The translations under genes and the position numbers were made by a program. 64,000 bases of DNA from Marsupella aquatica (lineage: Eukaryota; Plantae; Marchantiophyta): contig OZ316899.1 in assembly GCA_973895155.1 (NCBI GenBank), positions 6,513,241-6,577,240 on the forward strand, read 5' to 3'. Of this stretch, positions 1 to 64,000 are shown piece by piece (positions within the stretch are counted from its first letter, which is position 1; each line of letters opens with the position of its first letter). The notes below the pieces were generated by a model. It saw only the letters and a program-made list of their open reading frames with translations. It was not told the DNA's origin and did not search any database.

Positions 1-692
1 TATGTAGGAGCTTCAAGTCCCAAAGCCGAGGAAAAGCAGCCCAAAGCTCCTGGTCGTGACAGGGAAAAGAAGATATCAACGTGGAAGCCGGAGGAACCAG
101 GACCCGTGATCTGTGAGGCCGTGTTCACAGCAAGACCAGGACAGCAGCGGGGGGAGCCGGTAGTCCAAGCCGAGGAGGAGGCGGTAGAAGGCTACGACAA
201 TGATGACTCCGGCTACGGGTCGGACCATCATGTTCCAGGAATAAGGACCTGTGGCAGGTTCATCCCCACGTACGCTTCCAAGAGTAGTTCGAGGGGACCC
301 GACCCAGCAGAGCAGCCCCGAGTCTCCCCCACCAAATGTTATTCCCCCGAGCTTTGACGGCATAAAACAAACGGCACAGGAATTTCAGGAACGACTCAGG
401 GAGGAAGAAGAGGACCCTAAACCCTAAACCCTGGCTAGGGAGAAAGATTTACCAGGAGAAGAATGGCCAGAGGACATCAGGTAGCTTGCAGAAAAACAAA
501 GCAGCCCTCCAGCCACGATAGAAGAAATCCGCAAGGCGGCTTGGGAACAAAGGCCGCGGTGGATGATGCCTATGACTTCTACTCACTCCACCTATGCTAA
601 AGAACAAGCCATGGAGTATGGGGAGATGTGTGGGGAACTTGCGCTCAGCATCTTTGGGGAGGAGTTGGAGCAGGGACCCTTTTTTCAGAGGG
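1..692 (+). repeat. Direct repeat, copy 1 (copy 2 at 4367-5053)
   Basis: tatgtaggagcttcaagtccc...ggagcagggaccctttttt occurs at both places with only scattered substitutions and small indels. Confidence 0.97.
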
Positions 693-2533
693 TTTCAGAC
701 TTTGAACCCACAGCAGAAAGAGTAACAGCTGTGGTGGAATTAAAGCAAAAGTTAGTGGAGGCCCCAGTCATGATAGCACCAGACTGGAACAAGGATTTTC
801 ATGTCTTCGTAGATGTCTCAGGCTTCTGTATCGGCTCAGTACTAAGTCGGTTAGATGAGAAAGGAAGGGACCATCCCATATACTTTGCAAGCCGCCAGCT
901 TGCCGATGCCAAACGGAACTACTCCACCACAGAAAGAGAAGCTTTAGGAGTCATTTATTCATGTAAAAAGTTTCGGCATTATTTGCTAGGGTACAAAGTA
1001 ATCTTTCATACTAATCATGAAAGCTTGAAGTACCTAGTAAATAACCCGGACCTTATAGGCAGGGTAGCAAGATGGATTTTGTTATTACAGGAATTTGACT
1101 ACGAGCAAAAATCAAGTCGGGAAAGCTACACGCCAATGCCGACTTCTTTTCAAGGATCACAGGTAAACCTGCCACAGATTGCATCGATGACGATTTCCCG
1201 ACGAAGAGCTATTTGTTGTGAAAATAGCTGATACATGAGATTTTGCAATTTCTCAGCACGTCCAGATTACAGCCAGGGCTAACCCGAGAACAAGCCGCAG
1301 TCTTTCTGCGGAAGGTCAAACAGCTAGTATCAGTACATTAAGGGTGTGCTACACAGGTATGGAATCAGTGGCACGATTCAAAGGTGTTTGGAGAAGGGAG
1401 AGGTAAACGAGTCTTACGGGCTATGCATGGGGAGGAGGCCGGGAGACATTTTGCTCCAGTAACCACGTCTAAAAAGATATTAAATGCCGGTTACTGGTGG
1501 CCCACCTTGCACAAAGATGTCTATCAGTTTATCAAACAATGCGATCCTTGTCAACGAGCGGGAGGACCAAGGGCGTCCACAAGACATCCTCTGCACCCTA
1601 TTCTACCTCTTGCACCATTTGAGAAGTGGGGTATTGATTTCATGGAACCTCTGAAACCATTGACCCATCCTCGAAGAAACAAGTACATAATCTTGGCCAC
1701 GGATTATGCAACTAAGTGGGTAGAGGCCAGGCCGACGACGAAGGATGATGCAATTACTACGGCTCGATTCATATATGAGCAGATCTTCACCAGGTATGGA
1801 GCACCCCTAGAATTAGTTAGTGATAGAGGAACCCATTTTCTGAATGATATAATTAGTCATTTAAATGAGAGTTAGACATAGACCTACTACTCCTTACCAC
1901 CCAAAGGCAAATGGGTTGACAAAATGAGCCAATGGGATTATAGGAAAAATATTAAACAAGACTGTAGCTCAGAACAAACTCGATTGGGATGATAAATTGT
2001 TTGCTGTTGTTTTGGCTTACAATTTAGCCTATAAATCCACTATCGGTCATACACCCTTTTTCTTAACCTTTGGGCAGGAAGCTCTGGTACCCATGCAACT
2101 TGAGATACCTACATTTCAAATTACAATTGAGGAAAGAGTCTCTGAGGAGGAAAGCTTAAAGGAGAGAGAATATAGATTAGAAGCTTTAGAAGAAGCAAGA
2201 ATGATTTCAGCCGAGAGAGTAGAATATAGACTGAATACCATGAAGTAGCAATATGATAAAAGATTGAAACCAGTTAGTATCCACACAGGAGATCTTGTAT
2301 TACTTTATGATAGTAGGTATAGTAGGTTCCCAGGTAAACTTTACACTCGCTGGTTAGGACCCTTCAGGGTAAACATTAAGTTCTCCAATGGCTCCGTGCA
2401 ATTGGCCAACATTACTGGAGAAATATACCCAGTTCGCATTCATTACTACCGCCTCAAGAAATACTATATGGACGAAGATGAAGTTGTTCGCGAGGACGCT
2501 TCAAAATTAAGTGGGGAGCTATGTGATGCCTAG
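693..2533 (+). pseudogene. pol: gypsy pol fragment: RNase H + integrase (frameshifts and stops)
   Basis: FHVFVDVSGFCIGSVL and FASRQL...NYSTTEREAL (RNase H); H..H..CDPC zinc finger, WGIDF and SDRGTHF (DDE core); WLGPF (GPY/F motif). Confidence 0.95.
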
Positions 2534-2633
2534 CCAGGAATCATTAGGCCAATTTAAATAGTAAAATCAGGAGTGTACCCTAGGAAACACCTTAGTATAG
2601 TAATAAAAACAGGGAAAATATAAACAATTAAGG

Positions 2634-5164
2634 GTGACTATGGAACCCGAGCCGAGGCCGAAAGTAAGGACGCCAAGGGAGGGAGCACGATTAGGGTTAG
2701 GGTGCGCTAAGTACCGGCGGCTATGGGTAACCAACGGGAAGGAAGACCAGCCAGGGGGGGTAAAGACCGATTGCAAGGAATGGTGGCTCATTTGCAAGCA
2801 CGAGCCAAGCGGACGACTACGGGAGGCCAACTACTGTTCGCTGCTCAGGCAAGCACTCGGGGTGGAAGCAGATACCGACAATCAACTCAAGAAGGGTATG
2901 AGCGACGTCAATCAAGCTGCTCATTTTTGGGGATGCCTGTTAGAACGGGCAATTGAGTACATTGGGACCTACGAGGACAAAAAATTGGAGAGAGCAGCTC
3001 AAGAACGGCAGGAGCTCGCTCGGCTGTGGGATCTGCAGAAGTTTGCCTTCTTAGGAGGAGAACTCATTACGGCTGAATTCTTGTGGACGCCTATTGCCGA
3101 CAAACTCGACGATCTTCTGTTTTGTGAGAACAGAATAGTCGGCATCCGGGAGGCCATCAACCGCTGCAACAACATACACTGGGAGTTGAAGGGTAGCACG
3201 GAGGGGTGGACGAAGGCAACCGTGCTAGGAGAAACATCCACGGCAGCCGCTATGAAGAGGAAAGGGAACAACAACGAAGAAGCCACCCTTGCAAAAAGAA
3301 CAAGGTCGGCGGCACCCAGGAAACCAACAGAGCAGGGAAGCAGGAGGCAGGCGGAAGCCAAAGAGGAGGAGGTCAACCCCATCAATGCCGTTCCAACAAG
3401 AGATGACACCTGGAAAGGCTGGGCGGCGACCCTCCCCAAGGAGGTGCAATTACACTTTGCACGAGAAGAGGATGCATGCTTTACGGCTATGCAGACTCGG
3501 AAATACCAGGGCTTCATGGCCGGATCCGGCTTGGAAGCCTTCGTAAAGTTACCATGGTTGAAGCCGAAGGTGTCGGATTCAAACTTACTAGAATTCATGG
3601 GATCATGGGAGCCAGAGACCAATTCCACAAGGGTGTATGGGAAGGATTTCTATCTCACTCCCCGGGTGATTGCCGAAGTGTTTGGCTTGCCGATGGGCAA
3701 TAAGACCAAAGTAAATACCAGGAAGACCTTGCTAGACAAGGAGTTCTGGTCGTTTCTAGGGCCATCAACAAAGAATGGTTTCTTCCGAAACACCTGCACA
3801 AACCCGCACATAGGAGAAATGATCGATTTCTTGCGGGTGACCATGCATTGCAACTTGTCAAGGGCAGAGATCGGCAAGGCACAGGTCTATTTGGCGGAGA
3901 GGCCAAACCCAAGCCGGGACTACAACGGGTACCTCCTCACCCAACTAAAGAAGATCTTGAAGGAGGAACAGCTGGTGATCGGCATGGGAAGCGTGTCCCG
4001 ACTTGGCTATCATATGCCGCTGTTGTGCCGGTATGCCCAAAGTCAAATATTTGCCGTGGTACTTCCCCTACAGGCAAGAGCACCAGAGGAGGTTCCGGAA
4101 CCAAGTCCGGCAACAGAGAAACCAACCCAGCCCAATGTCCTACAATCGAGCGGGTGTTTAGGCCGAGGAAGGAGGACTTGCCGATGCAGCAACCAGGCAT
4201 GCAGAATCTGCTGAAATTGCTGGAGAAGGAAAGGAGAACGGCAACGGCAATGGGACCGGTACATAATACTGCTCCCAAAATTGGCCTTAGCCAACTTACC
4301 AGGGAAAACCCCTTTACCGGGGTCAAGGAGAGAAGGAGGCCAGAACACAAGCCGGAAGTCCAAATGTATGTAGGAGCTTCAAGTCCCGAAGCCAAGGAAA
4401 AGTAGCCCAAAGCTCCTGGTTGCAACAGGGAGAAGAAGAGATCAACGTGGAAGTCGGAGGAACCAGGACCCATGATCTGTGAGGCCGTGTTCACGGCAAG
4501 ACCAGGACAGTAGCGGGGGAAGCCGGTAGTCCAAGCCAAGGAGGAGGCGGTAGAAGGCTACGACAATGATGACTTCGGCTATGGGTCGGACCATCATGTT
4601 CCAGGAATAAGAACCTGTGGCAGGTTCATCCCCATGCTTCCAAGAGTAGTTTGAGGGGACCCGACCCAGCAGAGCAGCCCCGAGTCTCCCCCACCAGATG
4701 TTGCTCCCCCAAGCTTTGACGACATAAAATAGATGGCACAGGAATTTCAGGAACGACTCAGGGAGGAAGAAGAGGACCCTAAACCCTAAACCCTGGCTAG
4801 GGAGAAAGATTTAACAGGAGGAGAATGGCCAGAGGACATCAGGTAGCTTGCAGAAAAACAAAGCAGCCCTCCAGCCACGATAGAAGAAATCCGCAAGGCG
4901 GCTTGGGAACAAAGGCCGCGGTGGATGATGCCGATGACTTCTACTCACCCCGCCTATGCTAAAGAACGAGCCATGGAGTATGGGGAGATGTGTGGGGAAC
5001 TTGCGCTCAACATCTTTGGGGAGGAGTTGGAGCAGGGACCCTTTTTTTAGAGGGAAATGTTGGAGAAGCGCCGATTAGAAGAAGCGGTGGCTTTGGAGAG
5101 AAGCAAGAAGGACGAGGTCATCCGTCGGCTTAGGGCAAGGGAAGCCGAGGTAGAAGACCTGAAG
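2634..5164 (+). pseudogene. Extra sense ORF downstream of pol (env-like / plant transposon protein type), frameshifted after ~4140, coiled-coil tail
   Basis: 526-aa ORF with LLEF...RVYGKDFYLTPRVIAEVFGLP, resembling Athila-type 3' ORFs; continues in ORFs 3848-4405 and 5057- until cut by the CACTA terminus. Confidence 0.6.
4367..5053 (+). repeat. Direct repeat, copy 2
   Basis: near-identical to 1-692. Confidence 0.97.
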
Positions 5165-5660
5165 CACTACAACATATGTGACACTTTTGCGAAGGTATTT
5201 TTGTCGACGCTCTTGTATTTCCGATGGGCGGCGCTTGGCATAATTTGTGAATCAACCCGCATCGCAATTTGCGATTCTATCCCTATCGCAAAGATAATAC
5301 TTGAAGCGCATTATATCGCTAATATGTTGCGAAGTAAATGATTATGCAAGTTTTACCGAAATGCGCCGAATGGAAAGGTGCCTTCTGAAGACGCCAAAAT
5401 CGCTCGCCGACTCCAAAACTAACTGATGTAAATATTTGCGAAGAAGGTTGGATTGAAATGTTTTTGCGATAGTAGTTGTTTGACAAGTTTAAGAATGTCA
5501 AAGGATGGAAGATTTGCGAAACGGTGAGAATATGGAATTTGTGATTGATTTTGCATCACAAGGTTGCAAATAGTATAGTATGGAAATATTGAGAAACGAG
5601 AAGCTTCATATAAATTGCGAGTCCGGTGAGATTTTGTTAGCTTCGCAAATTGTTCGCAAA
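5165..5660. repeat. CACTA-1 terminus and subterminal repeat field (TTGCGA/TCGCAA)
   Basis: CACTA followed by many short motif copies in both orientations. Confidence 0.85.
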
Positions 5661-5689
5661 CTAAAAATTAAGATTATTGTGAGGTGAGA

Positions 5690-5900
5690 CAATGAAGAGG
5701 GTGGATTGTCCAATATATGGATGGGGCAGGAGGGAAGAGGAAGGGAGGATGGAGGGAGGTACAATGAAGGATGGAAAAGGGAGGGAGTACAATGGAAGAG
5801 GAAGGAGGGAGGAGAAAGAGGAAGGGAGGAGGAGGGACAGACGTACCACGGAGGAGGGAAACACGAGGGTGACAATGAAAATTATGGAATAAGTAGGAAA
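5690..5900. repeat. Purine-rich (GA) low-complexity tract
   Basis: gggaagaggaagggaggatggagggagg-type runs. Confidence 0.8.
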
Positions 5901-6128
5901 TAAAGTTATATTGAACAACAGAGGTTAGATAGAAAGTTGCATGTAAAATTCACAAGTGATCACAATAATAAAACAATACAATACATATGTCATGAGTATG
6001 ACTCATTCAAAAATGAATGGCAAATATAAATATAGACAATACTTTTTTTTATATCACCAAACATGAACAAATCAAATATAACATGAACAAATGTCTAGGC
6101 TGGACCCAAGTGCATATAAATATGTCCC

Positions 6129-9100
6129 TCACACTTGGTCCTCATCGGCCTCAAGGTCATCTAGGTCTGATACAATAACATCTGGTTTCTCGGAAACAAT
6201 GGAACAAGAACGTGGCACATAGGTGATGACAATTGACCACTCGGTGTCTAAGGGGTATGGAATGTAGAAAACATTGCTCCAAGTGTGATGGGAAAGCAAA
6301 TGGTTATGATGTTTGCCAATGAGATGCTTGAACACTAGTGGCACTTGTCTTCAACCGTGTAAACCCACTCTCATCTTGAAGTACAGTGCAATTTTGACCA
6401 ACAAGGTTCACTTTGAACCACTTGCAGTTGAAGACATATTAGTCAAACTTTGAATGGTTGTCATATGATACCACCAAGATCTCCTCTATCTTCCCATAGT
6501 GTGGCACAACATCTCTAACAATGTTCCTGTCATGGCGGCTGCTTCTGGAGTCTTGAGAAAATTCCCCTTGAACTCCACAATCAAAAGTACGACCCCTCTT
6601 CTCATCAAGGGAAGAAACCCTGAAATTAACAAAACCCACAAATTTTTATTACACAAAAGATACCATTAATGTAATAATCATCAAAATATGATACCCATCC
6701 CTAAATAGCCAAAACCCACATGGCCTATGGCATAAATATAGAAGCCAACATTATAGTTATGGATGTCATTAATGATAATAGAAAGTTTTTAAACAATAGT
6801 AATAACTAATCAAAATAAGGTCTACATGAATTAATAGAGGAAGAAAGATTAGGTACTAGTGGACCTGAAGTGTCTCCCTTGTGTCCACATAGCTGTCTTG
6901 GATGTCACCACTCTCAAAGGGTCATGAACAATGGTCTGAACGTCATCTGTGATGGTAGGAAAGTGGGACACATCTCCTCCTTGTGTCACCATGTCATCCA
7001 ACTCAAGCAACTTTTGCTTCATATACTCATGCATCTTAGGAAAAATTCTTGCTCTTTGACTTGTTCTCTTGGCATTCTCATAAAACTCTGTTCATTTCTC
7101 CATGATATTACTATTACTCAACATAAATGTTGTCAACTGTGACCACTCTGTTGATGTCAACATGCGTGTTTTTGTGGCACCTGTTAAACGGTCCTCCTCC
7201 TCTTCTTTTTCCTCCATTCAAGTACGTGGACAAGTAGGATCAATGGTGGCCAAGATGTTACTACAATAAAACATACTCTCTGTTGCCAAGTATCCTGTAG
7301 CTATGCTTTCCTCCACCCGTGCACGGTTACGTACATAAGCCTTCAACACCGCCATGTAACGCTCAAGCCAATACATCCATCTACAATGCACTGGACCAAC
7401 AATGGCAACCTCCCGCACAAGATGCACAAGTAAATGAACCTGACAATCAAAGAAGGAAGGAGGAAGGGCTTTCTCCAACTTGCATACCACCTCAGCTGCC
7501 AATACCTCCATCCTAGGGATCTCTTCTACGTATATCTCCTTTGAGCATATCCATCTCAACAAACGACCCAATGACCAGATGGCATCTTGCACTTCTTCAC
7601 TCCCTATACCTATAATTGCCACCGGTAATATATGTTGCAATAGGCGATGATAGTCATGTGTCTTCAGATATCGTGGCCACTTGTGATTGTCCTCCATCCC
7701 AAAAGCTTTCCGAAGGTTGGCACCATAGCCTGTAGGAAACCGCATCTCTCCTATACGGTTCCAAAATTCACGTCTTTGGCCAACACTCAACACCCAAGGA
7801 GCAGAAGGACGATTCTCCACACCTATGATAGGATCAGTTGTCACCCCAACATCTGGATGCATTTCCATCTCCTCGCATGCCTCCCTAAAATTAGTGTCCT
7901 TCTCCCCATAAAAATGCTTTATCAAAGCCTTCCCCACATTTCCCTCTATGTGCATGGGGTCTAAGAGATGACGGATCTTCAACTCAGACCAATAGGGCAA
8001 AGTGGCTAGTATACTCCACCTGGTCAAACCTGTCCTATCAAAGGTGAAGGAATCATTTGGGTCTACCACCCTATCAGCTAGTGGCTTCCAATTTGCAAAA
8101 CTTATTGCATCAGGAATTTCACGCTCATCACCAAATGGCATGTCAAAGGAGGAGAATAGAAGTGGGTCAAACCTCATCTCATGTCCCATGGGAAGAAACT
8201 TTGTATGCCCAATATAAACAATCTTTCTAATCCATGAACAATATGTGGCCATGTCCTCTAAGCTTGGGCCACAAGTAGAGCAAGCTTTGTACCCCTGAGT
8301 TTGCAATCCAGAGACAAAACCACACCCTGCTTACATAGAAGAAATCAAACCATGCAAACTTTATGTTAGGGTTGTCACATGAGAAACAACAATAGGAACT
8401 ACACATTATCAAAGGGTTGCAAATGGCATGGAAGTCATCTTACCAGGAGAGTCATGCATTGTCCAACAAATGATCCCTCTCAATTGAAAGACACGTGGAA
8501 AACCTCCTGTAATTTTCCTGCCATCATATGCCCACACTCCATCCCATAATTTTTGAAGTTCTCCAACCAATAGTGCCAAGTAAGTGTCAAAGTTCTTCAC
8601 CTTTTTTGGACATGGGATAATCAAAGACAATAAAAGGAACCCCTTCTTCATGGATAGCCATGGTGGGAGGTTATAATTCATGACAACCACAGGCCAAACT
8701 GATGTAGGTTGCCCCTTTCCTCCAAGTGAATGAGGGCTAACTCCATCAGATGCCAATCCTAGCCTCACATGGCGAGGATCATGTGCAAAGTCTGGCCATG
8801 TTGCCTCAATATGTTTGTGAGCAAGGGAGTCAACTGGCAACCGCATGACACCAGACTCTGATCGATGAGTCTTATGCCATACCATCAACTCTGCCAAGTC
8901 AGAACACCAATACATGTGCAACAACCGAGGAATGATGGGAAACCAACAAACAGCCTTCCTTGGCACCTTCTTTGTTAGCATGTTGGGGTCATAGCGAGGC
9001 TCATCACATGTTGTACATTGTGTCATTGGCCCCATGAAATAACATGCAATCATTCACACATGCATGAACAATATGATATTCCATGCCAATAGATGAGAGA

Positions 9101-9605
9101 ACACTCTTTGCCTCCTTCCAAGTTGTTGGCAACACATTCTCAGTGGGTAACATAAGGTCATGGCAAAGTGCAAACATATCAGATAACAAGGCATTGCTTG
9201 CCTTGTGTTTGGCCTGTAAGTTCATCAATCCCAAGATGGCTGAAAGACGACTCAAACGAGCACCCTCATAGGTGTTTGGGCATGTTCCTCTGCTTCTTCC
9301 CATTGGCGTTGTCCCTCAGGGGTATTTTTTGGGCGTGGATCATTGGGAGGCACCTGCCCTTCATTGGGAAGGTCATCATCGGGGTTGTCGGCACCAAACC
9401 AATCAACCATAAAGTCATCCATGGCTCTATCCTGGTCATCAGTTACTTGTTCATCCGTCCCAGGTACCTCTTCATCAGGGTTACTGCTTCCACTAGCACT
9501 TGATGAGGAGCGTGACTCTAATCCATGTCCTTCTTCTGGCATACCCATTTCTCGATATGTTGCTCTCAATCTCCGTGGTAACATATTTGGAGAGGGTCGC
9601 ACATT
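6129..9605 (-). pseudogene. CACTA Tnp2/TnpD-type transposase (Transposase_21, DUF4218, DUF4216 regions), multi-exon, frameshifted
   Basis: HACVNDC, VRLGLASDG, WPVVVMNYNLPPW, HLLDPMHIEGNV, LKTHDYH, FFDCQVHLLVHL, RWMYWLERYM; GT-AG intron 8443-8327. Confidence 0.95.
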
Positions 9606-9781
9606 CTAAAAACAAAGCAAGCAATTGAAAGTTATACTGCAAAGAGAACACACACAAAAATGGGCTAGGGGTGTGCAAAAATGAAATAATATTGGTTGTG
9701 GTGCAAATACAAAACATGGCCAAAGGCCATATGTAGTGTCATTTGATATGCAACATACCACCTATGACCCTTAACTTAACC

Positions 9782-10597
9782 CTAATCCCACTCATAGTGA
9801 GTAAATAACTCATCCCCTGAGTTAATGGTCCTCATCGCTACAACTAGGCAATGGTCATGATGATATGTCTAGCCATAAGGTGCTGGCGGAGGACCCTCAA
9901 TGAAAACCCACTCACAATTTTGCCTACGCTTAGGGCGAGTCCCCACAGTACTTTTTATGAAACCAGCAATATTCCCAGTCCGTATGGGGTCCCCATCTAT
10001 GACACGCTGCTCACTATACCTTCTAGTGTTTCCATCAGAGGTATCCATGTCCAATGCATAAGTCTTCCACTCAGGGTGTTGTGCAAGGATCATGTTCCAA
10101 TGTCTTCTCTTGTAGATGGGTCCACCATAAGGAAACAAAGTAGGCCCCTCTCGGCCGCGTCCACCTCTACCACTCTCGGCGTCCACAATGATGTCCTCAC
10201 AGGCAAAAACTCCATAGCCATGTCTATCCCCAAGTGTGGAAGGTTTGATAACCCAACGTCTACCCCAAACCTCTACCTCCTCACCATAGGAAAGCTGTTG
10301 TGGCAAACCAAGAGTCTCAAAATCCCAGTCCTTGATGATAGGGACACATCTGCTAGTGAACTCACAATCACCCCACCTACCCATAACCACTGCCTTGTAC
10401 AAATCAGTATCCCCTCGGGCCCGCCTCTTGGAACGCTTTCTCCCTCTTGGGACAATAGCCTCAACCCCAACTTCCCTAGGACTGGTGGGCCTTGCCGCTA
10501 GACCCAAGGCTTGTGAGAATGCATTGCCTATAGCATCTAGAACACCTTGTGATGGGACATAGGGTGCTTGTGCCGCAGGTCTAGGCCTATTGGATAC
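9782..10597 (-). pseudogene. SET-domain exon (lysine methyltransferase-like) inside CACTA-1; one premature TAG at 9869-9871
   Basis: IKPSTLGDRHGYGVFACEDI, FPYGG, IDG..GNIAGFIKS, NCEW, then in frame past the stop DHCLVVAMRTINSGDELFTHYEWD*; AG acceptor at 10599-10598. Confidence 0.85.
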
Positions 10598-10700
10598 CTA
10601 TTCCACCAAAACCAAAACAAACAAAAGTAGGTGTGAAATTAAAAACCTTCAACCATTGAGTAATGGGAATAGGGTAGGAAAACTAAGGCATAACACTTAC

Positions 10701-10934
10701 CATATGAGATGAAGAAGCCCCTGCCATATTACGTCCACAATGCCCATATCTCTCAATATGTTGGGCACATATGTAAGATTTTTGGGAAACCTGACCCACA
10801 CATCTGGAACATTCACAAAGTTGACGCGGTGGACCACAAGGAGGAGGTGCGGTCGTGTGATGTTGAGGTGGAGGTGGTGTATCTTCATCAGAGGACGACG
10901 AGTCTGTGGTGGAGATTTCAGAAGATGAAGACAT
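10701..10934 (-). CDS. First coding exon: Ser/acidic and poly-Pro stretch plus transposase-associated Zn motif
   Basis: CECSRC...CAQHIERYG; ends ATG|GTAAGT (phase-0 donor). Confidence 0.75.
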
Positions 10935-12300
10935 ATCCCCTGTAACAAGATATAATTAAAATGGGCATGTTATGACCAAAACATACCACAAAATGATATA
11001 AATCAAAGTTCCCAAATAATGATGACAAGAAACCCAAACCAAAATGACCATAGCAATAAAAAAAGGTACCTTTATGAGACCCGGGCTCAGCAGTGCCAAT
11101 AGGTCTTGTGGCTCTAAGATAATTAATGAACCCAATCTGAAAGTATGAGGGAAAAGCTGCAAGCATTCCATGTATATGTAAGCACAATAATCTGGACAAG
11201 ACAAGAACAAAAAACCCTATATACTGTCCCCTTTATACATAGTGGCAACCAAAAGTGTTAAGTACATGAAATGAACACTTGAGCCGGTCATGCAATGTTT
11301 ACCTTTCAGATGCCTGGGCTCTCACAATGCATATGCATTAGTATCAAATCATCAAAAAGTGCCGCACCCTGCAAGCTATCATATATTCCCCTCCTTTGTT
11401 AGCAAAACCCATGCCAATCCCTTTTTGATTCATAAACCCAATGAACCTCTCTTAAACCCAAAAGGCTGCAATATAAATCTCATGAAACCTTGCTTTGTCT
11501 TATCCAAACCTTCAACCCCAAACCGCATCCTACCTATTAAACCTAAATCTGACTTACACATAAAACCAAACATTTCTTCAACCCTAGAGACCTTTCTATT
11601 TAAAAACCCCAAACCCTAAAACCCTAAACCCAAACCTTACTTATTTCTTGTAAACCAAATCCCGCACCTTTATTATTTCTTCTAAACTAATGTAAACCCA
11701 AACCTTAGCCTAAACCAACACCATACATAACCCATTAACCTGAAATCTGCCTAACCCTTCAAACCCACCTTCAAGTATGATTGAGTTGAAACCCTGAAAC
11801 CCTAAACCCTAACACCCAAAACATGGCCAAAAAGCATTCCAAATATGAGTATAGAGGGGTCCATGGCCAAAAAGCATTCCAAATATGAGTATAGAGGAGT
11901 CCACTTTACCTTTGAAAAAAACCCTTTCAAATGAAACCAACATTCCCCCCAAGACAAGTTGCCAATGTCTTGCGAAGCCACTTCCTTCGCAAATACCATC
12001 ACAAATTAGAATTGAGTTTTGCAAAGCGTATGCTTTCGCACGACCTTCAGAAAAACAGAGCCCAAGAGCATTTCTGCGAGAGAGCAAAGGTGTTGCAAAA
12101 CCTTTCACGTCGCAATGGTTTCGCAAAATTGAGAAACTACATGCGAAACAAGAAGGATCGCAAATTGCGAAACAGGTTGCTTCGCAAGTCTTTCCCGCTT
12201 GTACTTTAGCACTCGGCCGCGGCGTACTCAGCGGCATTTGACAAATTTCAAGCGTAGGGAGGGAGAAGGGAGCTCGCGCGCGCTCGGAGGTGGCTTAGCT

Positions 12301-14169
12301 ATGGATTCCAGTGGAGCAAATGGAGGTGATGGGGCAGGGGTGAGTGATAGTGGCAATGGGAATGAAGGCAATGGGGAGCAGGAGAGGAATCGATGGACCA
12401 ATTTGATGGCTAAGCACCTCAATGCAGCACAGTTGAGTCGCTTAGATTTGACTACACCAGCAGGGATTGCTTCTTTTAGTGCAATCCTAGGGCAAGCCTT
12501 GCAAACGGGAGTAGCTGCAGGGAACATTGCAAGGGAGGAGGAGCAAAGGAGTGCAGCTCAACAGAAGGCAAGAGAGAAGAAGCGTAAGAAGGAGAAGAGG
12601 GCCAAGGCAGGAGTAGTCTCACCTGCTGCCCTAGAAAAGAAGAGGAGAGAGGAAAGAGATGAGATAAGAGCACAGCGGGAGGAGCAGCGAAAGAAGGAGG
12701 AAGAGAGGAAGAAGCTGCCTATGATTGCCTTGATCGAAGGCATTCCTACTAAACTGGCCTACACCGGGGCAAAGAGCACTATCAGGCTTATGGTGCGCTC
12801 CAATTTTGCACGAGGAGTTGAGTGGGGGAAACTCAGCAAGGCAGACCAGAGGAAAGTAATGAGTCAAATTAAAGATTCATTTCGAAATGGAGCAGAGATT
12901 GATGAACAGTGGCTTGCAGATAGAATTTCCAATTCAATGTCTCAAGCACGGTACCATGATAGGAAGAAGGTAAGGGCCTACCTGGCAAACTTGGAGGAGT
13001 ACAGAAACGTGAGGAGGCCACTGCAATTCACTGAGGACGTGTGGAATGCCTTTTACAAAGTGGAGGTGCAGATGAGAGCTGCCAGGAACCTTCTCTTCTG
13101 GAAGGAGATGGAAGCCAAGGCACAGAAGGCCGGGAAGTCCAACCGAGAGCTCAAGGGAATGGCTGAGAAGGTGTCTCACATGCAGCACATTGTGGATGAA
13201 GTGGGGGCACCACCTCAAAAATTCATCCTTGCAGCTGAGCGAGTCAGCAAACGGCCCAAGACCACGCACAAGATGGGCCAAGGTGGACTTCCCGGCCTCA
13301 AAGCACACTTTGTGAGTGGGCCCTCTCCTCCCCTGCTTCTGTTTCCTTGCTTTCAATTGCTATCCAACCTGCAATGCCCCCTACATACCTCTTCTTTCTT
13401 TCTTACGGCCTGCCTTGTACTTTAGGTCACCCTGACACATTGCGTGCCTTAAAGATTTCTCGGAATTAAAAAAAACAGAGTTTGCGAAGCTTTTGCAATG
13501 CGGGTTGCTTCACAAATGTTTTGCAAAGTCTATTATGGCATTTTTTAAAGTTATAGATGCAAAGCTATTGCAAACTAACCCGCTTCGCAAACTACTTCGC
13601 AAACAGCCAATTTATTTGAATTTGCGAAGCGGGGAGTTTCGCAAGTGTATATTATATTTAAAAAATATCGCTAAGGGTTATTGAGCCCAGTTTTGTGTTA
13701 GGGAGCACCCTATTAGCACCTCCATGCATTTTTCTTGGGTTTATGGCATATTAACCCCAATCTATTTTGGTTTTGGAATGTTTGGTTGTGGTAGTATAAG
13801 AGGTACCACAGGAAGATAACAGCAAAAGAGATGGAGATAGGAGCTGCGCATGGAGCCAAACATCTCTTTGACTTGGTTGACGCAGAGTTGGCGACTGTAA
13901 GTGCATGTATCCCCTTCAGTTTTTCCCACCCAATCCACTTATCTTTTCATTCCGTAAACCTAAACCAATTTGGCGTTGTGCTGTGCAAACAGGATGATGA
14001 GGATGCCAGTGATACCAGCAGCACTGATGAGAACAATGAGGGGACCACGACAAAGGGGCCCAAGGTAGGAGGGAGTAGTGGATCTGGACCAGTAGGAGGA
14101 GTTTCCCAGCAGGAGGGGGAGGAAGAGGATGAGGACAAGGACGAGGAGGAACCAGATGTGGAGGAGTAG
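12301..14169 (+). CDS. CACTA-1 second gene (TnpA / Transposase_24-like), divergently oriented, spliced
   Basis: Long open exon with RPLQFTEDVW and TTHKMGQGG; donors GTGAGT ~13312 and GTAAGT ~13896; homologous to 31920-32851. Confidence 0.65.
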
Positions 14170-14770
14170 CCAGCACCACCTCCTGTGCCACGTTCGGATT
14201 GTCGCAAGAGGGACAGGGGGAAGAGGTCGGCGACAAGGAGTAGGAGGACCCCATTCTAGAGCTTGGTGGTCTAGTGCCCATGGGATGCCCATTTACTTAG
14301 TGTAGTATATAGTTTTGATGTGGGTAGTCTTATAGGGACCTAGCTTGTCATATGACACCCATCTAGGGTTTAGGGTTTAGGAAACCCTAATTTCTGTGTA
14401 CCTATCAATTTTCTATAAAGCAATTTTGATTTAGACCTCATTCTCCGTGTTGGACAACAAGACCCCAACCATAATTCAAAACTCTAAATCTAAATCCTAG
14501 CCTCAAGACAGCTTGCGAAACCTATGCGAACAACCCAAATCGCATATTTACCATACTGAAGGTATCGCAAACATTATGCAAACCACATAAGTTCACACAA
14601 ATGCGAAGCGATCTTCATGGCATAACTACCATTCATTGAATATCGCAAACATATTACCAACCTTGTGGAATCGCAAATATTGAACTCCCTCAACTCCAGA
14701 AGACTATCCTCCCTATGATATCCTAGTCTGTGATTCTCCAGAACAAGGTTTCGAAAGGGTTGATACAGCT

Positions 14771-15337
14771 TTGAGATCCAACCCCAACCTTGTTGCAGTT
14801 GTCACTTCCTCTACCCAGACTCCTAGAAATGCTATCATCTATAAAATGGAGTCTAGAACACCTAAACAACAGGTCCAGAAGTACGTCACCACTTGCAAAA
14901 TCATTCATACCAATACACCACTTGTAAATGAGTTCTGGAGGTTTTATTATCTGAAGAAACCAAAGGCTAGCTACATATTTGACCTCAGGACAATCGGCAC
15001 CTCTCGCTTGGAGTTGGCCCAATTCGATGAACATTGGATGGATTCAGTCTACTTTCAACCCATACTGGCCGTTATGTTCCTACAAGGAGATGTCAAAGTT
15101 GATGACCCGGACTTAATCTTGGCTTACTTGAGAAATATAGCCGCTTATGCTTTAGATTTTGTTATGATGTTTCTTAAACAGAGCAACAAGTCCATTACTC
15201 TTGATCGTTCCTATATTCTCATTGGACCCAAGATTGCTCTTACTTCAACTAGTTCCTATCCAGACAAACAACGAGTATGGAACAATATCACCTCTCAGCA
15301 GCTGGAAAAATTCACTCACTACTTCAAGGATCTTTAG
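14771..15337 (+). other. Unassigned 188-aa ORF (likely retroelement accessory remnant; decayed continuation to ~15640)
   Basis: Open frame, no recognised motif, directly upstream of an Athila-type LTR. Confidence 0.3.
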
Positions 15338-15649
15338 TGGAGATTACGACCATTCTACAACAAGATGCTGAGTACAAAGATGTTTCTACAATTCTACCCC
15401 TCTATTTATGCCAACTCCTATAACTGTTTAGATATAATTGGCATTTTGAGAGAAGCGAACAGAATTGATTAGTGCTTCCTGGTGAAGAGGATGTCTCTTC
15501 TGTATTGGGGAAGACAGATGCGCTGTCTACCTTACACCCTGGATCAACCTCATTGCGATGAAGTAAGGGAAGCCATTTAGACTTGTACTATTTGGACTGT
15601 GGAAGCGATGGAACTAGAGGATATTCAACAACAGAGGAATTGAAGCGGA

Positions 15650-17613
15650 TCTACATTTTGATAAAGTGTTAAAAGCAGATCTAGTTCAGAGTGCCTTGCC
15701 CGATCTTACTACGCATGTCTTAAAACTTGTGCATCTTTTTCAGTAGATAACTTGTACATAAGACAACGCACTAGAAGAGATTTCAGCTTTTTCCAGTTTT
15801 TAGTGAGAAAGATAACAATGGTTTAATTTACTAAGTCCTTAACATACCATAGATTATGCGTTTAAGCTTTTACACATTTACGCTCATTTTTACTTAGCCA
15901 AATTGGACCTTTTCACATTTAGTTTTCATTTTTAAGTTTTTCTAGAGATATGAAGAGATGTGACTCTTCAACCTCCGAGGCTTTTCCCTCATTGATTTTC
16001 ACTATAAGACACCTCTATCACTAGTGTAGAAGGATGGTAAAGTTATGCATTTTTGCCTCTTCCTTGTGTTAAATCAATTGATCATGAATCTATGAGTTCA
16101 AAGTCAGGTTTGACACATAGGAGAGACTTTCCTCCTTCTTGTGTTTGTACCTCTGTTTATAAACACAGGAAGTAAAATCCATTTGTGCAAAATCTTTGGA
16201 GTTGTGATGATAGATTCCTTTTTGGTGACTAATTGCAAACTCCTGAGTTCTCAAAGTGAACTCATTGAGTTTTAAGTCTTATTGGAATTGATGGATTTTC
16301 TTTCATATTGCTTAGTACCATCTAAAATGTTGAAGTAACTACCTTTTAGATCTTGTCTAAGTATCACTTAGAAATAAAAGACAAGGCGTGTTGACGGCAA
16401 TTTAAAAGAGTACTCTAGTAAACATTTTAGATCTGAAAAACAATGTGGATTTGAATCTTATAAGTCATTTCATTTTGACTTATGTTTAAGGAGTAACCTT
16501 GGTATATACCAGACTTCCTTAACATACTTTAAGGTATTTTTCCGTGTGTTTTTGTTAATCATTTCCTTTTATTAATTTATGTTTATACAATGCTGAGTTA
16601 TCATTAAAAACTACTCACCACTGTGGAACGATCTTCAAAATACCTTAGTAAAGTAATCAAATTTGATTACTATGTGTGGGAACATTTTAATTTCTCTATT
16701 ATTGTTTAAAACTATCAAATCAATCCCATCTTGTTCTTTACGGGAACGAATACCAAGTTTTAAGACCTTTAAATGTGTTTTTGGTTCTTCATGTGATTTT
16801 TGGCGCCGTTACCGGGGAACAAATCAAGGTTGATTTGAAGTACAGGCAGTGAATGCCAAATGAAGGACTGAATTTGATAAGTTTTGGAACAAAACACATT
16901 GATAATTGTTATCATGGACCCCACTGGAGAATGGGCAATTTAAAGGCTGGAGATTCAACCTTACAAGGTGGAAAATGCACCAATTTCATTTAGGGAAAGA
17001 ATTGGAGAAGAAAACCCCTCCACAAGTCTGGAAAGAAGGAAGAAAGCTAAGGCCAAGAAAAAAAGATTAAGTGGTGCCTAGAAGAAAAGAATGAGGGAGT
17101 CTTCTCAAGTTATGGTAAGAAAAAGCCGACCTGAAGAAAGAGAGAACTCAGATTAAATTAAGGGAAAGACAAACTCATGTTGTCAAAAGTACTTGTCAAG
17201 GAGGAAGAGCAAAAATTTTTAAGAGGTCATATGGAAGTTATTATTGGAGTTTAGGCCTGTTGAGGTAAACTCATTTGATACAAATGTATTCCTTAATAGC
17301 CTCCTGATTTTAAAGAGTTGGGAAAATGGGAAATTACATCTGGAGGAAGGAACCTGGGATGAGCATTTTGACCAAGTTATCATTCCAGAAATGTTAAGTC
17401 ACAATTGTATAGAGGAGGAAGTTTTGGAAAGTGAAATTGAGAAGGAATTGGATAAGGCGTTCAAGATTTTGAAGGACAATCCTAGATGGACGGAAAATTT
17501 AGATCAAGCTCTTAATGAGTTTTATCAAAATTCAAATGTTTTATTAGATTTGGAGAAACCGGTAATGACCCCTCATAGAAGAGCAATTATAGGGTCACTA
17601 AAGTGGCTTAATA
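15650..17613 (+). mobile_element. Athila-type LTR, PBS and 5' leader remnant (left boundary uncertain), cut by CACTA-2
   Basis: AT-rich LTR-like tract with ctgtggaacgatc / cgggaacgaatacc motifs ending at a PBS; ORF remnant 17244-17613. Confidence 0.6.
16801..16818 (+). promoter_or_regulatory. Primer-binding site (tRNA-Asp type, Athila-like)
   Basis: TGGCGCCGTTACCGGGGA, one mismatch to the Athila PBS TGGCGCCGTTGCCGGGGA. Confidence 0.85.
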
Positions 17614-18489
17614 CACTAGAAGAATCCGAGGTGATCTGAGACCACAATATGTGACTCATTTTGACTTCATTGTGACTCAATGTGACGTGACCCAGGCTGT
17701 GACCCTTGGAGTTGCAAAAGTTGAGACCAAAAAATGAAAGTCACTATTGATACTGGGCATTGCGACTTGCTTGATATCCATTTATGACTGATCTGTGACT
17801 TTATTGTAGAGTCTAGCCTTGTTGATACGTGATTGCAATGTGACTTTAATTAGTCACAGGGTAAGTCATATACATGACTTACTCGCACTTAAAAATCACT
17901 ATCTTGTGACCTTTTAGTGTCACATAATAGACCAATGGAGACCTTGGTCCGGGTCACACAACAGAACCATTTGGGTCTCTATATAGTCATGTTCATAACT
18001 AATAAGGTTGACATGGAAGTTGTAACCATGACTAATGACCATAGAGGGACAGTTCATAAGGAGAGAGAGCACTCCACATTGCAATACATAGAAACACTCA
18101 TGTTCACACTTTAGAAGTATAACACATTGAATACAAGAAATGAACTGAGCATAAAAAGACATCCACATGAAACAAAGCATCATATAAACAGGTCCTACAT
18201 AAAACATTCATAAGAATTCAACAAAATCACAATCTTGCTAAAAGATGATCATAATTTCAATTACAATGAAATAGTTTACAATGTCATCAATGTAATTTAG
18301 AGAAAACAGGAACTCATAAACTGATAATTGTTTGAGATAATTGAAAGCACATGCATGATACTATGAATCTCCAAGAGGACATGATTCTTGTACTGCTTCT
18401 TGAGATCTAAAATCTATAGAACATGAGATCTAAAATCTATAGAACATGACTCACACTACAAACAAATAATGACATGACATTGTTATGGA

Positions 18490-21400
18490 TCCTCTATGAA
18501 CTTGCTTAGCCATAATACCAAAGAACCTGTAGCATCTCCAAGTGTCTTCTAAGGAGGATCATCATTTGTGTTTGGAATGGGAAGGACAACTTTAGGTTTC
18601 ACTAGTAACGTGACTAACACTACTGAATAACCTGGGGGAATCCTCTTGCCTTGGAACGTTGTAGAACCAACTTGCACTCTGCCAAATCCTACTCGTGTTC
18701 CACTTTCATCAACAGCTAACAATCCACTTTGTCCCACAGCATTAGGTGCTTTCCCCACTTCCACCTTAGATCTTTCTGCCAGCACCGTTCTTGGAGGTTT
18801 GTATGAAACCTTTGACGTGGCTCTGCTCTTAGCAGCAGACTTGCTTTGTGTGCGCATGCTTCCTCTCTTTATAGTAGTGAAGCTAGGCTCAGTAGGTTCC
18901 TCACCTGGGAGTGTCATACCAACTAACTCTTTGGTTGGATTTATCTCAACAAGAGACACACTTGTCATTGACAATGATACATTCTGAAAATCATTTATCT
19001 TTGCAATGGAGTCAAGATCTACATAGCATGAATCTGGCTCAATGGTATCATTGTCATGCTTGCTGATATCCTCATTTTCCCCAACATTGATATCATCGAC
19101 TCCCTTGCCAATGTCATCCTCATCCAAACATGGTTCACTACCCTCTGTCAAATTAGTTGCATGTACAGACTGCAACTTTGTTGCCTCTAAATTGCAGCGA
19201 GTCTTTGCCAGGTTCTCATACTTCTTCTTTGCGTGCTGTCTTATTCTCTATGGGCACAACAACCACAATATATGTTACTGAAAATAACACATTCAACAAA
19301 CAATGTCAATTCAAACTATACGTTTAATAATCATATCCCACACAGTTATAAAGGCCTTACCTTCAAGCCTAGATGTCATTGGCATGCCAGAAGAGTGCAT
19401 CAACTTTGCCACCTCAAGTGGTGATGGTGGAACTCCTGCAAAATTGGAATCAATTTTATCTCTCACCGACACAACAGCTTCCATTAATGTCTTGAAGTTC
19501 ACATGGAATAAGTCAGTCAATGAATTCAAACGTTCATTGATCTCTAGAAGACATGTTTTCACAACCTTCAAACAACCACTTATCTCTGTAAGTGAAGATC
19601 CACCTCCCTACATGACACAGGGGTATAGGTTCAATCACTCCATATGAAATGTTGGGCAATATATGCACAATCAATGTTATATGTGTACACCTAAAATTCA
19701 ACGTAGGTCATTCAATTACCAATTAAAACTCATATAACTTACGTGCTTGGAGGATTCAGATGCACCCTCTTGAGCTCAGGTGTTCACAATTTCAGCCCTC
19801 AACTCTTCTTTTGAAGGGCTTTGCCCCAATTGGGCTTTCTACACATGCATGACAAACACAAGTTATCATTATTATTCAGGGAACGTACACTAAACAACAA
19901 AGTGAACAGTAAATAGTGTAGCATAAATTACATAATTAGCCATTGATTCTTACCAAGCATTTTGCTATCGGTGCAGTGTTGGTCCTTCTTGTCAGATTAG
20001 GGTTCTGAACACTCAACCTGGCCTCGGTCATCTGTGAACTCTTCTTTTTTGAAGCATCTATTACAAAATAAACTACTAACCTTGCCCACACTTTATCATC
20101 ACAACTGGCTGGTGGAGGCATATCTAGCTTCTCCCCACCTTCCTTCCAAGCCTTATGCATTCTCCACCTCTCTTGCTTGATGATTTTATTTGCTGTACTC
20201 TCTAGGCAACCTATGTCCATGCCATCATCACTGCCCACATAATTCCATTTGGCAGCAACATTTTCACATACAGTCTTCCAATCTTTTGGATGTTATTTTT
20301 TAAAATTAATAACACTCACATCTAACCAACGCAATACTTCAGCTTTCAAATCAGCATGCCATCGGTTCTTGCGAGGACACTCAGCATCCATCCATTGTCT
20401 CTCATTCAACTTTACGTTCCCTTTCTTTGTCACCTCCCCTCGTGCACTGCTCTTGGTAGTACTGGAAGTAGTATTGGCCACCCCTTGATTCACCCTACCT
20501 GGGGTTCTAAAGTCACCTGGAAAAATACATGCCATTCATGCTTGAGAACTACATACAGCAGAATGAATGACGGCAACATTCAATGCTTCACTTCAACAAA
20601 AATTCTTCAAACATATATACTTGTAGCTCTGCCTGTAGACATCTGTGCAGGGACTGCACTCTGGAATTGTTGCAACCCTGGACCACCTGTCCAGCCTAGT
20701 ATAGGGGCCGGATGATGTCACTTTCTAGGTATGTATGTGCAAACATATGTACTGAAAACTAAGTACAAACTGTAGGAAAACAAGAGAACATTCACCGACA
20801 TACCTGGCCCCCTTCCGTGCTGCATCTGCATAGGGGCATTAGTGAATACTTGAGTCAATAGTTTGACTGTCCAACCTACACACATACATTTTCTATTGTT
20901 ATACATGTGCAGAATCCCCCCACATGAATGGACTCTAGATATAATGAGTTCTTCCATTGCTGACAAGATCAGACATAACCTGCCCCTCTTCCAACGTTCG
21001 TAGGTACTGTATTTTGAAATCCCTGCCAATTACCTTCACCACCTTCCCAACCTTGTTCATTCCACGACCCACCACCATTCTCCTAACCTGGTTCAACCCA
21101 TGTCTATCCTTGTGGATATTGGAACTGATCATTACCAGCATTTGCCCAATCAGGTTGGGCAGAATCTGCATGCAATGGTAGGTGGACAGAATTTCAATGT
21201 ATGAACCCAATACATCCCAAACAATGTCAAAAATTGATATGCAGTCTGAAATTCATAAGTGCCATGCCTTGACAAAGAACTGGCATATAGATATATACTC
21301 ACATCCCCATGGTTGAGTTGGACGTCCATACCCACGAGACTGTGGGTTTGGACCTGCTCTGCCTCTACCACGGGCATAACCTTGACCTTGCCCCCTACCA

Positions 21401-21919
21401 TAGTATTGGGCACCAGCCTGGGATCTACCACTACTACCACCTTGCCAACCTTGATCAGAGGTCACACACCCCTGCTGGTATGGTGCATGCACAGGCTTTG
21501 CAGGCAAAACAGAACTGACAAGACGCTGCATCACATCACCAACTACAATGTCACAAACTAAGCAAGGTACATATGTGTAGTACTAAACATATCAAACCTC
21601 TAAACAAGAGAGTTTTACTCAAAACCTTGTCGGGAGAACTACTTACCTGTTTCTTTTGGGGCTGCTCTGCAATGTATTCATCTTCATAACCCCCATCCTC
21701 ATCCATTTCCTCTGGAAAATACTCATCATCTACATCTTCTTGTCTACTATCTGCACCCACTTGTGCAGCATCCATGTCATCTCCACATTCTGCCATTGTA
21801 GGTACGACCTTCTTGCTCAACCTTTCACTCCAACGTACAGGCCCAGAGATAGTGTTGGTCACCCTTCTTGCGTACTCCTTTTGTTTCTTTGAAAGTTTTG
21901 TGGCTCTGCGACATTCCAA
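18490..21919 (-). pseudogene. CACTA-2 TnpA-like multi-exon gene (Transposase_24 and Tnp1/En/Spm C-terminal-like regions)
   Basis: PPASCDDKVWARLVVYF...SSQMTEAR (19936-20238); GRVQVGSTTFQGKRIPPGYSVVLV...LPIP (18549-19175); many short exons. Confidence 0.65.
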
Positions 21920-22284
21920 TATGAGAATACAGTCACAATTTCAGTGCCACATTGAACTATTCATGTCACACAAACTCAGCGGAGGGTTGTGGTTCCCTTA
22001 CAATTCAACCACATCCTTTTTCAGTTCCAGTTCTGCGATTTTGGCTTTCACGTATGCTCGTTGTTCCATAGCTTTCCTTTCATACTCACACATCTCTGTG
22101 TCACTCTCTTCCATCTGACTGGACCACAAAAACAGGTCATCTATGGTCACCCTATATAACAATGCAACCACAATCACCAGGCATCCATCCATATATCGCT
22201 GTTGCTTCAGAATTACTTTATTACACATTCTTCCCCTCACTAATGTCCATGCAAACAATTCACATTACTCATACAACAGGCACA

Positions 22285-25200
22285 CTATCGGCATCTGCAT
22301 CTCTGAACAAATGCCTCTACCCTTGTCACAGGAATGAAGTCCCGACTATCATGAACTACAGGCACTTGGTCTGAACGCCGACGATCAAAGGCACTATGAG
22401 AGTGTAAATGAAACTCAAGGTTTGATCCTTCCATCCAATGTTGCCTGGCCTGTTTATGACACACTACATGCCAACCTGGGGAGTCTTCCACATCCAAGAA
22501 GAAAGCTTGCTCCACTTGACTGGGAAACACAAATGGCTCAGACCATTCGGGCAATTTCCCTCTGAAATTGGCCAACAAGAAACCATCGTTGTCTCTCTTT
22601 ATGGTAGCCCTATTACCAAGCCAATCTTGCCACACCCATGAACCTTTCATAAGAATCACAGGACTGGACACCGACCCATAGTCCAGAGCCCATATGTCAA
22701 CTAATTCTCCCACATATCCCATCTCCGTCCAGGCCCTGTCGTGATTGTGGTTCTATTGCTCAAATACAGTGATGAGCCCATAGTCATTTGTCACCCTGTA
22801 GGCACTATCACCATCCTTCACTCAAAAGTGATTCCCATATGCTCTCATCCATTTGTAAGTCTTCACTTTCAAGCTAGGGGCATTAGACAGTAGGTAAAAG
22901 TCTGCATCCATGTCTGGGTGGGTCTCGTGATGCTCTCTAATTGCCACTCTGATCCACTCCATGAAACCTGGAAAAGTTGTTCCTGTAGTGGGATGGGCCG
23001 CCTTCAATGACTCATACTCCCTGAACAAACAACCACACAGCATTAGCTTGGCTAATATGAACAGGCTGAAGGAGAATACACAACATTTAAGCTCATGAAC
23101 TGGATTATAGCACATGTATGCACTCACTGTATCCAGGGTTCCATCACCACAGTGTTGTGCAATACAAAGTCATGTGCCAAGTCTCTCATAGATATAGTTA
23201 GGTTCTTTGTGGTTGCAGCCCCTTCCAGTACTTCACCTATCACTCCTTCCTCCTCATCAGAATTCCACACCCTGGTCTTCACATGCTCATATTGTGCTAT
23301 GTATTCGGTCAGAAATCCCAGAGTCTCGTCCTTGATGTAACCTTTAGCCATGCTTGCTTTAGGTTTGTAATATGTTCTCACGTGACCTTTGAGCAGCTTC
23401 ATGTACCGTTCCAAAGGGTACAACCAACGAACACTCACAGGCCCAAATTGGTGTAGCTCTTTCACAACATGGACAAGTAGGTGAGTCATGACATCAAAAA
23501 TGCTGGAGGAAAATAAATCTCCAGGTCACACAGCACCTGAGCGACATCTTCTGTCAGTTGTGGGAAGTGGGTTTCATCCCAAAATCACCCTATTCATTAA
23601 AAGTGTATTTTATTTTGTTCACTTTTAGGCCTCGAAATGTACACTTTTGGTCTCTAAATGTACACTTTTAAACACCAAAAGGTATATTATAGTACAATAT
23701 TCTACACCTAAATAGTCAATTGTAAACTTGAGGGAGAAAAAATGATCTTTACTAGAAGGAGTCTCATCCTAGTTAATTTATAAAAGATGAACATGATGGT
23801 ATGTCTGATGGCCATCACTTTTATTTCTTGCCCAAATGTACACTTTTTGAAAGCCAAATGTTCACAAATTGAATAATAATTCACTTTTAATGAATAGATT
23901 GATCAAACCCTTCATACAAATATGACAAAACACATCACTGAGTCGCATGATCACATAATTACGAACACGCTTCTGCAACAGGCCCCTCGGGCATAAAGGC
24001 AACACCTATTGCATCAACATATGGTAGTCATGGCTTTTCATACTACCAAGCTTTCTAGTCATGATATGCTTCTTGAAAGCACTGCCATAGTTTGAAGGAA
24101 CCTTCAAAGAACTCAACCTCTGCACAAATAGTTTCCACTCTGTGTCTTTCAGAACATAGGGCGCTTGGTACTTCAAGAGCACATCAGCTCTGTGGGCATG
24201 TGGCCTCAACCAAAGATGGGGTTTCATTCCCCTCTGTTCAAGATCCAATCTCACAGGACCACAAGAATCTGAGTAGACTCTCACAAATATTCTTCTCAAT
24301 GTGCATAACATCAATGTTATGTTTGCTTGGCTCAAACTCCTGCACCGTTGCAATGCAAGAGCGTCAGCAAATGCCTCAAGTTTAGTCTCTCTCTTCGAAA
24401 TGAATGCACATGCTCTAAACCAAAACATGTATCCCAATTAGCATCAACTCCAAGAGGCTTACCCTCCAATACTTGAGCTCCAAGTCCAATATGCTATGTC
24501 TTTTTACACCATATTGCTTTATTGGATCACTCACTCCATCTTCCCTGCCCCCTCGTTTGATATAGTCATCCCTCAGTGCTCCCCACTGCTTGATCTCCTC
24601 TTTGGTCACTCGTGCCGGGGTCCACGTTGCTCAATCTCATTGCCAAAGTGTGCAATCAATGCCTATCTTTCTCTGTAAGGGTGATCTGCCTTCAGAAAAT
24701 GACAATGGCCCATGTATATGACTTTCTGCAGGGCTTTGGAGTACTCACTAGTGACATTGCGCCCACAGATAGTACAAGCACAATATCCTTTTGTTGTTTG
24801 GCCTGATATCATCCCATGGGCTGGGTAGTCAGCTATAGTTAGAATGACAATGGCTCTAAGGATGAATGGGTTTAACCTCCCAAGCCTATGTAGGACATCA
24901 TATGTGAGAACTCCTTCCTCCCAAAGCTTTCTCAATTCCTCCACTAGGGGAACCAGAAACACATCTATGTTGGCAGATACAGCACTGTCTGGCCCTGGTA
25001 TTAGTAGGACCATCAGAACAAAAAATTGTTTTGTAGTCATCCAAGGAGGAAGGTTATAATTCAAAATCGTTATAGGCCAGCACACAAATTTGTTGTTCTT
25101 ATCTCCAAATGGGTTTACCCCATCCAATGACAACCCAAGTCTGACATTCCTTGGCTCAGCAACAAATTTGGGATACATCTCATCTATGAGTTTCCACTGC

Positions 25201-26300
25201 CTTGAATTTGCTGCATGTCTTTGTAGCCCATCAACACTTTTCTTGTCAGTTGCCCAAGTCATCATCTCCGAGATGGCATGGCTTCTAAACATCCGCTGAA
25301 GTTTGGGAATGAGTGGAAAATGACAAAGTACCTTGGCGGGAACCATAGACTTTCCTGAGTTCCGATACCTGTGCTTCCCACACTTAGGGCATGTCAACAA
25401 TTCTGCATACTCCTTTCTGAAAAGAGCATGCCCATCAGGACAGGCATGGATGGAATCATAGTTTAATCCAAGATTAGATATGCATCTTTTTGCCTCGAAC
25501 ATGTTCTTGGGCAAAATATTACCATCTGGTAGCACAATTGTTCGCAAGAATGCCAACAACTCAGAAACTAAAACGTTGGGGACATTGTGGTTGCCGCAAA
25601 TGTTCAGACACATGATGACAAATCCCAGTTTAGAACATTTTCTACCAGGGTACAAAGGCTTCCTGCCTTCCTGTATTTGCAGGAGAGAGCCAAACATCCC
25701 ATCATGCCCAGGGGTTTCCTGCCCTATCTCAAACTCATCAAGAGGCTCTTCAACAAGGGGCACACTTGCATCTGCAACCGTATCCTCTTCGTTGTCCAAC
25801 CCATCGTGAAATGCATCCAAGTCTTGGAAGATGTCTCTCACCATCTCTTCCACATGAATTCCTTCGTCATGTGGTGTTGCCTGAGCACCATCCCGTTGGA
25901 GGGCTGACAACCCACAAAGACCAGCTACAACATTTTCAAATGCACCAGACAGAACCTCACTTGCAGCATTGGCAGCATCAAATTCTAACCTCCACTCCTC
26001 GTTGGAAGAATCTTCCTTTGCAAGAACCTTCCAAACTTGATGTCGTGGATCTCTTCCATGAACCGCAATATGCCGCCAAACCTCATTTAGACCCCTGGTA
26101 TGGGATCCTTGGTAGATTGCACAAGGACATCTCATCCTATTGGCTCCTGAAAGTCTGGTTCGTAACCTTTCACGCTGCCAAAGCTTATTATCATGGTGTG
26201 AAATCCTTGTGGGATGATGCAAAGGCAGTGCCTGTGCCCTGGGCTGGGTTTGGGGAGGGTGGTGACCAGGGTGCATTGTAACAGACTGGAAGCTCTGCAA
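22285..26300 (-). pseudogene. CACTA-2 Tnp2 transposase (Zn motif + Transposase_21 + DUF4218 + DUF4216), spliced, degenerate
   Basis: CPCAI...RHIAVHG, IHACPDG, RNVRLGLSLDG, NYNLPPW, ADYPA, MKSHDYH, THLLVH, RWLYPLERYMK, EPFVFPSQVEQAF. Confidence 0.95.
23584..23903. mobile_element. MITE-like insertion (~320 bp) in the CACTA-2 transposase
   Basis: Terminal inverted repeats atcaccctattcattaaaagtg / cacttttaatgaatagattgat; CAAA on both flanks; AT-rich; internal tgtacactttt repeats. Confidence 0.8.
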
Positions 26301-26648
26301 TCATGGACAACAGTGAACAAGGATGCCTAATGGTGGTATTTGTGTTCCATATATCCCTGACTGTATTTGCCAAAAGAGTTAACATAACGTGTAATAAATG
26401 TACACAAACCCTAAACCACCCCAAAAGAAAAAAACAGGTTTGCAAGCAGTGTACCTATTGTCAAGCGAATGACACAAAATTCCTAAATGTTGGAGGGTGT
26501 CACCACCTCCTCCGCTGTCCTCAAATGTACCGCCTCTGCATGTACACCCATGACCATATCAGAGTCCAATCATGTATAGTCAAGGCACAGGTGTGAGAGC
26601 GGTATCAGATATCTCACCTTATTACTAGGTGAGATATGGGTACCAACC

Positions 26649-27263
26649 CTATTCTTGATGCCACTCAGACCTCAGGTACTCAGGCATGTACATTAAATCA
26701 TCAAGGTCTAAACCCTGCTCATGCCATGGGGGTCTTGCATCCATGCCTACAAGCAATGGATGCAATGCCCTCCACTGGGGGCAAGTTGCTACCAAGTCCC
26801 TCCATCGGGTATTAATTTGTCTATATTTGCAAATATCTTGTGCGCAGGACACCACAAGAACCCTCAGCCAAACATGTGAAAGAACTATATCATCTGCCAA
26901 ATCAGGCAACAAGGAACCACCTGCAACATTGTGCTTGTCTAACTCATCTGCTGAAAAGTAGATGTCCTCTTCGGACTGTGCATCCTCATTCACCATAGAT
27001 TCCTTGTCTCTTGCATCCTCAAGCGGTGCCAAGAATTTTTTTAGCACCAACCCATGCAGGAGAGTCCTAACTGTGGCCAGCCATATGGCAACCCGGAGGA
27101 GGAGCCGTAATAGCTGTTGTTGATCTAGGAAAGGCAACATATCCACCAAAGTTTGCCGCCAAGATTTGAGCCCACCCAGTACGTTTACAGTGACACCCCC
27201 AGGCAGCAGGAAACAACAATCCACCAACAGTAAAATAAGTCCAACTGCCACCAACCATAACAA
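26649..27263 (-). CDS. ORF with F-box-like motif upstream of the CACTA-2 transposase
   Basis: LLPDLADDIVLSHVWLRV...CKYRQINTRWRDLV fits the F-box pattern LPxLPxDI...LRxVxxxWRxL; true start uncertain. Confidence 0.55.
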   Translation of the reverse strand: MLWLVAVGLILLLVDCCFLLPGGVTVNVLGGLKSWRQTLVDMLPFLDQQQLLRLLLRVAIWLATVRTLLHGLVLKKFLAPLEDARDKESMVNEDAQSEEDIYFSADELDKHNVAGGSLLPDLADDIVLSHVWLRVLVVSCAQDICKYRQINTRWRDLVATCPQWRALHPLLVGMDARPPWHEQGLDLDDLMYMPEYLRSEWHQE

Positions 27264-27564
27264 GGTACATTAGTTCAAAGTTCACATTTATTTCAATGAT
27301 GTGATTTATACAAAAAAACTTGTGTCCAAATTGATGCTACTCCTCACTCTGATTCAAAATCGCTAATGACCCATTCCTCACTTGTTGTCTCATAGTCCTC
27401 TTTGTAAGGATCAAAGTCAAAGTCAAATTCTAAGCTCCACGACGACCCAATGAGTCAAGGGAGCTGTGGCAAAAAATCCAAATACAAAGCAAAGAAATGA
27501 GTCAAATGCTCATGTGAGGATCTCTACATCCTCACTAATAACAAACTAAGGACCTTAAGAGTCA

Positions 27565-30500
27565 CTAATGTGTAATGCTATCACATTGTTTCCTATCCAC
27601 TGCCATGATATACAATCCAAGTTGCTTTGGTGGCAACCTAAATAGATCATGCAGATCAGAAACAAGGATTTGATGTGCTATTCGAATCTCCTCATACCGT
27701 CTACATGCTATGAACACATGATATTCATTCTCAATGCTGCCACTATCACAGAGTCTACACACCCTATCCTGCCTCCTAATTCCCTTCCATCTACCCTCCT
27801 CTATCTCCAAGTGATGTGAGCTGAGTCTATATCTAGCAATCACTTGTCTCAACCTCATAGAAATGGGAGCTCTAAGATACTCTTGTTCTTCATACAACAT
27901 CATGGGGTTTACATCCCTCATAAAATACTGTAATCTAGGGCTAGGATCACTCCAAAGTTTTCTAATAGCTTTATCACGCAAGAGTGACCAAAGCTTCTTT
28001 GGTTGAGTATGCCATTCATGCTCAGATAAGTCCCATGATTGGGCCCAGCTACATACATCAGCATACCAACCAAAAGCTCTAGATATGTGAAAGGCTTGCG
28101 TAGGTAGCCTAGAATCATTCAATGCCTCCACTCTCCTAGCATATTGAAGAGTGTGATAGAGAGCTTCAACCTCCAATGGTAGAAGACCTACCTCAGCCAA
28201 TAACAAGGGGTATGGGGTTTGGGTTTTCACTCCAAGCTCCATCTCCAAGAAAAGCTTTTGGATGGCCTCTACCTTTTTCCAACAAGATTGAGAAGTAGAA
28301 GGGCCCCATACTTGCACCCCATAAAGAATAACAGGCCTTACCAAGGAATTGAAGAGTTGTTTCTTCAACTTCCAAGCAGAAAGGCTTGCTCCCTTGCACT
28401 TCTGAACCATGCTGTAGAAGGCCTTGTAACCATGAGCCACCCTATGCGTCACACATGTAGCCCAACTCATGCTTCGAGAAAACTCCACCCCAAGATACTT
28501 GTAAGAGGTCACCATCTCCACCTTTTCACCTGCAAAATAGAGAGAAAGCTCTTGCTTTGTACCAAGTACAAGGCACTTGGTCTTCCTCATGTTGACCTGC
28601 ATGTCTGATTGTTTGCAAAAATGCTCTAGGGCTAGAAGATGTTGTTGCAAATCAGATTGGGAGTGAGCTAGAAGCACCACATCATCTGCAAATATAAGAA
28701 GTTGGATGGCCAGTGTTCCCAACTGAGAACCTACGCCTCCCATCTCCTCTAGCAAATCATGTAGTTGGTCAATGAAGATCCCAAAGAGCGTTGGAGATAG
28801 TGGGCAGCCTTGGATCACACCAAGTGTGCTAGGAACCTCCTCATAGCTACTACAAGAGAATCTAATCATTACCTTTTGATACAATTGTGCAATAGAGCCT
28901 ATTCTCATCTCAAGAGGAACTTCGAGACTAATCAACTGCTCCCAAAGCTTGTGTCTACAAACCCTATCAAATGCTTTGGAGAAGTCTACAAACAAGCAAA
29001 ATAGAGGTAGCTTGAGTCTTTTAGCCCTCTCCTCTAACACTCTAAGGCAAAGCATGTGATCTAGAGTACTAAAACCTGCCCTAAAACCAGCTTGTGATGA
29101 TGCTCTTTTCATGTGTTTTTCAACCCAAGAACTAAGTCTAGCTTCTAGTAGTCCTCCTAAAACTTTAGCAAAGATACTAGCTATCATGATAGTCCTATAG
29201 TTGCTCACCTCATTCTTAGAGCCTCCCTTGTGAATAGGTACCAATCTCCTTGTACTCCAATCTGGAGGTAAGCCACCTTGGACCACTTGATTCAAACATG
29301 CAGTGAGTGCTGATACCAAAAAAGATCCACCCCATTGTAGGAGCTCCACTATGAACCCTTGCAAATCTGCAGCCTTGCCCTTTTGCATTCTAGATAGTTG
29401 AGTTTGCACCTCTATATCTGAGAATTGAATAGCTTCCCCAATCTCCAAAGGCATGGAAGTAGCTTCGGGATAGAAGTAGAGAGACTTCACATAGCTTACC
29501 AATGTTTGTTGTTCCAAGCAAATATCTTCTTTTTTCACCTGAAATCTCTTCCAAAAGCCTTTAGGATTCTCTTGAAGTTCTTGGGAAAGCACTTGTTGAT
29601 GTTGCCTCATGAAGCATCTCTTCTTGTGCTTCACAAAGTTACTATACATTCTCAATGCAAGTAACTTTACATCTTCAGCTTGTGCCATGCCCCTCCTTCT
29701 AGCTTCTACACACTCTGCATCAAACCATGCTTTCATGGTTTGGTTTGTGGACAATGATCTTTTAGAGAATACAGTAGTAGCTGCTTTTGCTATCAGTTGT
29801 GATAGTTCCAACGCATTGGAATGTGTTGGTAGTAGGGCCTCAATCTCCCCTCTAAATACATCAGCCTTATCATGATCCATAAAGAGTTTAGAAATATGTC
29901 TTTTCCTTGTTATCCCCTCTCTAAAACTTGTGGCCAAATCTAGATGAAATAACAAGGGTAGATGTGAAAACTCTGGTTGTTGATCAAGTATTCTAAAATC
30001 AATCACTCTACTAGCTGAAGATGGTGATGCTAGGAGATAATCAATGGTGCTACATCCTTGGCTTGATCTAAATGTATAACTTGATGAATGAGGAAATCTT
30101 TCAAGCCCATTCAATATTCTCAGATTACAAGAAGCTCCTAATTGTAGAAAATGGGGTGTCATATCATTTACCCTAGTATTTATAGCTTTTCTCAACCAAG
30201 ATGAGTCTTCATTACATGATATCCAAGGCAATGCCCCCAAATCTCCACTATCAATGAATTGTTGGTGAGACACTCTAGCATTAAAGTCTCCCACTATCCA
30301 TGTCTCTCCTAGTACTGGTACATCATGTATAACTTGAATCAAGTTATGGAATGGATATTGTGCATTAGCAGTTCCCATCTTGTACACATTCATGCTAAGT
30401 GGGGCAAAATAGGTGGCAATTAGAAATGATGGAATACCTCTAGTATGTAGTCTCACCACCATGAATTGCTTGCTTGGATCTTCATGCTCAATAGATGTCA

Positions 30501-30738
30501 TGTGTTGAAGATGATTCTTGGTGTAGACTGCAATACCTCCGAACCCTCTTCCCCTTGTGGTGTTCTTTTTATTGAAGAGAGATCCAATGCAAGTAAAATC
30601 CTTGATGCTAGGTAGATCATTCTCCTCATACTGCCAAGTCTCCAGGAAGAGCAGGATGTCAGCATTCTCAAACAAGGGTTCTCCTCCTATTGCTGATTCT
30701 ATGGAAAGTCCTGAAATATTCCATGCCATGACTCTCAA
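27565..30738 (-). CDS. LINE-A ORF2: APE endonuclease + reverse transcriptase + C-terminal CCHC
   Basis: AWN, ETW, GDFNA, IDY, SHLPL (APE); QAGFR, FVDFSKAFD, QGCPLSP, FADD, YKYLG (RT); CRLC...ENEYH...C. Confidence 0.97.
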   Translation of the reverse strand: MRVMAWNISGLSIESAIGGEPLFENADILLFLETWQYEENDLPSIKDFTCIGSLFNKKNTTRGRGFGGIAVYTKNHLQHMTSIEHEDPSKQFMVVRLHTRGIPSFLIATYFAPLSMNVYKMGTANAQYPFHNLIQVIHDVPVLGETWIVGDFNARVSHQQFIDSGDLGALPWISCNEDSSWLRKAINTRVNDMTPHFLQLGASCNLRILNGLERFPHSSSYTFRSSQGCSTIDYLLASPSSASRVIDFRILDQQPEFSHLPLLFHLDLATSFREGITRKRHISKLFMDHDKADVFRGEIEALLPTHSNALELSQLIAKAATTVFSKRSLSTNQTMKAWFDAECVEARRRGMAQAEDVKLLALRMYSNFVKHKKRCFMRQHQQVLSQELQENPKGFWKRFQVKKEDICLEQQTLVSYVKSLYFYPEATSMPLEIGEAIQFSDIEVQTQLSRMQKGKAADLQGFIVELLQWGGSFLVSALTACLNQVVQGGLPPDWSTRRLVPIHKGGSKNEVSNYRTIMIASIFAKVLGGLLEARLSSWVEKHMKRASSQAGFRAGFSTLDHMLCLRVLEERAKRLKLPLFCLFVDFSKAFDRVCRHKLWEQLISLEVPLEMRIGSIAQLYQKVMIRFSCSSYEEVPSTLGVIQGCPLSPTLFGIFIDQLHDLLEEMGGVGSQLGTLAIQLLIFADDVVLLAHSQSDLQQHLLALEHFCKQSDMQVNMRKTKCLVLGTKQELSLYFAGEKVEMVTSYKYLGVEFSRSMSWATCVTHRVAHGYKAFYSMVQKCKGASLSAWKLKKQLFNSLVRPVILYGVQVWGPSTSQSCWKKVEAIQKLFLEMELGVKTQTPYPLLLAEVGLLPLEVEALYHTLQYARRVEALNDSRLPTQAFHISRAFGWYADVCSWAQSWDLSEHEWHTQPKKLWSLLRDKAIRKLWSDPSPRLQYFMRDVNPMMLYEEQEYLRAPISMRLRQVIARYRLSSHHLEIEEGRWKGIRRQDRVCRLCDSGSIENEYHVFIACRRYEEIRIAHQILVSDLHDLFRLPPKQLGLYIMAVDRKQCDSITH

Positions 30739-30750
30739 GGTCCCAACCCA

Positions 30751-31488
30751 TCATTTAGAGGCATCTCTCTTCCTTTGGGTCACAAAAGCTTGCCCATTGC
30801 GCAGATATGCTACCAATCCTTGATCCTTGGCTGCCCTCACCTTGTCAAGCTCAATCTTCCTTGCTTGCACTTGGGTGGGAGTCAGATCATCATCCAACCA
30901 AATCCTTTGACCCTTGAGCATGCTCCTATTAACCATCACTCTAACTTTCTCAGATTCCATGCCAAACTTGACCAAGATTGGATGTGGAAGATCACCCTTC
31001 TTTTGTCCAATCCTGTATGTCTGCAAAATGGTAGGTTCATGCACTTTCAAGTGAGATTGGAAGAAGGAAGTGACTACCTCTTTGGTGTTCTCCTTTTCCA
31101 CCTCCACCACCCTTGATATCTTGCAATTATTCACTCTTGCATGTTGGTTCTTCTGTTCCTCCTCCAGTAATCTTCTCTCCTCTTCCTTGGTTTGGATAAA
31201 CTCCATGTGTGATTGTTTGGCTGCTTCAACATATGTCTTTAGCTTCTCCTCCATCAAGTCCACGGTGTTGTTCTCTTTTAACCTCTCACTCATCCCAACT
31301 GTATGTTCAGCAATCACCCTAGTGACCTTGATAGAGCCACCCAACTCAATCCTCAACTCATGGATCTCTTTCCTTTGCTCCTCCACTACTCTCACAAGAG
31401 TAGCCAATTGGGCTTTTTGGTCAGCCATCTCCTTTGTAAGCCCTTTCAACAAGGACATCACATCCTCCAAACCCACTTGGTCCCCCAT
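30751..31488 (-). CDS. LINE-A ORF1 (coiled coil + RRM-like)
   Basis: 245 aa; NNCKIS..E, YRIG..K..PHPILVKF, IWLDDDLT; homologous to 55422-56195. Confidence 0.9.
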   Translation of the reverse strand: MGDQVGLEDVMSLLKGLTKEMADQKAQLATLVRVVEEQRKEIHELRIELGGSIKVTRVIAEHTVGMSERLKENNTVDLMEEKLKTYVEAAKQSHMEFIQTKEEERRLLEEEQKNQHARVNNCKISRVVEVEKENTKEVVTSFFQSHLKVHEPTILQTYRIGQKKGDLPHPILVKFGMESEKVRVMVNRSMLKGQRIWLDDDLTPTQVQARKIELDKVRAAKDQGLVAYLRNGQAFVTQRKRDASK

Positions 31489-31919
31489 GAGGTCCTCCTT
31501 TCCAGTTCCAAAGCAATCTCCAAAGATGTGTATACTGGTGCAAGCTCTAATTTCTCCAAGCCCTAATTTGTCAAATCCCTAATGTTTTAAATCGGACCAA
31601 GAGCAAAGACAAACTCTAGCTATTTTGTGAAGGATCAACACTTCTCACAACATCTATAATCAAATTTTCTAGAAGCTTGGGAGCATGAATCTAGCACAAC
31701 TTAACCATAAAGCTCCCAAGAAACTCAAATCCCTAAAATTATGAACTTTTAGTTTCAAATCCCTAAAAAATCTGCAATGGTGGCTTCACAAAAACAGTAA
31801 ATAGCTCACAAGTAGTGTCAAGCTTTGGAGCTATTTTCAAATAGGAAGATAGTAGACCTCAAGGCGCTCCTAATGAGCCCAAGAATGTCCCTAGAGTTGT
31901 CTCACAGCCCGAGCAATCA

Positions 31920-32851
31920 ATGGGCCTCTTTTCTACTTGCTTCAATGCTGCTATGATGTTTGCAGGAGGTTTTTGAAGTCTTGCTGCTTGAGCTGCCCAC
32001 TGTCGAAGGTTCAGTTGGAGGGGGGCCATGTCAATATCCTCCCCGGCAGCTCGCTTTTCTTCTGCAATCCTGATTTTGTTGTCCCAATGTCGTCTCTTTA
32101 GCCAGGCTCGAACAGAGAGCTCCTCCTCAAGCCAAGCTGTCCATGCATCCTGGGGAATCACATCTCAACACTGGTGCTCCCTGCCCACCTCTGCATCTAT
32201 TGGCAAATCAGTAAGGTAATCCCTCATCGTCTCCCGCACATGATTCCTTGCATCTAAAACAGAGGCTGAAATTTGACTGTTTAGAAATCTGTCTTCAAGG
32301 TGGGCTCCGTTCTTGAATCTTTCTTTGATCTGCTCCCAAACCTTGGTCCTCTCCTCCTCTCTTTTCTTACCCCAGTAGTCTAGTGGCCCAAAATTTGCCC
32401 TCACAACCTGCAAGAATTGGCTGCGGAACAAATTGTAGCTCCTAGGCATTGGAGCCCCACCTGAATTGATAGCCAACTCAGGTTGCAGAGCCCTCTCAGC
32501 CTCCCTTCGCCTTTGCTCCTCAACTCGCAGCCTCTTTGCCTCCCTAGCTTCTCTTCGAAGCTTTTTCTCCCTTTTCCGAGGAGAGAGAGCCTCCTCACCA
32601 TTTGCCCTAGCCCTCTCCGCCTCCTTTCTCTTCTTCCTCGCCTCTTTCTCTGCTGCGAGGCCTGCTGCAGCAGCCTTCTCTGCCTCACCTTTTGAGGCAT
32701 CAAGCAAAACCTGAAGCACCGGGACTACTCTTGCTGCATCCTCCACTGAAAGCCCTGCCTTGGCCACAAACAACTCCCTCATTATCTCCTCATATGGCCG
32801 GGATGGCCCAGCCCCGTCTCCCCCATCACCCGATCCTCCTTCCCCCACCAT
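31920..32851 (-). pseudogene. CACTA-3 divergent TnpA-like gene, 3'-truncated
   Basis: VVRANFG...WGK...QIKERFKNGA aligns with MVRSNFA...WGK...QIKDSFRNGA of 12301-13425; internal TGA at 32165. Confidence 0.7.
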
Positions 32852-33857
32852 CTCTCCTCCTTCCCGAGCTCCTCCCCTCTCGGCCTTAGAAAATTTTCTG
32901 AAATGACTGATGTGCAAAGGAAGCCCCGTAGTGTACGCCTTCGCAAGCGCATCGGGATTTACGGATTTCAAATTTTGAATCAAGTCCGATTGTTTCTGCT
33001 TCGGAACATCCATAGCGTATAGTATTGAATGTCAAATCGGACCTTCCGATGCGTGTTGCATCGGACCTCTCCTCCGGCTTGTTATTCCTCGCTTTTATGA
33101 AGTGTGATACGTTGGAAACGGTATCGGACCCCTCGTGTAATGTTATCAGATAGGGGGTTAAGTAGGGCTTATGTAGGGGTCATGTAGGTGTATGTGGGAA
33201 GGACCGGTTGTATTAACATTTAATCGTCATGTATGTTTGAATCAGGTTTTATAGGGCCATACATGTAGACACATACCGTAGGAGGTTGGCAACGGTGTCG
33301 TGGATGTGATATATCGACCTTCTTGCAATTTTGGGGTTTGTACCTGAATCCAGATTTTTTTGTGATATACTTTGGTTATCCATGTTCAATTTGCTAATAT
33401 TTGTCTTTGGGTTTGATGTGCAGTACCTTGGTTTTGAAGGGGTGGTTAGGTTTTTGTAGGGTGTTAGCTAGGTAGGTTATTTTGCAATGCACTATGCACA
33501 GTGTGAGACCGCGCATCCAAAAGGTATGATGCCCCATCCATTTATTCCTTGATCCTTTAGGCTATTTCAGGTTTGGCATGCAAGTTTTTATCATATGTGC
33601 TTGAGCTTGTTTTCGGCAATTGTAGATCATGCATGCTCATTATGAAAATGTCCACCTTGTAGAGATTTTGGATATCCCCACACTTTGTGTGTAGAGAATA
33701 CGGCCTAGTAGGCACGGCAGAGCGCGGGTATCATTGAGGTATAGCAAGTGTTGTATATATGTCTCTCATTCAATTGTTTTTCTAGACATAAATATTTGTC
33801 TTGCTGGTTTTTTTCTTTCATCCAACATATTGTCATGGTTGTATGATATATATGCAG

Positions 33858-34091
33858 ATGTCTGCTTCCGATAGTTCCACGTCGGATTCAGACTCAAACA
33901 CGAGCTCGTCTGAGGAGGAGGTTCCTCCACCCCCTCCTCCAGACCAACCTTGTGCTCGGCCACTAGGGTCCATACCTTGTTGGTGTGTGAGATGTAAGGG
34001 ACTTGTGGTTCGACATGCCTGGGAGACTTGTGAGCACATCAAGAACTATGGTCGCCACAAGGGTGATACACCAGGGTATTTGCCTAGCCAG
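33858..34091 (+). CDS. First coding exon: Ser/acidic and poly-Pro stretch plus transposase-associated Zn motif
   Basis: CWCVRC...TCEHIKNYG; ends CAG|GTAATA (phase 0). Confidence 0.75.
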
Positions 34092-34216
34092 GTAATAAAT
34101 ACGTCCCTCCTTCATTCCATGAAATTCCAATAATTAGTCCACAAATGCTAAATTACTTTACATCTAAACAACAATTCATGTATTGATTTGTGTCAAATCA
34201 TTGTTCGTTGAAATAG

Positions 34217-35151
34217 GTGCCTCGTAGACCCCCACCTCCTCTGGTTGATAATGCTATGTGGTTGGAAGGGTTTCTAGCAAGGGCTAGTGAGTTGCTTGCA
34301 TCTGCCCTTGCCCATCCACCTCTTAGTCCCCCTGCTCCTATCCCCACACATGCGCATGTAGACGAGGATGCACCGGTCTCTCGACCCGAGGAAATGGATA
34401 CTAGGGTCCTACGTACACGTTCACGGTCTCGCAGACGTAGACGACAATATGAACCAGTGGAGCAGGTAGAGAATCGGGAGGAGGCGTTACATAGTGATCG
34501 ACCACCCGGAAATGGAGATTATATTTGTGTTGAGGGCCGGTTTGGACTATCTTATCTCATTGGTAGGGCTGCTGATGTTTGGAAGGACTTTTCTCCTAGT
34601 CTCTTCAAATTTCCAGATTTCATTCATACTGATGAACCAGTTGACATATGGGGTCGGCCTTGGATAGTGAAGGCATCCTCTATTGGTGCTGATATAGGAT
34701 ATGGTCTATATGCTTTGGAGGACATTGTGGTCCCTCCAAAGCCATGGAGACGTGGAGAGCACCTTTTCCCTTACATTGGGGCTGTATATAATGCAAAGAG
34801 TTGGAAGACTTTGTTGCGTCAGCACCCAAGCTGGGGGTGTACGCCTTGAGGATGGACTTAGACCCAGATGAGGTTTTGACTAGGCCGTGGCATTGTAGGA
34901 TGATTGATGGTGACCCTATTCAGAATGGTAATTTAGCAGGGTACATCAATAGTACAACGGGTAGAGGTAGAGATTTTGAGGCTAATGTAGAGTGGATCCA
35001 AATTTTTGGCCCTCCTAGAGATCCGTATTTTGTGAAACATATGGATGACCATATCATGACAGTAGCCATTAGGACTATTAGAGCTGGTGAGGAGATATTG
35101 TGTGAGTATGAGTGGGACGCCCCAAAATTGTCCCTACGTTGCCATCCATGA
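34217..35151 (+). pseudogene. SET-domain exon inside CACTA-3; 1-nt frameshift in the G run at 34833-34837
   Basis: VKASSIGADIGYGLYALEDI, FPYIG, IDG..GNLAGYINS, ANVEW, VAIRTIRAGEEILCEYEW; acceptor AAATAG|GTG. Confidence 0.88.
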
Positions 35152-35285
35152 TAGTATGTTGGACTTACATGCATGTAAATCTTACATTGAATTAATGAGA
35201 TTCATGATGATTTATATATATATATATATATTGATGATTGTAATGAGATTAATGTTAATGAGATTGCATTGATGTTGTATGATAG

Positions 35286-38200
35286 AATCAATATGTACAA
35301 TCTGATATTGGGATCATATCACGAGCTATGCGACAACACATTGTTGAGGCCATGGTGGCCAACCATGGGCATGATGGAGGGATGCAGGAGGATGATGTAC
35401 AACATGAGGGTGATAATCCTACTCAAGCACATCTGGATGAGGAGAGGGCCATGGATGAGCTCATGGACCAATTTTATGATGATGATGTTGATATTGGTAT
35501 GGAGGATATGGGTACAACTGATGACAACACCACTCATCCAGGACCTTCTAGGGGGGGACAGAACAAGGATTGGGAGGAGGCTCAATGTCATGCTCATACT
35601 CGCATATTTGAGGGTAGCACCTTATCTCGGCTCTCCGCAATAATGTTGTTGCTGAATGTGCAGCAAAGACATGGGGCCAGCAACCTACTTTTGGATGATG
35701 TTTTTTGTACCTTGCATGATTGTATTTTGCCACCAAGCAATACCATGCCAGCCTCTTGGAAGGAGGCAAAACAAGTGTTGAAGTCCATTGGCCTCAAGTA
35801 TGTAGTGATACATGCATGTGTGAATGATTGCATTCTTTTTAGGGGGGAGCATGAGAATGCAACTACATGTCCTAAGTGTGAGAAGCCGCGCTACCATGAT
35901 GACATGTTGACAGGGAAGGTGCCTCAAAAGGTTATGCGATACTTTCCTCTCATCCCCCGATTGCGACATCAGTACCGTTGTGCAGAGTTAGCTGAGTACA
36001 TGGTATGGCACTCAAAGAATCGTTCTGATATGGCTACAAACTCTAGTGCCATGCGGATGATGGTTGACTCTCCTGCCAATCGATTTGTTGAGGGCAGATG
36101 GGGGGAGCTCAGCACTGAACCACGACATGTTCAACTTGGCTTGGCAGCTGATGGTATCAGCCCTTTTGCATTGGCGGGTAAAGCAAAACCATATTCAGTA
36201 TGGCCAGTAGTTTTGACTAACTACAATATCCCTCCATGGATGGCCATGAAGAAAGGTCATTTACTGCTCTCCATGATCATCCCGGGTCCTAAGCAAGTAA
36301 AAAAGATTGCATCTACTTGCAACCATTGATTGATGAGCTTTTGCAACTGTGGAGAGGAGTGGATTGTTATGACGGATGTCGCAATACAAGAGGTGTACCT
36401 CGTGCGTTTACCCTCAAGGCCATCCTTATGTGGACCATGCATGACCTACCAGGTATGACCTGATAAACCTTAGCTTATTTCCTTGATGTACTACCTTAAA
36501 TTTAGTGTGCATTAACCTTATTTCATAATTGGCTGGTTGTATATGGGCTTGGTACAGGGTTTGGGTATATCTCTGGATTGCAAACATCAGGCTATCGAGC
36601 TTGCCCTTCATGCGGACTGGATTTGGAGGGAGTGGCAAGACGCAAGTCAAGTACTTTGCGTAAGATAGTTTACATTGGTCATACCAAATATCTTCCAGCA
36701 GACCATCCTTGGAGGAGTGATCATTTCTTGTATGACACTGATGAGGGCCAACCTGATACTCGTCCTCAACCTCAGCAAAAGGATCCAACATATTGGAGAG
36801 AGGTATGGGAGAGAGTTCAAGACCCTGATGATCCATTACAGTTTCTCCGATGTGGCATGACTCGTTTATCTGCATTGTCACAGTTGCCATATTGGTCAGA
36901 GATGCCCATTAATCACTTGTTGGATGCGACGCATATTGAGGGAAATGTGGGAGATCATTGATTTGTCATCTATATGGGGAGAAGAACCACAACTGGAGAG
37001 AAATTTGTGAGGAGATGGGGATGCATGGTCTTTTGGGTTTTTGGCCATCTTTGGACCCCCCTGGTGATCCCCCTAGCATCCATCCTCCTTGGGTTTTGAC
37101 CAGGGCAGAGCGCATAGAGTTTCGCAGACGGATTGGGTCAATGAGGTTTCCCACAGGTTATGGTGCCAATCTTTGTAAGGCATTTGGGGGGGATGATTCT
37201 CCAAAATGGCCATCGTACCTGAAAACACATGATTATCATCGGTTACTAGAACATGTCATTCCAGTTGCGATTATTGGATTGGGTAGTGAGGAACTTCGTG
37301 ATGCTCTTTGGTCATTGGGCAAGTTTTTGAGATGGGTATGTCAGAAGGAGGTACCAGAGGATGACATTGCTGCGATGGAGATATTTGGAGTAGAGGTTGT
37401 TTGCAAGTTGGAGAAGGCACTTCCACCCTCATTCTTTGATGGTCAGGTTCATTTCCTCATACATTTAGTGCGTGAGGTAGCAATTGCAGGCCTGGTACAT
37501 TGTCGATGGATGTATTGGGTAGAGCGTTACATGGGGGTGATGAAGTCATATGTCTCTAATCGGGCTAGGGTGGAAGGTAGCATTGCAGAGCGTCATCTTG
37601 GAGCAGAGAGTATGTTTTATTGTACAAACATAGTTGCCACACTAGATCCAAGGGAACCTAGGGGATGGATAGATGAGGCGGCACGAGAGGCAGACTATGA
37701 GGATGATAGACTCACTGGGGCATCAGGAGAGCGTGGCTTAGGCTCAGCAGAGCGATTGCAACTTACAACATTTATGTTGTATAACTCACCAGAAGTTGTA
37801 GGGGAGTGGACAACATTTTATGAGGAGGAGAAGCAAAATAGTCGACGGCCACGATTGTTTCCCAAGTTTCACCCATACATGAAATCAAAGTTGTTAGAAG
37901 TGGATGCCTTGGTGGGTACCGAAGACAGTATATTACATTACCCACAAGTGACTGATAAGCTTTGTACCTTGGTTCATGGTCCACTGCTTAAAGTCACGAC
38001 TCGGACGGCATGTGGTCAAAGGGGAGACATTTCCGTGTGGAACGACTTGATGAGAAGAGAGCAGCTACACAAGATTGTGGGGTGATGGGTTGGTTCACCC
38101 AGGATTCCCAGAGTAGCGCGTCGGACATGAACCCCATTCGCTCCACCATGGCCCATTATGGGAAGATTGATAAGATCCTGACAGTGAAGTACCATGCACA

Positions 38201-38513
38201 TACTACTTTGGAGGAGGTGGTATTTAAGTGCAAATGGTTCAAGATGAATCTTGTAGGCAACAATCGAACATGTGAAGATGATGCGTGCGGATTTACCCGT
38301 TTGAAGACATCTGCAAATAGTGTCATTAGTTCCAATTGGAGGTCCTCAGATCCCTTTGCCTTCCCACATCACCTTGAGCAGTGCTTTTACCTACCCTATC
38401 CAGATCCATTGGTCCATTGTCATGCCTTATATCCCTAGATCACGGTCTATATAGTCCAAGAGAGACCCAATGTCATTGTAGTGGAAGACAATGACATCCC
38501 CGACCCTCCACAA
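35286..38513 (+). pseudogene. CACTA-3 Tnp2 transposase, spliced, frameshifted
   Basis: IHACVNDC, LGLAADG, NYNIPPW, HLLDATHIEGNV, LKTHDYH, RWMYWVERYM, FKCKWF; intron 36454-36557 at the same position as CACTA-1 intron 8443-8327. Confidence 0.95.
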
Positions 38514-38719
38514 GTGAGTTAGTATATTTTGTATGTAGGCCCCCCCCAACCACACCACCTTCATGTTTTTTTTAACTGGCAATATAAAAGTTGGCATCAT
38601 TACTTCTTTAATTGTCATGGTATGCACATGCCCAAAATCTCTTGGTTATATATAGAAGTGTCCTTACCTTATATACCCTTCCTAAGAACCCCCTGCCTTA
38701 TGTCCCATTGACCGTCCCA

Positions 38720-39264
38720 TGAAAAAGCCATCGGATTTCCATCGGACCTTCTAAAAATAGAAACCAGACCGATACTCCCAACTACGGACTATTCCATATA
38801 AAACCCATCGGACACACATTTCCGATCCTCTCCACAACGGACACCTTCTCCTCCTTTGTTGACGAGATATCCGATCCAACATCCGACGGAAAATGTCCGA
38901 CATAATTTTTACGCACAAACTATCCGACCCTAAACCCAACGAACACAAATATCCGATGCATTCCGTGATGGTCCTAGTCCGATACAACTACCAACGCAAA
39001 CATCTTGCGATGCATTAAGGTTCGGACAAATTATGCGGTCATGGCGACATAGTTTCCGATATGTTTAGTGTCAGATACTGTCGGATAGTAGTACTATGGG
39101 ACAGTGTATGCGATGGGTTTTACATCGGAATGTGTAGGTCCGATGGTATCAGGATCGGAAAATACGTTGCAGGGCATATCGGATATTGTCCGAAGTGTTC
39201 CGCATGGGATGGGTGACGTTTGGCTCAAAAGGAGTATCGGAAAACCGCCGAAAATGTACTAGTG
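38720..39264. repeat. CACTA-3 subterminal repeat field and TAGTG terminus
   Basis: Dense TCCGA/TCGGA copies ending in TAGTG. Confidence 0.88.
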
Positions 39265-41470
39265 TGTACCCATAAACCAGTGACTCCTAACTGATTCCCG
39301 GCTTAGGGACTTCTAAGTCATTGCCCCACCACTCTGCCATTCCACTCTCAGCAATCAGAGCTGTGACAGCCCTCACCCAACCCACTTCAATGCACATGGT
39401 ACACCTCTTAGTGGCGCTGCTAGTCCCATCATACACTCAGATTGCCTCACACACACACACATCCATGAGAGAAATGAGGCCTGAGGGGAAAACTCAGTTA
39501 GATTCAAAGATGTGCACAATAGTTCACTGAGAACACTTGATCCAAACAATAGGCCTGAAGGCTGTCTCCTCTAGATTGCGATGTGCTTGCCCTGCAAGCC
39601 CCGTGCTTGCCCTGCAAGCTCAATCTTGAACCTGAGCCCGACTCACTCCAGATTGCGACCGCAGATTGGACTCGAACCAATCCCGTACCTGCCTTGCAAA
39701 CTCAATCCTGAACTCAACCTCCTTCACTGCACTTCATTCTTGGGGGCACATACAGATCTCACACCTCCAATTCATAACGTCAAGTTACGCAAGCACAGTT
39801 GACTCGACTTCAAAGTTGGTACCAGGCCTAACGACGATCTATCCCAGACTGCAATGAGGCCCGGCCTCACGCTTGCCCTGCAAGCTCAGCTCTGACCATA
39901 AATTCCTTAGTGCTCTCTACCAGACAAAGGCTGGGACTCCCCATGGATCACGTAGCCTTTCCAGACTGAACTGTAAATGCTCCTCCTGTTGCCCCTCAAT
40001 CAGTGTCTCAGCCTTCCCAATGTGCTCATCGCAAATCACATTGAAATCCTCCCCACAGTTTACAATCACCAACACATCACCTATCCCCAAGGCTCTGTAT
40101 CGGGGGAAAAGAACCCAGTTGTGTTGCCTACTAGAAAGAGCCACAATCCAACTTGCAAACCTGGCCAACTATTGTTGTGAAGCGTGACTGATTACTCCTT
40201 GAGTAATAGCACAACCAAGCTCTCTCCAACACACAGCTTCCAAGCCCAGCCTTCCTTGCACAGAGCTCCTCCCTGCTGCTCAGTCTACGTGAGATCACAC
40301 AACTGAAGTTCCCCCCCCTAGCCTCTACTGGGGGGCTGCTCTATATACTCTCATACTGAGCCCAAATGGGTGGATACTACGTTGCTGGAGCCCCATCCCA
40401 GCCCTAACAGAGCCGCCACCATCTCTAACACTACTGAACCCTAACTCGCAACTTTATTTCTATCTTGAATTGGCTATGTACTTCGGATTTGGCCCCCTCC
40501 ATGGTTTTTGCAAGCTTGCGCCTCCTCTCCCAATTTCTCTATTCAACCATTTGCTGCGTGGATAGCAGCGTTGGAAGCGGCTTGAGCTCCTCTTTCCAAC
40601 GAGGTCAATTATAGCCAATTTAGTCAAATACACATAAAGTTATCCCCCGTAACCGAGAGGGGGTACTCACCATTGCGTTAACCCGAGTTACATAGCTAAT
40701 CCGAGTTTGGCTAACCTAGCTATCCTATCTAACCCAACTAGAGCTAACCCGTGGTCTTGGGTTAGGCCGCTACCCGCTATCCGCTAACCTAGGCTAAGCT
40801 GAGCCCGAACCCGAGGTTAGGCTAACCAAAGTTCTGTCTAACCCGAGCTCAATCTAACCCGGGTTCGGGTTAAGCCTAAGCTGAAGCCTTGTTAACCTGA
40901 GCTAAGTTGAAGCCGTGCTGAAGCCGTGTTGACCTGAGCTAAGCTGAATCCAAGCTCACATAAGCTAAGTCGTGGCCTTAGCTTAGGGTAACCCGAAACC
41001 AAAGCCGAATCCGCTCATTCCGGTCACAAGTTAACCTGTCACACTAATCAGGCCGTATCTTTCTTAATACACCTTCATTTCCCAAGTGTTTTATATTGAT
41101 TTTACTTGCCTTGACCAGATCTTTCCAATGCTCTTTACAGATCTGGATTTGGTGACGTATTGAAAGAGATATGGTCGCTGACCACCCGCAACATAGCTTT
41201 TATTTCCCTAACTTTCTAAGACTAGACTATGAACCACTAACCCAAATAACAAAATGAAGCTACACACCCAAAGACATTCAGATTTTATCATGAGAACAAT
41301 CACCATACCACACAGCTTCATATTCAGCTATGGAGACTCGCTTCCTTGAATTACCACGCCTACCTCCGTACCGGCGTCTTGAAGAGCCTCATGCTCCATC
41401 TTGCTAATTTTTATGCAATATCAATAGCTACTCCTTGCATACAACAGCCTAGTTAATCAGATTATAGAAT
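39265..41470. other. Non-coding, possibly LTR-derived segment containing a degenerate TAACC/GCTAAGC repeat tract (40650-41035)
   Basis: No credible ORF; TATA-like ctatata at ~40341; ctttccaa motifs; TG..CA ends not established. Confidence 0.3.
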
Positions 41471-41489
41471 AAGGACCATGTCATCGGCG

Positions 41490-42593
41490 TCACAAAGTGA
41501 GGTCGACATTCACCCCTTGCCTCAAACATACTTCCTCCATCATGGCACAAGCCATTTCTTCCCTCTCCACTAGACCAAATTTGATCTCAGACAAAATATA
41601 CTTGGGCTCCTCGCCCTTCACAATCTTGGTGTAAGCCGATCTTTCTGTTTGGTCAAAAGCAGTTGACCATTGATCACTATCGAGATACCAAGGACAATTA
41701 AAAACTTCCCACGCAATAAGGTCTCTTTTGGGGTGAGAAGCATCCGCGGGATACATTGAAAACTGAGGATACGTAACATTCCCGTCTGCATCTCGCCCAA
41801 TGCTTGCCCATCCAGCAAAACAAAGGGGGTAACACCAAAAATATGAATCACTATTAATTTCCCAATCTACAAAGAAGCGATAAACATATCGCTTAGCCCT
41901 TCGACAAATTACATCAACATCAAATTTGTCACTAGACTTGGTTATCCAAATTGCTCGAAAAAACTTAGATCTCACACAAAATGCATAATCCTTGAAATCA
42001 TCGAGGATTTTCTCCTTCAAAGATTCAAGATCTTTTTGAGGTGCTGACTCTAAACGATCTTGAGGAGCACTTAATCCAATCTCATCCAAACAGGCTATCA
42101 ACAAATGGTTAGAAATGGATTCAACCGATGACCACATGGACCATGTGTGGCACCATTGCTTGGTCTCAATCTTGGAAAATCCCGCTGGATGAAACCATTG
42201 CTTCCTCAATTCTGGCTTACACTGTGCCTCAATCAATTGGCATCAAAGAAGTGGATCTAGAGTTGAGACAGCAGTGTACATTCGAGCCCGATCCAATCCA
42301 CAAGCCAATGTTTGACGCCCTTCTCGCTTCTCCCTTTCGCAATACTCATACAACTCTGAGCATTTGACAAGAAAACCCCCATATTCTGGATTCAAAACAA
42401 CTGCTAATTTACTGCTACGGATAGACCATTCTTTTAGCTGCGAGGCAAACATCTCGTCATGAAGCCTCTTCCTCTCAACATCTGACCACGACACATTCAT
42501 TTGAATGGCTCTCTCTTCACAAACCCGCAAATCTTCTAGACCCGCAGCGATGTTTGCAGAGCACAAAATGTATGTGAGTGCATCCAAACTCAT
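41490..42593 (-). pseudogene. Unknown protein region downstream of the ParB-like exon
   Basis: Two consecutive ORFs (116 and 248 aa) with globular composition, same strand as upstream domains. Confidence 0.45.
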
Positions 42594-42852
42594 TGTTTTT
42601 TAGTACCACGCCTTATTTCACATTCGCCATCCTAGTTTCAAAGATCTTGTAGCTAGCAGGATCGATGATCTTCTCATAGTAAGACAGATCATATTGGAGG
42701 ATTTTCTTTACCCGATTTGCATCCAAAATCCAAGAATTCTCCACAACACACTGCCCAAGCTTGGACCCGCAAAGGAAAAGGATATCAGTATATTAAGCAA
42801 TCACTTAGGGAACCTAAACCACTTGCGCAAAAGTGAAACAAAGCCAGAAAAC

Positions 42853-43254
42853 TTACTTGTTGAGCTCATGCATCGCCAACTCAATCTCAATGAATGAATC
42901 ATGTTTCCCCTTCAAAATGCGACATATCACCCGAGGATGATACTTTTTGTCGTCGGGGAACTGCTTAGCAACTATCATCCACAAATATAGACGATGGTTC
43001 CCATCAAAAACCGAAAACATCTTGTCCTTAAGGCACAAGAATTCTGGATTTTTGTCACATTCGGCTTCAAACGCGGCATTCTGCTGAACTCAAACATCGT
43101 CCCAAGTTGCTCGAATATCTTTGGTGACCAGAATCTCAACACCTTCCGCATCACAGACGGAAACATAAAACTTGGCCAACTCGTCAACATCAGTGATTTC
43201 ACTAATTCTGGAAATTCTTTTTTCCAAAGTGGCTTGGTAAAATTTCCAAATTAA
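42853..43254 (-). pseudogene. ParB/Sulfiredoxin-like domain fragment
   Basis: FSVFDGNHRL motif, then HPRVICRIL...AMHELN and a GTAAGT donor. Confidence 0.55.
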
Positions 43255-43518
43255 ATAAATACATTATCCAACAACCTTAAATGAAGTTTCCAAAACTTGG
43301 AACTGGAATTTCTAGAACACTCTTTCAAGTTTCCTAAACACCAGTTGAAATTTCCAAATCCATGTAAAATACATTTTTGGCGTACGAATTTGGTGGAGAA
43401 TAGTCACATGAGTAATGTCACATTTTCATTGTCACCCACTAACGGGAACCATACAGAAGTCCATAACAATTGTTTACTTGTAATAGGCCTCCCCTCAATA
43501 TTACAAGTCTCCAAATTT

Positions 43519-44586
43519 TTAAATAACCATCATTGAATGTGTGTTGCTACAAAACATATTTGAGCAAGTAAGTCTACTTCTTGACTTATCAAACTTTCTA
43601 TCTCGGTTGCAAGTGTCTTTAGGATACAAGTTTCTAAACTTAGAAGTAAGGTCCCTAGTTTTTAGGACTTCCCAAACAAATTGCCGCTTATTTTGCAAAT
43701 ATGGGCCGGAATAACCATCTCCAAGTAGACCTTTAGCAATTGAATTGATGTCACGGTCACTCATATCCTGCACCGGTGGCAAACTTTGCACGGTATGCTT
43801 CACTTCCCAGGAAATCTTGTCTGCCGAGTGATCAAGGACAGTGAAATTATCGACGATGCCAGCAACGCGGTGCCCCCAGGCTTGAGTGAGTCCTGCAAAG
43901 ATATCACAATGCCTCCTTTGGGCTTCACCCTTATTGTAGGCGGACCATTTTGGGTAGTTAACATTCAGAAAGTGTCTTACATCAAAAGCATTGTGCATTC
44001 TTTGAAGAAGTGGAAGCAATATCTCCATCAGAAAAGTGTCGCCTCCCATGTTGTGAAAAAATGGAACTGGAAACAACGTGTTAACATTTGGATTTGCGAA
44101 ACACTTCAGAGGAGAGTCATCAATGAGAACAGTATTTGTCGGACCATATCTATTGCCAAAACGATCCCAAACAGTTTGGATTTCCTTGAGAAGTATGTTT
44201 GCCTTCCCATCCGTAATATCTGACCTCAAAAAGCCAGTGTCAAACGTTTCTTCTTGGGTGAATACAAACTTGAACTGCTTTCGTTCAGCATCGTTGAAAA
44301 CAAGATCCATCATTTCATTTGTTCTTGGCCTTCCCGCGCAAGTCCATATCGCGACATCGTAATACTTGAAAATCACTTGTAAAAATTTGTGAAGTCCTGG
44401 ACGCTCCACATACATAAATGTGTTCCCGCCCCGTCTTCCCCAGTGAACGCCCCTCACAGATGTGAGGCTCCGAAATGGTCCGGAGCTTTTACTCTTTACG
44501 GAATCAAAACAAACCTTATTAAGGTCAAAAATCAAGAGCTTTCGCTTGATCTCTGAGTGGAGTTTGGGAACAAACTCTGCAAACAT
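43519..44586 (-). CDS. FCP1/SCP (NIF) HAD-phosphatase-like domain
   Basis: LLIFDLNKV (motif I, DxN), ERPGLHKFL, VAIWT, LLKEI, NTVLIDDSP.K...NP. Confidence 0.85.
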   Translation of the reverse strand: MFAEFVPKLHSEIKRKLLIFDLNKVCFDSVKSKSSGPFRSLTSVRGVHWGRRGGNTFMYVERPGLHKFLQVIFKYYDVAIWTCAGRPRTNEMMDLVFNDAERKQFKFVFTQEETFDTGFLRSDITDGKANILLKEIQTVWDRFGNRYGPTNTVLIDDSPLKCFANPNVNTLFPVPFFHNMGGDTFLMEILLPLLQRMHNAFDVRHFLNVNYPKWSAYNKGEAQRRHCDIFAGLTQAWGHRVAGIVDNFTVLDHSADKISWEVKHTVQSLPPVQDMSDRDINSIAKGLLGDGYSGPYLQNKRQFVWEVLKTRDLTSKFRNLYPKDTCNRDRKFDKSRSRLTCSNMFCSNTHSMMVI

Positions 44587-44691
44587 AAAAATATCGAGTC
44601 CGGATGGTTAGTCATTGCAACAGTCTTGACCAAAGACCACTTGAAATCAAATACCCCGTCTGTATCCCTCTACACGCGTCTTGCGCAAAAA

Positions 44692-46364
44692 TCATTGTCC
44701 ACGAGTTATTAGGCACCCATTAGTCCTGACTAGAACCGCATCCTGATCCAAAACATCACTGAGGCAATTGTCAATCCTCATTTTGTTATCCATTGGATCC
44801 GGAGATGGGAGAGGACATTTGTTTATGCTTAGAACTTTATGACTTGAGACAAGAGAGAGGAAATTGGCACCTGCCTCATTGGTTGCCTTCGCACAATTGA
44901 CTCGCCTCTCTGACACCTCTGGATTCGCTGTGAGAGAAAATGAGTTATCATTCTCTCCTGTTACTTCAGCGCTACGAGAGTCAACATTGTCATCGCATTG
45001 AAATTCAATCGGAGTGTGATCTTTTTCCACAATCCCAACCTCCTCCACAACAATCTCTTTTAAGGGTCCAAAATCCACCACCCCCTTCTCGACATCCCCA
45101 AGTGTATTTTTTGCCTCACAATCATAAAAAACTGGGCCACTTCGAAGAACTGAAGCATCAACCAGAAGAGATTGCTCAACACCTCTGTTGCACTCTAACC
45201 CTGGAGGATCTACACGATACGTGTGTAGGGAGACATCATCCACAACATCTTCCAGATTTTTGTTGAACGCAATCAACCCCGTGCCCGCCTGTAAGTTTTC
45301 AGAATTATCTGCCAAACCATAACCTCCTTCAGCCATTACAAGAGGAAATCCTTCGCGACTTGCAATTGGAACGACTGATGGACCAATACTCATCTCCCCA
45401 ATGGAACTTAGAAACTTTTCCTCCACTTCCACCCCGGTGTAATGTAAAACTGTACCGGCAATCTGATAATGCTGGCCCTCTTTTGCTCCACTAGCATTGG
45501 AGTTTTGAGTCAAACTCCCTTCAAGGCCAGGAGGTTTCCACAATGATTTGGCAAACTGTGCAACCGGAACTAACAATTTAAGATTCTCTGCATAAGCCGT
45601 GAGGTCAGAGACATCCTCACGGTCAGAGCAGAATGAAAAACACTCACGCTCAAGCATCAATGCATTCTTCAGTACCTGCCCTCTTGTGAAAAAATCCAGG
45701 ACAATTTCCTCCCTCGAAGAAAATGCATGAATAAAACTCTGTAGGATGTGACTGGGCTTAATATTCAATGTGAATGGTCGTCCAGTCGTCAATTTGAAAG
45801 GAACAAGGCCTTCAAGTCATGAGATCAATGTGTCCCTTTTTTTCTCCTGCATATCATCCTTCGAAATATCGGAATAATCCTCTCGACTTGGCTTGATTGT
45901 CTCCTCGAGGTCGGACTCCTCCAACACAAAGTGACCGGTAAAATCCTTGAAATGCTTTTCCCAATCAGGAACCCAATCTTGGGAGACGCCAAGGAAAAGA
46001 ACCATGTCCGCATCGCCTCTCATGTGTTGCGAAGGAGCATTAACCATAGAACTCCTCATGAACGAACCATATTCAAGGTGCGCATTATAGTTCTCCGGGA
46101 GATCTCGAACAGCTTCAATTATTCTTGCAAGAATAATACCAGGACGAACAAAAAAACAACTGTTACCAGATCATTTGTTGGGATATTCACGACGATCTTC
46201 AAGAAGTTCAAGATTTCGGACTGCGTCCAAACCGGTTTTCCAGTATGGGTCAAATCAACAATGGCTAGAGATGCCAATATTGACTCCTTGCAGCTCGCCG
46301 AATCAAAAGGAGGATCAGCAGACGCGAGCAGATTTCCAGTATAGAAAACTCGGTAAGGATCCAT
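44692..46364 (-). pseudogene. Amino-DNA-methyltransferase-like (N6/N4, beta-order) domain plus linker; 5' end cut by a LINE fragment
   Basis: KPSHILQSFIHAFSSREEIVLDFFTRG...A...R fits the KP..L...I...S....VLDxF.G C-terminal block; one frameshift ~46150 and one TGA at 45817. Confidence 0.55.
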
Positions 46365-46389
46365 CCTTGCGCGGAGATGGCCGCCAAAC

Positions 46390-47573
46390 CCCCCTTCTTT
46401 TGCCCAATCCTATATGCTTGCAAAATGATAGGGTCATGCACTTTCATCTGAGATTGGAAGAATGAAATTGCTACCTTCTTGGTGTCTTCCTTCTCCTCCT
46501 CAACAAGGCCTGATATTTTGCAGTTGCTGACTCTTGCATGCTGGTTCTTGTGTTCTTCCTCTAGTGCTCTCCTCTCCTCCTCCTTGGCTTGGACAAATTC
46601 CATATGTGATTGTTTTGCAGCCTGTGCAAAGGTTTTGAGCTTCTCCTCAATCTCCCCTACAGCCTCATGTATCACTGATTTCTCTGGGCACATACTCTTC
46701 TCCATGTCTCCAAAACACGATGCAAGCAATGAGAGTTGCTTACCATTCTCCTGAGTTTGAGATCGAAGATCACTAATCAACCTCTTTTGCTTGACATTCT
46801 CATTATTTAGCTCCGTCACCTCCTTGCTGAGTGTGGTAATCTCAATTGCGGAGTTTTCAGCCACAACTAAGATTTTCTCAAGCAAAGCCTTGAGATGGGC
46901 AATCTCCTCCGTTGCCATCACAAAGCTGAAACTGTTGTTAGAATGTACTCTTAGACGACAAATAGAAATTGGGAGCAGTAGAGGATGTCAGTTGTAGCTC
47001 TACCTTTGCCAGTGATACACTCTTGCTGTTTGCAACACTCTGCCAAAATCTGAGTTCAAACCGCAGCCGATTGCCCTTCCAACTCGACGTGAAATTTCGC
47101 CCCAAGCTCAGAATCCCGAAACTGGACACGTAGCAGATCGTGCATGCTAAAGTGCATACCAAACGATGTCGGTTGCAGCTCTAACTTTGCCAGTGATACA
47201 TTCTCGCTGTTTCCAATGCTCTGGCAAAGTCTGAGCTTAAACCGCAACCGATTGCCCTTCCAACTCGAAGTGAAATTTTGCCCCGAGCTCAGAATCGCAA
47301 AACTAGAGACGTAACAGATCGTGCATGCTAAAGTGCATATCAAACGATGTCGGTTGCAGCTCTAACTTTGCCAGTAATACATTCTTGCTGTTTCCAATGC
47401 TCTGGAAAAATCTGAGCTCAAACCGCAGCCGATTGCCCTTCCAACTCGAAGTGAAATTTTGCCCCGAGTTCAGAATCGCAAAACTGGAGACGTAGCAGAT
47501 CGCGCATGCTAAAGTACATACCAAACGATGTCGGTTGCAGCTCTAACTTTGCTAGTGATACATTCTTGCTGTT
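46390..47573 (-). mobile_element. LINE-B 5' fragment (about three 181-bp monomers plus most of ORF1)
   Basis: Near-identical inverted copy of ~54770-55953; breaks at ORF1 GQKKG. Confidence 0.95.
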
Positions 47574-47629
47574 TATAAGAGGCTGAAGAGCTTTCTCCAC
47601 TTTGATCCACAAACTACAACAACAAACCA

Positions 47630-47800
47630 ACCGGGTAAAGCTAGCTTGGCAAAATCCTTGATGAACCGGCGATAATAACCAATGCAACCCAAGAAGGATC
47701 TCACATCTTTTATGTTCTTAGGTTGCATGATATCTAGCCACACTGCTAGCTTACCCTTATCAATTTCAATGCCCTTTTTTGATACCTTGTGACCACTACA
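47630..47800 (-). pseudogene. pol: Short gypsy RT fragment
   Basis: GHKVSKKGIEID...PKNIKDVRSFLGCIGYYRRFIKDFAKLA. Confidence 0.85.
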
Positions 47801-48835
47801 CCTAGGTGGACGTCCCCTTTTTCTCCTTGGTTTGGTTGTTGCTGTTGGTTGAGTGTCTATATCTATCCTGGATGGGGCGTTCATGGCTGGAACATGGGAT
47901 CGGGTCACCTTTGCCACATCCGCGAATGCATCGGGGAGCTCTTCAATTACTCTGGTAAGGTGTAGTATCCGTTGGACCTCCGTGTCAGCTTGGGCTGTCC
48001 TTGGGTTGTTCCAAAATTGTGAGCTAATTTGCCATGCGAGCTCCTTGTTTATTGTTTCTGTATCCATCAGTTCTGTACTGAGTTTCGGGAATATTTCCTC
48101 ATAGAAGTGGCAGTCGGCAAACCTTGCCTTGTATACATCGGCAGTGGTGGGTTCTAAATATTGTATGATTGATGTAGAATCAAATCCGATGTAGATACCC
48201 TTTTGCCTTTGGGGTCCAAGTTTAGTTCTCTTGGGTCCCATGATGGGTACCAGGACTTGGCAGCCGAATGTGTGGAGGTGAGCCAAGTTGGGTGGTACGC
48301 CCAATGCTAGGTGGTGAGGTGAGCTAGCATTGAAAGCGGATGGTCAATATCTTAATAGGGCCACAGCATGTAGAATGGCGTGGCCCCAGGCTGATGGTGG
48401 TAAGCTTGTCTGCATTAGTAGTGGTCTTGCTATGGTTTGGAGCCTTTTAATCAGGGATTCGGCTATCCCGTTTTGAAAATGAACATAAGCTACAGGGTAT
48501 TCAACTTCTATCCCGGTTGCTATGCAGAAGTCGTCAAATGTCTGGGATGTGAATTACCCAGCATTATCAACTCTTAATGTCTTGATGGGGTGGTCAGCAA
48601 CTGTGCTTTTAATCGCAGGATGTGGGCTAACAGTCAGGAGAAAACCAAATTGCGTGTGGAGAGGAGGGATACTTGGGACCACTTGGATGAGGTATCGATA
48701 ATGGCCAAGAAGAAACGGAAAGGGCCACTGGGGGGATCTACAGGGCCACATACATCTGCATGGATTTGTTCTAGGAAACGTGGGATTTGCTTGTCTGTGG
48801 TGGATGGTGATGGCTTCATTGTAAGTTTGCCTTGA
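47800..48835 (-). pseudogene. pol: Ty1/copia (Bianca-like) integrase fragment, diverged from 60180-61562
   Basis: RFLEQIHADVCGPVDPPSGPFRFF, RVDNAG, RTKLGPQRQKGIYIGFDS, ARFADCHF. Confidence 0.92.
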
Positions 48836-49462
48836 GATGATTGTTGAGGACAGTGATCTGCAAAACATCGCCAGATCCCACTCAACGATGAATCTCCATC
48901 AGTACCAAATACAAATTCAATTAATGCGGTCCATTCAATTATGCTGTATTGTAAAACTGAGCCCCAGCAAGCACATTTGCCAGTTTCCATTCGTGCAGGT
49001 AATAACAGCTGAAGAGAGAGAAATTATTGTATCTCGTGTTGTCTCCTCTACACTCCATTCCACAATTATTCTCTCTTGTGCGCGCTCTTCATTGGAGTAA
49101 AATCAATGGAGGGAGATATTAAAAATCTGGCTCAGCGTCGACCTCACTGAGGCGGATATAGTGGTCCATCCTGTGCCTATGAGCAATATTTGTTCGGGCG
49201 TCATAATTGTGCTTTTCCCCGTGCTTTGCCAATGGTAAGGTTTTCCCCGTGTTGGCGTGTTTGGACAACTTTTACTGCTCTCTGTGGTTCGGACATTCAT
49301 GGTCGTGGCTGTTTTGCAAGCTCTGATTCAACAGCAGATTCTGGAATTTCCAAGTAATCATCATCAAATAGTCAAGAGCGATACTGGGAAGTCCATGCAA
49401 TGCGCACAACTGGAGCCCTCAAAGACAGCCACGTTCATGGTTCTCTGGTGCGAACAATCTAC

Positions 49463-49880
49463 GGTAATGGTAATGGTAATGGTAATGTATTATAAGCTCC
49501 GGGACCATGAAAGTCAAAGGAGCTGCCACAAAAAGTAAAGTACAATGCAATCAAAGAAAAGAGCAACCAAAAGAGATTGCTCAGAAGAGGACAACTATGT
49601 CCTCAAAGAAACTATGGACCTAGAGAGCCCTGAAAGATTTTCCAAACCTATTCTCCTTTCCCTATCCACCGCAAAGATATATCTTCCAAGTTGCTGAGGG
49701 GGCAGACCAAACAATGCATACAAATCTTTCACCAAGATTTGAGATGCCATCCTAACCCCCTCATAAAACTTGCAAGCAATGAATACATGATATTCATTCT
49801 CTATACTAGAGCTATCACATAGTTGACAAACCCTCTTTTTCCTGTCAATATCCTTCCATCTCCCTTGTTCTACTTCAATG
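49463..49880 (-). mobile_element. LINE-B 5'-truncated copy with (CATTAC)n tail
   Basis: Reverse complement of ~59128-59560. Confidence 0.95.
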
Positions 49881-49967
49881 GATGCCACACAAAAGACCCT
49901 ACTGTCTCTCATCCCAGAAGAAAATTGACTCTGTTCTAGACGTTGCGTCTCTGCAATTTGGCATGAC

Positions 49968-50235
49968 ATTGTTTGGTCTGCCCCCTCAGCAACTTGGAAG
50001 ATATATCTTTTCGGTGGATAGGGAAAGGAGAATAGGTTTGGAAAATCTTTCAGGGCTCTCTAGGTCCATAGGGCTCTCTAGGTCCATAGTTTCTTTGAGG
50101 ACATAGTTGTCCTCTTCTGAGCAATCTCTTTTGGTTGCTCTTTTCTTTGATTGCATTGTACTTTACTTTTTGGCAGCTCCTTTGACTTTCATGGTCCCGG
50201 AGCTTATAATACATTACCATTACATTACCATTACC
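49968..50235 (+). mobile_element. LINE-B 5'-truncated copy with (CATTAC)n tail
   Basis: Matches ~59290-59560. Confidence 0.95.
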
Positions 50236-50306
50236 AAAAATCCATTAAGATTTTTGGATTCCAACCTGGCTAGCACAACCCCGATCTGGTGTCTATGTCG
50301 GCAATC

Positions 50307-50318
50307 GCTCTGATACCA
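50307..50318 (-). promoter_or_regulatory. tRNA-iMet primer-binding site of a minus-strand LTR element remnant
   Basis: gctctgatacca is the reverse complement of TGGTATCAGAGC; followed by TG at 50323 and GC-rich LTR-like sequence. Confidence 0.7.
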
Positions 50319-51379
50319 CAAGTGCTGGACCTTGCCACCCAGCACCCTCACCAATCCCAGCACCCCCGCCTAAGTGCCCTTGGTGCCCAAACACCTCCAC
50401 GGAATACCTCGACAAGCAACCTAGTGCCCCTTGCACCGCCAGCGGCCCCTCCGATACGAAGCGACACTTGCTCTCCAACTTGACCCCTACTCAATAGTCC
50501 TCACTGTCTGCACAAGCAACCAAGCATCTTGGTAAGTAACCCTTCAGGATCTAGATCTAGATCTCCCCAAGTCTGGGATCCTGACTCAAGTTCAACAGAC
50601 ATTGGTAAGTAGGTCAGCGATAGGTCCTCCCGGTGCATAAGCCAGAACCAAAACCGACTCCCACTATTCGTTTAGAACAACTGCTTCCTTGGGCGCGGCC
50701 CAGGTTCCCCTTTGTAGTTGTATTGTGATTCTCTTCAATTCTTATGAATGAGTTTTGTGAAGAATATGCTCATATCATGCTTTGTTTCATATGGAAGTCA
50801 TGCATGACGTGTTTATTTCTTTTATTCATGTATGTTATACTTGTATAGTGAATGAGAGTATTTGGATGTATTGCAATGTGGATTGCTCATGAATTGACTA
50901 CCTCTTGTATGTCATCATGAGTTTATTTTCTCAAAAAGAGCTTCAAAAATAAGTGGTTCTCTGATGTTGTCGGTGGCTAATAAATGATTCGGCCTAAACA
51001 CGCTTAGCACGCGCAGTAGAGGTATCTTAGGTCATAATTATTAACATAACAACAGCATTTAGGTAGCCATTATGAGTAGGAAATCATTAGTCAATAAGGG
51101 GCATTTGTATTCGGGCTGGCGGTGGGTCGCCATTTGCACGCCCGGGTTGCGAGCGTGTAATGGGCCCTCCCCTTTCCCCCTTGGGTCCGTATAACAAACT
51201 TTTGGAGGCGGCCACTAACACGCGCTGACCCGGACTGGCGGAGTGGCCGGTACACTGCAAGCGTGAAAGGCTCGGCAACACTTCATCATTGCTACCTTCT
51301 CTGAAGCTAACCCCTGTTGGTCACTACTTTATTTTGTTATCTGATATGTGCACAGGTCATAAATAATCTTCTTTTGCAA

Positions 51380-51990
51380 GTTTTCTACCTGGCTGCCATC
51401 AAAATCCATAGGAGCATCTCAACTTATGCGCTCTGCATAGTTAAGGATAAATACCCCACAATTTACACTATCTTCTTGTGATGGAAGGCCTGACACTAAT
51501 GTTCTAGGCCAGTTGTATGCATCTGGTGAGGGCATGCCTCTTTGACTTGCTTCATCCTCGATATACCTTGTTAGAGTATACATGAGATACTCATTTCGAG
51601 CCTCCCAAAAGTTTCATGATTTCTCCCAAAGCAAATCTAGGAACAACACCTCTTTTTCAGTTAAATCAATCACTGCCAACACCCAATGCTCCTTGTTTGC
51701 CTGGTGGATAGGGACCAATATCCTGTCATAATCAAATATGTTTTCTGTTTTGGTCCATCGAGCAACATTGGCAAAACAGTATACGGGCGTTGAGAGCAAC
51801 GTGTAGAATGCTGCGATGAAAAATGCACAATTTGGATAGTCTCTTGATCTCCCTCTAAACTACAACAAGGCCAAGTATGCATCGATGATATCTGAATGTA
51901 ACCATTGAGCTGATGTTCTTCCTTCAGACAAGCATCTCATTGACGCCCTGGTCAACTTGTAATCTACAAAGTTGAACAGTACTTCCTCGT
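51380..51990 (-). pseudogene. Ulp1/SENP-like C48 cysteine protease domain, frameshifted
   Basis: WLHSDIIDAY, ILVPIHQANKEHWVLAVIDL...VLFLD, PSQEDSVNCGVF (His-Asp-Gln-Cys all present). Confidence 0.88.
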
Positions 51991-52565
51991 CTGGGAGCTC
52001 TGTGGATTGATATGTGAATACTATGTTGGAAAATTCTTGAGAGCAGACTACTTTAGCAAATGACCCAGGTATCCGGGTATTCCCACCACATGCTGCATAG
52101 GATTGAACAGCATGGCATTAGGCATCATCTTCATCTGAGCTATAGGTCATAAAAGAAGGGTGAGCTATCTTGTCACTATTACTGCTGACACTCTCACTTT
52201 CATTGTAGTCTACCTCTACTGCTCTATCATCTACAAATCTAGATTTTTGCCTCTTTGTGTACTTCTCAGCTACACCCTTGAGCCGTTTGAAGGGGCGTGA
52301 ATGAACACTCCCCTTCTACGTAAGTTGGTAGGCAAAATCTTTTTGGAGATAAATTTTTGATGCTTCCTCCCATGCTTCACGGACTTTGTCCTTGTCCAAT
52401 GTGTGCCACTATTTGGACTCGATGTTTCTGTAGTGAACTATTGGTTAAGTAGACAGTTTAAGGTAATACCATAATAATGTGGAACTTCACATTTTTATTG
52501 ATCCTCACCATGACACAATGTAAATTGCAAACTACCTACAACAAATGGGTTCTTGGATTCAACGT

Positions 52566-54190
52566 TTACTCACAATCCTGAGCATCCCCACCCTTGCCTT
52601 CTATAGCATCCTCCTCTGAATCAAACTCAAGGACCAGCTTCTTCCGCCCTTCAGGCTTCGTAGTCTCCTTGGCCTCCTCCTTCTTACTCTCCTCGCTCTC
52701 CGCCTTGGTCTCATTGCCCTGCTGCGTTGAAAGGAGTTTTGACACCACTGAAGCTGCTGACTCACCAAAGTAGTCATGCGCTTCCATCCCAAATACTAGC
52801 CGCCCACAATTATTGGCAGCTTTGTAGATAGCACCAAAGTGGACATTCCAAGAAAATATGATATCATCGGGACTGGTGATGTGCTCTATGATGCATTGCA
52901 AGGTTGCAGGCAATAAGATACCCACCAATTTGTCTCTCACTGCATCATCTTCCTTTGTAAAATTGGATAGAGCATTGCTCTTTGCTGGGCACAGGTCACC
53001 AGTAATTGGCTTCATATGTACATTTGGGAGGGTCACCTCTGTATCTTTCATGGCAAATATATCCAAATGCAGATTTTGAGCTTGTCACATCATGAAAAAT
53101 AGATTTCCACTTGTTAGCAACACTAATTGCTCAACTTATCCAACATCGGTCCTACCTATCTCAGAGAGGTTCTCCAAAATGGATCCTGCCTATCTCAGAT
53201 AGGCTCTTCGACATCCAAGCTACCTATCTCAAAGAGGCTCTCCGACATGGATCCTGCCTATCTCAGAGAGGCTTTCCAAGATCCAAGCTACCTATCTCAG
53301 AGAGGCTCTCTGAGATGGATCCTACCTATCTCAGAGAGGCTCTCCAAGATCCATGCTACCTATCTCAGAGAGGCTCTCCGAGATGGATCCTGCCTATCTC
53401 AGAGAGGCTTTCCAAGATCCAAGCTACCTATCTCAGAGAGGCTCTCTGAGATGGATCCTACCTATCTCAGAGAGGCTCTCCATCTCCATGCTACCTATCT
53501 TAGAGAGGCTCTTCGAAATGGATTCTACCTATCTCAGAGAGGCTCTCCAAGATCCATGCTATCTATCTCAGAGAGGCTCTCCAAGATCCATGGTACCTAT
53601 CTCAGAGAGGCTCTCCAAGATGGATCCTACCTATCTTAGAGAGCCTCTCCGAGATCCATGGTACCTATCTCAGAGAGGCTCTCCGAGATGGATCAGGCTC
53701 TTTGAGATTGATCCTACCTATCTCAGAGAGCCTCTCCAAGATCAATGTTACCCATATGGGAGAGGGTGTCCGAGATGGTAATTGCAGACACATTTTTTAA
53801 CTATCTCGGAGAGCTTCTACTAGATGACTTCTATTGAAATGCCAAAATTGAAATGAACTTACAATTTTTTTGCTTGACGCCATGTAGTAAGGTGTGTCAT
53901 TCCTAATGGTGAATGAGTCAATATGATCCAACTTCTCAGCCCAGTCAATGTGAAGGTACTCAAAGATTGAGCCTCTATGGGCAAATGAACCACTGTGCAC
54001 GATGCACAGGAAACCATTGTTTGTGAGTAGAGAGTCTGTCAATGTCGTCGCCACTTCTAGGTCACTGAGCCAAAATCTATTCCACACCAAAACATTATTT
54101 TCAGTCTATGCTATGCGATAATCTGTCCCTAGCTGAACAAAGATCATATCACAACCATGGCCCTTAGGTACACCATCAACTATCCAACCT
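52566..54190 (-). pseudogene. Second, more degenerate DNA-methyltransferase-like gene (spliced), upstream of Ulp1
   Basis: LLTNNGFLCIVH (53797-54090) and LQCIIEHITSPDDIIFSW...GAIYKAANNCGRLVFGME (52566-53066) echo N6/N4-MTase blocks; catalytic motifs not canonical. Confidence 0.45.
53148..53780. repeat. Minisatellite, ~30-32 bp units with core ctacctatctcagagaggctctcc, about 19-20 copies
   Basis: Directly visible; two alternating linkers (aagatccaag/catg and gagatggatc). Confidence 0.95.
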
Positions 54191-54310
54191 TGTTTTCGCA
54201 AGCCAGCCAACTTCAATTTCTTACACTTATCTTGGAATTCCCTCATGAATGGAGGGAGAGGCAACTTTCCCGTCGTTGGCTAGTATTTTGTCCTTCAGCC
54301 AAGAAGAACA

Positions 54311-55345
54311 CTCTAGTTTCGCGATTCTGAGCTTGGGGTGAAATTTCACTTCGAGTTGGAAGGGCAATCGGCTGCGGTTTAAGCTCAGACTTTGCCAGAG
54401 CATTGGAAACAGCGATAATGTATCACTGGCAAAGTTAGAGCTGCAACCGACATTGTTTGGTATGCACTTTAGCATGTGCGATCTGCTCCGTCTCCAGTTT
54501 CGCGATTCTGAGCTCGGGGTGAAATTTCACTTCGAGTTGGAAGGGCAATCGGCTGCGGTTTGAGCTCAGATTTTGCCAGAGCATTGGAAACAGCAAGAAT
54601 GTATCACTGGCAAAGTAAGAGCTGCAACCGACATCGTTTGATATGCACTTTAGCATGCACGATCTGTTACGTCTCCAGTTTTGCAATTCTGAGCTCGGGG
54701 CGAAATTTCATTTCGAGTTGGAAGGGCAATCGGCTGCGGTTTGAGCTCAGATTTTGCCAGAGCATTGGAAACAGCAAGAATGTATCACTGGCAAAGTTAG
54801 AGCTGCAACCGACATCGTTTGATATGCACTTTAGCATGCACGATCTGTTACGTCTCTAGTTTCACGATTCTGAGCTCGGGGCGAAATTTCACTTCGAGTT
54901 GGAAGGGCAATCGGTTGCGGTTTAAGCTCAGACTTTGCCAGAGCATTGGAAACAGCGAGAATGTATCATTGGCAAAGTTAGAGCTGCAACCGACATCGTT
55001 TGGTATGCACTTTAGCATGCGCGATCTGCTACGTCTCCAGTTTCGCGATTCTGAGCTTGGGGCGAAATTTCACTTCGAGTTGGAAGGGCAATCAGCTTTG
55101 GTTTGAGCTCAGATTTTGCCAGAGCATTGGAAACAGCGAGAATGTATCACTGGCAAAGTTAGAGCTGCAACCGACATCGTTTGGTATGCACTTTAGCATG
55201 CACGATCTGCTACGTGTCCAGTTTTGGGATTCTGAGCTTGGGGCGAAATTTCACTTCGAGTTGGAAGGGCAATCGGCTGCGGTTTGAGCTCAGATTTTGG
55301 CAGAGTGTTGCAAACAGCGAGAGTGTATCACTGGCAAAGGTAGAG
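54311..55345 (+). repeat. 181-bp tandem monomers (~5.7 copies) forming the LINE-B 5' UTR
   Basis: gcgattctgagc recurs at 54321, 54502 and onward; same array precedes ORF1 in the copy at 46390-47573. Confidence 0.95.
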
Positions 55346-55421
55346 CTGCAACTGACATCCTCTACTGCTCCCAATTTCTATTTGTCGTCTAAGAGTACAT
55401 TCTAACAACAGTTTCAGCTTT

Positions 55422-56195
55422 GTGATGGCAACGGAGGAGATTGCCCATCTCAAGGCTTTGCTTGAGAAAATCTTAGTTGTGGCTGAAAACTCCGCAATTG
55501 AGATTACCACACTCAGCAAGGAGGTGACGGAGCTAAATAATGAGAATGTCAAGCAAAAGAGGTTGATTAGTGATCTTCGATCTCAAACTCAGGAGAATGG
55601 TAAGCAACTCTCATTGCTTGCATCGTGTTTTGGAGACATGGAGAAGAGTATGTGCCCAGAGAAATCAGTGATACATGAGGCTGTAGGGGAGATTGAGGAG
55701 AAGCTCAAAACCTTTGCACAGGCTGCAAAACAATCACATATGGAATTTGTCCAAGCCAAGGAGGAGGAGAGGAGAGCACTAGAGGAAGAACACAAGAACC
55801 AGCATGCAAGAGTCAGCAACTGCAAAATATCAGGCCTTGTTGAGGAGGAGAAGGAAGACACCAAGAAGGTAGCAATTTCATTCTTCCAATCTCAGATGAA
55901 AGTGCATGACCCTATCATTTTGCAAGCATATAGGATTGGGCAAAAGAAGGGGGACCTTCCACGTCCAATCTTGGTGAAGTTTGCAACTGAATTCAAGAAA
56001 GCTAGAGTGATGGCTAACAGGAGCATGCTTAAAGGGCTAAGGATTTGGTTGGATGATGATCTGACTCCCACACAAGTCCAAGCAAGGAAAATTGAGCTTG
56101 AGAAGGTGAGGGTAGCCAAAGACCAAGGATTGGTAGCCTACTTGCGCAATGGACAAGCTGTTGTTACCAATAAGAAGAGAGTTGTTTCTAAATGA
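55422..56195 (+). CDS. LINE-B ORF1
   Basis: 257 aa; coiled coil, YRIG..K..PRPILVKF, IWLDDDLT. Confidence 0.9.
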   Translation: MMATEEIAHLKALLEKILVVAENSAIEITTLSKEVTELNNENVKQKRLISDLRSQTQENGKQLSLLASCFGDMEKSMCPEKSVIHEAVGEIEEKLKTFAQAAKQSHMEFVQAKEEERRALEEEHKNQHARVSNCKISGLVEEEKEDTKKVAISFFQSQMKVHDPIILQAYRIGQKKGDLPRPILVKFATEFKKARVMANRSMLKGLRIWLDDDLTPTQVQARKIELEKVRVAKDQGLVAYLRNGQAVVTNKKRVVSK

Positions 56196-56207
56196 TGGAT
56201 CGGGACC

Positions 56208-59200
56208 TTGAGAGTCATGGCATGGAATGTTTCAGGATTTTCCATAGAAACAGCAATTGGAGGGGAACCTTTGTTTGAGAATTTTGACATCTTGCTTTTC
56301 ACGGAGACTTGGGAATATGAGGTAAATGCTCTACCTAGCATTAAAGGCTTTACTTGCATACAATCCATCTTCAATGAGAAGAAGACCACACGGGGAAGAG
56401 GGTTTGGAGGCATTGCTGTCTACACCAAGAATCAACTTCAACACATCACCTCTATTGAACATGAAGATCCCAGCAAGCAGTTCATGGTGGTGAGACTTCA
56501 TACCAGAGGTACTCCATCATTTCTGATTGTCACCTACTTTGCTCCCCTTAATATGAATGTCTATAAGATGGGAATTGCTGATGCACATTATCCATTTCAT
56601 AGGTTAATCCAAGTCATTCATGATATATCACCACTAGGGGAGACATGGATAGTGGGGGACTTTAATGCCAAGGTATCTAATGAACAATTTACTGAAAGTG
56701 AGGACTTAGGAACTTTACCTTGGTCATCATGTAGTGAAGAGATACCTTGGGTGAGAGAGGCTCTTGACACCAGAACAAATGACATGACACGTCACTTTTT
56801 GCATTTGGGAGCTTCTTGTAATCTAAGAATATTGAATGGGCTTGAGAGATTTCCCCAATCATCTGGTTACACTTTTAGATCTAAACAAGGATGTAGTACC
56901 ATTGATTACCTTCTTGCCTCACCTACCTCTGCCACTAGAGTGGTTGACTTTCAAATACTTGATCTACAACCAGAGTCTTCACACTTGCCTTTGTTGTTCC
57001 ATCTTGACCTGACCACAATCCCAAACAAAGTGCATAGAAAGCCAGTACCCAAACCTCTGTTTCTAGACCCTGATAGAGAAGTCATCTTCAAAGCCAACTT
57101 TGAACATCTTCTCCATACCCTGGATGATCAGATTGAGCTCTCAGAAGTCATAGCACAAGCAGCAGCCTCTACTTTCTCCACCAAACCCCCTAGAAAGCAA
57201 AACATGAAGGCTTGGTTTGACGAGGATTGTGCTAGAGCAAGGATGCAAGCAAGATCACATTCAGGGGAAAAGAGACTTTTGGCATTCACTATGTACAAGA
57301 ACTTCATCAAACACAAGAAGAGGTGCTTCTTGAAGAGTCATCAACAATCACTATGTGAGGAGTTCATCAAACATCCAAAACGTTTTTGGGAGAGAATGCA
57401 ATCAGGCAAGACTACTCCCCCCTTGGATCACCAGGACCTGGTAACCTATGTCACATCCTTGTATTTCTTTCCAGATGCTAGTGGCATGCCTTTGCCCCTT
57501 GGGGACACCATTCAGTTTACAGAGAGGGAGGTGAAGGTGCATCTTTCCCACATGCAACATGGGAAAGCTAAAGATCTGTTGGGCCTGAACTTGGAGCTTC
57601 TTTTGTGGGGAGGACCCTCTTTACTAACAAACTTGGTGCATGAGCTGAATCAAGCAATGGCTTTAGGTTTACCTAAAGCTTGGATGACCAGAAGAGTGGT
57701 GCCTATCTTCAAGGCAGGCAACAAGGACGATGTGCACAACTACAGAACCATCATGGTAGGCAATACTTTTGCTAAAGTTTTGGGAGGACTACTTGAAGCC
57801 AGATTAAGCTCTTGGTTGGAGAGTGAGATGAAAAGGGCACCTTCACAAGCAGGTTTTAGGAGAGAATTCAGCACTATGGATCACATTCTCTGCTTGAGGG
57901 TGTTGTGTGAAAAGGCCAAATCTCCACATAAACCATTATTTTGCTTGTTTGTGGACTTCTCCAAGGCCTTTGACAAAGTTTCCCGATCCAAGCTTTGGGA
58001 TAGGATGGTGGAGTTGGAAGTGCCTGAAGAGCTCAGGTTGGCTGTTTCTAAATTGTACCAAGAAGTGCGCATCAAACTTTCAAAGGAAACCTCTGAAGAA
58101 ATCTGGAGCACTCTTGGGGTGATCCAAGGTTGTCCTCTCTCACCAACTCTCTTTGGCATCTTCATTGATCAGCTACACAACATTTTGGAGGAGCATGGTG
58201 GAGTTGGCACTCAATTGGGTAGGTTTGTCCTCCAACTTCTTATATTTGCAGATGATGTGGTCCTACTTGCTCATGCTCAAGAAGCTTTGCAAAGACATCT
58301 CACTGCCTTGGAGGAGTTTTGTCAAGCAACAGGGATGGTAGTCAACCTCAAGAAGACCAAGTGTTTGGGCATTGGCACACGACAAAATCCAGAGCTCTAC
58401 TTCCAAGGGAATCTGGTGGAATTTGTGAGGACCTACAAATACCTTGGGGTGGAGTTCTCTCAAAACTTGAGTTGGGCCTCATGTGTAAAATCTAGGGCTG
58501 CCAATGGGTACAGAGCTTTTTATGCATTCATGAAAAAATGCAAAAGAGCTGGTCTACACACTTGGAGGTTAAGGAAACATCTCTTTGGAGCTTTGGTGAA
58601 ACCAGTCATTCTTTATGGAGCACCAATTTGGGGAGCAGGTGTGTCTAAATCTGGGTGGCAACAGATTGAGGGGCTGCAAAAGCTATTTCTTGAGATGGAG
58701 CAAGGATCAAGTCACAAACCCCATATGCACTTACACTTGCAGAGGCAGGCTTGTTTCCTTTGGAGGTGGAGGCACTCTTCCACACACTCAAATACATCAT
58801 GCGTGTAAGAGAGTTGGAGGAAAACAGATTTCCTTTTCATGCCTTGCGCTCATCTTCAGCTAAAGGGTGGTATGCAGATGTGTGCAGGTGGGCCCATGCT
58901 TGGGATTTTCCTGAACATGAATGGCCAACACACCCAACCAAGCTAAGAGCAAAACTTGAGCAAAAGGCTTTGCACAAACTTTGGCATGAACCTAGCCCAT
59001 GGCAGCAATACTACATGAGAGATGTGAACCCCATGAAGAAGTATCGAGAACAAGAATACTTATCTAGCACTATCTCAGTACAACTTAGACAACTTATTGC
59101 TCAGTATAGACTAAGCTCACACCACCTTGAAGTAGAACAAGGGAGATGGAAGGATATTGACAGGAAAAAGAGGGTTTGTCAACTATGTGATAGCTCTAGT

Positions 59201-59428
59201 ATAGAGAATGAATATCATGTATTCATTGCTTGCAACTTTTATGAGGGGGTTAGGATGGCATCTCAAATCTTGGTGAAAGATTTGTATGCATTGTTTGGTC
59301 TGCCCCCTCAGCAACTTGGAAGATATATCTTTGCGGTGGATAGGGAAAGGAGAATAGGTTTGGAAAATCTTTCAGGGTTCTCTAGGTCCATAGGGCTCTC
59401 TAGGTCCATAGTTTCTTTGAGGACATAG
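56208..59428 (+). pseudogene. LINE-B ORF2 (APE + RT + CCHC), one frameshift near 58705
   Basis: GDFNA, QAGFR, QGCPLSP, FADD; C-terminus in ORF 58751-59428 colinear with LINE-A ORF2. Confidence 0.96.
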
Positions 59429-59560
59429 TTGTCCTCTTCTGAGCAATCTCTTTTGGTTGCTCTTTTCTTTGATTGCATTGTACTTTACTTTTTGTGGCAG
59501 CTCCTTTGACTTTCATGGTCCCGGAGCTTATAATACATTACCATTACCATTACCATTACC

Positions 59561-62500
59561 ACAAAAGGCCATATTAGACGCTTCTGTAGAGCACCTACAC
59601 ATCTGGTTGATCTTTATAAGCAAAGTTTAAACAGAGAAACATATGAATCTCATGGAGCATTTCTAGAAGCCCCTACCATCTTACCAGAAATTCACCTCAT
59701 CTCCCAACCAAATGAGAACCCGAATGCACTAAATTGTTGCATAGTCGATAGTGCCACATCGCACACCATTCTACAGGACCCAAAATATTTTAAATTCATA
59801 ACTCCCTCCTACAGAAGAGTCACAACAATAATGGGCCAATATCAACTAGAAGAAGGCCACGACCCAGCTAAACTCATTTTACCCAACAGCAATACATACA
59901 CATAAAGTCAGCAATTTATGCTCCTAAGGCCACAAGAAATCTATTGAGCTTCAAAGACATCCGAGATAATAATTTGCACATACTCACCAATATAATTGAC
60001 TCCCGGGAGGTTCTACAAATTGTGGCAAAAACACCAACCGGTATACAAATAAAAGAGACATTAACTGCACTACCATCAGGTTTTTACACTACAAAAGCAT
60101 ATAGTTTTCATACAGAACTCAAGAATAGCACAATTACAGAAATATGGCATAACCGGTTGGGCCACCCTGGCATAACCGGTTGGGCCACCCTGGCACAACC
60201 ATGTTTTATAAGATCATAAAAGATTGCCAGGGCATACCATCTACAGTACACCCAAGATCACTCACATCTCCTTGCCTGGCCTGTTCAACAGGAAAGATAG
60301 TCACTAGACCAGCAGCCTCAACCACAGACAAAGCCATACCGAGATTCCTTGAGCGACTTCATGCTGATGTCTGTGGCCCAATAGATCCCCCAAGCGGACC
60401 CTTCCAATTTTTCTTAGCTCTTATATGTGCCTCGTCAAAATGGTCACAGATTTCTCTCCTATCTACCCAAAATCTGGTATTCCCAAGGATACTTGCCCAC
60501 GTTAAAAGCACAGTTCCCCAAAAATCCTATCAGGAAACTTCGAGTGGATCAGGCAAATTTACGTCACAAACATTTGATGACTTTTGTGTTTCAACAGGAA
60601 TTGAAGCTCAATACTCAGTTCCACATGTACACTTCCAAAACGGAATAGCAGAGTCACTCATCAAAAGATTACAGATGATTGCTCGGCCCCTGCTTATGCA
60701 AACAAATCTCCCTGCCTCTGCATGGGGCCATGCAGTTCTCCATGCAGCTACATTACTGAAATACAGACCATCAGCTTTTAATTCAAGTACACCATACAAT
60801 TTAGCTTTTGGTTCTTCCCCGAACATTTCACATCTCAGAACGTTTGGCTGTCAAGTATTGGTCCCAATATTGGGGCCTAAGAGGACAAAAATGGGACCAC
60901 AGCGCCAACCTGGCATTTATGTGGGTTTTGACTCCACAGCCATTATCCGCTACTTGGAGCCATCAACAACGGACGTATTCAAAGCACGTTTTGCTGATTG
61001 CCATTTTTATGAAACTATTTTCCCCAAGTTGGAGGTGACAAAAACCCATGGACACAAATTACCTAAAGATTTACAATGGCAAATCCAGACTGGATTTTGG
61101 AATGACCCTCAAATACAGCAAACAGATTCAGAAATTCAGTGCACACTGCACCTTACAAGAATGATGGATCAACTCCCTGATGCTTTCGCAGGTTCTGCTA
61201 AAGTGACTAGATCCCACATCCCAGCAGCGAACACTCCGTCCCGAATACAACACCTGGATATAACGGCAAATCAAACAGAACCTCGAGTCAAACGTGGGAG
61301 ACCAACTGGAGCAACAGATAAGCAGCCAAGGCAGAGGCGTTCCAAGGAGACCATACAGCCAGCATCAACCCCACCGACAACAAAGATACTTTTTGAAACA
61401 ATGCATCTCGAACATGAAGAAATTGCCATCAATTATCAACATACAGGACAAATCTGGGATCGGCGGACCACACCTTTGGATCATACGTTTGTATTCCAAA
61501 CATCACAAGATATCACTGAAGATTTACCTGATCCCAAAACGATCCTGGAGGCTAAAAAATGACACGATTGGACAAAATGGGAATCAACCATAAACTCCGA
61601 ATTGGATTCACTCATATAACGTAAAGCATTTGGACAGATTTCCCCGGTTTCACATGAAACCCACATAACTAGATACAAATGGATTTTTGTGAAGAAGCAA
61701 AATGCAAAAGGTGAAATAGTGAGATACAAAGCACGACTTGTGGCCCGAGGATTTGCACAAATCCCAGGAAGGGATTATGACTTGACTTATTCTCCAGTGA
61801 TGGATATCATCACCTACAGGTACCTCATAGCATTTGCAATACACTATAAACTTTCCATGCATCAACTGGATATAGTGACCGCATACCTGTATGGAAAACT
61901 TGACAAGAATATGGTAATGGTAATGTATTATAAGCTCCGGGACCATGAAAGTCAAAGGAGCTGCCACAAAAAGTAAAGTACAATGCAATCAAAGAAAAGA
62001 GCAACCAAAAGAGATTGCTCAGAAGAGGACAACTATGTCCTCAAAGAAACTATGGACCTAGAGAGCCCTGAAAGATTTTCCAAACCTATTCTCCTTTCCC
62101 TTTAGATGGAGGCTCCGCCTGAGCTGATAAGCAGGCTTAAATACCATAGTGAGGGGGAGAATTTCCCCAAAAGCCAAGAAGCTGGCCCTTTTGGCCACAC
62201 AAATCATGATGTGCTACTGAACACCTCACAGACAAATGCATATAAGGCTTCTCCAAAGCCAAGGATAAGATCAAAAGCTCGTACAGCTCAGATCTGCTTT
62301 GTAATTCAAGTACTGCGCTCACTGTATGGGCTGAAACAGAGCGGACGCACCTGGTATCAACGTTTTCAAGCAAAGATGATTGCAATGGGATTTACAAATG
62401 CAGATGTTGCCCCATGCATATTCATTAAACGAGAAGGAAAAGAACTAATCATTATAGCAATATACGTCAATGATCTAAACTTGTTTGGCACTAGCAAGAT

Positions 62501-63463
62501 AATGCTAGAAACAATCAAACTGCTCCAACGTATTTTTGAAATGCGAGATCTGGGAAAGACAACATTTTGTCTTGGCTTACAGTTCGAGCACTTACCTCAA
62601 GGTATCCTTCTCCACCAATCTACATACACTCGAAAAATGCTCAAGACATTCAAAATGCTCACAGCAAAGAGTGTAAAATCTCCAATGGACCTGCGTTCAC
62701 TGGATTGGAACAAAGATATTTTCCAAAAAAGAGAGGAGAACGAATCCCTACTGGGCTCGGAGAAGCCCTACCTATCTGCAATATGCGCCCTCATGTTCTT
62801 GGCAAGCCAAACACGACCGGACATTGCATTTGCAGTGAACCTGCTAGCACGCCATAGCTCACAGCCCACAATACGACATTGGAATGGGCTTAAACGAATC
62901 TTCCGCTATTTGAGTGGAACAATTGATCTTGGTTTACTCTACCCATCAGACATCGACATTACACTCTATGGTAATGCAGACGCAGGATACTTATCCGACC
63001 CTGTAGATGCAAAATCCCAGACAGGCTACGTATTTCTCACTGGACCTACAGCAATTTCTTGGAAGAGCACCAAGCAATCTCTCACTACAACATCATCTAA
63101 TCATTCAGAAATATTGCATTGTACGAAGCTAGCCGCGAATGCCTTTGGCTACGCACAGTAATAGACTACATTCTAGAAAACACAGGTATGTCGAAACTTA
63201 CTTCCCCCACTGTGATTTACGAAGACAATAGACCATGCGTCGAACAGATAGCCGCAAGATACATCAAAGGTGATAAAACGAAACATATTGCTCCAAAATT
63301 TTTATTTACATATGAACAGCAACATAAACAGATCGAAGTACAATGGATTCCCAGTAAACAGAACTCTGCCAACATATTCACAAAGGCTTTACCTCCTATC
63401 ACGCACAGTGAACTTACCAAAACTTTAGGGATGCGCAGCTTTACTTCACTCTTACAGGAATGA
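59561..63463 (+). pseudogene. pol: copia gag-pol (stops, frameshifts, ~23-bp duplication at ~60147-60195, LINE insertion)
   Basis: INT-RT-RH domain order; ORFs 59944, 60180, 61689, 62106, 63119. Confidence 0.95.
61912..62100 (-). mobile_element. LINE-B 3'-end insertion (~190 bp) in the copia RT
   Basis: Reverse complement of ~59344-59550; splits YGKLDKN / MEAPPE. Confidence 0.95.
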
Positions 63464-63911
63464 TGAAGAAACAAGTTCAAGAACTCATTGAATTCAGGGG
63501 GAGAATACACACAAAACAACGACCGAGAACGAGGAACAACACAAAATAACGATCACCCTGGCCCTTACGACAAATACATTTTGACGCTGAAGCTGCATCA
63601 ATCTACTCCTGAATGCCGACTCTCGACCAAAGAACCCTACTTTTCTCAAGACAAAGAGCATTGAGAGAACGCGCGACCACATGCGAATGAACAATATTTT
63701 ACATAACTCTAGTTAACCTAGTAATACCAAAAGTAACCATAAAAGATCTCATTATTTTTACACTATACTCCTATATTCAAACTTCTTTTTTGGTTGGTAA
63801 CACTCTTTCTCCCAGAAGACAACAGGGGAGTTTTAATGAGGTTACACCAATTATAGATCAAAACCCAACATAGACTTAAAGTTATTGCAACACTTCTACC
63901 CAAAATGTTGC

Positions 63912-64000
63912 AAAGGGGGAGTGTTATAATACATAGGTTAAGTCTAGACTTGGGTTATCTGGACACCTAGGATTAAGTTACCTTAACCTTAGGTAACTGC
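63912..64000 (+). repeat. Polypurine tract and beginning of copia 3' LTR
   Basis: aaagggggag immediately followed by TGTTATAAT at 63922. Confidence 0.8.

Follow-up and report, generated by a model that had tools for sequence, protein, structure and literature searches.

To our knowledge, few transposons encode chromatin modifiers of their own. SETMAR is a host gene in which a primate SET domain is fused to Hsmar1, giving one fusion polypeptide with an immobile, domesticated transposase. SET genes carried by transposons have been described in HarbingerS, oomycete MuDR elements, Helitrons and the red-algal Plavaka (EnSpm) PAG2 (PMC12730594; bioRxiv 10.1101/2025.02.11.637652). Alternative splicing that yields two products from a single CACTA gene has been documented in maize En/Spm (TnpA/TnpD) and in Arabidopsis EN/SPM3 and EN/SPM7 (PMC13547354). 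Both SET genes on transposons and alternative splicing of the En/Spm kind are thus already known; our literature search found no paper describing a SET exon nested in the first intron of a transposase.

The stretch of DNA analysed here, referred to as the window, comprises 64,000 nucleotides from Marsupella aquatica. We suggest, with a probability of about 0.65, that in the bryophyte CACTA family found there one zinc-motif exon has two alternative splicing partners, a SET exon and the transposase, a reading that is well supported by the conserved sequence. The family resembles En/Spm in belonging to the same superfamily (Tnp2, a CACTA end, subterminal repeats) and in having one transcription unit that would give either the transposase or an accessory protein. 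The parallel with TnpA/TnpD splicing drawn in the first-pass annotation is reasonable, such one-gene, two-product splicing being documented in CACTA elements (PMC13547354). It differs from En/Spm in that the accessory product is a SET protein and not of the TnpA type (no Transposase_24 or TnpA-like domain was found in the bryophyte family), in that by our model the two products would share a coding zinc-motif exon, the splicing being predicted here and documented there, and in having a separate, divergently oriented third ORF. As in HarbingerS, MuDR, Helitrons and Plavaka, a DNA transposon carries its own SET gene, presumably acting on chromatin marks. In those elements, however, SET is described as a separate accessory gene, joined in PAG2 by a DNA methylase domain, whereas in the land-plant hosts studied here SET would be a single exon within the first transposase intron, taking its start codon from transposase exon 1. 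As in SETMAR, one locus encodes both a SET domain and a transposase, but the bryophyte element is a multi-copy transposon, and its SET and transposase share an N-terminal exon at most.

Two decayed CACTA copies in the window

CACTA-1 and CACTA-3 are decayed copies from two subfamilies of a high-copy bryophyte CACTA/EnSpm family. The Tnp2 domain (PF02992) scores 126.7 bits at 8412–9053 and 76.3 bits at 35286–36326, and DUF4218 scores 113.8 bits in CACTA-1 and 99.7 bits in CACTA-3 (Pfam). The repeat TTGCGAAR occurs 21 times in the window, where 2.5 copies are expected, with clusters at 5187–5648, 11970–12187 and 13482–13644. Five of these repeats follow the left terminus of CACTA-1, CACTACAAC, which begins at 5165 (5165..5648, plus strand). 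The probable right terminus of CACTA-3 is CACTACAAT (minus strand, 38475–38483). Partner ends for these two termini, at 5165 and 38483, were searched for and not found.

CACTA-1 is read on the minus strand, and all of the splice-site coordinates and phases given for it in the first-pass annotation were correct on reading the sequence, every junction being phase 0. A conserved 40-nt element, a leader or first non-coding exon recognized by sequence reading, lies at 11303..11342 and ends in GAAAG|GT; it is conserved in three copies from L001 (Calypogeia fissa), in L064 and in L061, the most diverged lineage. The second non-coding leader exon, CAG|CTTTTCCC...CATAAAG|GT, lies at 11070..11156 and has homologues in L001, L003 and L064. 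The common first coding exon (10701..10934) runs 78 codons from the ATG at 10934 to the donor ATG|GTAAGT at 10701. It is acidic and serine-rich, followed by the motif CxCxxC-x13-H. A short GT..AG intron of 103 nt (10598..10700) separates it from the SET exon (9782..10597), which opens AG|GTA at 10597. The SET frame had been described as ending at its own stop at 9782, and the family stop is indeed found there (TAG, 9784–9782), but in CACTA-1 the frame is cut earlier by an in-frame TAG at 9871–9869, where the ORF list ends. Nearly all other genomic copies have A>G at 9871 on the plus strand (C for T on the coding strand), and the premature stop is private to this copy. A T-rich, non-conserved spacer (9606..9781) follows, which may be 3′ UTR, the rest of the long intron or both. 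The first transposase exon or exons (8412..9605) open TTTAG|AAT at 9605 and run into the Tnp2 domain. This frame is broken at about 9255–9267 by a 4-nt deletion near 9267, the other copies having four extra bases. A later exon (7218..8306) holds the end of the Tnp2 domain and DUF4218.

A search for sequencing runs gave five, none of them recorded as RNA. Four genomic runs were mapped to positions 6001–11600 (5,600 letters), and coverage was continuous. The joints seen in these reads are diverged introns and not splices. Those at 11155>11300 and 10941>11067 match the introns flanking the second leader exon, and another, 9634>9782, falls in the spacer. On the plus strand, CACTA-1 has a divergently oriented second ORF (12199..13425), whose homologues stand head-to-head with exon 1 in Calypogeia, in Sphagnum and in about 45 metagenome loci. 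It gave no Pfam or PDB match.

CACTA-3, on the plus strand, repeats the donor at 34091 and the acceptors at 34217 and 35286, all in phase 0; here too the first reading was borne out by the sequence. Its common exon (33858..34091) has 78 codons from the ATG at 33858, the motif CWCVRC...H and the donor CAG|GTAATA. The SET exon (34217..35151) opens AATAG|GTG and stops with TGA at 35149–35151. It is frameshifted near 34810–34849, so that the ORF stops at 34847–34849, and the SET similarity, split into two HSPs that differ in frame, extends to 35148. The first transposase exon (35286..36329) opens GATAG|AAT, with the Tnp2 domain from about residue 255, and the DUF4218 exon lies with the probable right terminus in 36958..38483. 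A divergent second ORF on the minus strand (32165..33013) is homologous to that at 12199–13425 of CACTA-1 (37% identity, E 4e-17). It is 62% identical to that of locus L067, a second member of the CACTA-3 subfamily with the same exon-1 donor and SET acceptor. Both CACTA-1 and CACTA-3 are dead.

CACTA-2 is an uninterrupted minus-strand ORF (24663..26300) with a degenerate Cys/His motif (residues 51–91) followed by Tnp2 (357–544), and without SET. It had been said to carry the same zinc motif contiguous with Tnp2. The motif is contiguous (CPCAIY...H...H), but its resemblance to exon 1 is weak, and the BLASTP match is not significant. Exon 1 and the transposase exon are collinear with the CACTA-2 ORF, residue 110 of the transposase-exon query aligning at about residue 210. 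A search for homologues of the CACTA-2 N-terminus gave none.

Splice sites in intact relatives

Intact relatives are found in the liverwort Calypogeia fissa, in many species of the moss Sphagnum and in moss-associated metagenomes. In these, a phase-0 GT donor follows the CxCxxC-x13-H exon, a TAG| acceptor 89–136 nt further on opens SET, and a second TAG| acceptor 134–176 nt past the SET stop opens the Tnp2 frame. Nine diverged lineages and about 50 Sphagnum copies share this pattern, a recurrence that we judge to be far beyond chance. All three sites and their phases are alike in Calypogeia fissa L001, Sphagnum L002, L061 and CACTA-3. L064 keeps both acceptors and has lost one base at the donor. 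L003, L005 and L067 show the donor and the SET acceptor only, because these contigs end before the transposase exon. Among Sphagnum copies, the donor GT is present in 44 of 44, the SET acceptor AG in 21 of 25 and the transposase acceptor AG in 9 of 9. Comparison across copies, which had been proposed as a check, thus found one phase-0 donor and two phase-0 acceptors conserved in the lineages examined. DNA similarity of CACTA-1 to Sphagnum and L064 is absent from 9777 to 9609 and returns at 9608, 3 nt before the acceptor. The pyrimidine content of the near and far acceptors showed no consistent difference.

In the six lineages checked, the transposase exon opens exactly at the conserved TAG| acceptor, and the upstream in-frame codon is always TAG. 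A conserved peptide, N-x-R-P-S..LPRRLR..Y..MGMP, begins at this acceptor. In L061 the first ATG, that of MGMP, comes after 20 conserved codons, so that the transposase exon, too, would require a coding exon upstream of it. In the SET exon no start codon is conserved: the first Met lies anywhere from codon 4 to codon 113 depending on lineage, and conservation begins at about codon 10. On these reading frames, neither the SET exon nor the transposase exon can start translation alone in every lineage.

The SET and zinc-motif exons

The SET profile (PF00856, cut-off 22.4 bits) scores 27.1 bits on the CACTA-3 piece at 34840–35148, 22.9 bits on the predicted protein P0004 and 21.7 bits on P0001. In the ESM Atlas, every named neighbour by features and structure is a SET family. 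A PDB sequence search with the SET profile or the SET part of P0001 gave no match, the C-terminal match to SET8 is weak, and an AlphaFold model from the 11-sequence alignment has a mean pLDDT of 36.9. SET enzymes usually have the cofactor and catalytic motifs GxG, NH(S/C) and ELxxxY. The family SET conserves GYG and (D/E)EL..HY, with I-N-S-(T/S/C) at the position where N-H-S/C is expected, as aligned by eye. Because N-S-T stands in place of the usual N-H-S/C, catalysis by this SET domain is uncertain. Gene models that join exon 1 to SET, of 343–351 residues, are found in Calypogeia fissa, in five Sphagnum species and in the JGI annotation of S. fallax. The latter annotation is RNA-informed (pipeline, PMC9946827). 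An AAUAAA-like signal was sought in the 134–176 nt spacer after SET, and none was found in five of six lineages; the CACTA-1 spacer has none. A poly(A) signal is thus not conserved behind SET, which speaks against the switch.

Across 20 diverse members, the exon-1 peptides are 26–69% identical, and C40, C42, C45, G47 and G64 are invariant. In 13 of these members, short ORFs reaching beyond the end of the exon have Val, from the GTN of the donor, directly after ASSSxx; in six further members the GT donor was seen by reading the DNA. For exon 1, dN/dS is 0.16–0.49 with dS from 0.44 to saturation, and the codon comparisons indicate that SET and exon 1 are both under purifying selection.

Exon 1 probably represents a divergent version of the N-terminal “transposase-associated” domain found in Tnp2 transposases. 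Among Pfam families, Transpos_assoc (PF13963) ranks first for 3–4 of the 20 exon-1 relatives and for CACTA-2, at 14.7–15.2 bits against a cut-off of 27.7, and all of these matches fall at profile positions 30–70. The PF13963 domain of plant Tnp2 transposases is like exon 1 in its CxCxxC...H spacing. Unlike that domain, the motif of the bryophyte family stands on its own exon, and all of its matches are below the Pfam cut-off.

A splice switch and its alternatives

The first-pass annotation proposed that SET is nested in transposase intron 1 as an alternative terminal exon, giving Zn-SET and Zn-transposase isoforms. The conserved donor and two phase-0 acceptors agree with two isoforms, of which the Zn-SET one may end with the SET exon, but both window copies are dead. 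In intact members, the transcription unit would start with non-coding leader exons, followed by the zinc-motif exon of 65–78 codons. The single phase-0 donor of this exon would join either of the two phase-0 TAG| acceptors. Use of the near acceptor would give the SET exon of 260–280 codons with its own stop, and hence a Zn-SET protein of about 340–350 residues. Use of the far acceptor, about 1.06–1.19 kb away, would give the multi-exon Tnp2/DDE transposase as a Zn-transposase. We infer that both junctions are used in vivo. We propose that the splice choice would thereby set the ratio of transposase to an accessory protein that has the exon-1 module in common with it.

Could the transposase instead have its own start? 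Exon 1 would then be used only by the Zn-SET mRNA, and the far acceptor would be unused or incidental. Transcription of the transposase would begin at a promoter within the SET exon or behind it, or else its translation would begin at the earliest AUG of the transposase exon, the RNA being unspliced or bicistronic. A Met eight codons past the acceptor (MLPRRLR) is kept in CACTA-1, Calypogeia and Sphagnum, and its conservation after just seven codons makes an independent start possible in these three lineages. L064 has this Met too, after an earlier one at codon 2. Furthermore, we found no annotated or assembled sequence that joins exon 1 to the transposase exon. When cDNA was sought among 53 metagenome loci, by exon-1 alignment, and among Logan, ENA and JGI contigs, all 60-odd kept their introns. 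Protein searches, made exon by exon, gave only ORFs of genomic DNA starting at internal Mets, or genome annotations, and an exhaustive exon-1 profile search gave 23 proteins, none long enough for a Zn-transposase. Annotated proteins likewise include none with a clean junction between exon 1 and the transposase exon; this says little, because the JGI pipeline removes models rich in TE domains (PMC9946827). Against a separate start, L061 has no Met among the conserved codons before MGMP, the ORF opens at the conserved acceptor in all six lineages, where similarity also resumes, and without exon 1 the transposase would lose the N-terminal Cys/His module, which in CACTA-2 is part of a single ORF. 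On balance, we consider a separate transposase start unlikely.

The breakage of both window copies of SET might suggest a host gene fragment captured passively, in Pack-CACTA style, or a gene-prediction artefact, in either case without a role, and the capture of gene fragments by CACTA elements is known (references in PMC4158355). However, the dN/dS of SET is 0.17–0.35 in seven lineages over dS values from 0.44 to saturation (0.19–0.35 for CACTA-1 against the others), 42 columns are invariant in 11 sequences, and SET has the same position and splice sites in two diverged subfamilies and in both mosses and liverworts. Together with the private nature of the CACTA-1 stop, these comparisons largely refute capture or artefact, which we regard as very improbable. 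Still more improbable is a single long Zn-SET-transposase fusion similar to SETMAR, with SET among its internal exons, as the predicted models P0015 and P0102, which link a piece of SET to the N-terminus of the transposase, would have it. Most lineages keep a stop immediately after ..HYEW(D/N/S) (L061, P0043 and P0020/P0025 add 2–9 residues). Just one phase-0 GT is shared by all seven lineages; it is an ordinary Val codon in a poor donor context, and the GTGAGT donor of P0015 is absent from L005 and L061. The likeness to SETMAR suggested earlier therefore fails, because a conserved stop stands between SET and the transposase, and SET contains no good conserved in-phase donor.

What might the SET protein do under the splice switch? 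The common zinc module may bring SET to the DNA or the partners of the transposase, where its target may be chromatin or the transposase, or it may serve as a competitor. A more specific proposal is that the family tethers SET to its own DNA through the zinc, DNA-recognition exon of its transposase and writes or blocks a chromatin mark on its own copies, resisting silencing or limiting itself, with the dose set by the choice between two acceptors, and that it has spread between mosses and liverworts. The spread is suggested by dS values of only 0.7–0.9 between Calypogeia, Sphagnum and the window copies. We offer this proposal tentatively, as it is doubtful when taken as a whole. It bears on the long-standing question of how mobile elements escape or tune host silencing. 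If true, a SET protein made from the promoter and start exon of the transposase, with a presumptive targeting module in common, would be a simple and testable way for an element to direct chromatin control at itself.

CACTA elements account for 6.8% of Sphagnum genomes (PMC9946827). With several per cent of these genomes in such elements, the hundreds of bryophyte models annotated as “SET domain-containing protein” are transposon genes and not host chromatin genes, which matters for gene-family counts.

Splice sites in the window and their conservation

The window is crowded with transposable elements, comprising LINEs, copia/gypsy pieces, and three CACTA copies. The first-pass annotation had proposed that a zinc-motif exon (exon 1) of CACTA-1 and CACTA-3 is spliced to either a SET exon or the transposase exon, and all of its splice-site coordinates were found to be correct when both strands were read. 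The exon 1 ORF of CACTA-1, on the minus strand, runs from the ATG at 10934 to 10701 (78 codons) and is followed by GTAAGT; the SET frame opens at AG|GTA (10597), and the frame leading into the Tnp2 domain opens at TTTAG|AAT (9605). The equivalent three sites of CACTA-3, on the plus strand, are 34091|GT, AG|34217, and AG|35286, and phase 0 was confirmed at all junctions of both copies. Pfam identifies SET (PF00856) at 34840-35148, with 27.1 bits against a cut-off of 22.4, and Tnp2 (PF02992) and DUF4218 downstream in CACTA-1 and CACTA-3. Between CACTA-2 and CACTA-3 lies a LINE (27565-31488, minus strand) whose ORFs are a 245-aa ORF1 and a 1057-aa endonuclease/RT ORF that looks intact; the loss of the 5' end of CACTA-3 may be due to this LINE. 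A search for the right end of CACTA-1 did not locate it.

Both CACTA-1 and CACTA-3 are dead, a point absent from the first-pass annotation. In CACTA-1, an in-frame TAG (9871-9869) interrupts the SET frame 29 codons ahead of the true family stop at 9784-9782, and the transposase frame is broken near 9255-9267; in CACTA-3, the SET frame is shifted near 34810-34849. When other copies were compared over 6001-11600 through genomic contigs from four public runs, nearly all carried C (Gln) on the coding strand at 9871, and four additional bases were present at 9267 in some. Thus, the CACTA-1 lesions are private to that copy.

Intact or near-intact copies from Calypogeia fissa (L001) and Sphagnum (L002, L007) were compared together with Logan, ENA, and JGI contigs from bryophyte hosts (L003, L005, L035, L061, L064, L067) and 53 metagenome loci. 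The donor, acceptors, and phases recur in other lineages. A phase-0 donor directly follows exon 1 (ATG|GTAAGT, GTG|GTAAGT, ACG|GTAAGT, CAG|GTACAT, or ATG|GTGAGT), and in all lineages an intron of 89-136 nt, ending TAG|G, precedes the SET exon, which is 257-279 codons long and carries a stop of its own. After this stop comes a spacer (134-221 nt), and a TAG| acceptor opens the transposase frame wherever the contig extends far enough. Among Sphagnum copies, the donor GT is present in 44/44 and the transposase acceptor AG in 9/9, while the SET acceptor AG is present in 21/25, the remainder being three AA and one misplaced boundary (L035). L064 keeps both acceptors and has lost one base at the donor, and L067, from a different sample, has the donor and SET acceptor of the CACTA-3 subfamily. 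An exhaustive profile search with exon 1 gave 23 proteins. C40, C42, C45, G47, and G64 are kept in 20 diverse exon-1 peptides (26-69% identity), and H59 nearly always; all 13 short ORFs that extend beyond the end of exon 1 continue directly with a Val codon, the GTN of the donor.

Probable dependence of the SET and transposase exons on exon 1

No start codon is conserved in the SET exon. The first Met of the exon falls at codon 72, 14, 113, 4, 36, 100, or 33, depending on the lineage, and conservation (PYVPSQ..) starts near codon 10; in the Calypogeia copy this Met is within the SET domain. In 6/6 lineages checked, the in-frame codon before the transposase exon is the TAG of the acceptor, so this exon opens exactly there, as does the conserved peptide N-x-R-P-S..LPRRLR..Y..MGMP. 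The homologous 20 codons of L061 (HFARPIFRALPKRARQNYTR) have no Met and are conserved similarly to the rest of the N-terminus. Compared as DNA, the window copy resembles the Sphagnum and L064 copies until just past the SET stop, and the resemblance restarts at 9608, three bases before the transposase acceptor. Furthermore, the exon 1 donor is the only conserved good phase-0 donor upstream of the transposase exon, and exon 1 and the transposase exon, taken together, align collinearly with the uninterrupted CACTA-2 ORF (Cys/His motif, residues 51-91; Tnp2 domain, 357-544). These comparisons suggest, with a probability of about 0.65, that SET and transposase share exon 1 through a splice switch.

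The transposase-associated domain PF13963 is the top Pfam match for CACTA-2 and 4/20 exon-1 relatives. The matches of CACTA-2 and three relatives scanned singly fall on profile positions 30-70, with 14.7-15.2 bits against a cut-off of 27.7; remote homology to PF13963 is credible, not proven.

The SET piece matches 44 protein clusters, whose sources are only Sphagnum species, C. fissa, and moss-associated metagenomes. Annotated (predicted) proteins of 343-351 aa consist of exactly the exon-1 peptide plus the SET exon, for example, P0001 from Calypogeia and P0004 from Sphagnum jensenii. The P0004 cluster, of 360 members, includes models from S. troendelagicum, S. balticum, and S. compactum and two JGI S. 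fallax annotation models, KAH8930834 and KAH8972646. The JGI S. fallax pipeline uses RNA-seq assemblies, yet it drops models rich in TE domains (PMC9946827), which accounts for the absence of transposase models from that annotation. A Zn-SET product is very likely. Some Sphagnum 'transposase' or 'SET' models (P0015, P0102) are chimeras spliced from inside SET into the transposase N-terminus, and resemble gene-prediction artefacts arising on decayed copies.

Could SET instead be joined to the transposase? Inside SET, a single phase-0 GT is shared by all seven lineages, and it belongs to an ordinary Val codon in a poor context; since there is no good conserved donor there, a Zn-SET-transposase fusion is not supported. 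The first-pass annotation had taken SET to be an alternative terminal exon. The alternative is a plain choice between 3' splice sites with a shared 3' end; if so, the 3' UTR of the SET mRNA would be very long. An AAUAAA-like hexamer is absent from the spacer after SET in 5/6 lineages, although UGUA motifs occur there and poly(A) signals of plants are loose. A search of public sequencing runs gave no RNA run that contains the stretch. The four runs compared over 6001-11600 are genomic; their read 'joints' (10941>11067, 11155>11300, 10566>10695, 9634>9782) fall at the predicted introns and spacer, since only the exons, and not the introns, can be aligned from copy to copy. The spliced model was used for searching one exon at a time, and no cDNA-like contigs were found among >60 related loci.

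Selection on SET and comparison with known systems

Pairwise Nei-Gojobori estimates of dN/dS for SET, over a dS range from 0.45 to saturation, are 0.17-0.35 in most pairs and 0.44 in the closest pair; those for exon 1 are 0.16-0.49 and those for the transposase N-terminus 0.29-0.64. Therefore, SET is a selected part of the element rather than passive cargo. For the SET exon, the copies from the window, Calypogeia, and Sphagnum differ by a dS of only about 0.7-0.9. Given the age of the moss and liverwort lineages, this value is low, and horizontal spread of the element is possible.

The ESM Atlas groups the SET piece with SET proteins, both by features and by structure, with minimal viral and haptophyte SETs, ATXR5/6-like, and SUVR-like proteins among its neighbours. 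A PDB sequence search with SET gave no relative, and the C-terminal (D/E)EL..Y segment matches SET8 weakly. GYG and (D/E)EL..HY are conserved in the family. However, I-N-S-(T/S/C) occupies what we take, from alignment by eye, to be the canonical N-H-S/C position, which makes catalysis uncertain; SET could instead act without catalysis, by binding or as a competitor.

One CACTA gene is alternatively spliced to give a transposase and an accessory protein in maize En/Spm and Arabidopsis EN/SPM3 and EN/SPM7 (PMC13547354), and transposon-borne SET genes occur in HarbingerS, oomycete MuDR, Helitrons, and red-algal Plavaka of the EnSpm superfamily (PMC12730594; bioRxiv 10.1101/2025.02.11.637652). A literature search found no account of a land-plant CACTA with SET, or of a SET exon that borrows the first coding exon of a transposase. 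The likeness to SETMAR that had been drawn is poor, because SETMAR is a domesticated fusion in one polypeptide, whereas a conserved stop parts SET from transposase in the bryophyte family.

Other parts of the element

A second ORF (~300-400 aa) lies head-to-head with exon 1 at 12199-13425 (+) and 32165-33013 (-), with homologues at L001 6933-7835, L002 5554-6480, and L067 3-938. It is present in both subfamilies, Calypogeia, Sphagnum, and ~45 metagenome loci, and it has a Lys/Glu/Arg-rich coiled stretch and a conserved C-terminal part; neither Pfam nor the PDB gave a match. This ORF probably represents another gene of the element, expressed from a bidirectional promoter. Telomere-type AGGGTTT/CCCTAAA (telobox-like) repeats lie between the two divergent genes (11580-11830; about 9740-9770 in Sphagnum L002) and at two flanking window sites, 4778-4801 and 14358-14381.

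A 40-nt leader element (TAATGCATATGCATTGTGAG...GAAAG|GT) at 11303-11342 is kept in L064 (325-364) and even in the most diverged lineage, L061 (283-320), and is in triplicate in Calypogeia L001 (8933-8975, 9375-9407, 9786-9828); a role as promoter or as control element of the first exon is possible. TTGCGAAR repeats number 21 in the window versus 2.5 expected, with clusters at 5187-5648, 11970-12187, and 13482-13644. Since the middle cluster sits between the two divergent genes, these putative binding sites may serve as promoter elements too, like those of Spm.

Follow-up and report, generated by a model that had tools for sequence, protein, structure and literature searches.

Does a CACTA transposon of a liverwort carry, as a standing part of its own gene set, an enzyme of the kind that writes chromatin marks? 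The question is raised by a stretch at positions 9782 to 10597 of a 64,000-nucleotide piece of the Marsupella aquatica genome (the whole of this piece is called the window here), where an initial annotation had read a SET-domain protein encoded by a CACTA element. The answer that we consider likely is that we see here the SET exon of a bryophyte CACTA transposon of the Tnp2 type, in a decayed copy, and that in this clade SET is an old, inherited component, a splice choice gives either a Zn-SET protein or a Zn-transposase, and the Zn-SET product would carry out self-targeted lysine methylation. The family as such, rather than this copy, probably makes a chromatin-type enzyme of its own.

The SET exon and the element that carries it

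The feature is read on the minus strand. In the translation of 9770-10597 one frame spans 10597 to 9782, and the remaining two minus-strand frames are riddled with stops. The exon, the limits of which agree exactly with those annotated initially, begins behind an acceptor (AG/GTATCC, first base 10597), encodes a linker and then a divergent SET domain, and comprises 271 codons followed by its own terminal stop at 9784-9782. The SET blocks had been described as lying in order and in one frame between the zinc exon and the Tnp2 exons, and the minus-strand translation bears this out: GYGVFA (10219-10202), PYGG (10132-10121), IDGD (10000-9989), GNIAGFIKS (9976-9950), NCEW (9919-9908) and GDELFTHY (9817-9794), the last of which contains ELFTHY with the C-terminal tyrosine.

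The frame is interrupted by a single internal stop, a TAG at 9869-9871 upstream of the GDELFTHY block, so that the final 28 residues, the E-L-x-x-x-Y block among them, are lost. As the homologous codon is CAG (Gln) in four of five loci (AAG in the fifth), the C-to-T origin already suspected for this stop is plausible. A chance reading frame was considered and rejected, since the 242-residue piece upstream of the TAG has 44 homologues, the best of them a Calypogeia fissa protein with E 3.1e-112, 70% identity and 100% coverage. Among these homologues are many Sphagnum proteins, several of them tagged PF00856, with clusters of up to 360 member sequences. For these comparisons, the exons and pieces of the window were searched separately, the stop was treated as a gap when codons were aligned, and intact natural relatives took the place of the window protein in fold and profile work.

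Downstream of the SET exon on the same strand lies the body of a Tnp2 transposase (7218-9303), split by frameshifts into three open reading frames, with Pfam matches to Transposase_21 (E 9.2e-37, ORF 8409-9053) and DUF4218 (E 5.1e-33, ORF 7218-8306). Compared with other copies of the family in contig runs, the window is short of 4 bases after 9267 and of 8 bases after 9023; both deletions coincide exactly with the frame changes between the transposase ORFs, and the frame is continuous in the Calypogeia fissa locus (L001). On the opposite strand and in divergent orientation, an accessory ORF (12199-13425, plus strand) encodes 408 amino acids without a Pfam family and has homologues in the corresponding position of L001 (48% identity) and of the Sphagnum jensenii locus L002 (60%). 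A candidate left terminus that begins with CACTA is located at 5165-5184 on the plus strand and is followed by subterminal repeats of the GCGAAG type (5243-5660), which recur in inverted orientation at 11964-12193 and 13474-13645. Neither a right terminus with the complementary TAGTG end nor a target-site duplication was found for the element at 5165, the borders of which are thus approximate (from about 5165 to about 13650, about 8.5 kb). Judged by its transposase, the element is a CACTA/EnSpm transposon of the Tnp2 type; the window element holds no PIF/Harbinger-type transposase, its transposase being Tnp2 with DUF4218.

The same module occurs a second time in the window, in a diverged element on the plus strand recognized by tblastn, by its zinc motif and by Pfam (33978-35118). 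Its zinc exon (about 33978-34118) is followed by a SET exon (about 34445-35118) that shares about 42% identity with the first SET exon and carries a frameshift near 34810-34834, and by Tnp2 ORFs at 35328-36329 and 36958-38085 with matches to Transposase_21 (E 2.3e-21) and DUF4218 (E 1.2e-28).

Fold and motifs of the SET family

Profile searches with the window pieces themselves are of limited reach: the 28-residue tail matches the Pfam SET family with E 0.012 and 16.4 bits, under the cut-off of 22.4, and the 242-residue piece gives no Pfam match. Within the family, PF00856 is matched by 11 of 13 aligned members (E<=0.01, best E 2.4e-6), with the intact relatives P0002, P0004 and P0001 scoring 23.2, 22.9 and 21.7 bits against the gathering threshold of 22.4. 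The structure prediction which the initial annotation had proposed as a check was run on the intact relative P0002, 70% identical to the window protein. With an alignment of 56 sequences, the AlphaFold model reached a pLDDT of 85.6, with residues 61-262 mostly above 90; a model based on the 13-sequence alignment only (pLDDT 39.6) was discarded. Foldseek returned 276 PDB matches for the P0002 model at E<=1e-3 with a probability of 1.00, all top ones SET methyltransferases, led by SET8, LegAS4, MLL1, ATXR5, G9a and EZH2. By VIA-align, the model superimposes on Set1/COMPASS (6uh5_M) with Z 12.3 and an rmsd of 2.6 Å over 124 residues and reaches Z 12.1 with both EZH2 and SET7/9; across Set1, EZH2, SET7/9, SET8, ASH1L and MLL the values range from Z 11 to 12.3 and from 2.2 to 3.0 Å over 117-135 residues. 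Matches of comparable strength are obtained with viral SET proteins. The structural match covers residues 64-262 of 262, that is, up to the C-terminal residue.

On the sequence level, a PDB search with the shallow 13-sequence profile remained without match, whereas the 56-sequence profile succeeded and found the Legionella protein LegAS4 at E of about 1e-6 with the motifs aligned. In this alignment, I-N-S-s of the family corresponds to I-N-F-S of LegAS4 and I-N-H-A of EZH2, and the terminal tyrosine is aligned to theirs. Among the 56 members, the positions of the GxG and Y/F-x-G motifs are highly conserved (G120 in 51 of 53, G122 in 52 of 54, G150 in 53 of 56 and Y153 in 52 of 56), as are those of the I-N-S block with the subsequent asparagine (N206 in 50, S207 in 55 and N218 in all 56) and of E-L-x-x-x-Y (E254 in 53 of 54, Y259 in 50 of 52). 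By model and alignment, the family is thus one with a SET methyltransferase fold that retains most positions of cofactor-binding and catalytic type.

What the family does not possess is the canonical N-H-S/C block, the histidine of which is serine in 55 of the 56 members. The replacement of this histidine, noted initially for the window copy, holds as a family trait, but the window copy in addition has AAA (Lys, 9953-9955) for the asparagine of the I-N-S block that the 50 members keep. From the alignment, the Asn-to-Lys change is a lesion of this copy and the His-to-Ser change a property of the family. With the premature TAG, the lysine at a cofactor-contacting asparagine and two frameshifting deletions in the transposase, the window copy is a dead pseudogene in SET and transposase alike, without function of its own.

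For the family, the missing histidine argues against a canonical site and not against the SET fold, as LegAS4 is likewise without it; catalysis is nevertheless not assured, because the serine is found in 55 of 56 members. A rather unlikely alternative, which still deserves weight, is that the SET module is a pseudo-enzyme without catalytic activity that persists in a binding or scaffold role, for instance towards histone tails or methyltransferase partners of the host. The family-wide serine and the marginal Pfam scores fit such a role. Against it, GxG, YxG, the asparagine and the terminal tyrosine are each conserved to about 90-100% in 56 diverged members, as expected if cofactor binding and catalysis were selected, and LegAS4, the closest solved relative by sequence profile, has also lost the histidine. 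LegAS4, moreover, has been reported to be an active histone methyltransferase. It has been crystallized with a histone H3 peptide, as the title of PDB 8swi states. On the side of a scaffold, catalytically inactive SET proteins with regulatory roles have been described (PMC12886896). The relationship of the family to the LegAS4/RomA-type proteins of Legionella (PDB 5czy, 8swi, 8sr6) amounts to 28% identity over about 130 residues and does not extend to the context, LegAS4 being a secreted bacterial effector with ankyrin repeats that has neither a transposon around it nor a zinc exon.

One zinc exon, two acceptors

The first exon of the unit (10701-10934, minus strand) starts with an ATG at 10934 (MSSSSE...), continues through a Ser/Asp/Pro-rich stretch into a zinc-type motif (C-x-C-x2-C...C-x2-H-I-x-x-Y-G) and ends in ...SSSHM at a phase-0 donor (ATG/GTAAGT, GT at 10700-10699). 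It is 59-67% identical to its counterparts in Calypogeia and Sphagnum and matches no Pfam family, even when full-length relatives are searched at E<=5; the gene models P0001 (Calypogeia) and P0004 open with it. The intron towards the SET exon (10598-10700, 103 nt, GT...AG) has the donor GTAAGT and the acceptor AATAG/, both conserved in L001 and in Sphagnum loci, and joining the zinc donor to the SET acceptor of the window matches the junction of P0001. Behind the SET stop, a T-rich spacer of 176 nt (9606-9781) ends in a second acceptor, TTTTTAG/AAT (AG at 9607-9606). The first transposase-specific exon (9252-9605, N-V-R-P-S-P-N-M-L-P-R-R-L-R-A-T-Y...AMDDFMVDWFG) starts in phase 0 right after it, in frame with the donor of exon 1, and its residues before the first methionine stay the same across the window, L001 and L002 although the codons differ synonymously. 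As the donor and both acceptors are all phase 0 and conserved in three genera, the zinc exon is predicted to have two in-frame splice partners, the SET exon and, alternatively, the transposase exons.

A further CACTA transposase of the window, the third (24663-26300, minus strand), is without SET; its Tnp2 domain shares an uninterrupted ORF with a zinc motif of comparable type. This arrangement suggests that the zinc motif is the ancestral N-terminus of the transposase and that the SET exon occupies a stretch which turned into its first intron.

These observations have to be weighed against an account with two separate genes and no splice switch, in which Zn-SET is a small two-exon gene followed downstream by a transposase gene with a start methionine of its own, the zinc exon never being joined to the transposase. 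Several features agree with such an arrangement, which we regard as possible, with a clearly minor share of the probability. In L003 the zinc motif and SET form a single intron-less ORF of 423 amino acids, which at the same time speaks for Zn-SET as one protein, and the transposase ORF of L003 and of L004 begins with a methionine of its own, 130-290 nt past the SET stop. A methionine (...NMLPRR...) 7 codons into the first transposase exon is conserved in the window, L001 and L002, and the annotated models P0001 and P0004 consist of Zn and SET only. A zinc motif was not seen upstream of SET in four diverged loci (L004, L012, L013 and L016), and in at least some lineages the two proteins may thus come from separate genes. 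However, the 6 codons in front of the conserved methionine are themselves conserved as amino acids with synonymous differences and start exactly at the conserved phase-0 acceptor in frame with the zinc donor; the SET-less element of the window encodes zinc motif and transposase as one ORF, and in the Riccia model P0120 the zinc motif is linked to Transposase_21. A choice between two acceptors is the reading followed here.

Sequencing runs that match the stretch are four in number, from two organisms and two studies; all are contig runs of unknown kind, and an RNA run containing the stretch was not found. They carry many copies of the family at 90-100% identity, and joints at 10700/10598 or 10700/9606 are absent from these four contig runs, which has no bearing on expression.

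A further alternative, which we hold to be very unlikely, is a SET-transposase fusion protein with SET internal to the transposase. It would account for the automatic Riccia model P0091, which combines SET with Transposase_21, and for P0015 and P0120, which combine a partial SET with transposase. The SET frame, however, stops right after E-L-F-T-H-Y-E-W-D/N in the window, in L001, L002, L003, L004 and in other loci, the P0015 model omits the C-terminal catalytic block, and gene models of transposons are unreliable. The comparable case is primate SETMAR, in which a SET domain and a transposase (Hsmar1) likewise share one locus (PMC9062482). In SETMAR, a mariner copy came to lie beside a host SET, and the result is one domesticated gene of the host (PMC9062482), whereas the bryophyte SET belongs to a mobile, multi-copy element and has its own stop.

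In the model with a splice choice, one transcription unit would begin at the zinc exon, and alternative phase-0 splicing would give either a Zn-SET protein of about 350 amino acids, ending at the stop of the SET exon, or a Zn-transposase. The common zinc domain, assumed to bind DNA, would bring the SET enzyme to the DNA of the transposase, that is, to the element's own ends. There the enzyme would transfer a methyl group from S-adenosyl-methionine to a lysine, a histone tail being the most likely substrate and the transposase a possible one, and this methylation would tune the chromatin state of the element or its transposition, in the sense of either anti-silencing or self-restraint.

A precedent for such an economy exists in maize, where En/Spm produces TnpA and TnpD from one transcript by alternative splicing. 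The bryophyte element resembles En/Spm in being a CACTA transposon with two proteins from one unit by splice choice, predicted in this case, one product being a Tnp2-type transposase; it differs in that the second product is a SET-fold enzyme with the common N-terminal zinc exon and not a DNA-binding protein of the TnpA type.

Age, distribution and known relatives of the module

CACTA elements pick up fragments of host genes, and the window copy is broken. A recent one-off capture of a host SET fragment by transduplication, functionless for the transposon, had accordingly to be considered, and nesting of the stretch inside a host SET gene had been named initially as the finding that would speak for it. 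Conservation of position is a first argument to the contrary. Calypogeia fissa (L001) and Sphagnum jensenii (L002) agree in the succession of divergent accessory ORF, zinc exon, SET and transposase exons. Immediately ahead of Tnp2 ORFs, and on their strand, SET is found in L001, L002, L004/5, L012, L013-15, L016 and both window elements, a linkage that holds in every locus with enough flank and is also seen in metagenome and Logan contigs. Elements of mosses and of liverworts thus have the module in a common position, as does, within the window, a second family with 42% identity.

Secondly, SET and transposase have diverged together. Across 11 loci, their identity matrices correlate with r 0.97 (Mantel p of about 2e-4) and show the same groupings, a correlation inflated by the related Sphagnum copies. 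Such co-divergence has the pattern of one old acquisition. Thirdly, the comparison of dN/dS among copies that had been suggested as a check gives purifying and not neutral values at depth (0.1-0.3). Between the window or Calypogeia and Sphagnum, the SET exon has a dN/dS of 0.24-0.32 by NG86 and of 0.09-0.17 by YN00, and among close Sphagnum copies it has one of 0.42-0.88. This contrast would be the expected mixture of selection on active lineages with decay after insertion, and by these substitution ratios the SET module is kept under purifying selection in the transposon clade.

Finally, a family profile search of 1.84 billion representatives returned only 129 clusters at E<=1e-3. The named ones among them are all from bryophytes (Sphagnum, Calypogeia, Riccia), the divergent ones consist of metagenome or Logan contigs, and no close host SET family is among the 129. 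Because no ordinary host SET family lies close in this search, a recent capture is excluded, its remaining probability being negligible. With the SET fold of an intact relative 70% identical to the window protein, the linkage to Tnp2 in 11 loci, the purifying selection and the lack of a close host SET, the original claim that a CACTA transposon encodes its own SET protein stands.

The novelty of the module is narrower than first thought. The initial annotation knew of no described CACTA-SET module, which, as far as the literature searched goes, holds for Tnp2-type CACTA elements of land plants but not for the EnSpm/CACTA superfamily at large, as the Plavaka element of the red alga Bostrychia moritziana has an accessory gene, PAG2, with SET (PF00856) (bioRxiv 10.1101/2025.02.11.637652). 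PAG2, one of three accessory genes on elements of 17-19 kb, combines a DNA methylase (PF01555) with SET (bioRxiv 10.1101/2025.02.11.637652), whereas the bryophyte protein combines a zinc motif with SET on an element of about 8.5 kb; a PF01555 methylase was not matched by the window pieces or full-length relatives even at E<=5. SET genes have also been recorded on HarbingerS, MuDR (Phytophthora) and Helitron elements (Kojima & Jurka 2014, Repbase Reports, as cited in PMC12730594 and bioRxiv 10.1101/2025.02.11.637652). As far as these citing descriptions go, the elements concerned employ PIF/Harbinger, Mutator or Helitron enzymes in other hosts, in contrast to the Tnp2 of the window element, and the descriptions mention no first exon common to SET and transposase. 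In the full-text literature, the coverage of which is incomplete and lies outside Repbase, neither a SET module in a land-plant Tnp2-type CACTA nor a zinc exon in common with the transposase was found. SET on transposons is hence already known, and the land-plant Tnp2-type CACTA version with its zinc exon is a new variant.

With respect to function, transposon-encoded proteins thought or shown to act on the epigenetic state of their own element include the VANC anti-silencing proteins of VANDAL transposons (PMC5735166, as cited in PMC12730594) and TET/JBP dioxygenases borne by fungal transposons (PMC12730594). VANC is not an enzyme of the present kind, and the TET/JBP proteins target DNA bases and not protein lysines. 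A more far-reaching reading would see in the land-plant CACTA clade a splice-made, self-targeted histone writer at the element ends, the mark of which counteracts or redirects silencing, as a first in plants, and would add horizontal spread of the clade between mosses and liverworts, because its moss-liverwort distribution goes along with only moderate synonymous divergence. In this full form, the reading appears doubtful to us.

Transposons are usually seen as the targets of chromatin silencing by the host. That a widespread clade of bryophyte CACTA elements has a conserved SET exon within the transposase gene suggests that these transposons have a part in writing their chromatin state, or that they modify the transposase itself, and a zinc exon with a predicted choice between enzyme and transposase as splice partner would be a simple mechanism of targeting. 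There is also a consequence for annotation. Gene models labelled 'SET domain-containing' in Sphagnum, Calypogeia and Riccia are multi-copy transposon genes, with 360 member sequences in one cluster, and such models can inflate the counts of SET-domain genes ascribed to the host.

Divergence of the SET exon and an accessory ORF of the element

The SET exon of the CACTA element (9785-10558) shares 73-74% nucleotide identity with the homologous exons at four Sphagnum loci (L002, L007, L009 and L010), from which it is separated by a synonymous divergence of 0.7-0.9 as estimated by NG86 and of 1.2-1.7 by YN00. Judged from these sequence comparisons, the synonymous divergence looks low if the window derives from a liverwort, and the transposon could have passed horizontally between bryophyte lineages.

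The element is accompanied by a divergent lysine- and glutamate-rich accessory ORF of 408 aa (12199-13425, +), which is kept in Calypogeia (48%) and Sphagnum (60%), with the homologues located at the equivalent relative position. No Pfam family was matched by this ORF. Its product may be the second, TnpA-like, protein of the SET-bearing CACTA element.

A SET-less transposase and other open reading frames

A third CACTA/Tnp2 transposase ORF of 545 aa (24663-26300, -; Transposase_21, E 2.7e-62) harbours an N-terminal zinc-type motif, R-C-P-C...W-R-H-I-A-V-H-G-R, in the same continuous frame as the transposase. This copy lacks the SET exon and provides a useful contrast to the SET-bearing elements within one window. 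A LINE adjoins the ORF, and the upstream part of the transposase may therefore be disrupted.

Endonuclease/exonuclease/phosphatase and reverse transcriptase domains (RVT_1, E about 1e-31) are combined in two LINE-type ORFs, an open frame of 1057 aa (27565-30738, -) and a second at 56208-58808 (+). The ORF at 60180-61562 (+) matches PF25597, the SH3-like domain of retroviral polymerases (E 5.5e-13), and probably derives from part of an LTR retroelement. The ORF at 43519-44586 (-) encodes a phosphatase domain of the NLI-interacting-factor/FCP1-like type (E 7.9e-19 to PF03031), and the neighbouring ORF of 366 aa (44692-45792) had no Pfam match.

Transposon SET genes in public annotations

Five relatives of the SET-exon protein (P0004, P0009, P0049, P0055 and P0091) are transposon products designated 'SET domain-containing protein' in public Sphagnum and Riccia annotations. 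One 90%-identity cluster comprises 360 member sequences. Such transposon genes may lead to overestimates of the number of SET-domain genes that belong to bryophyte hosts.
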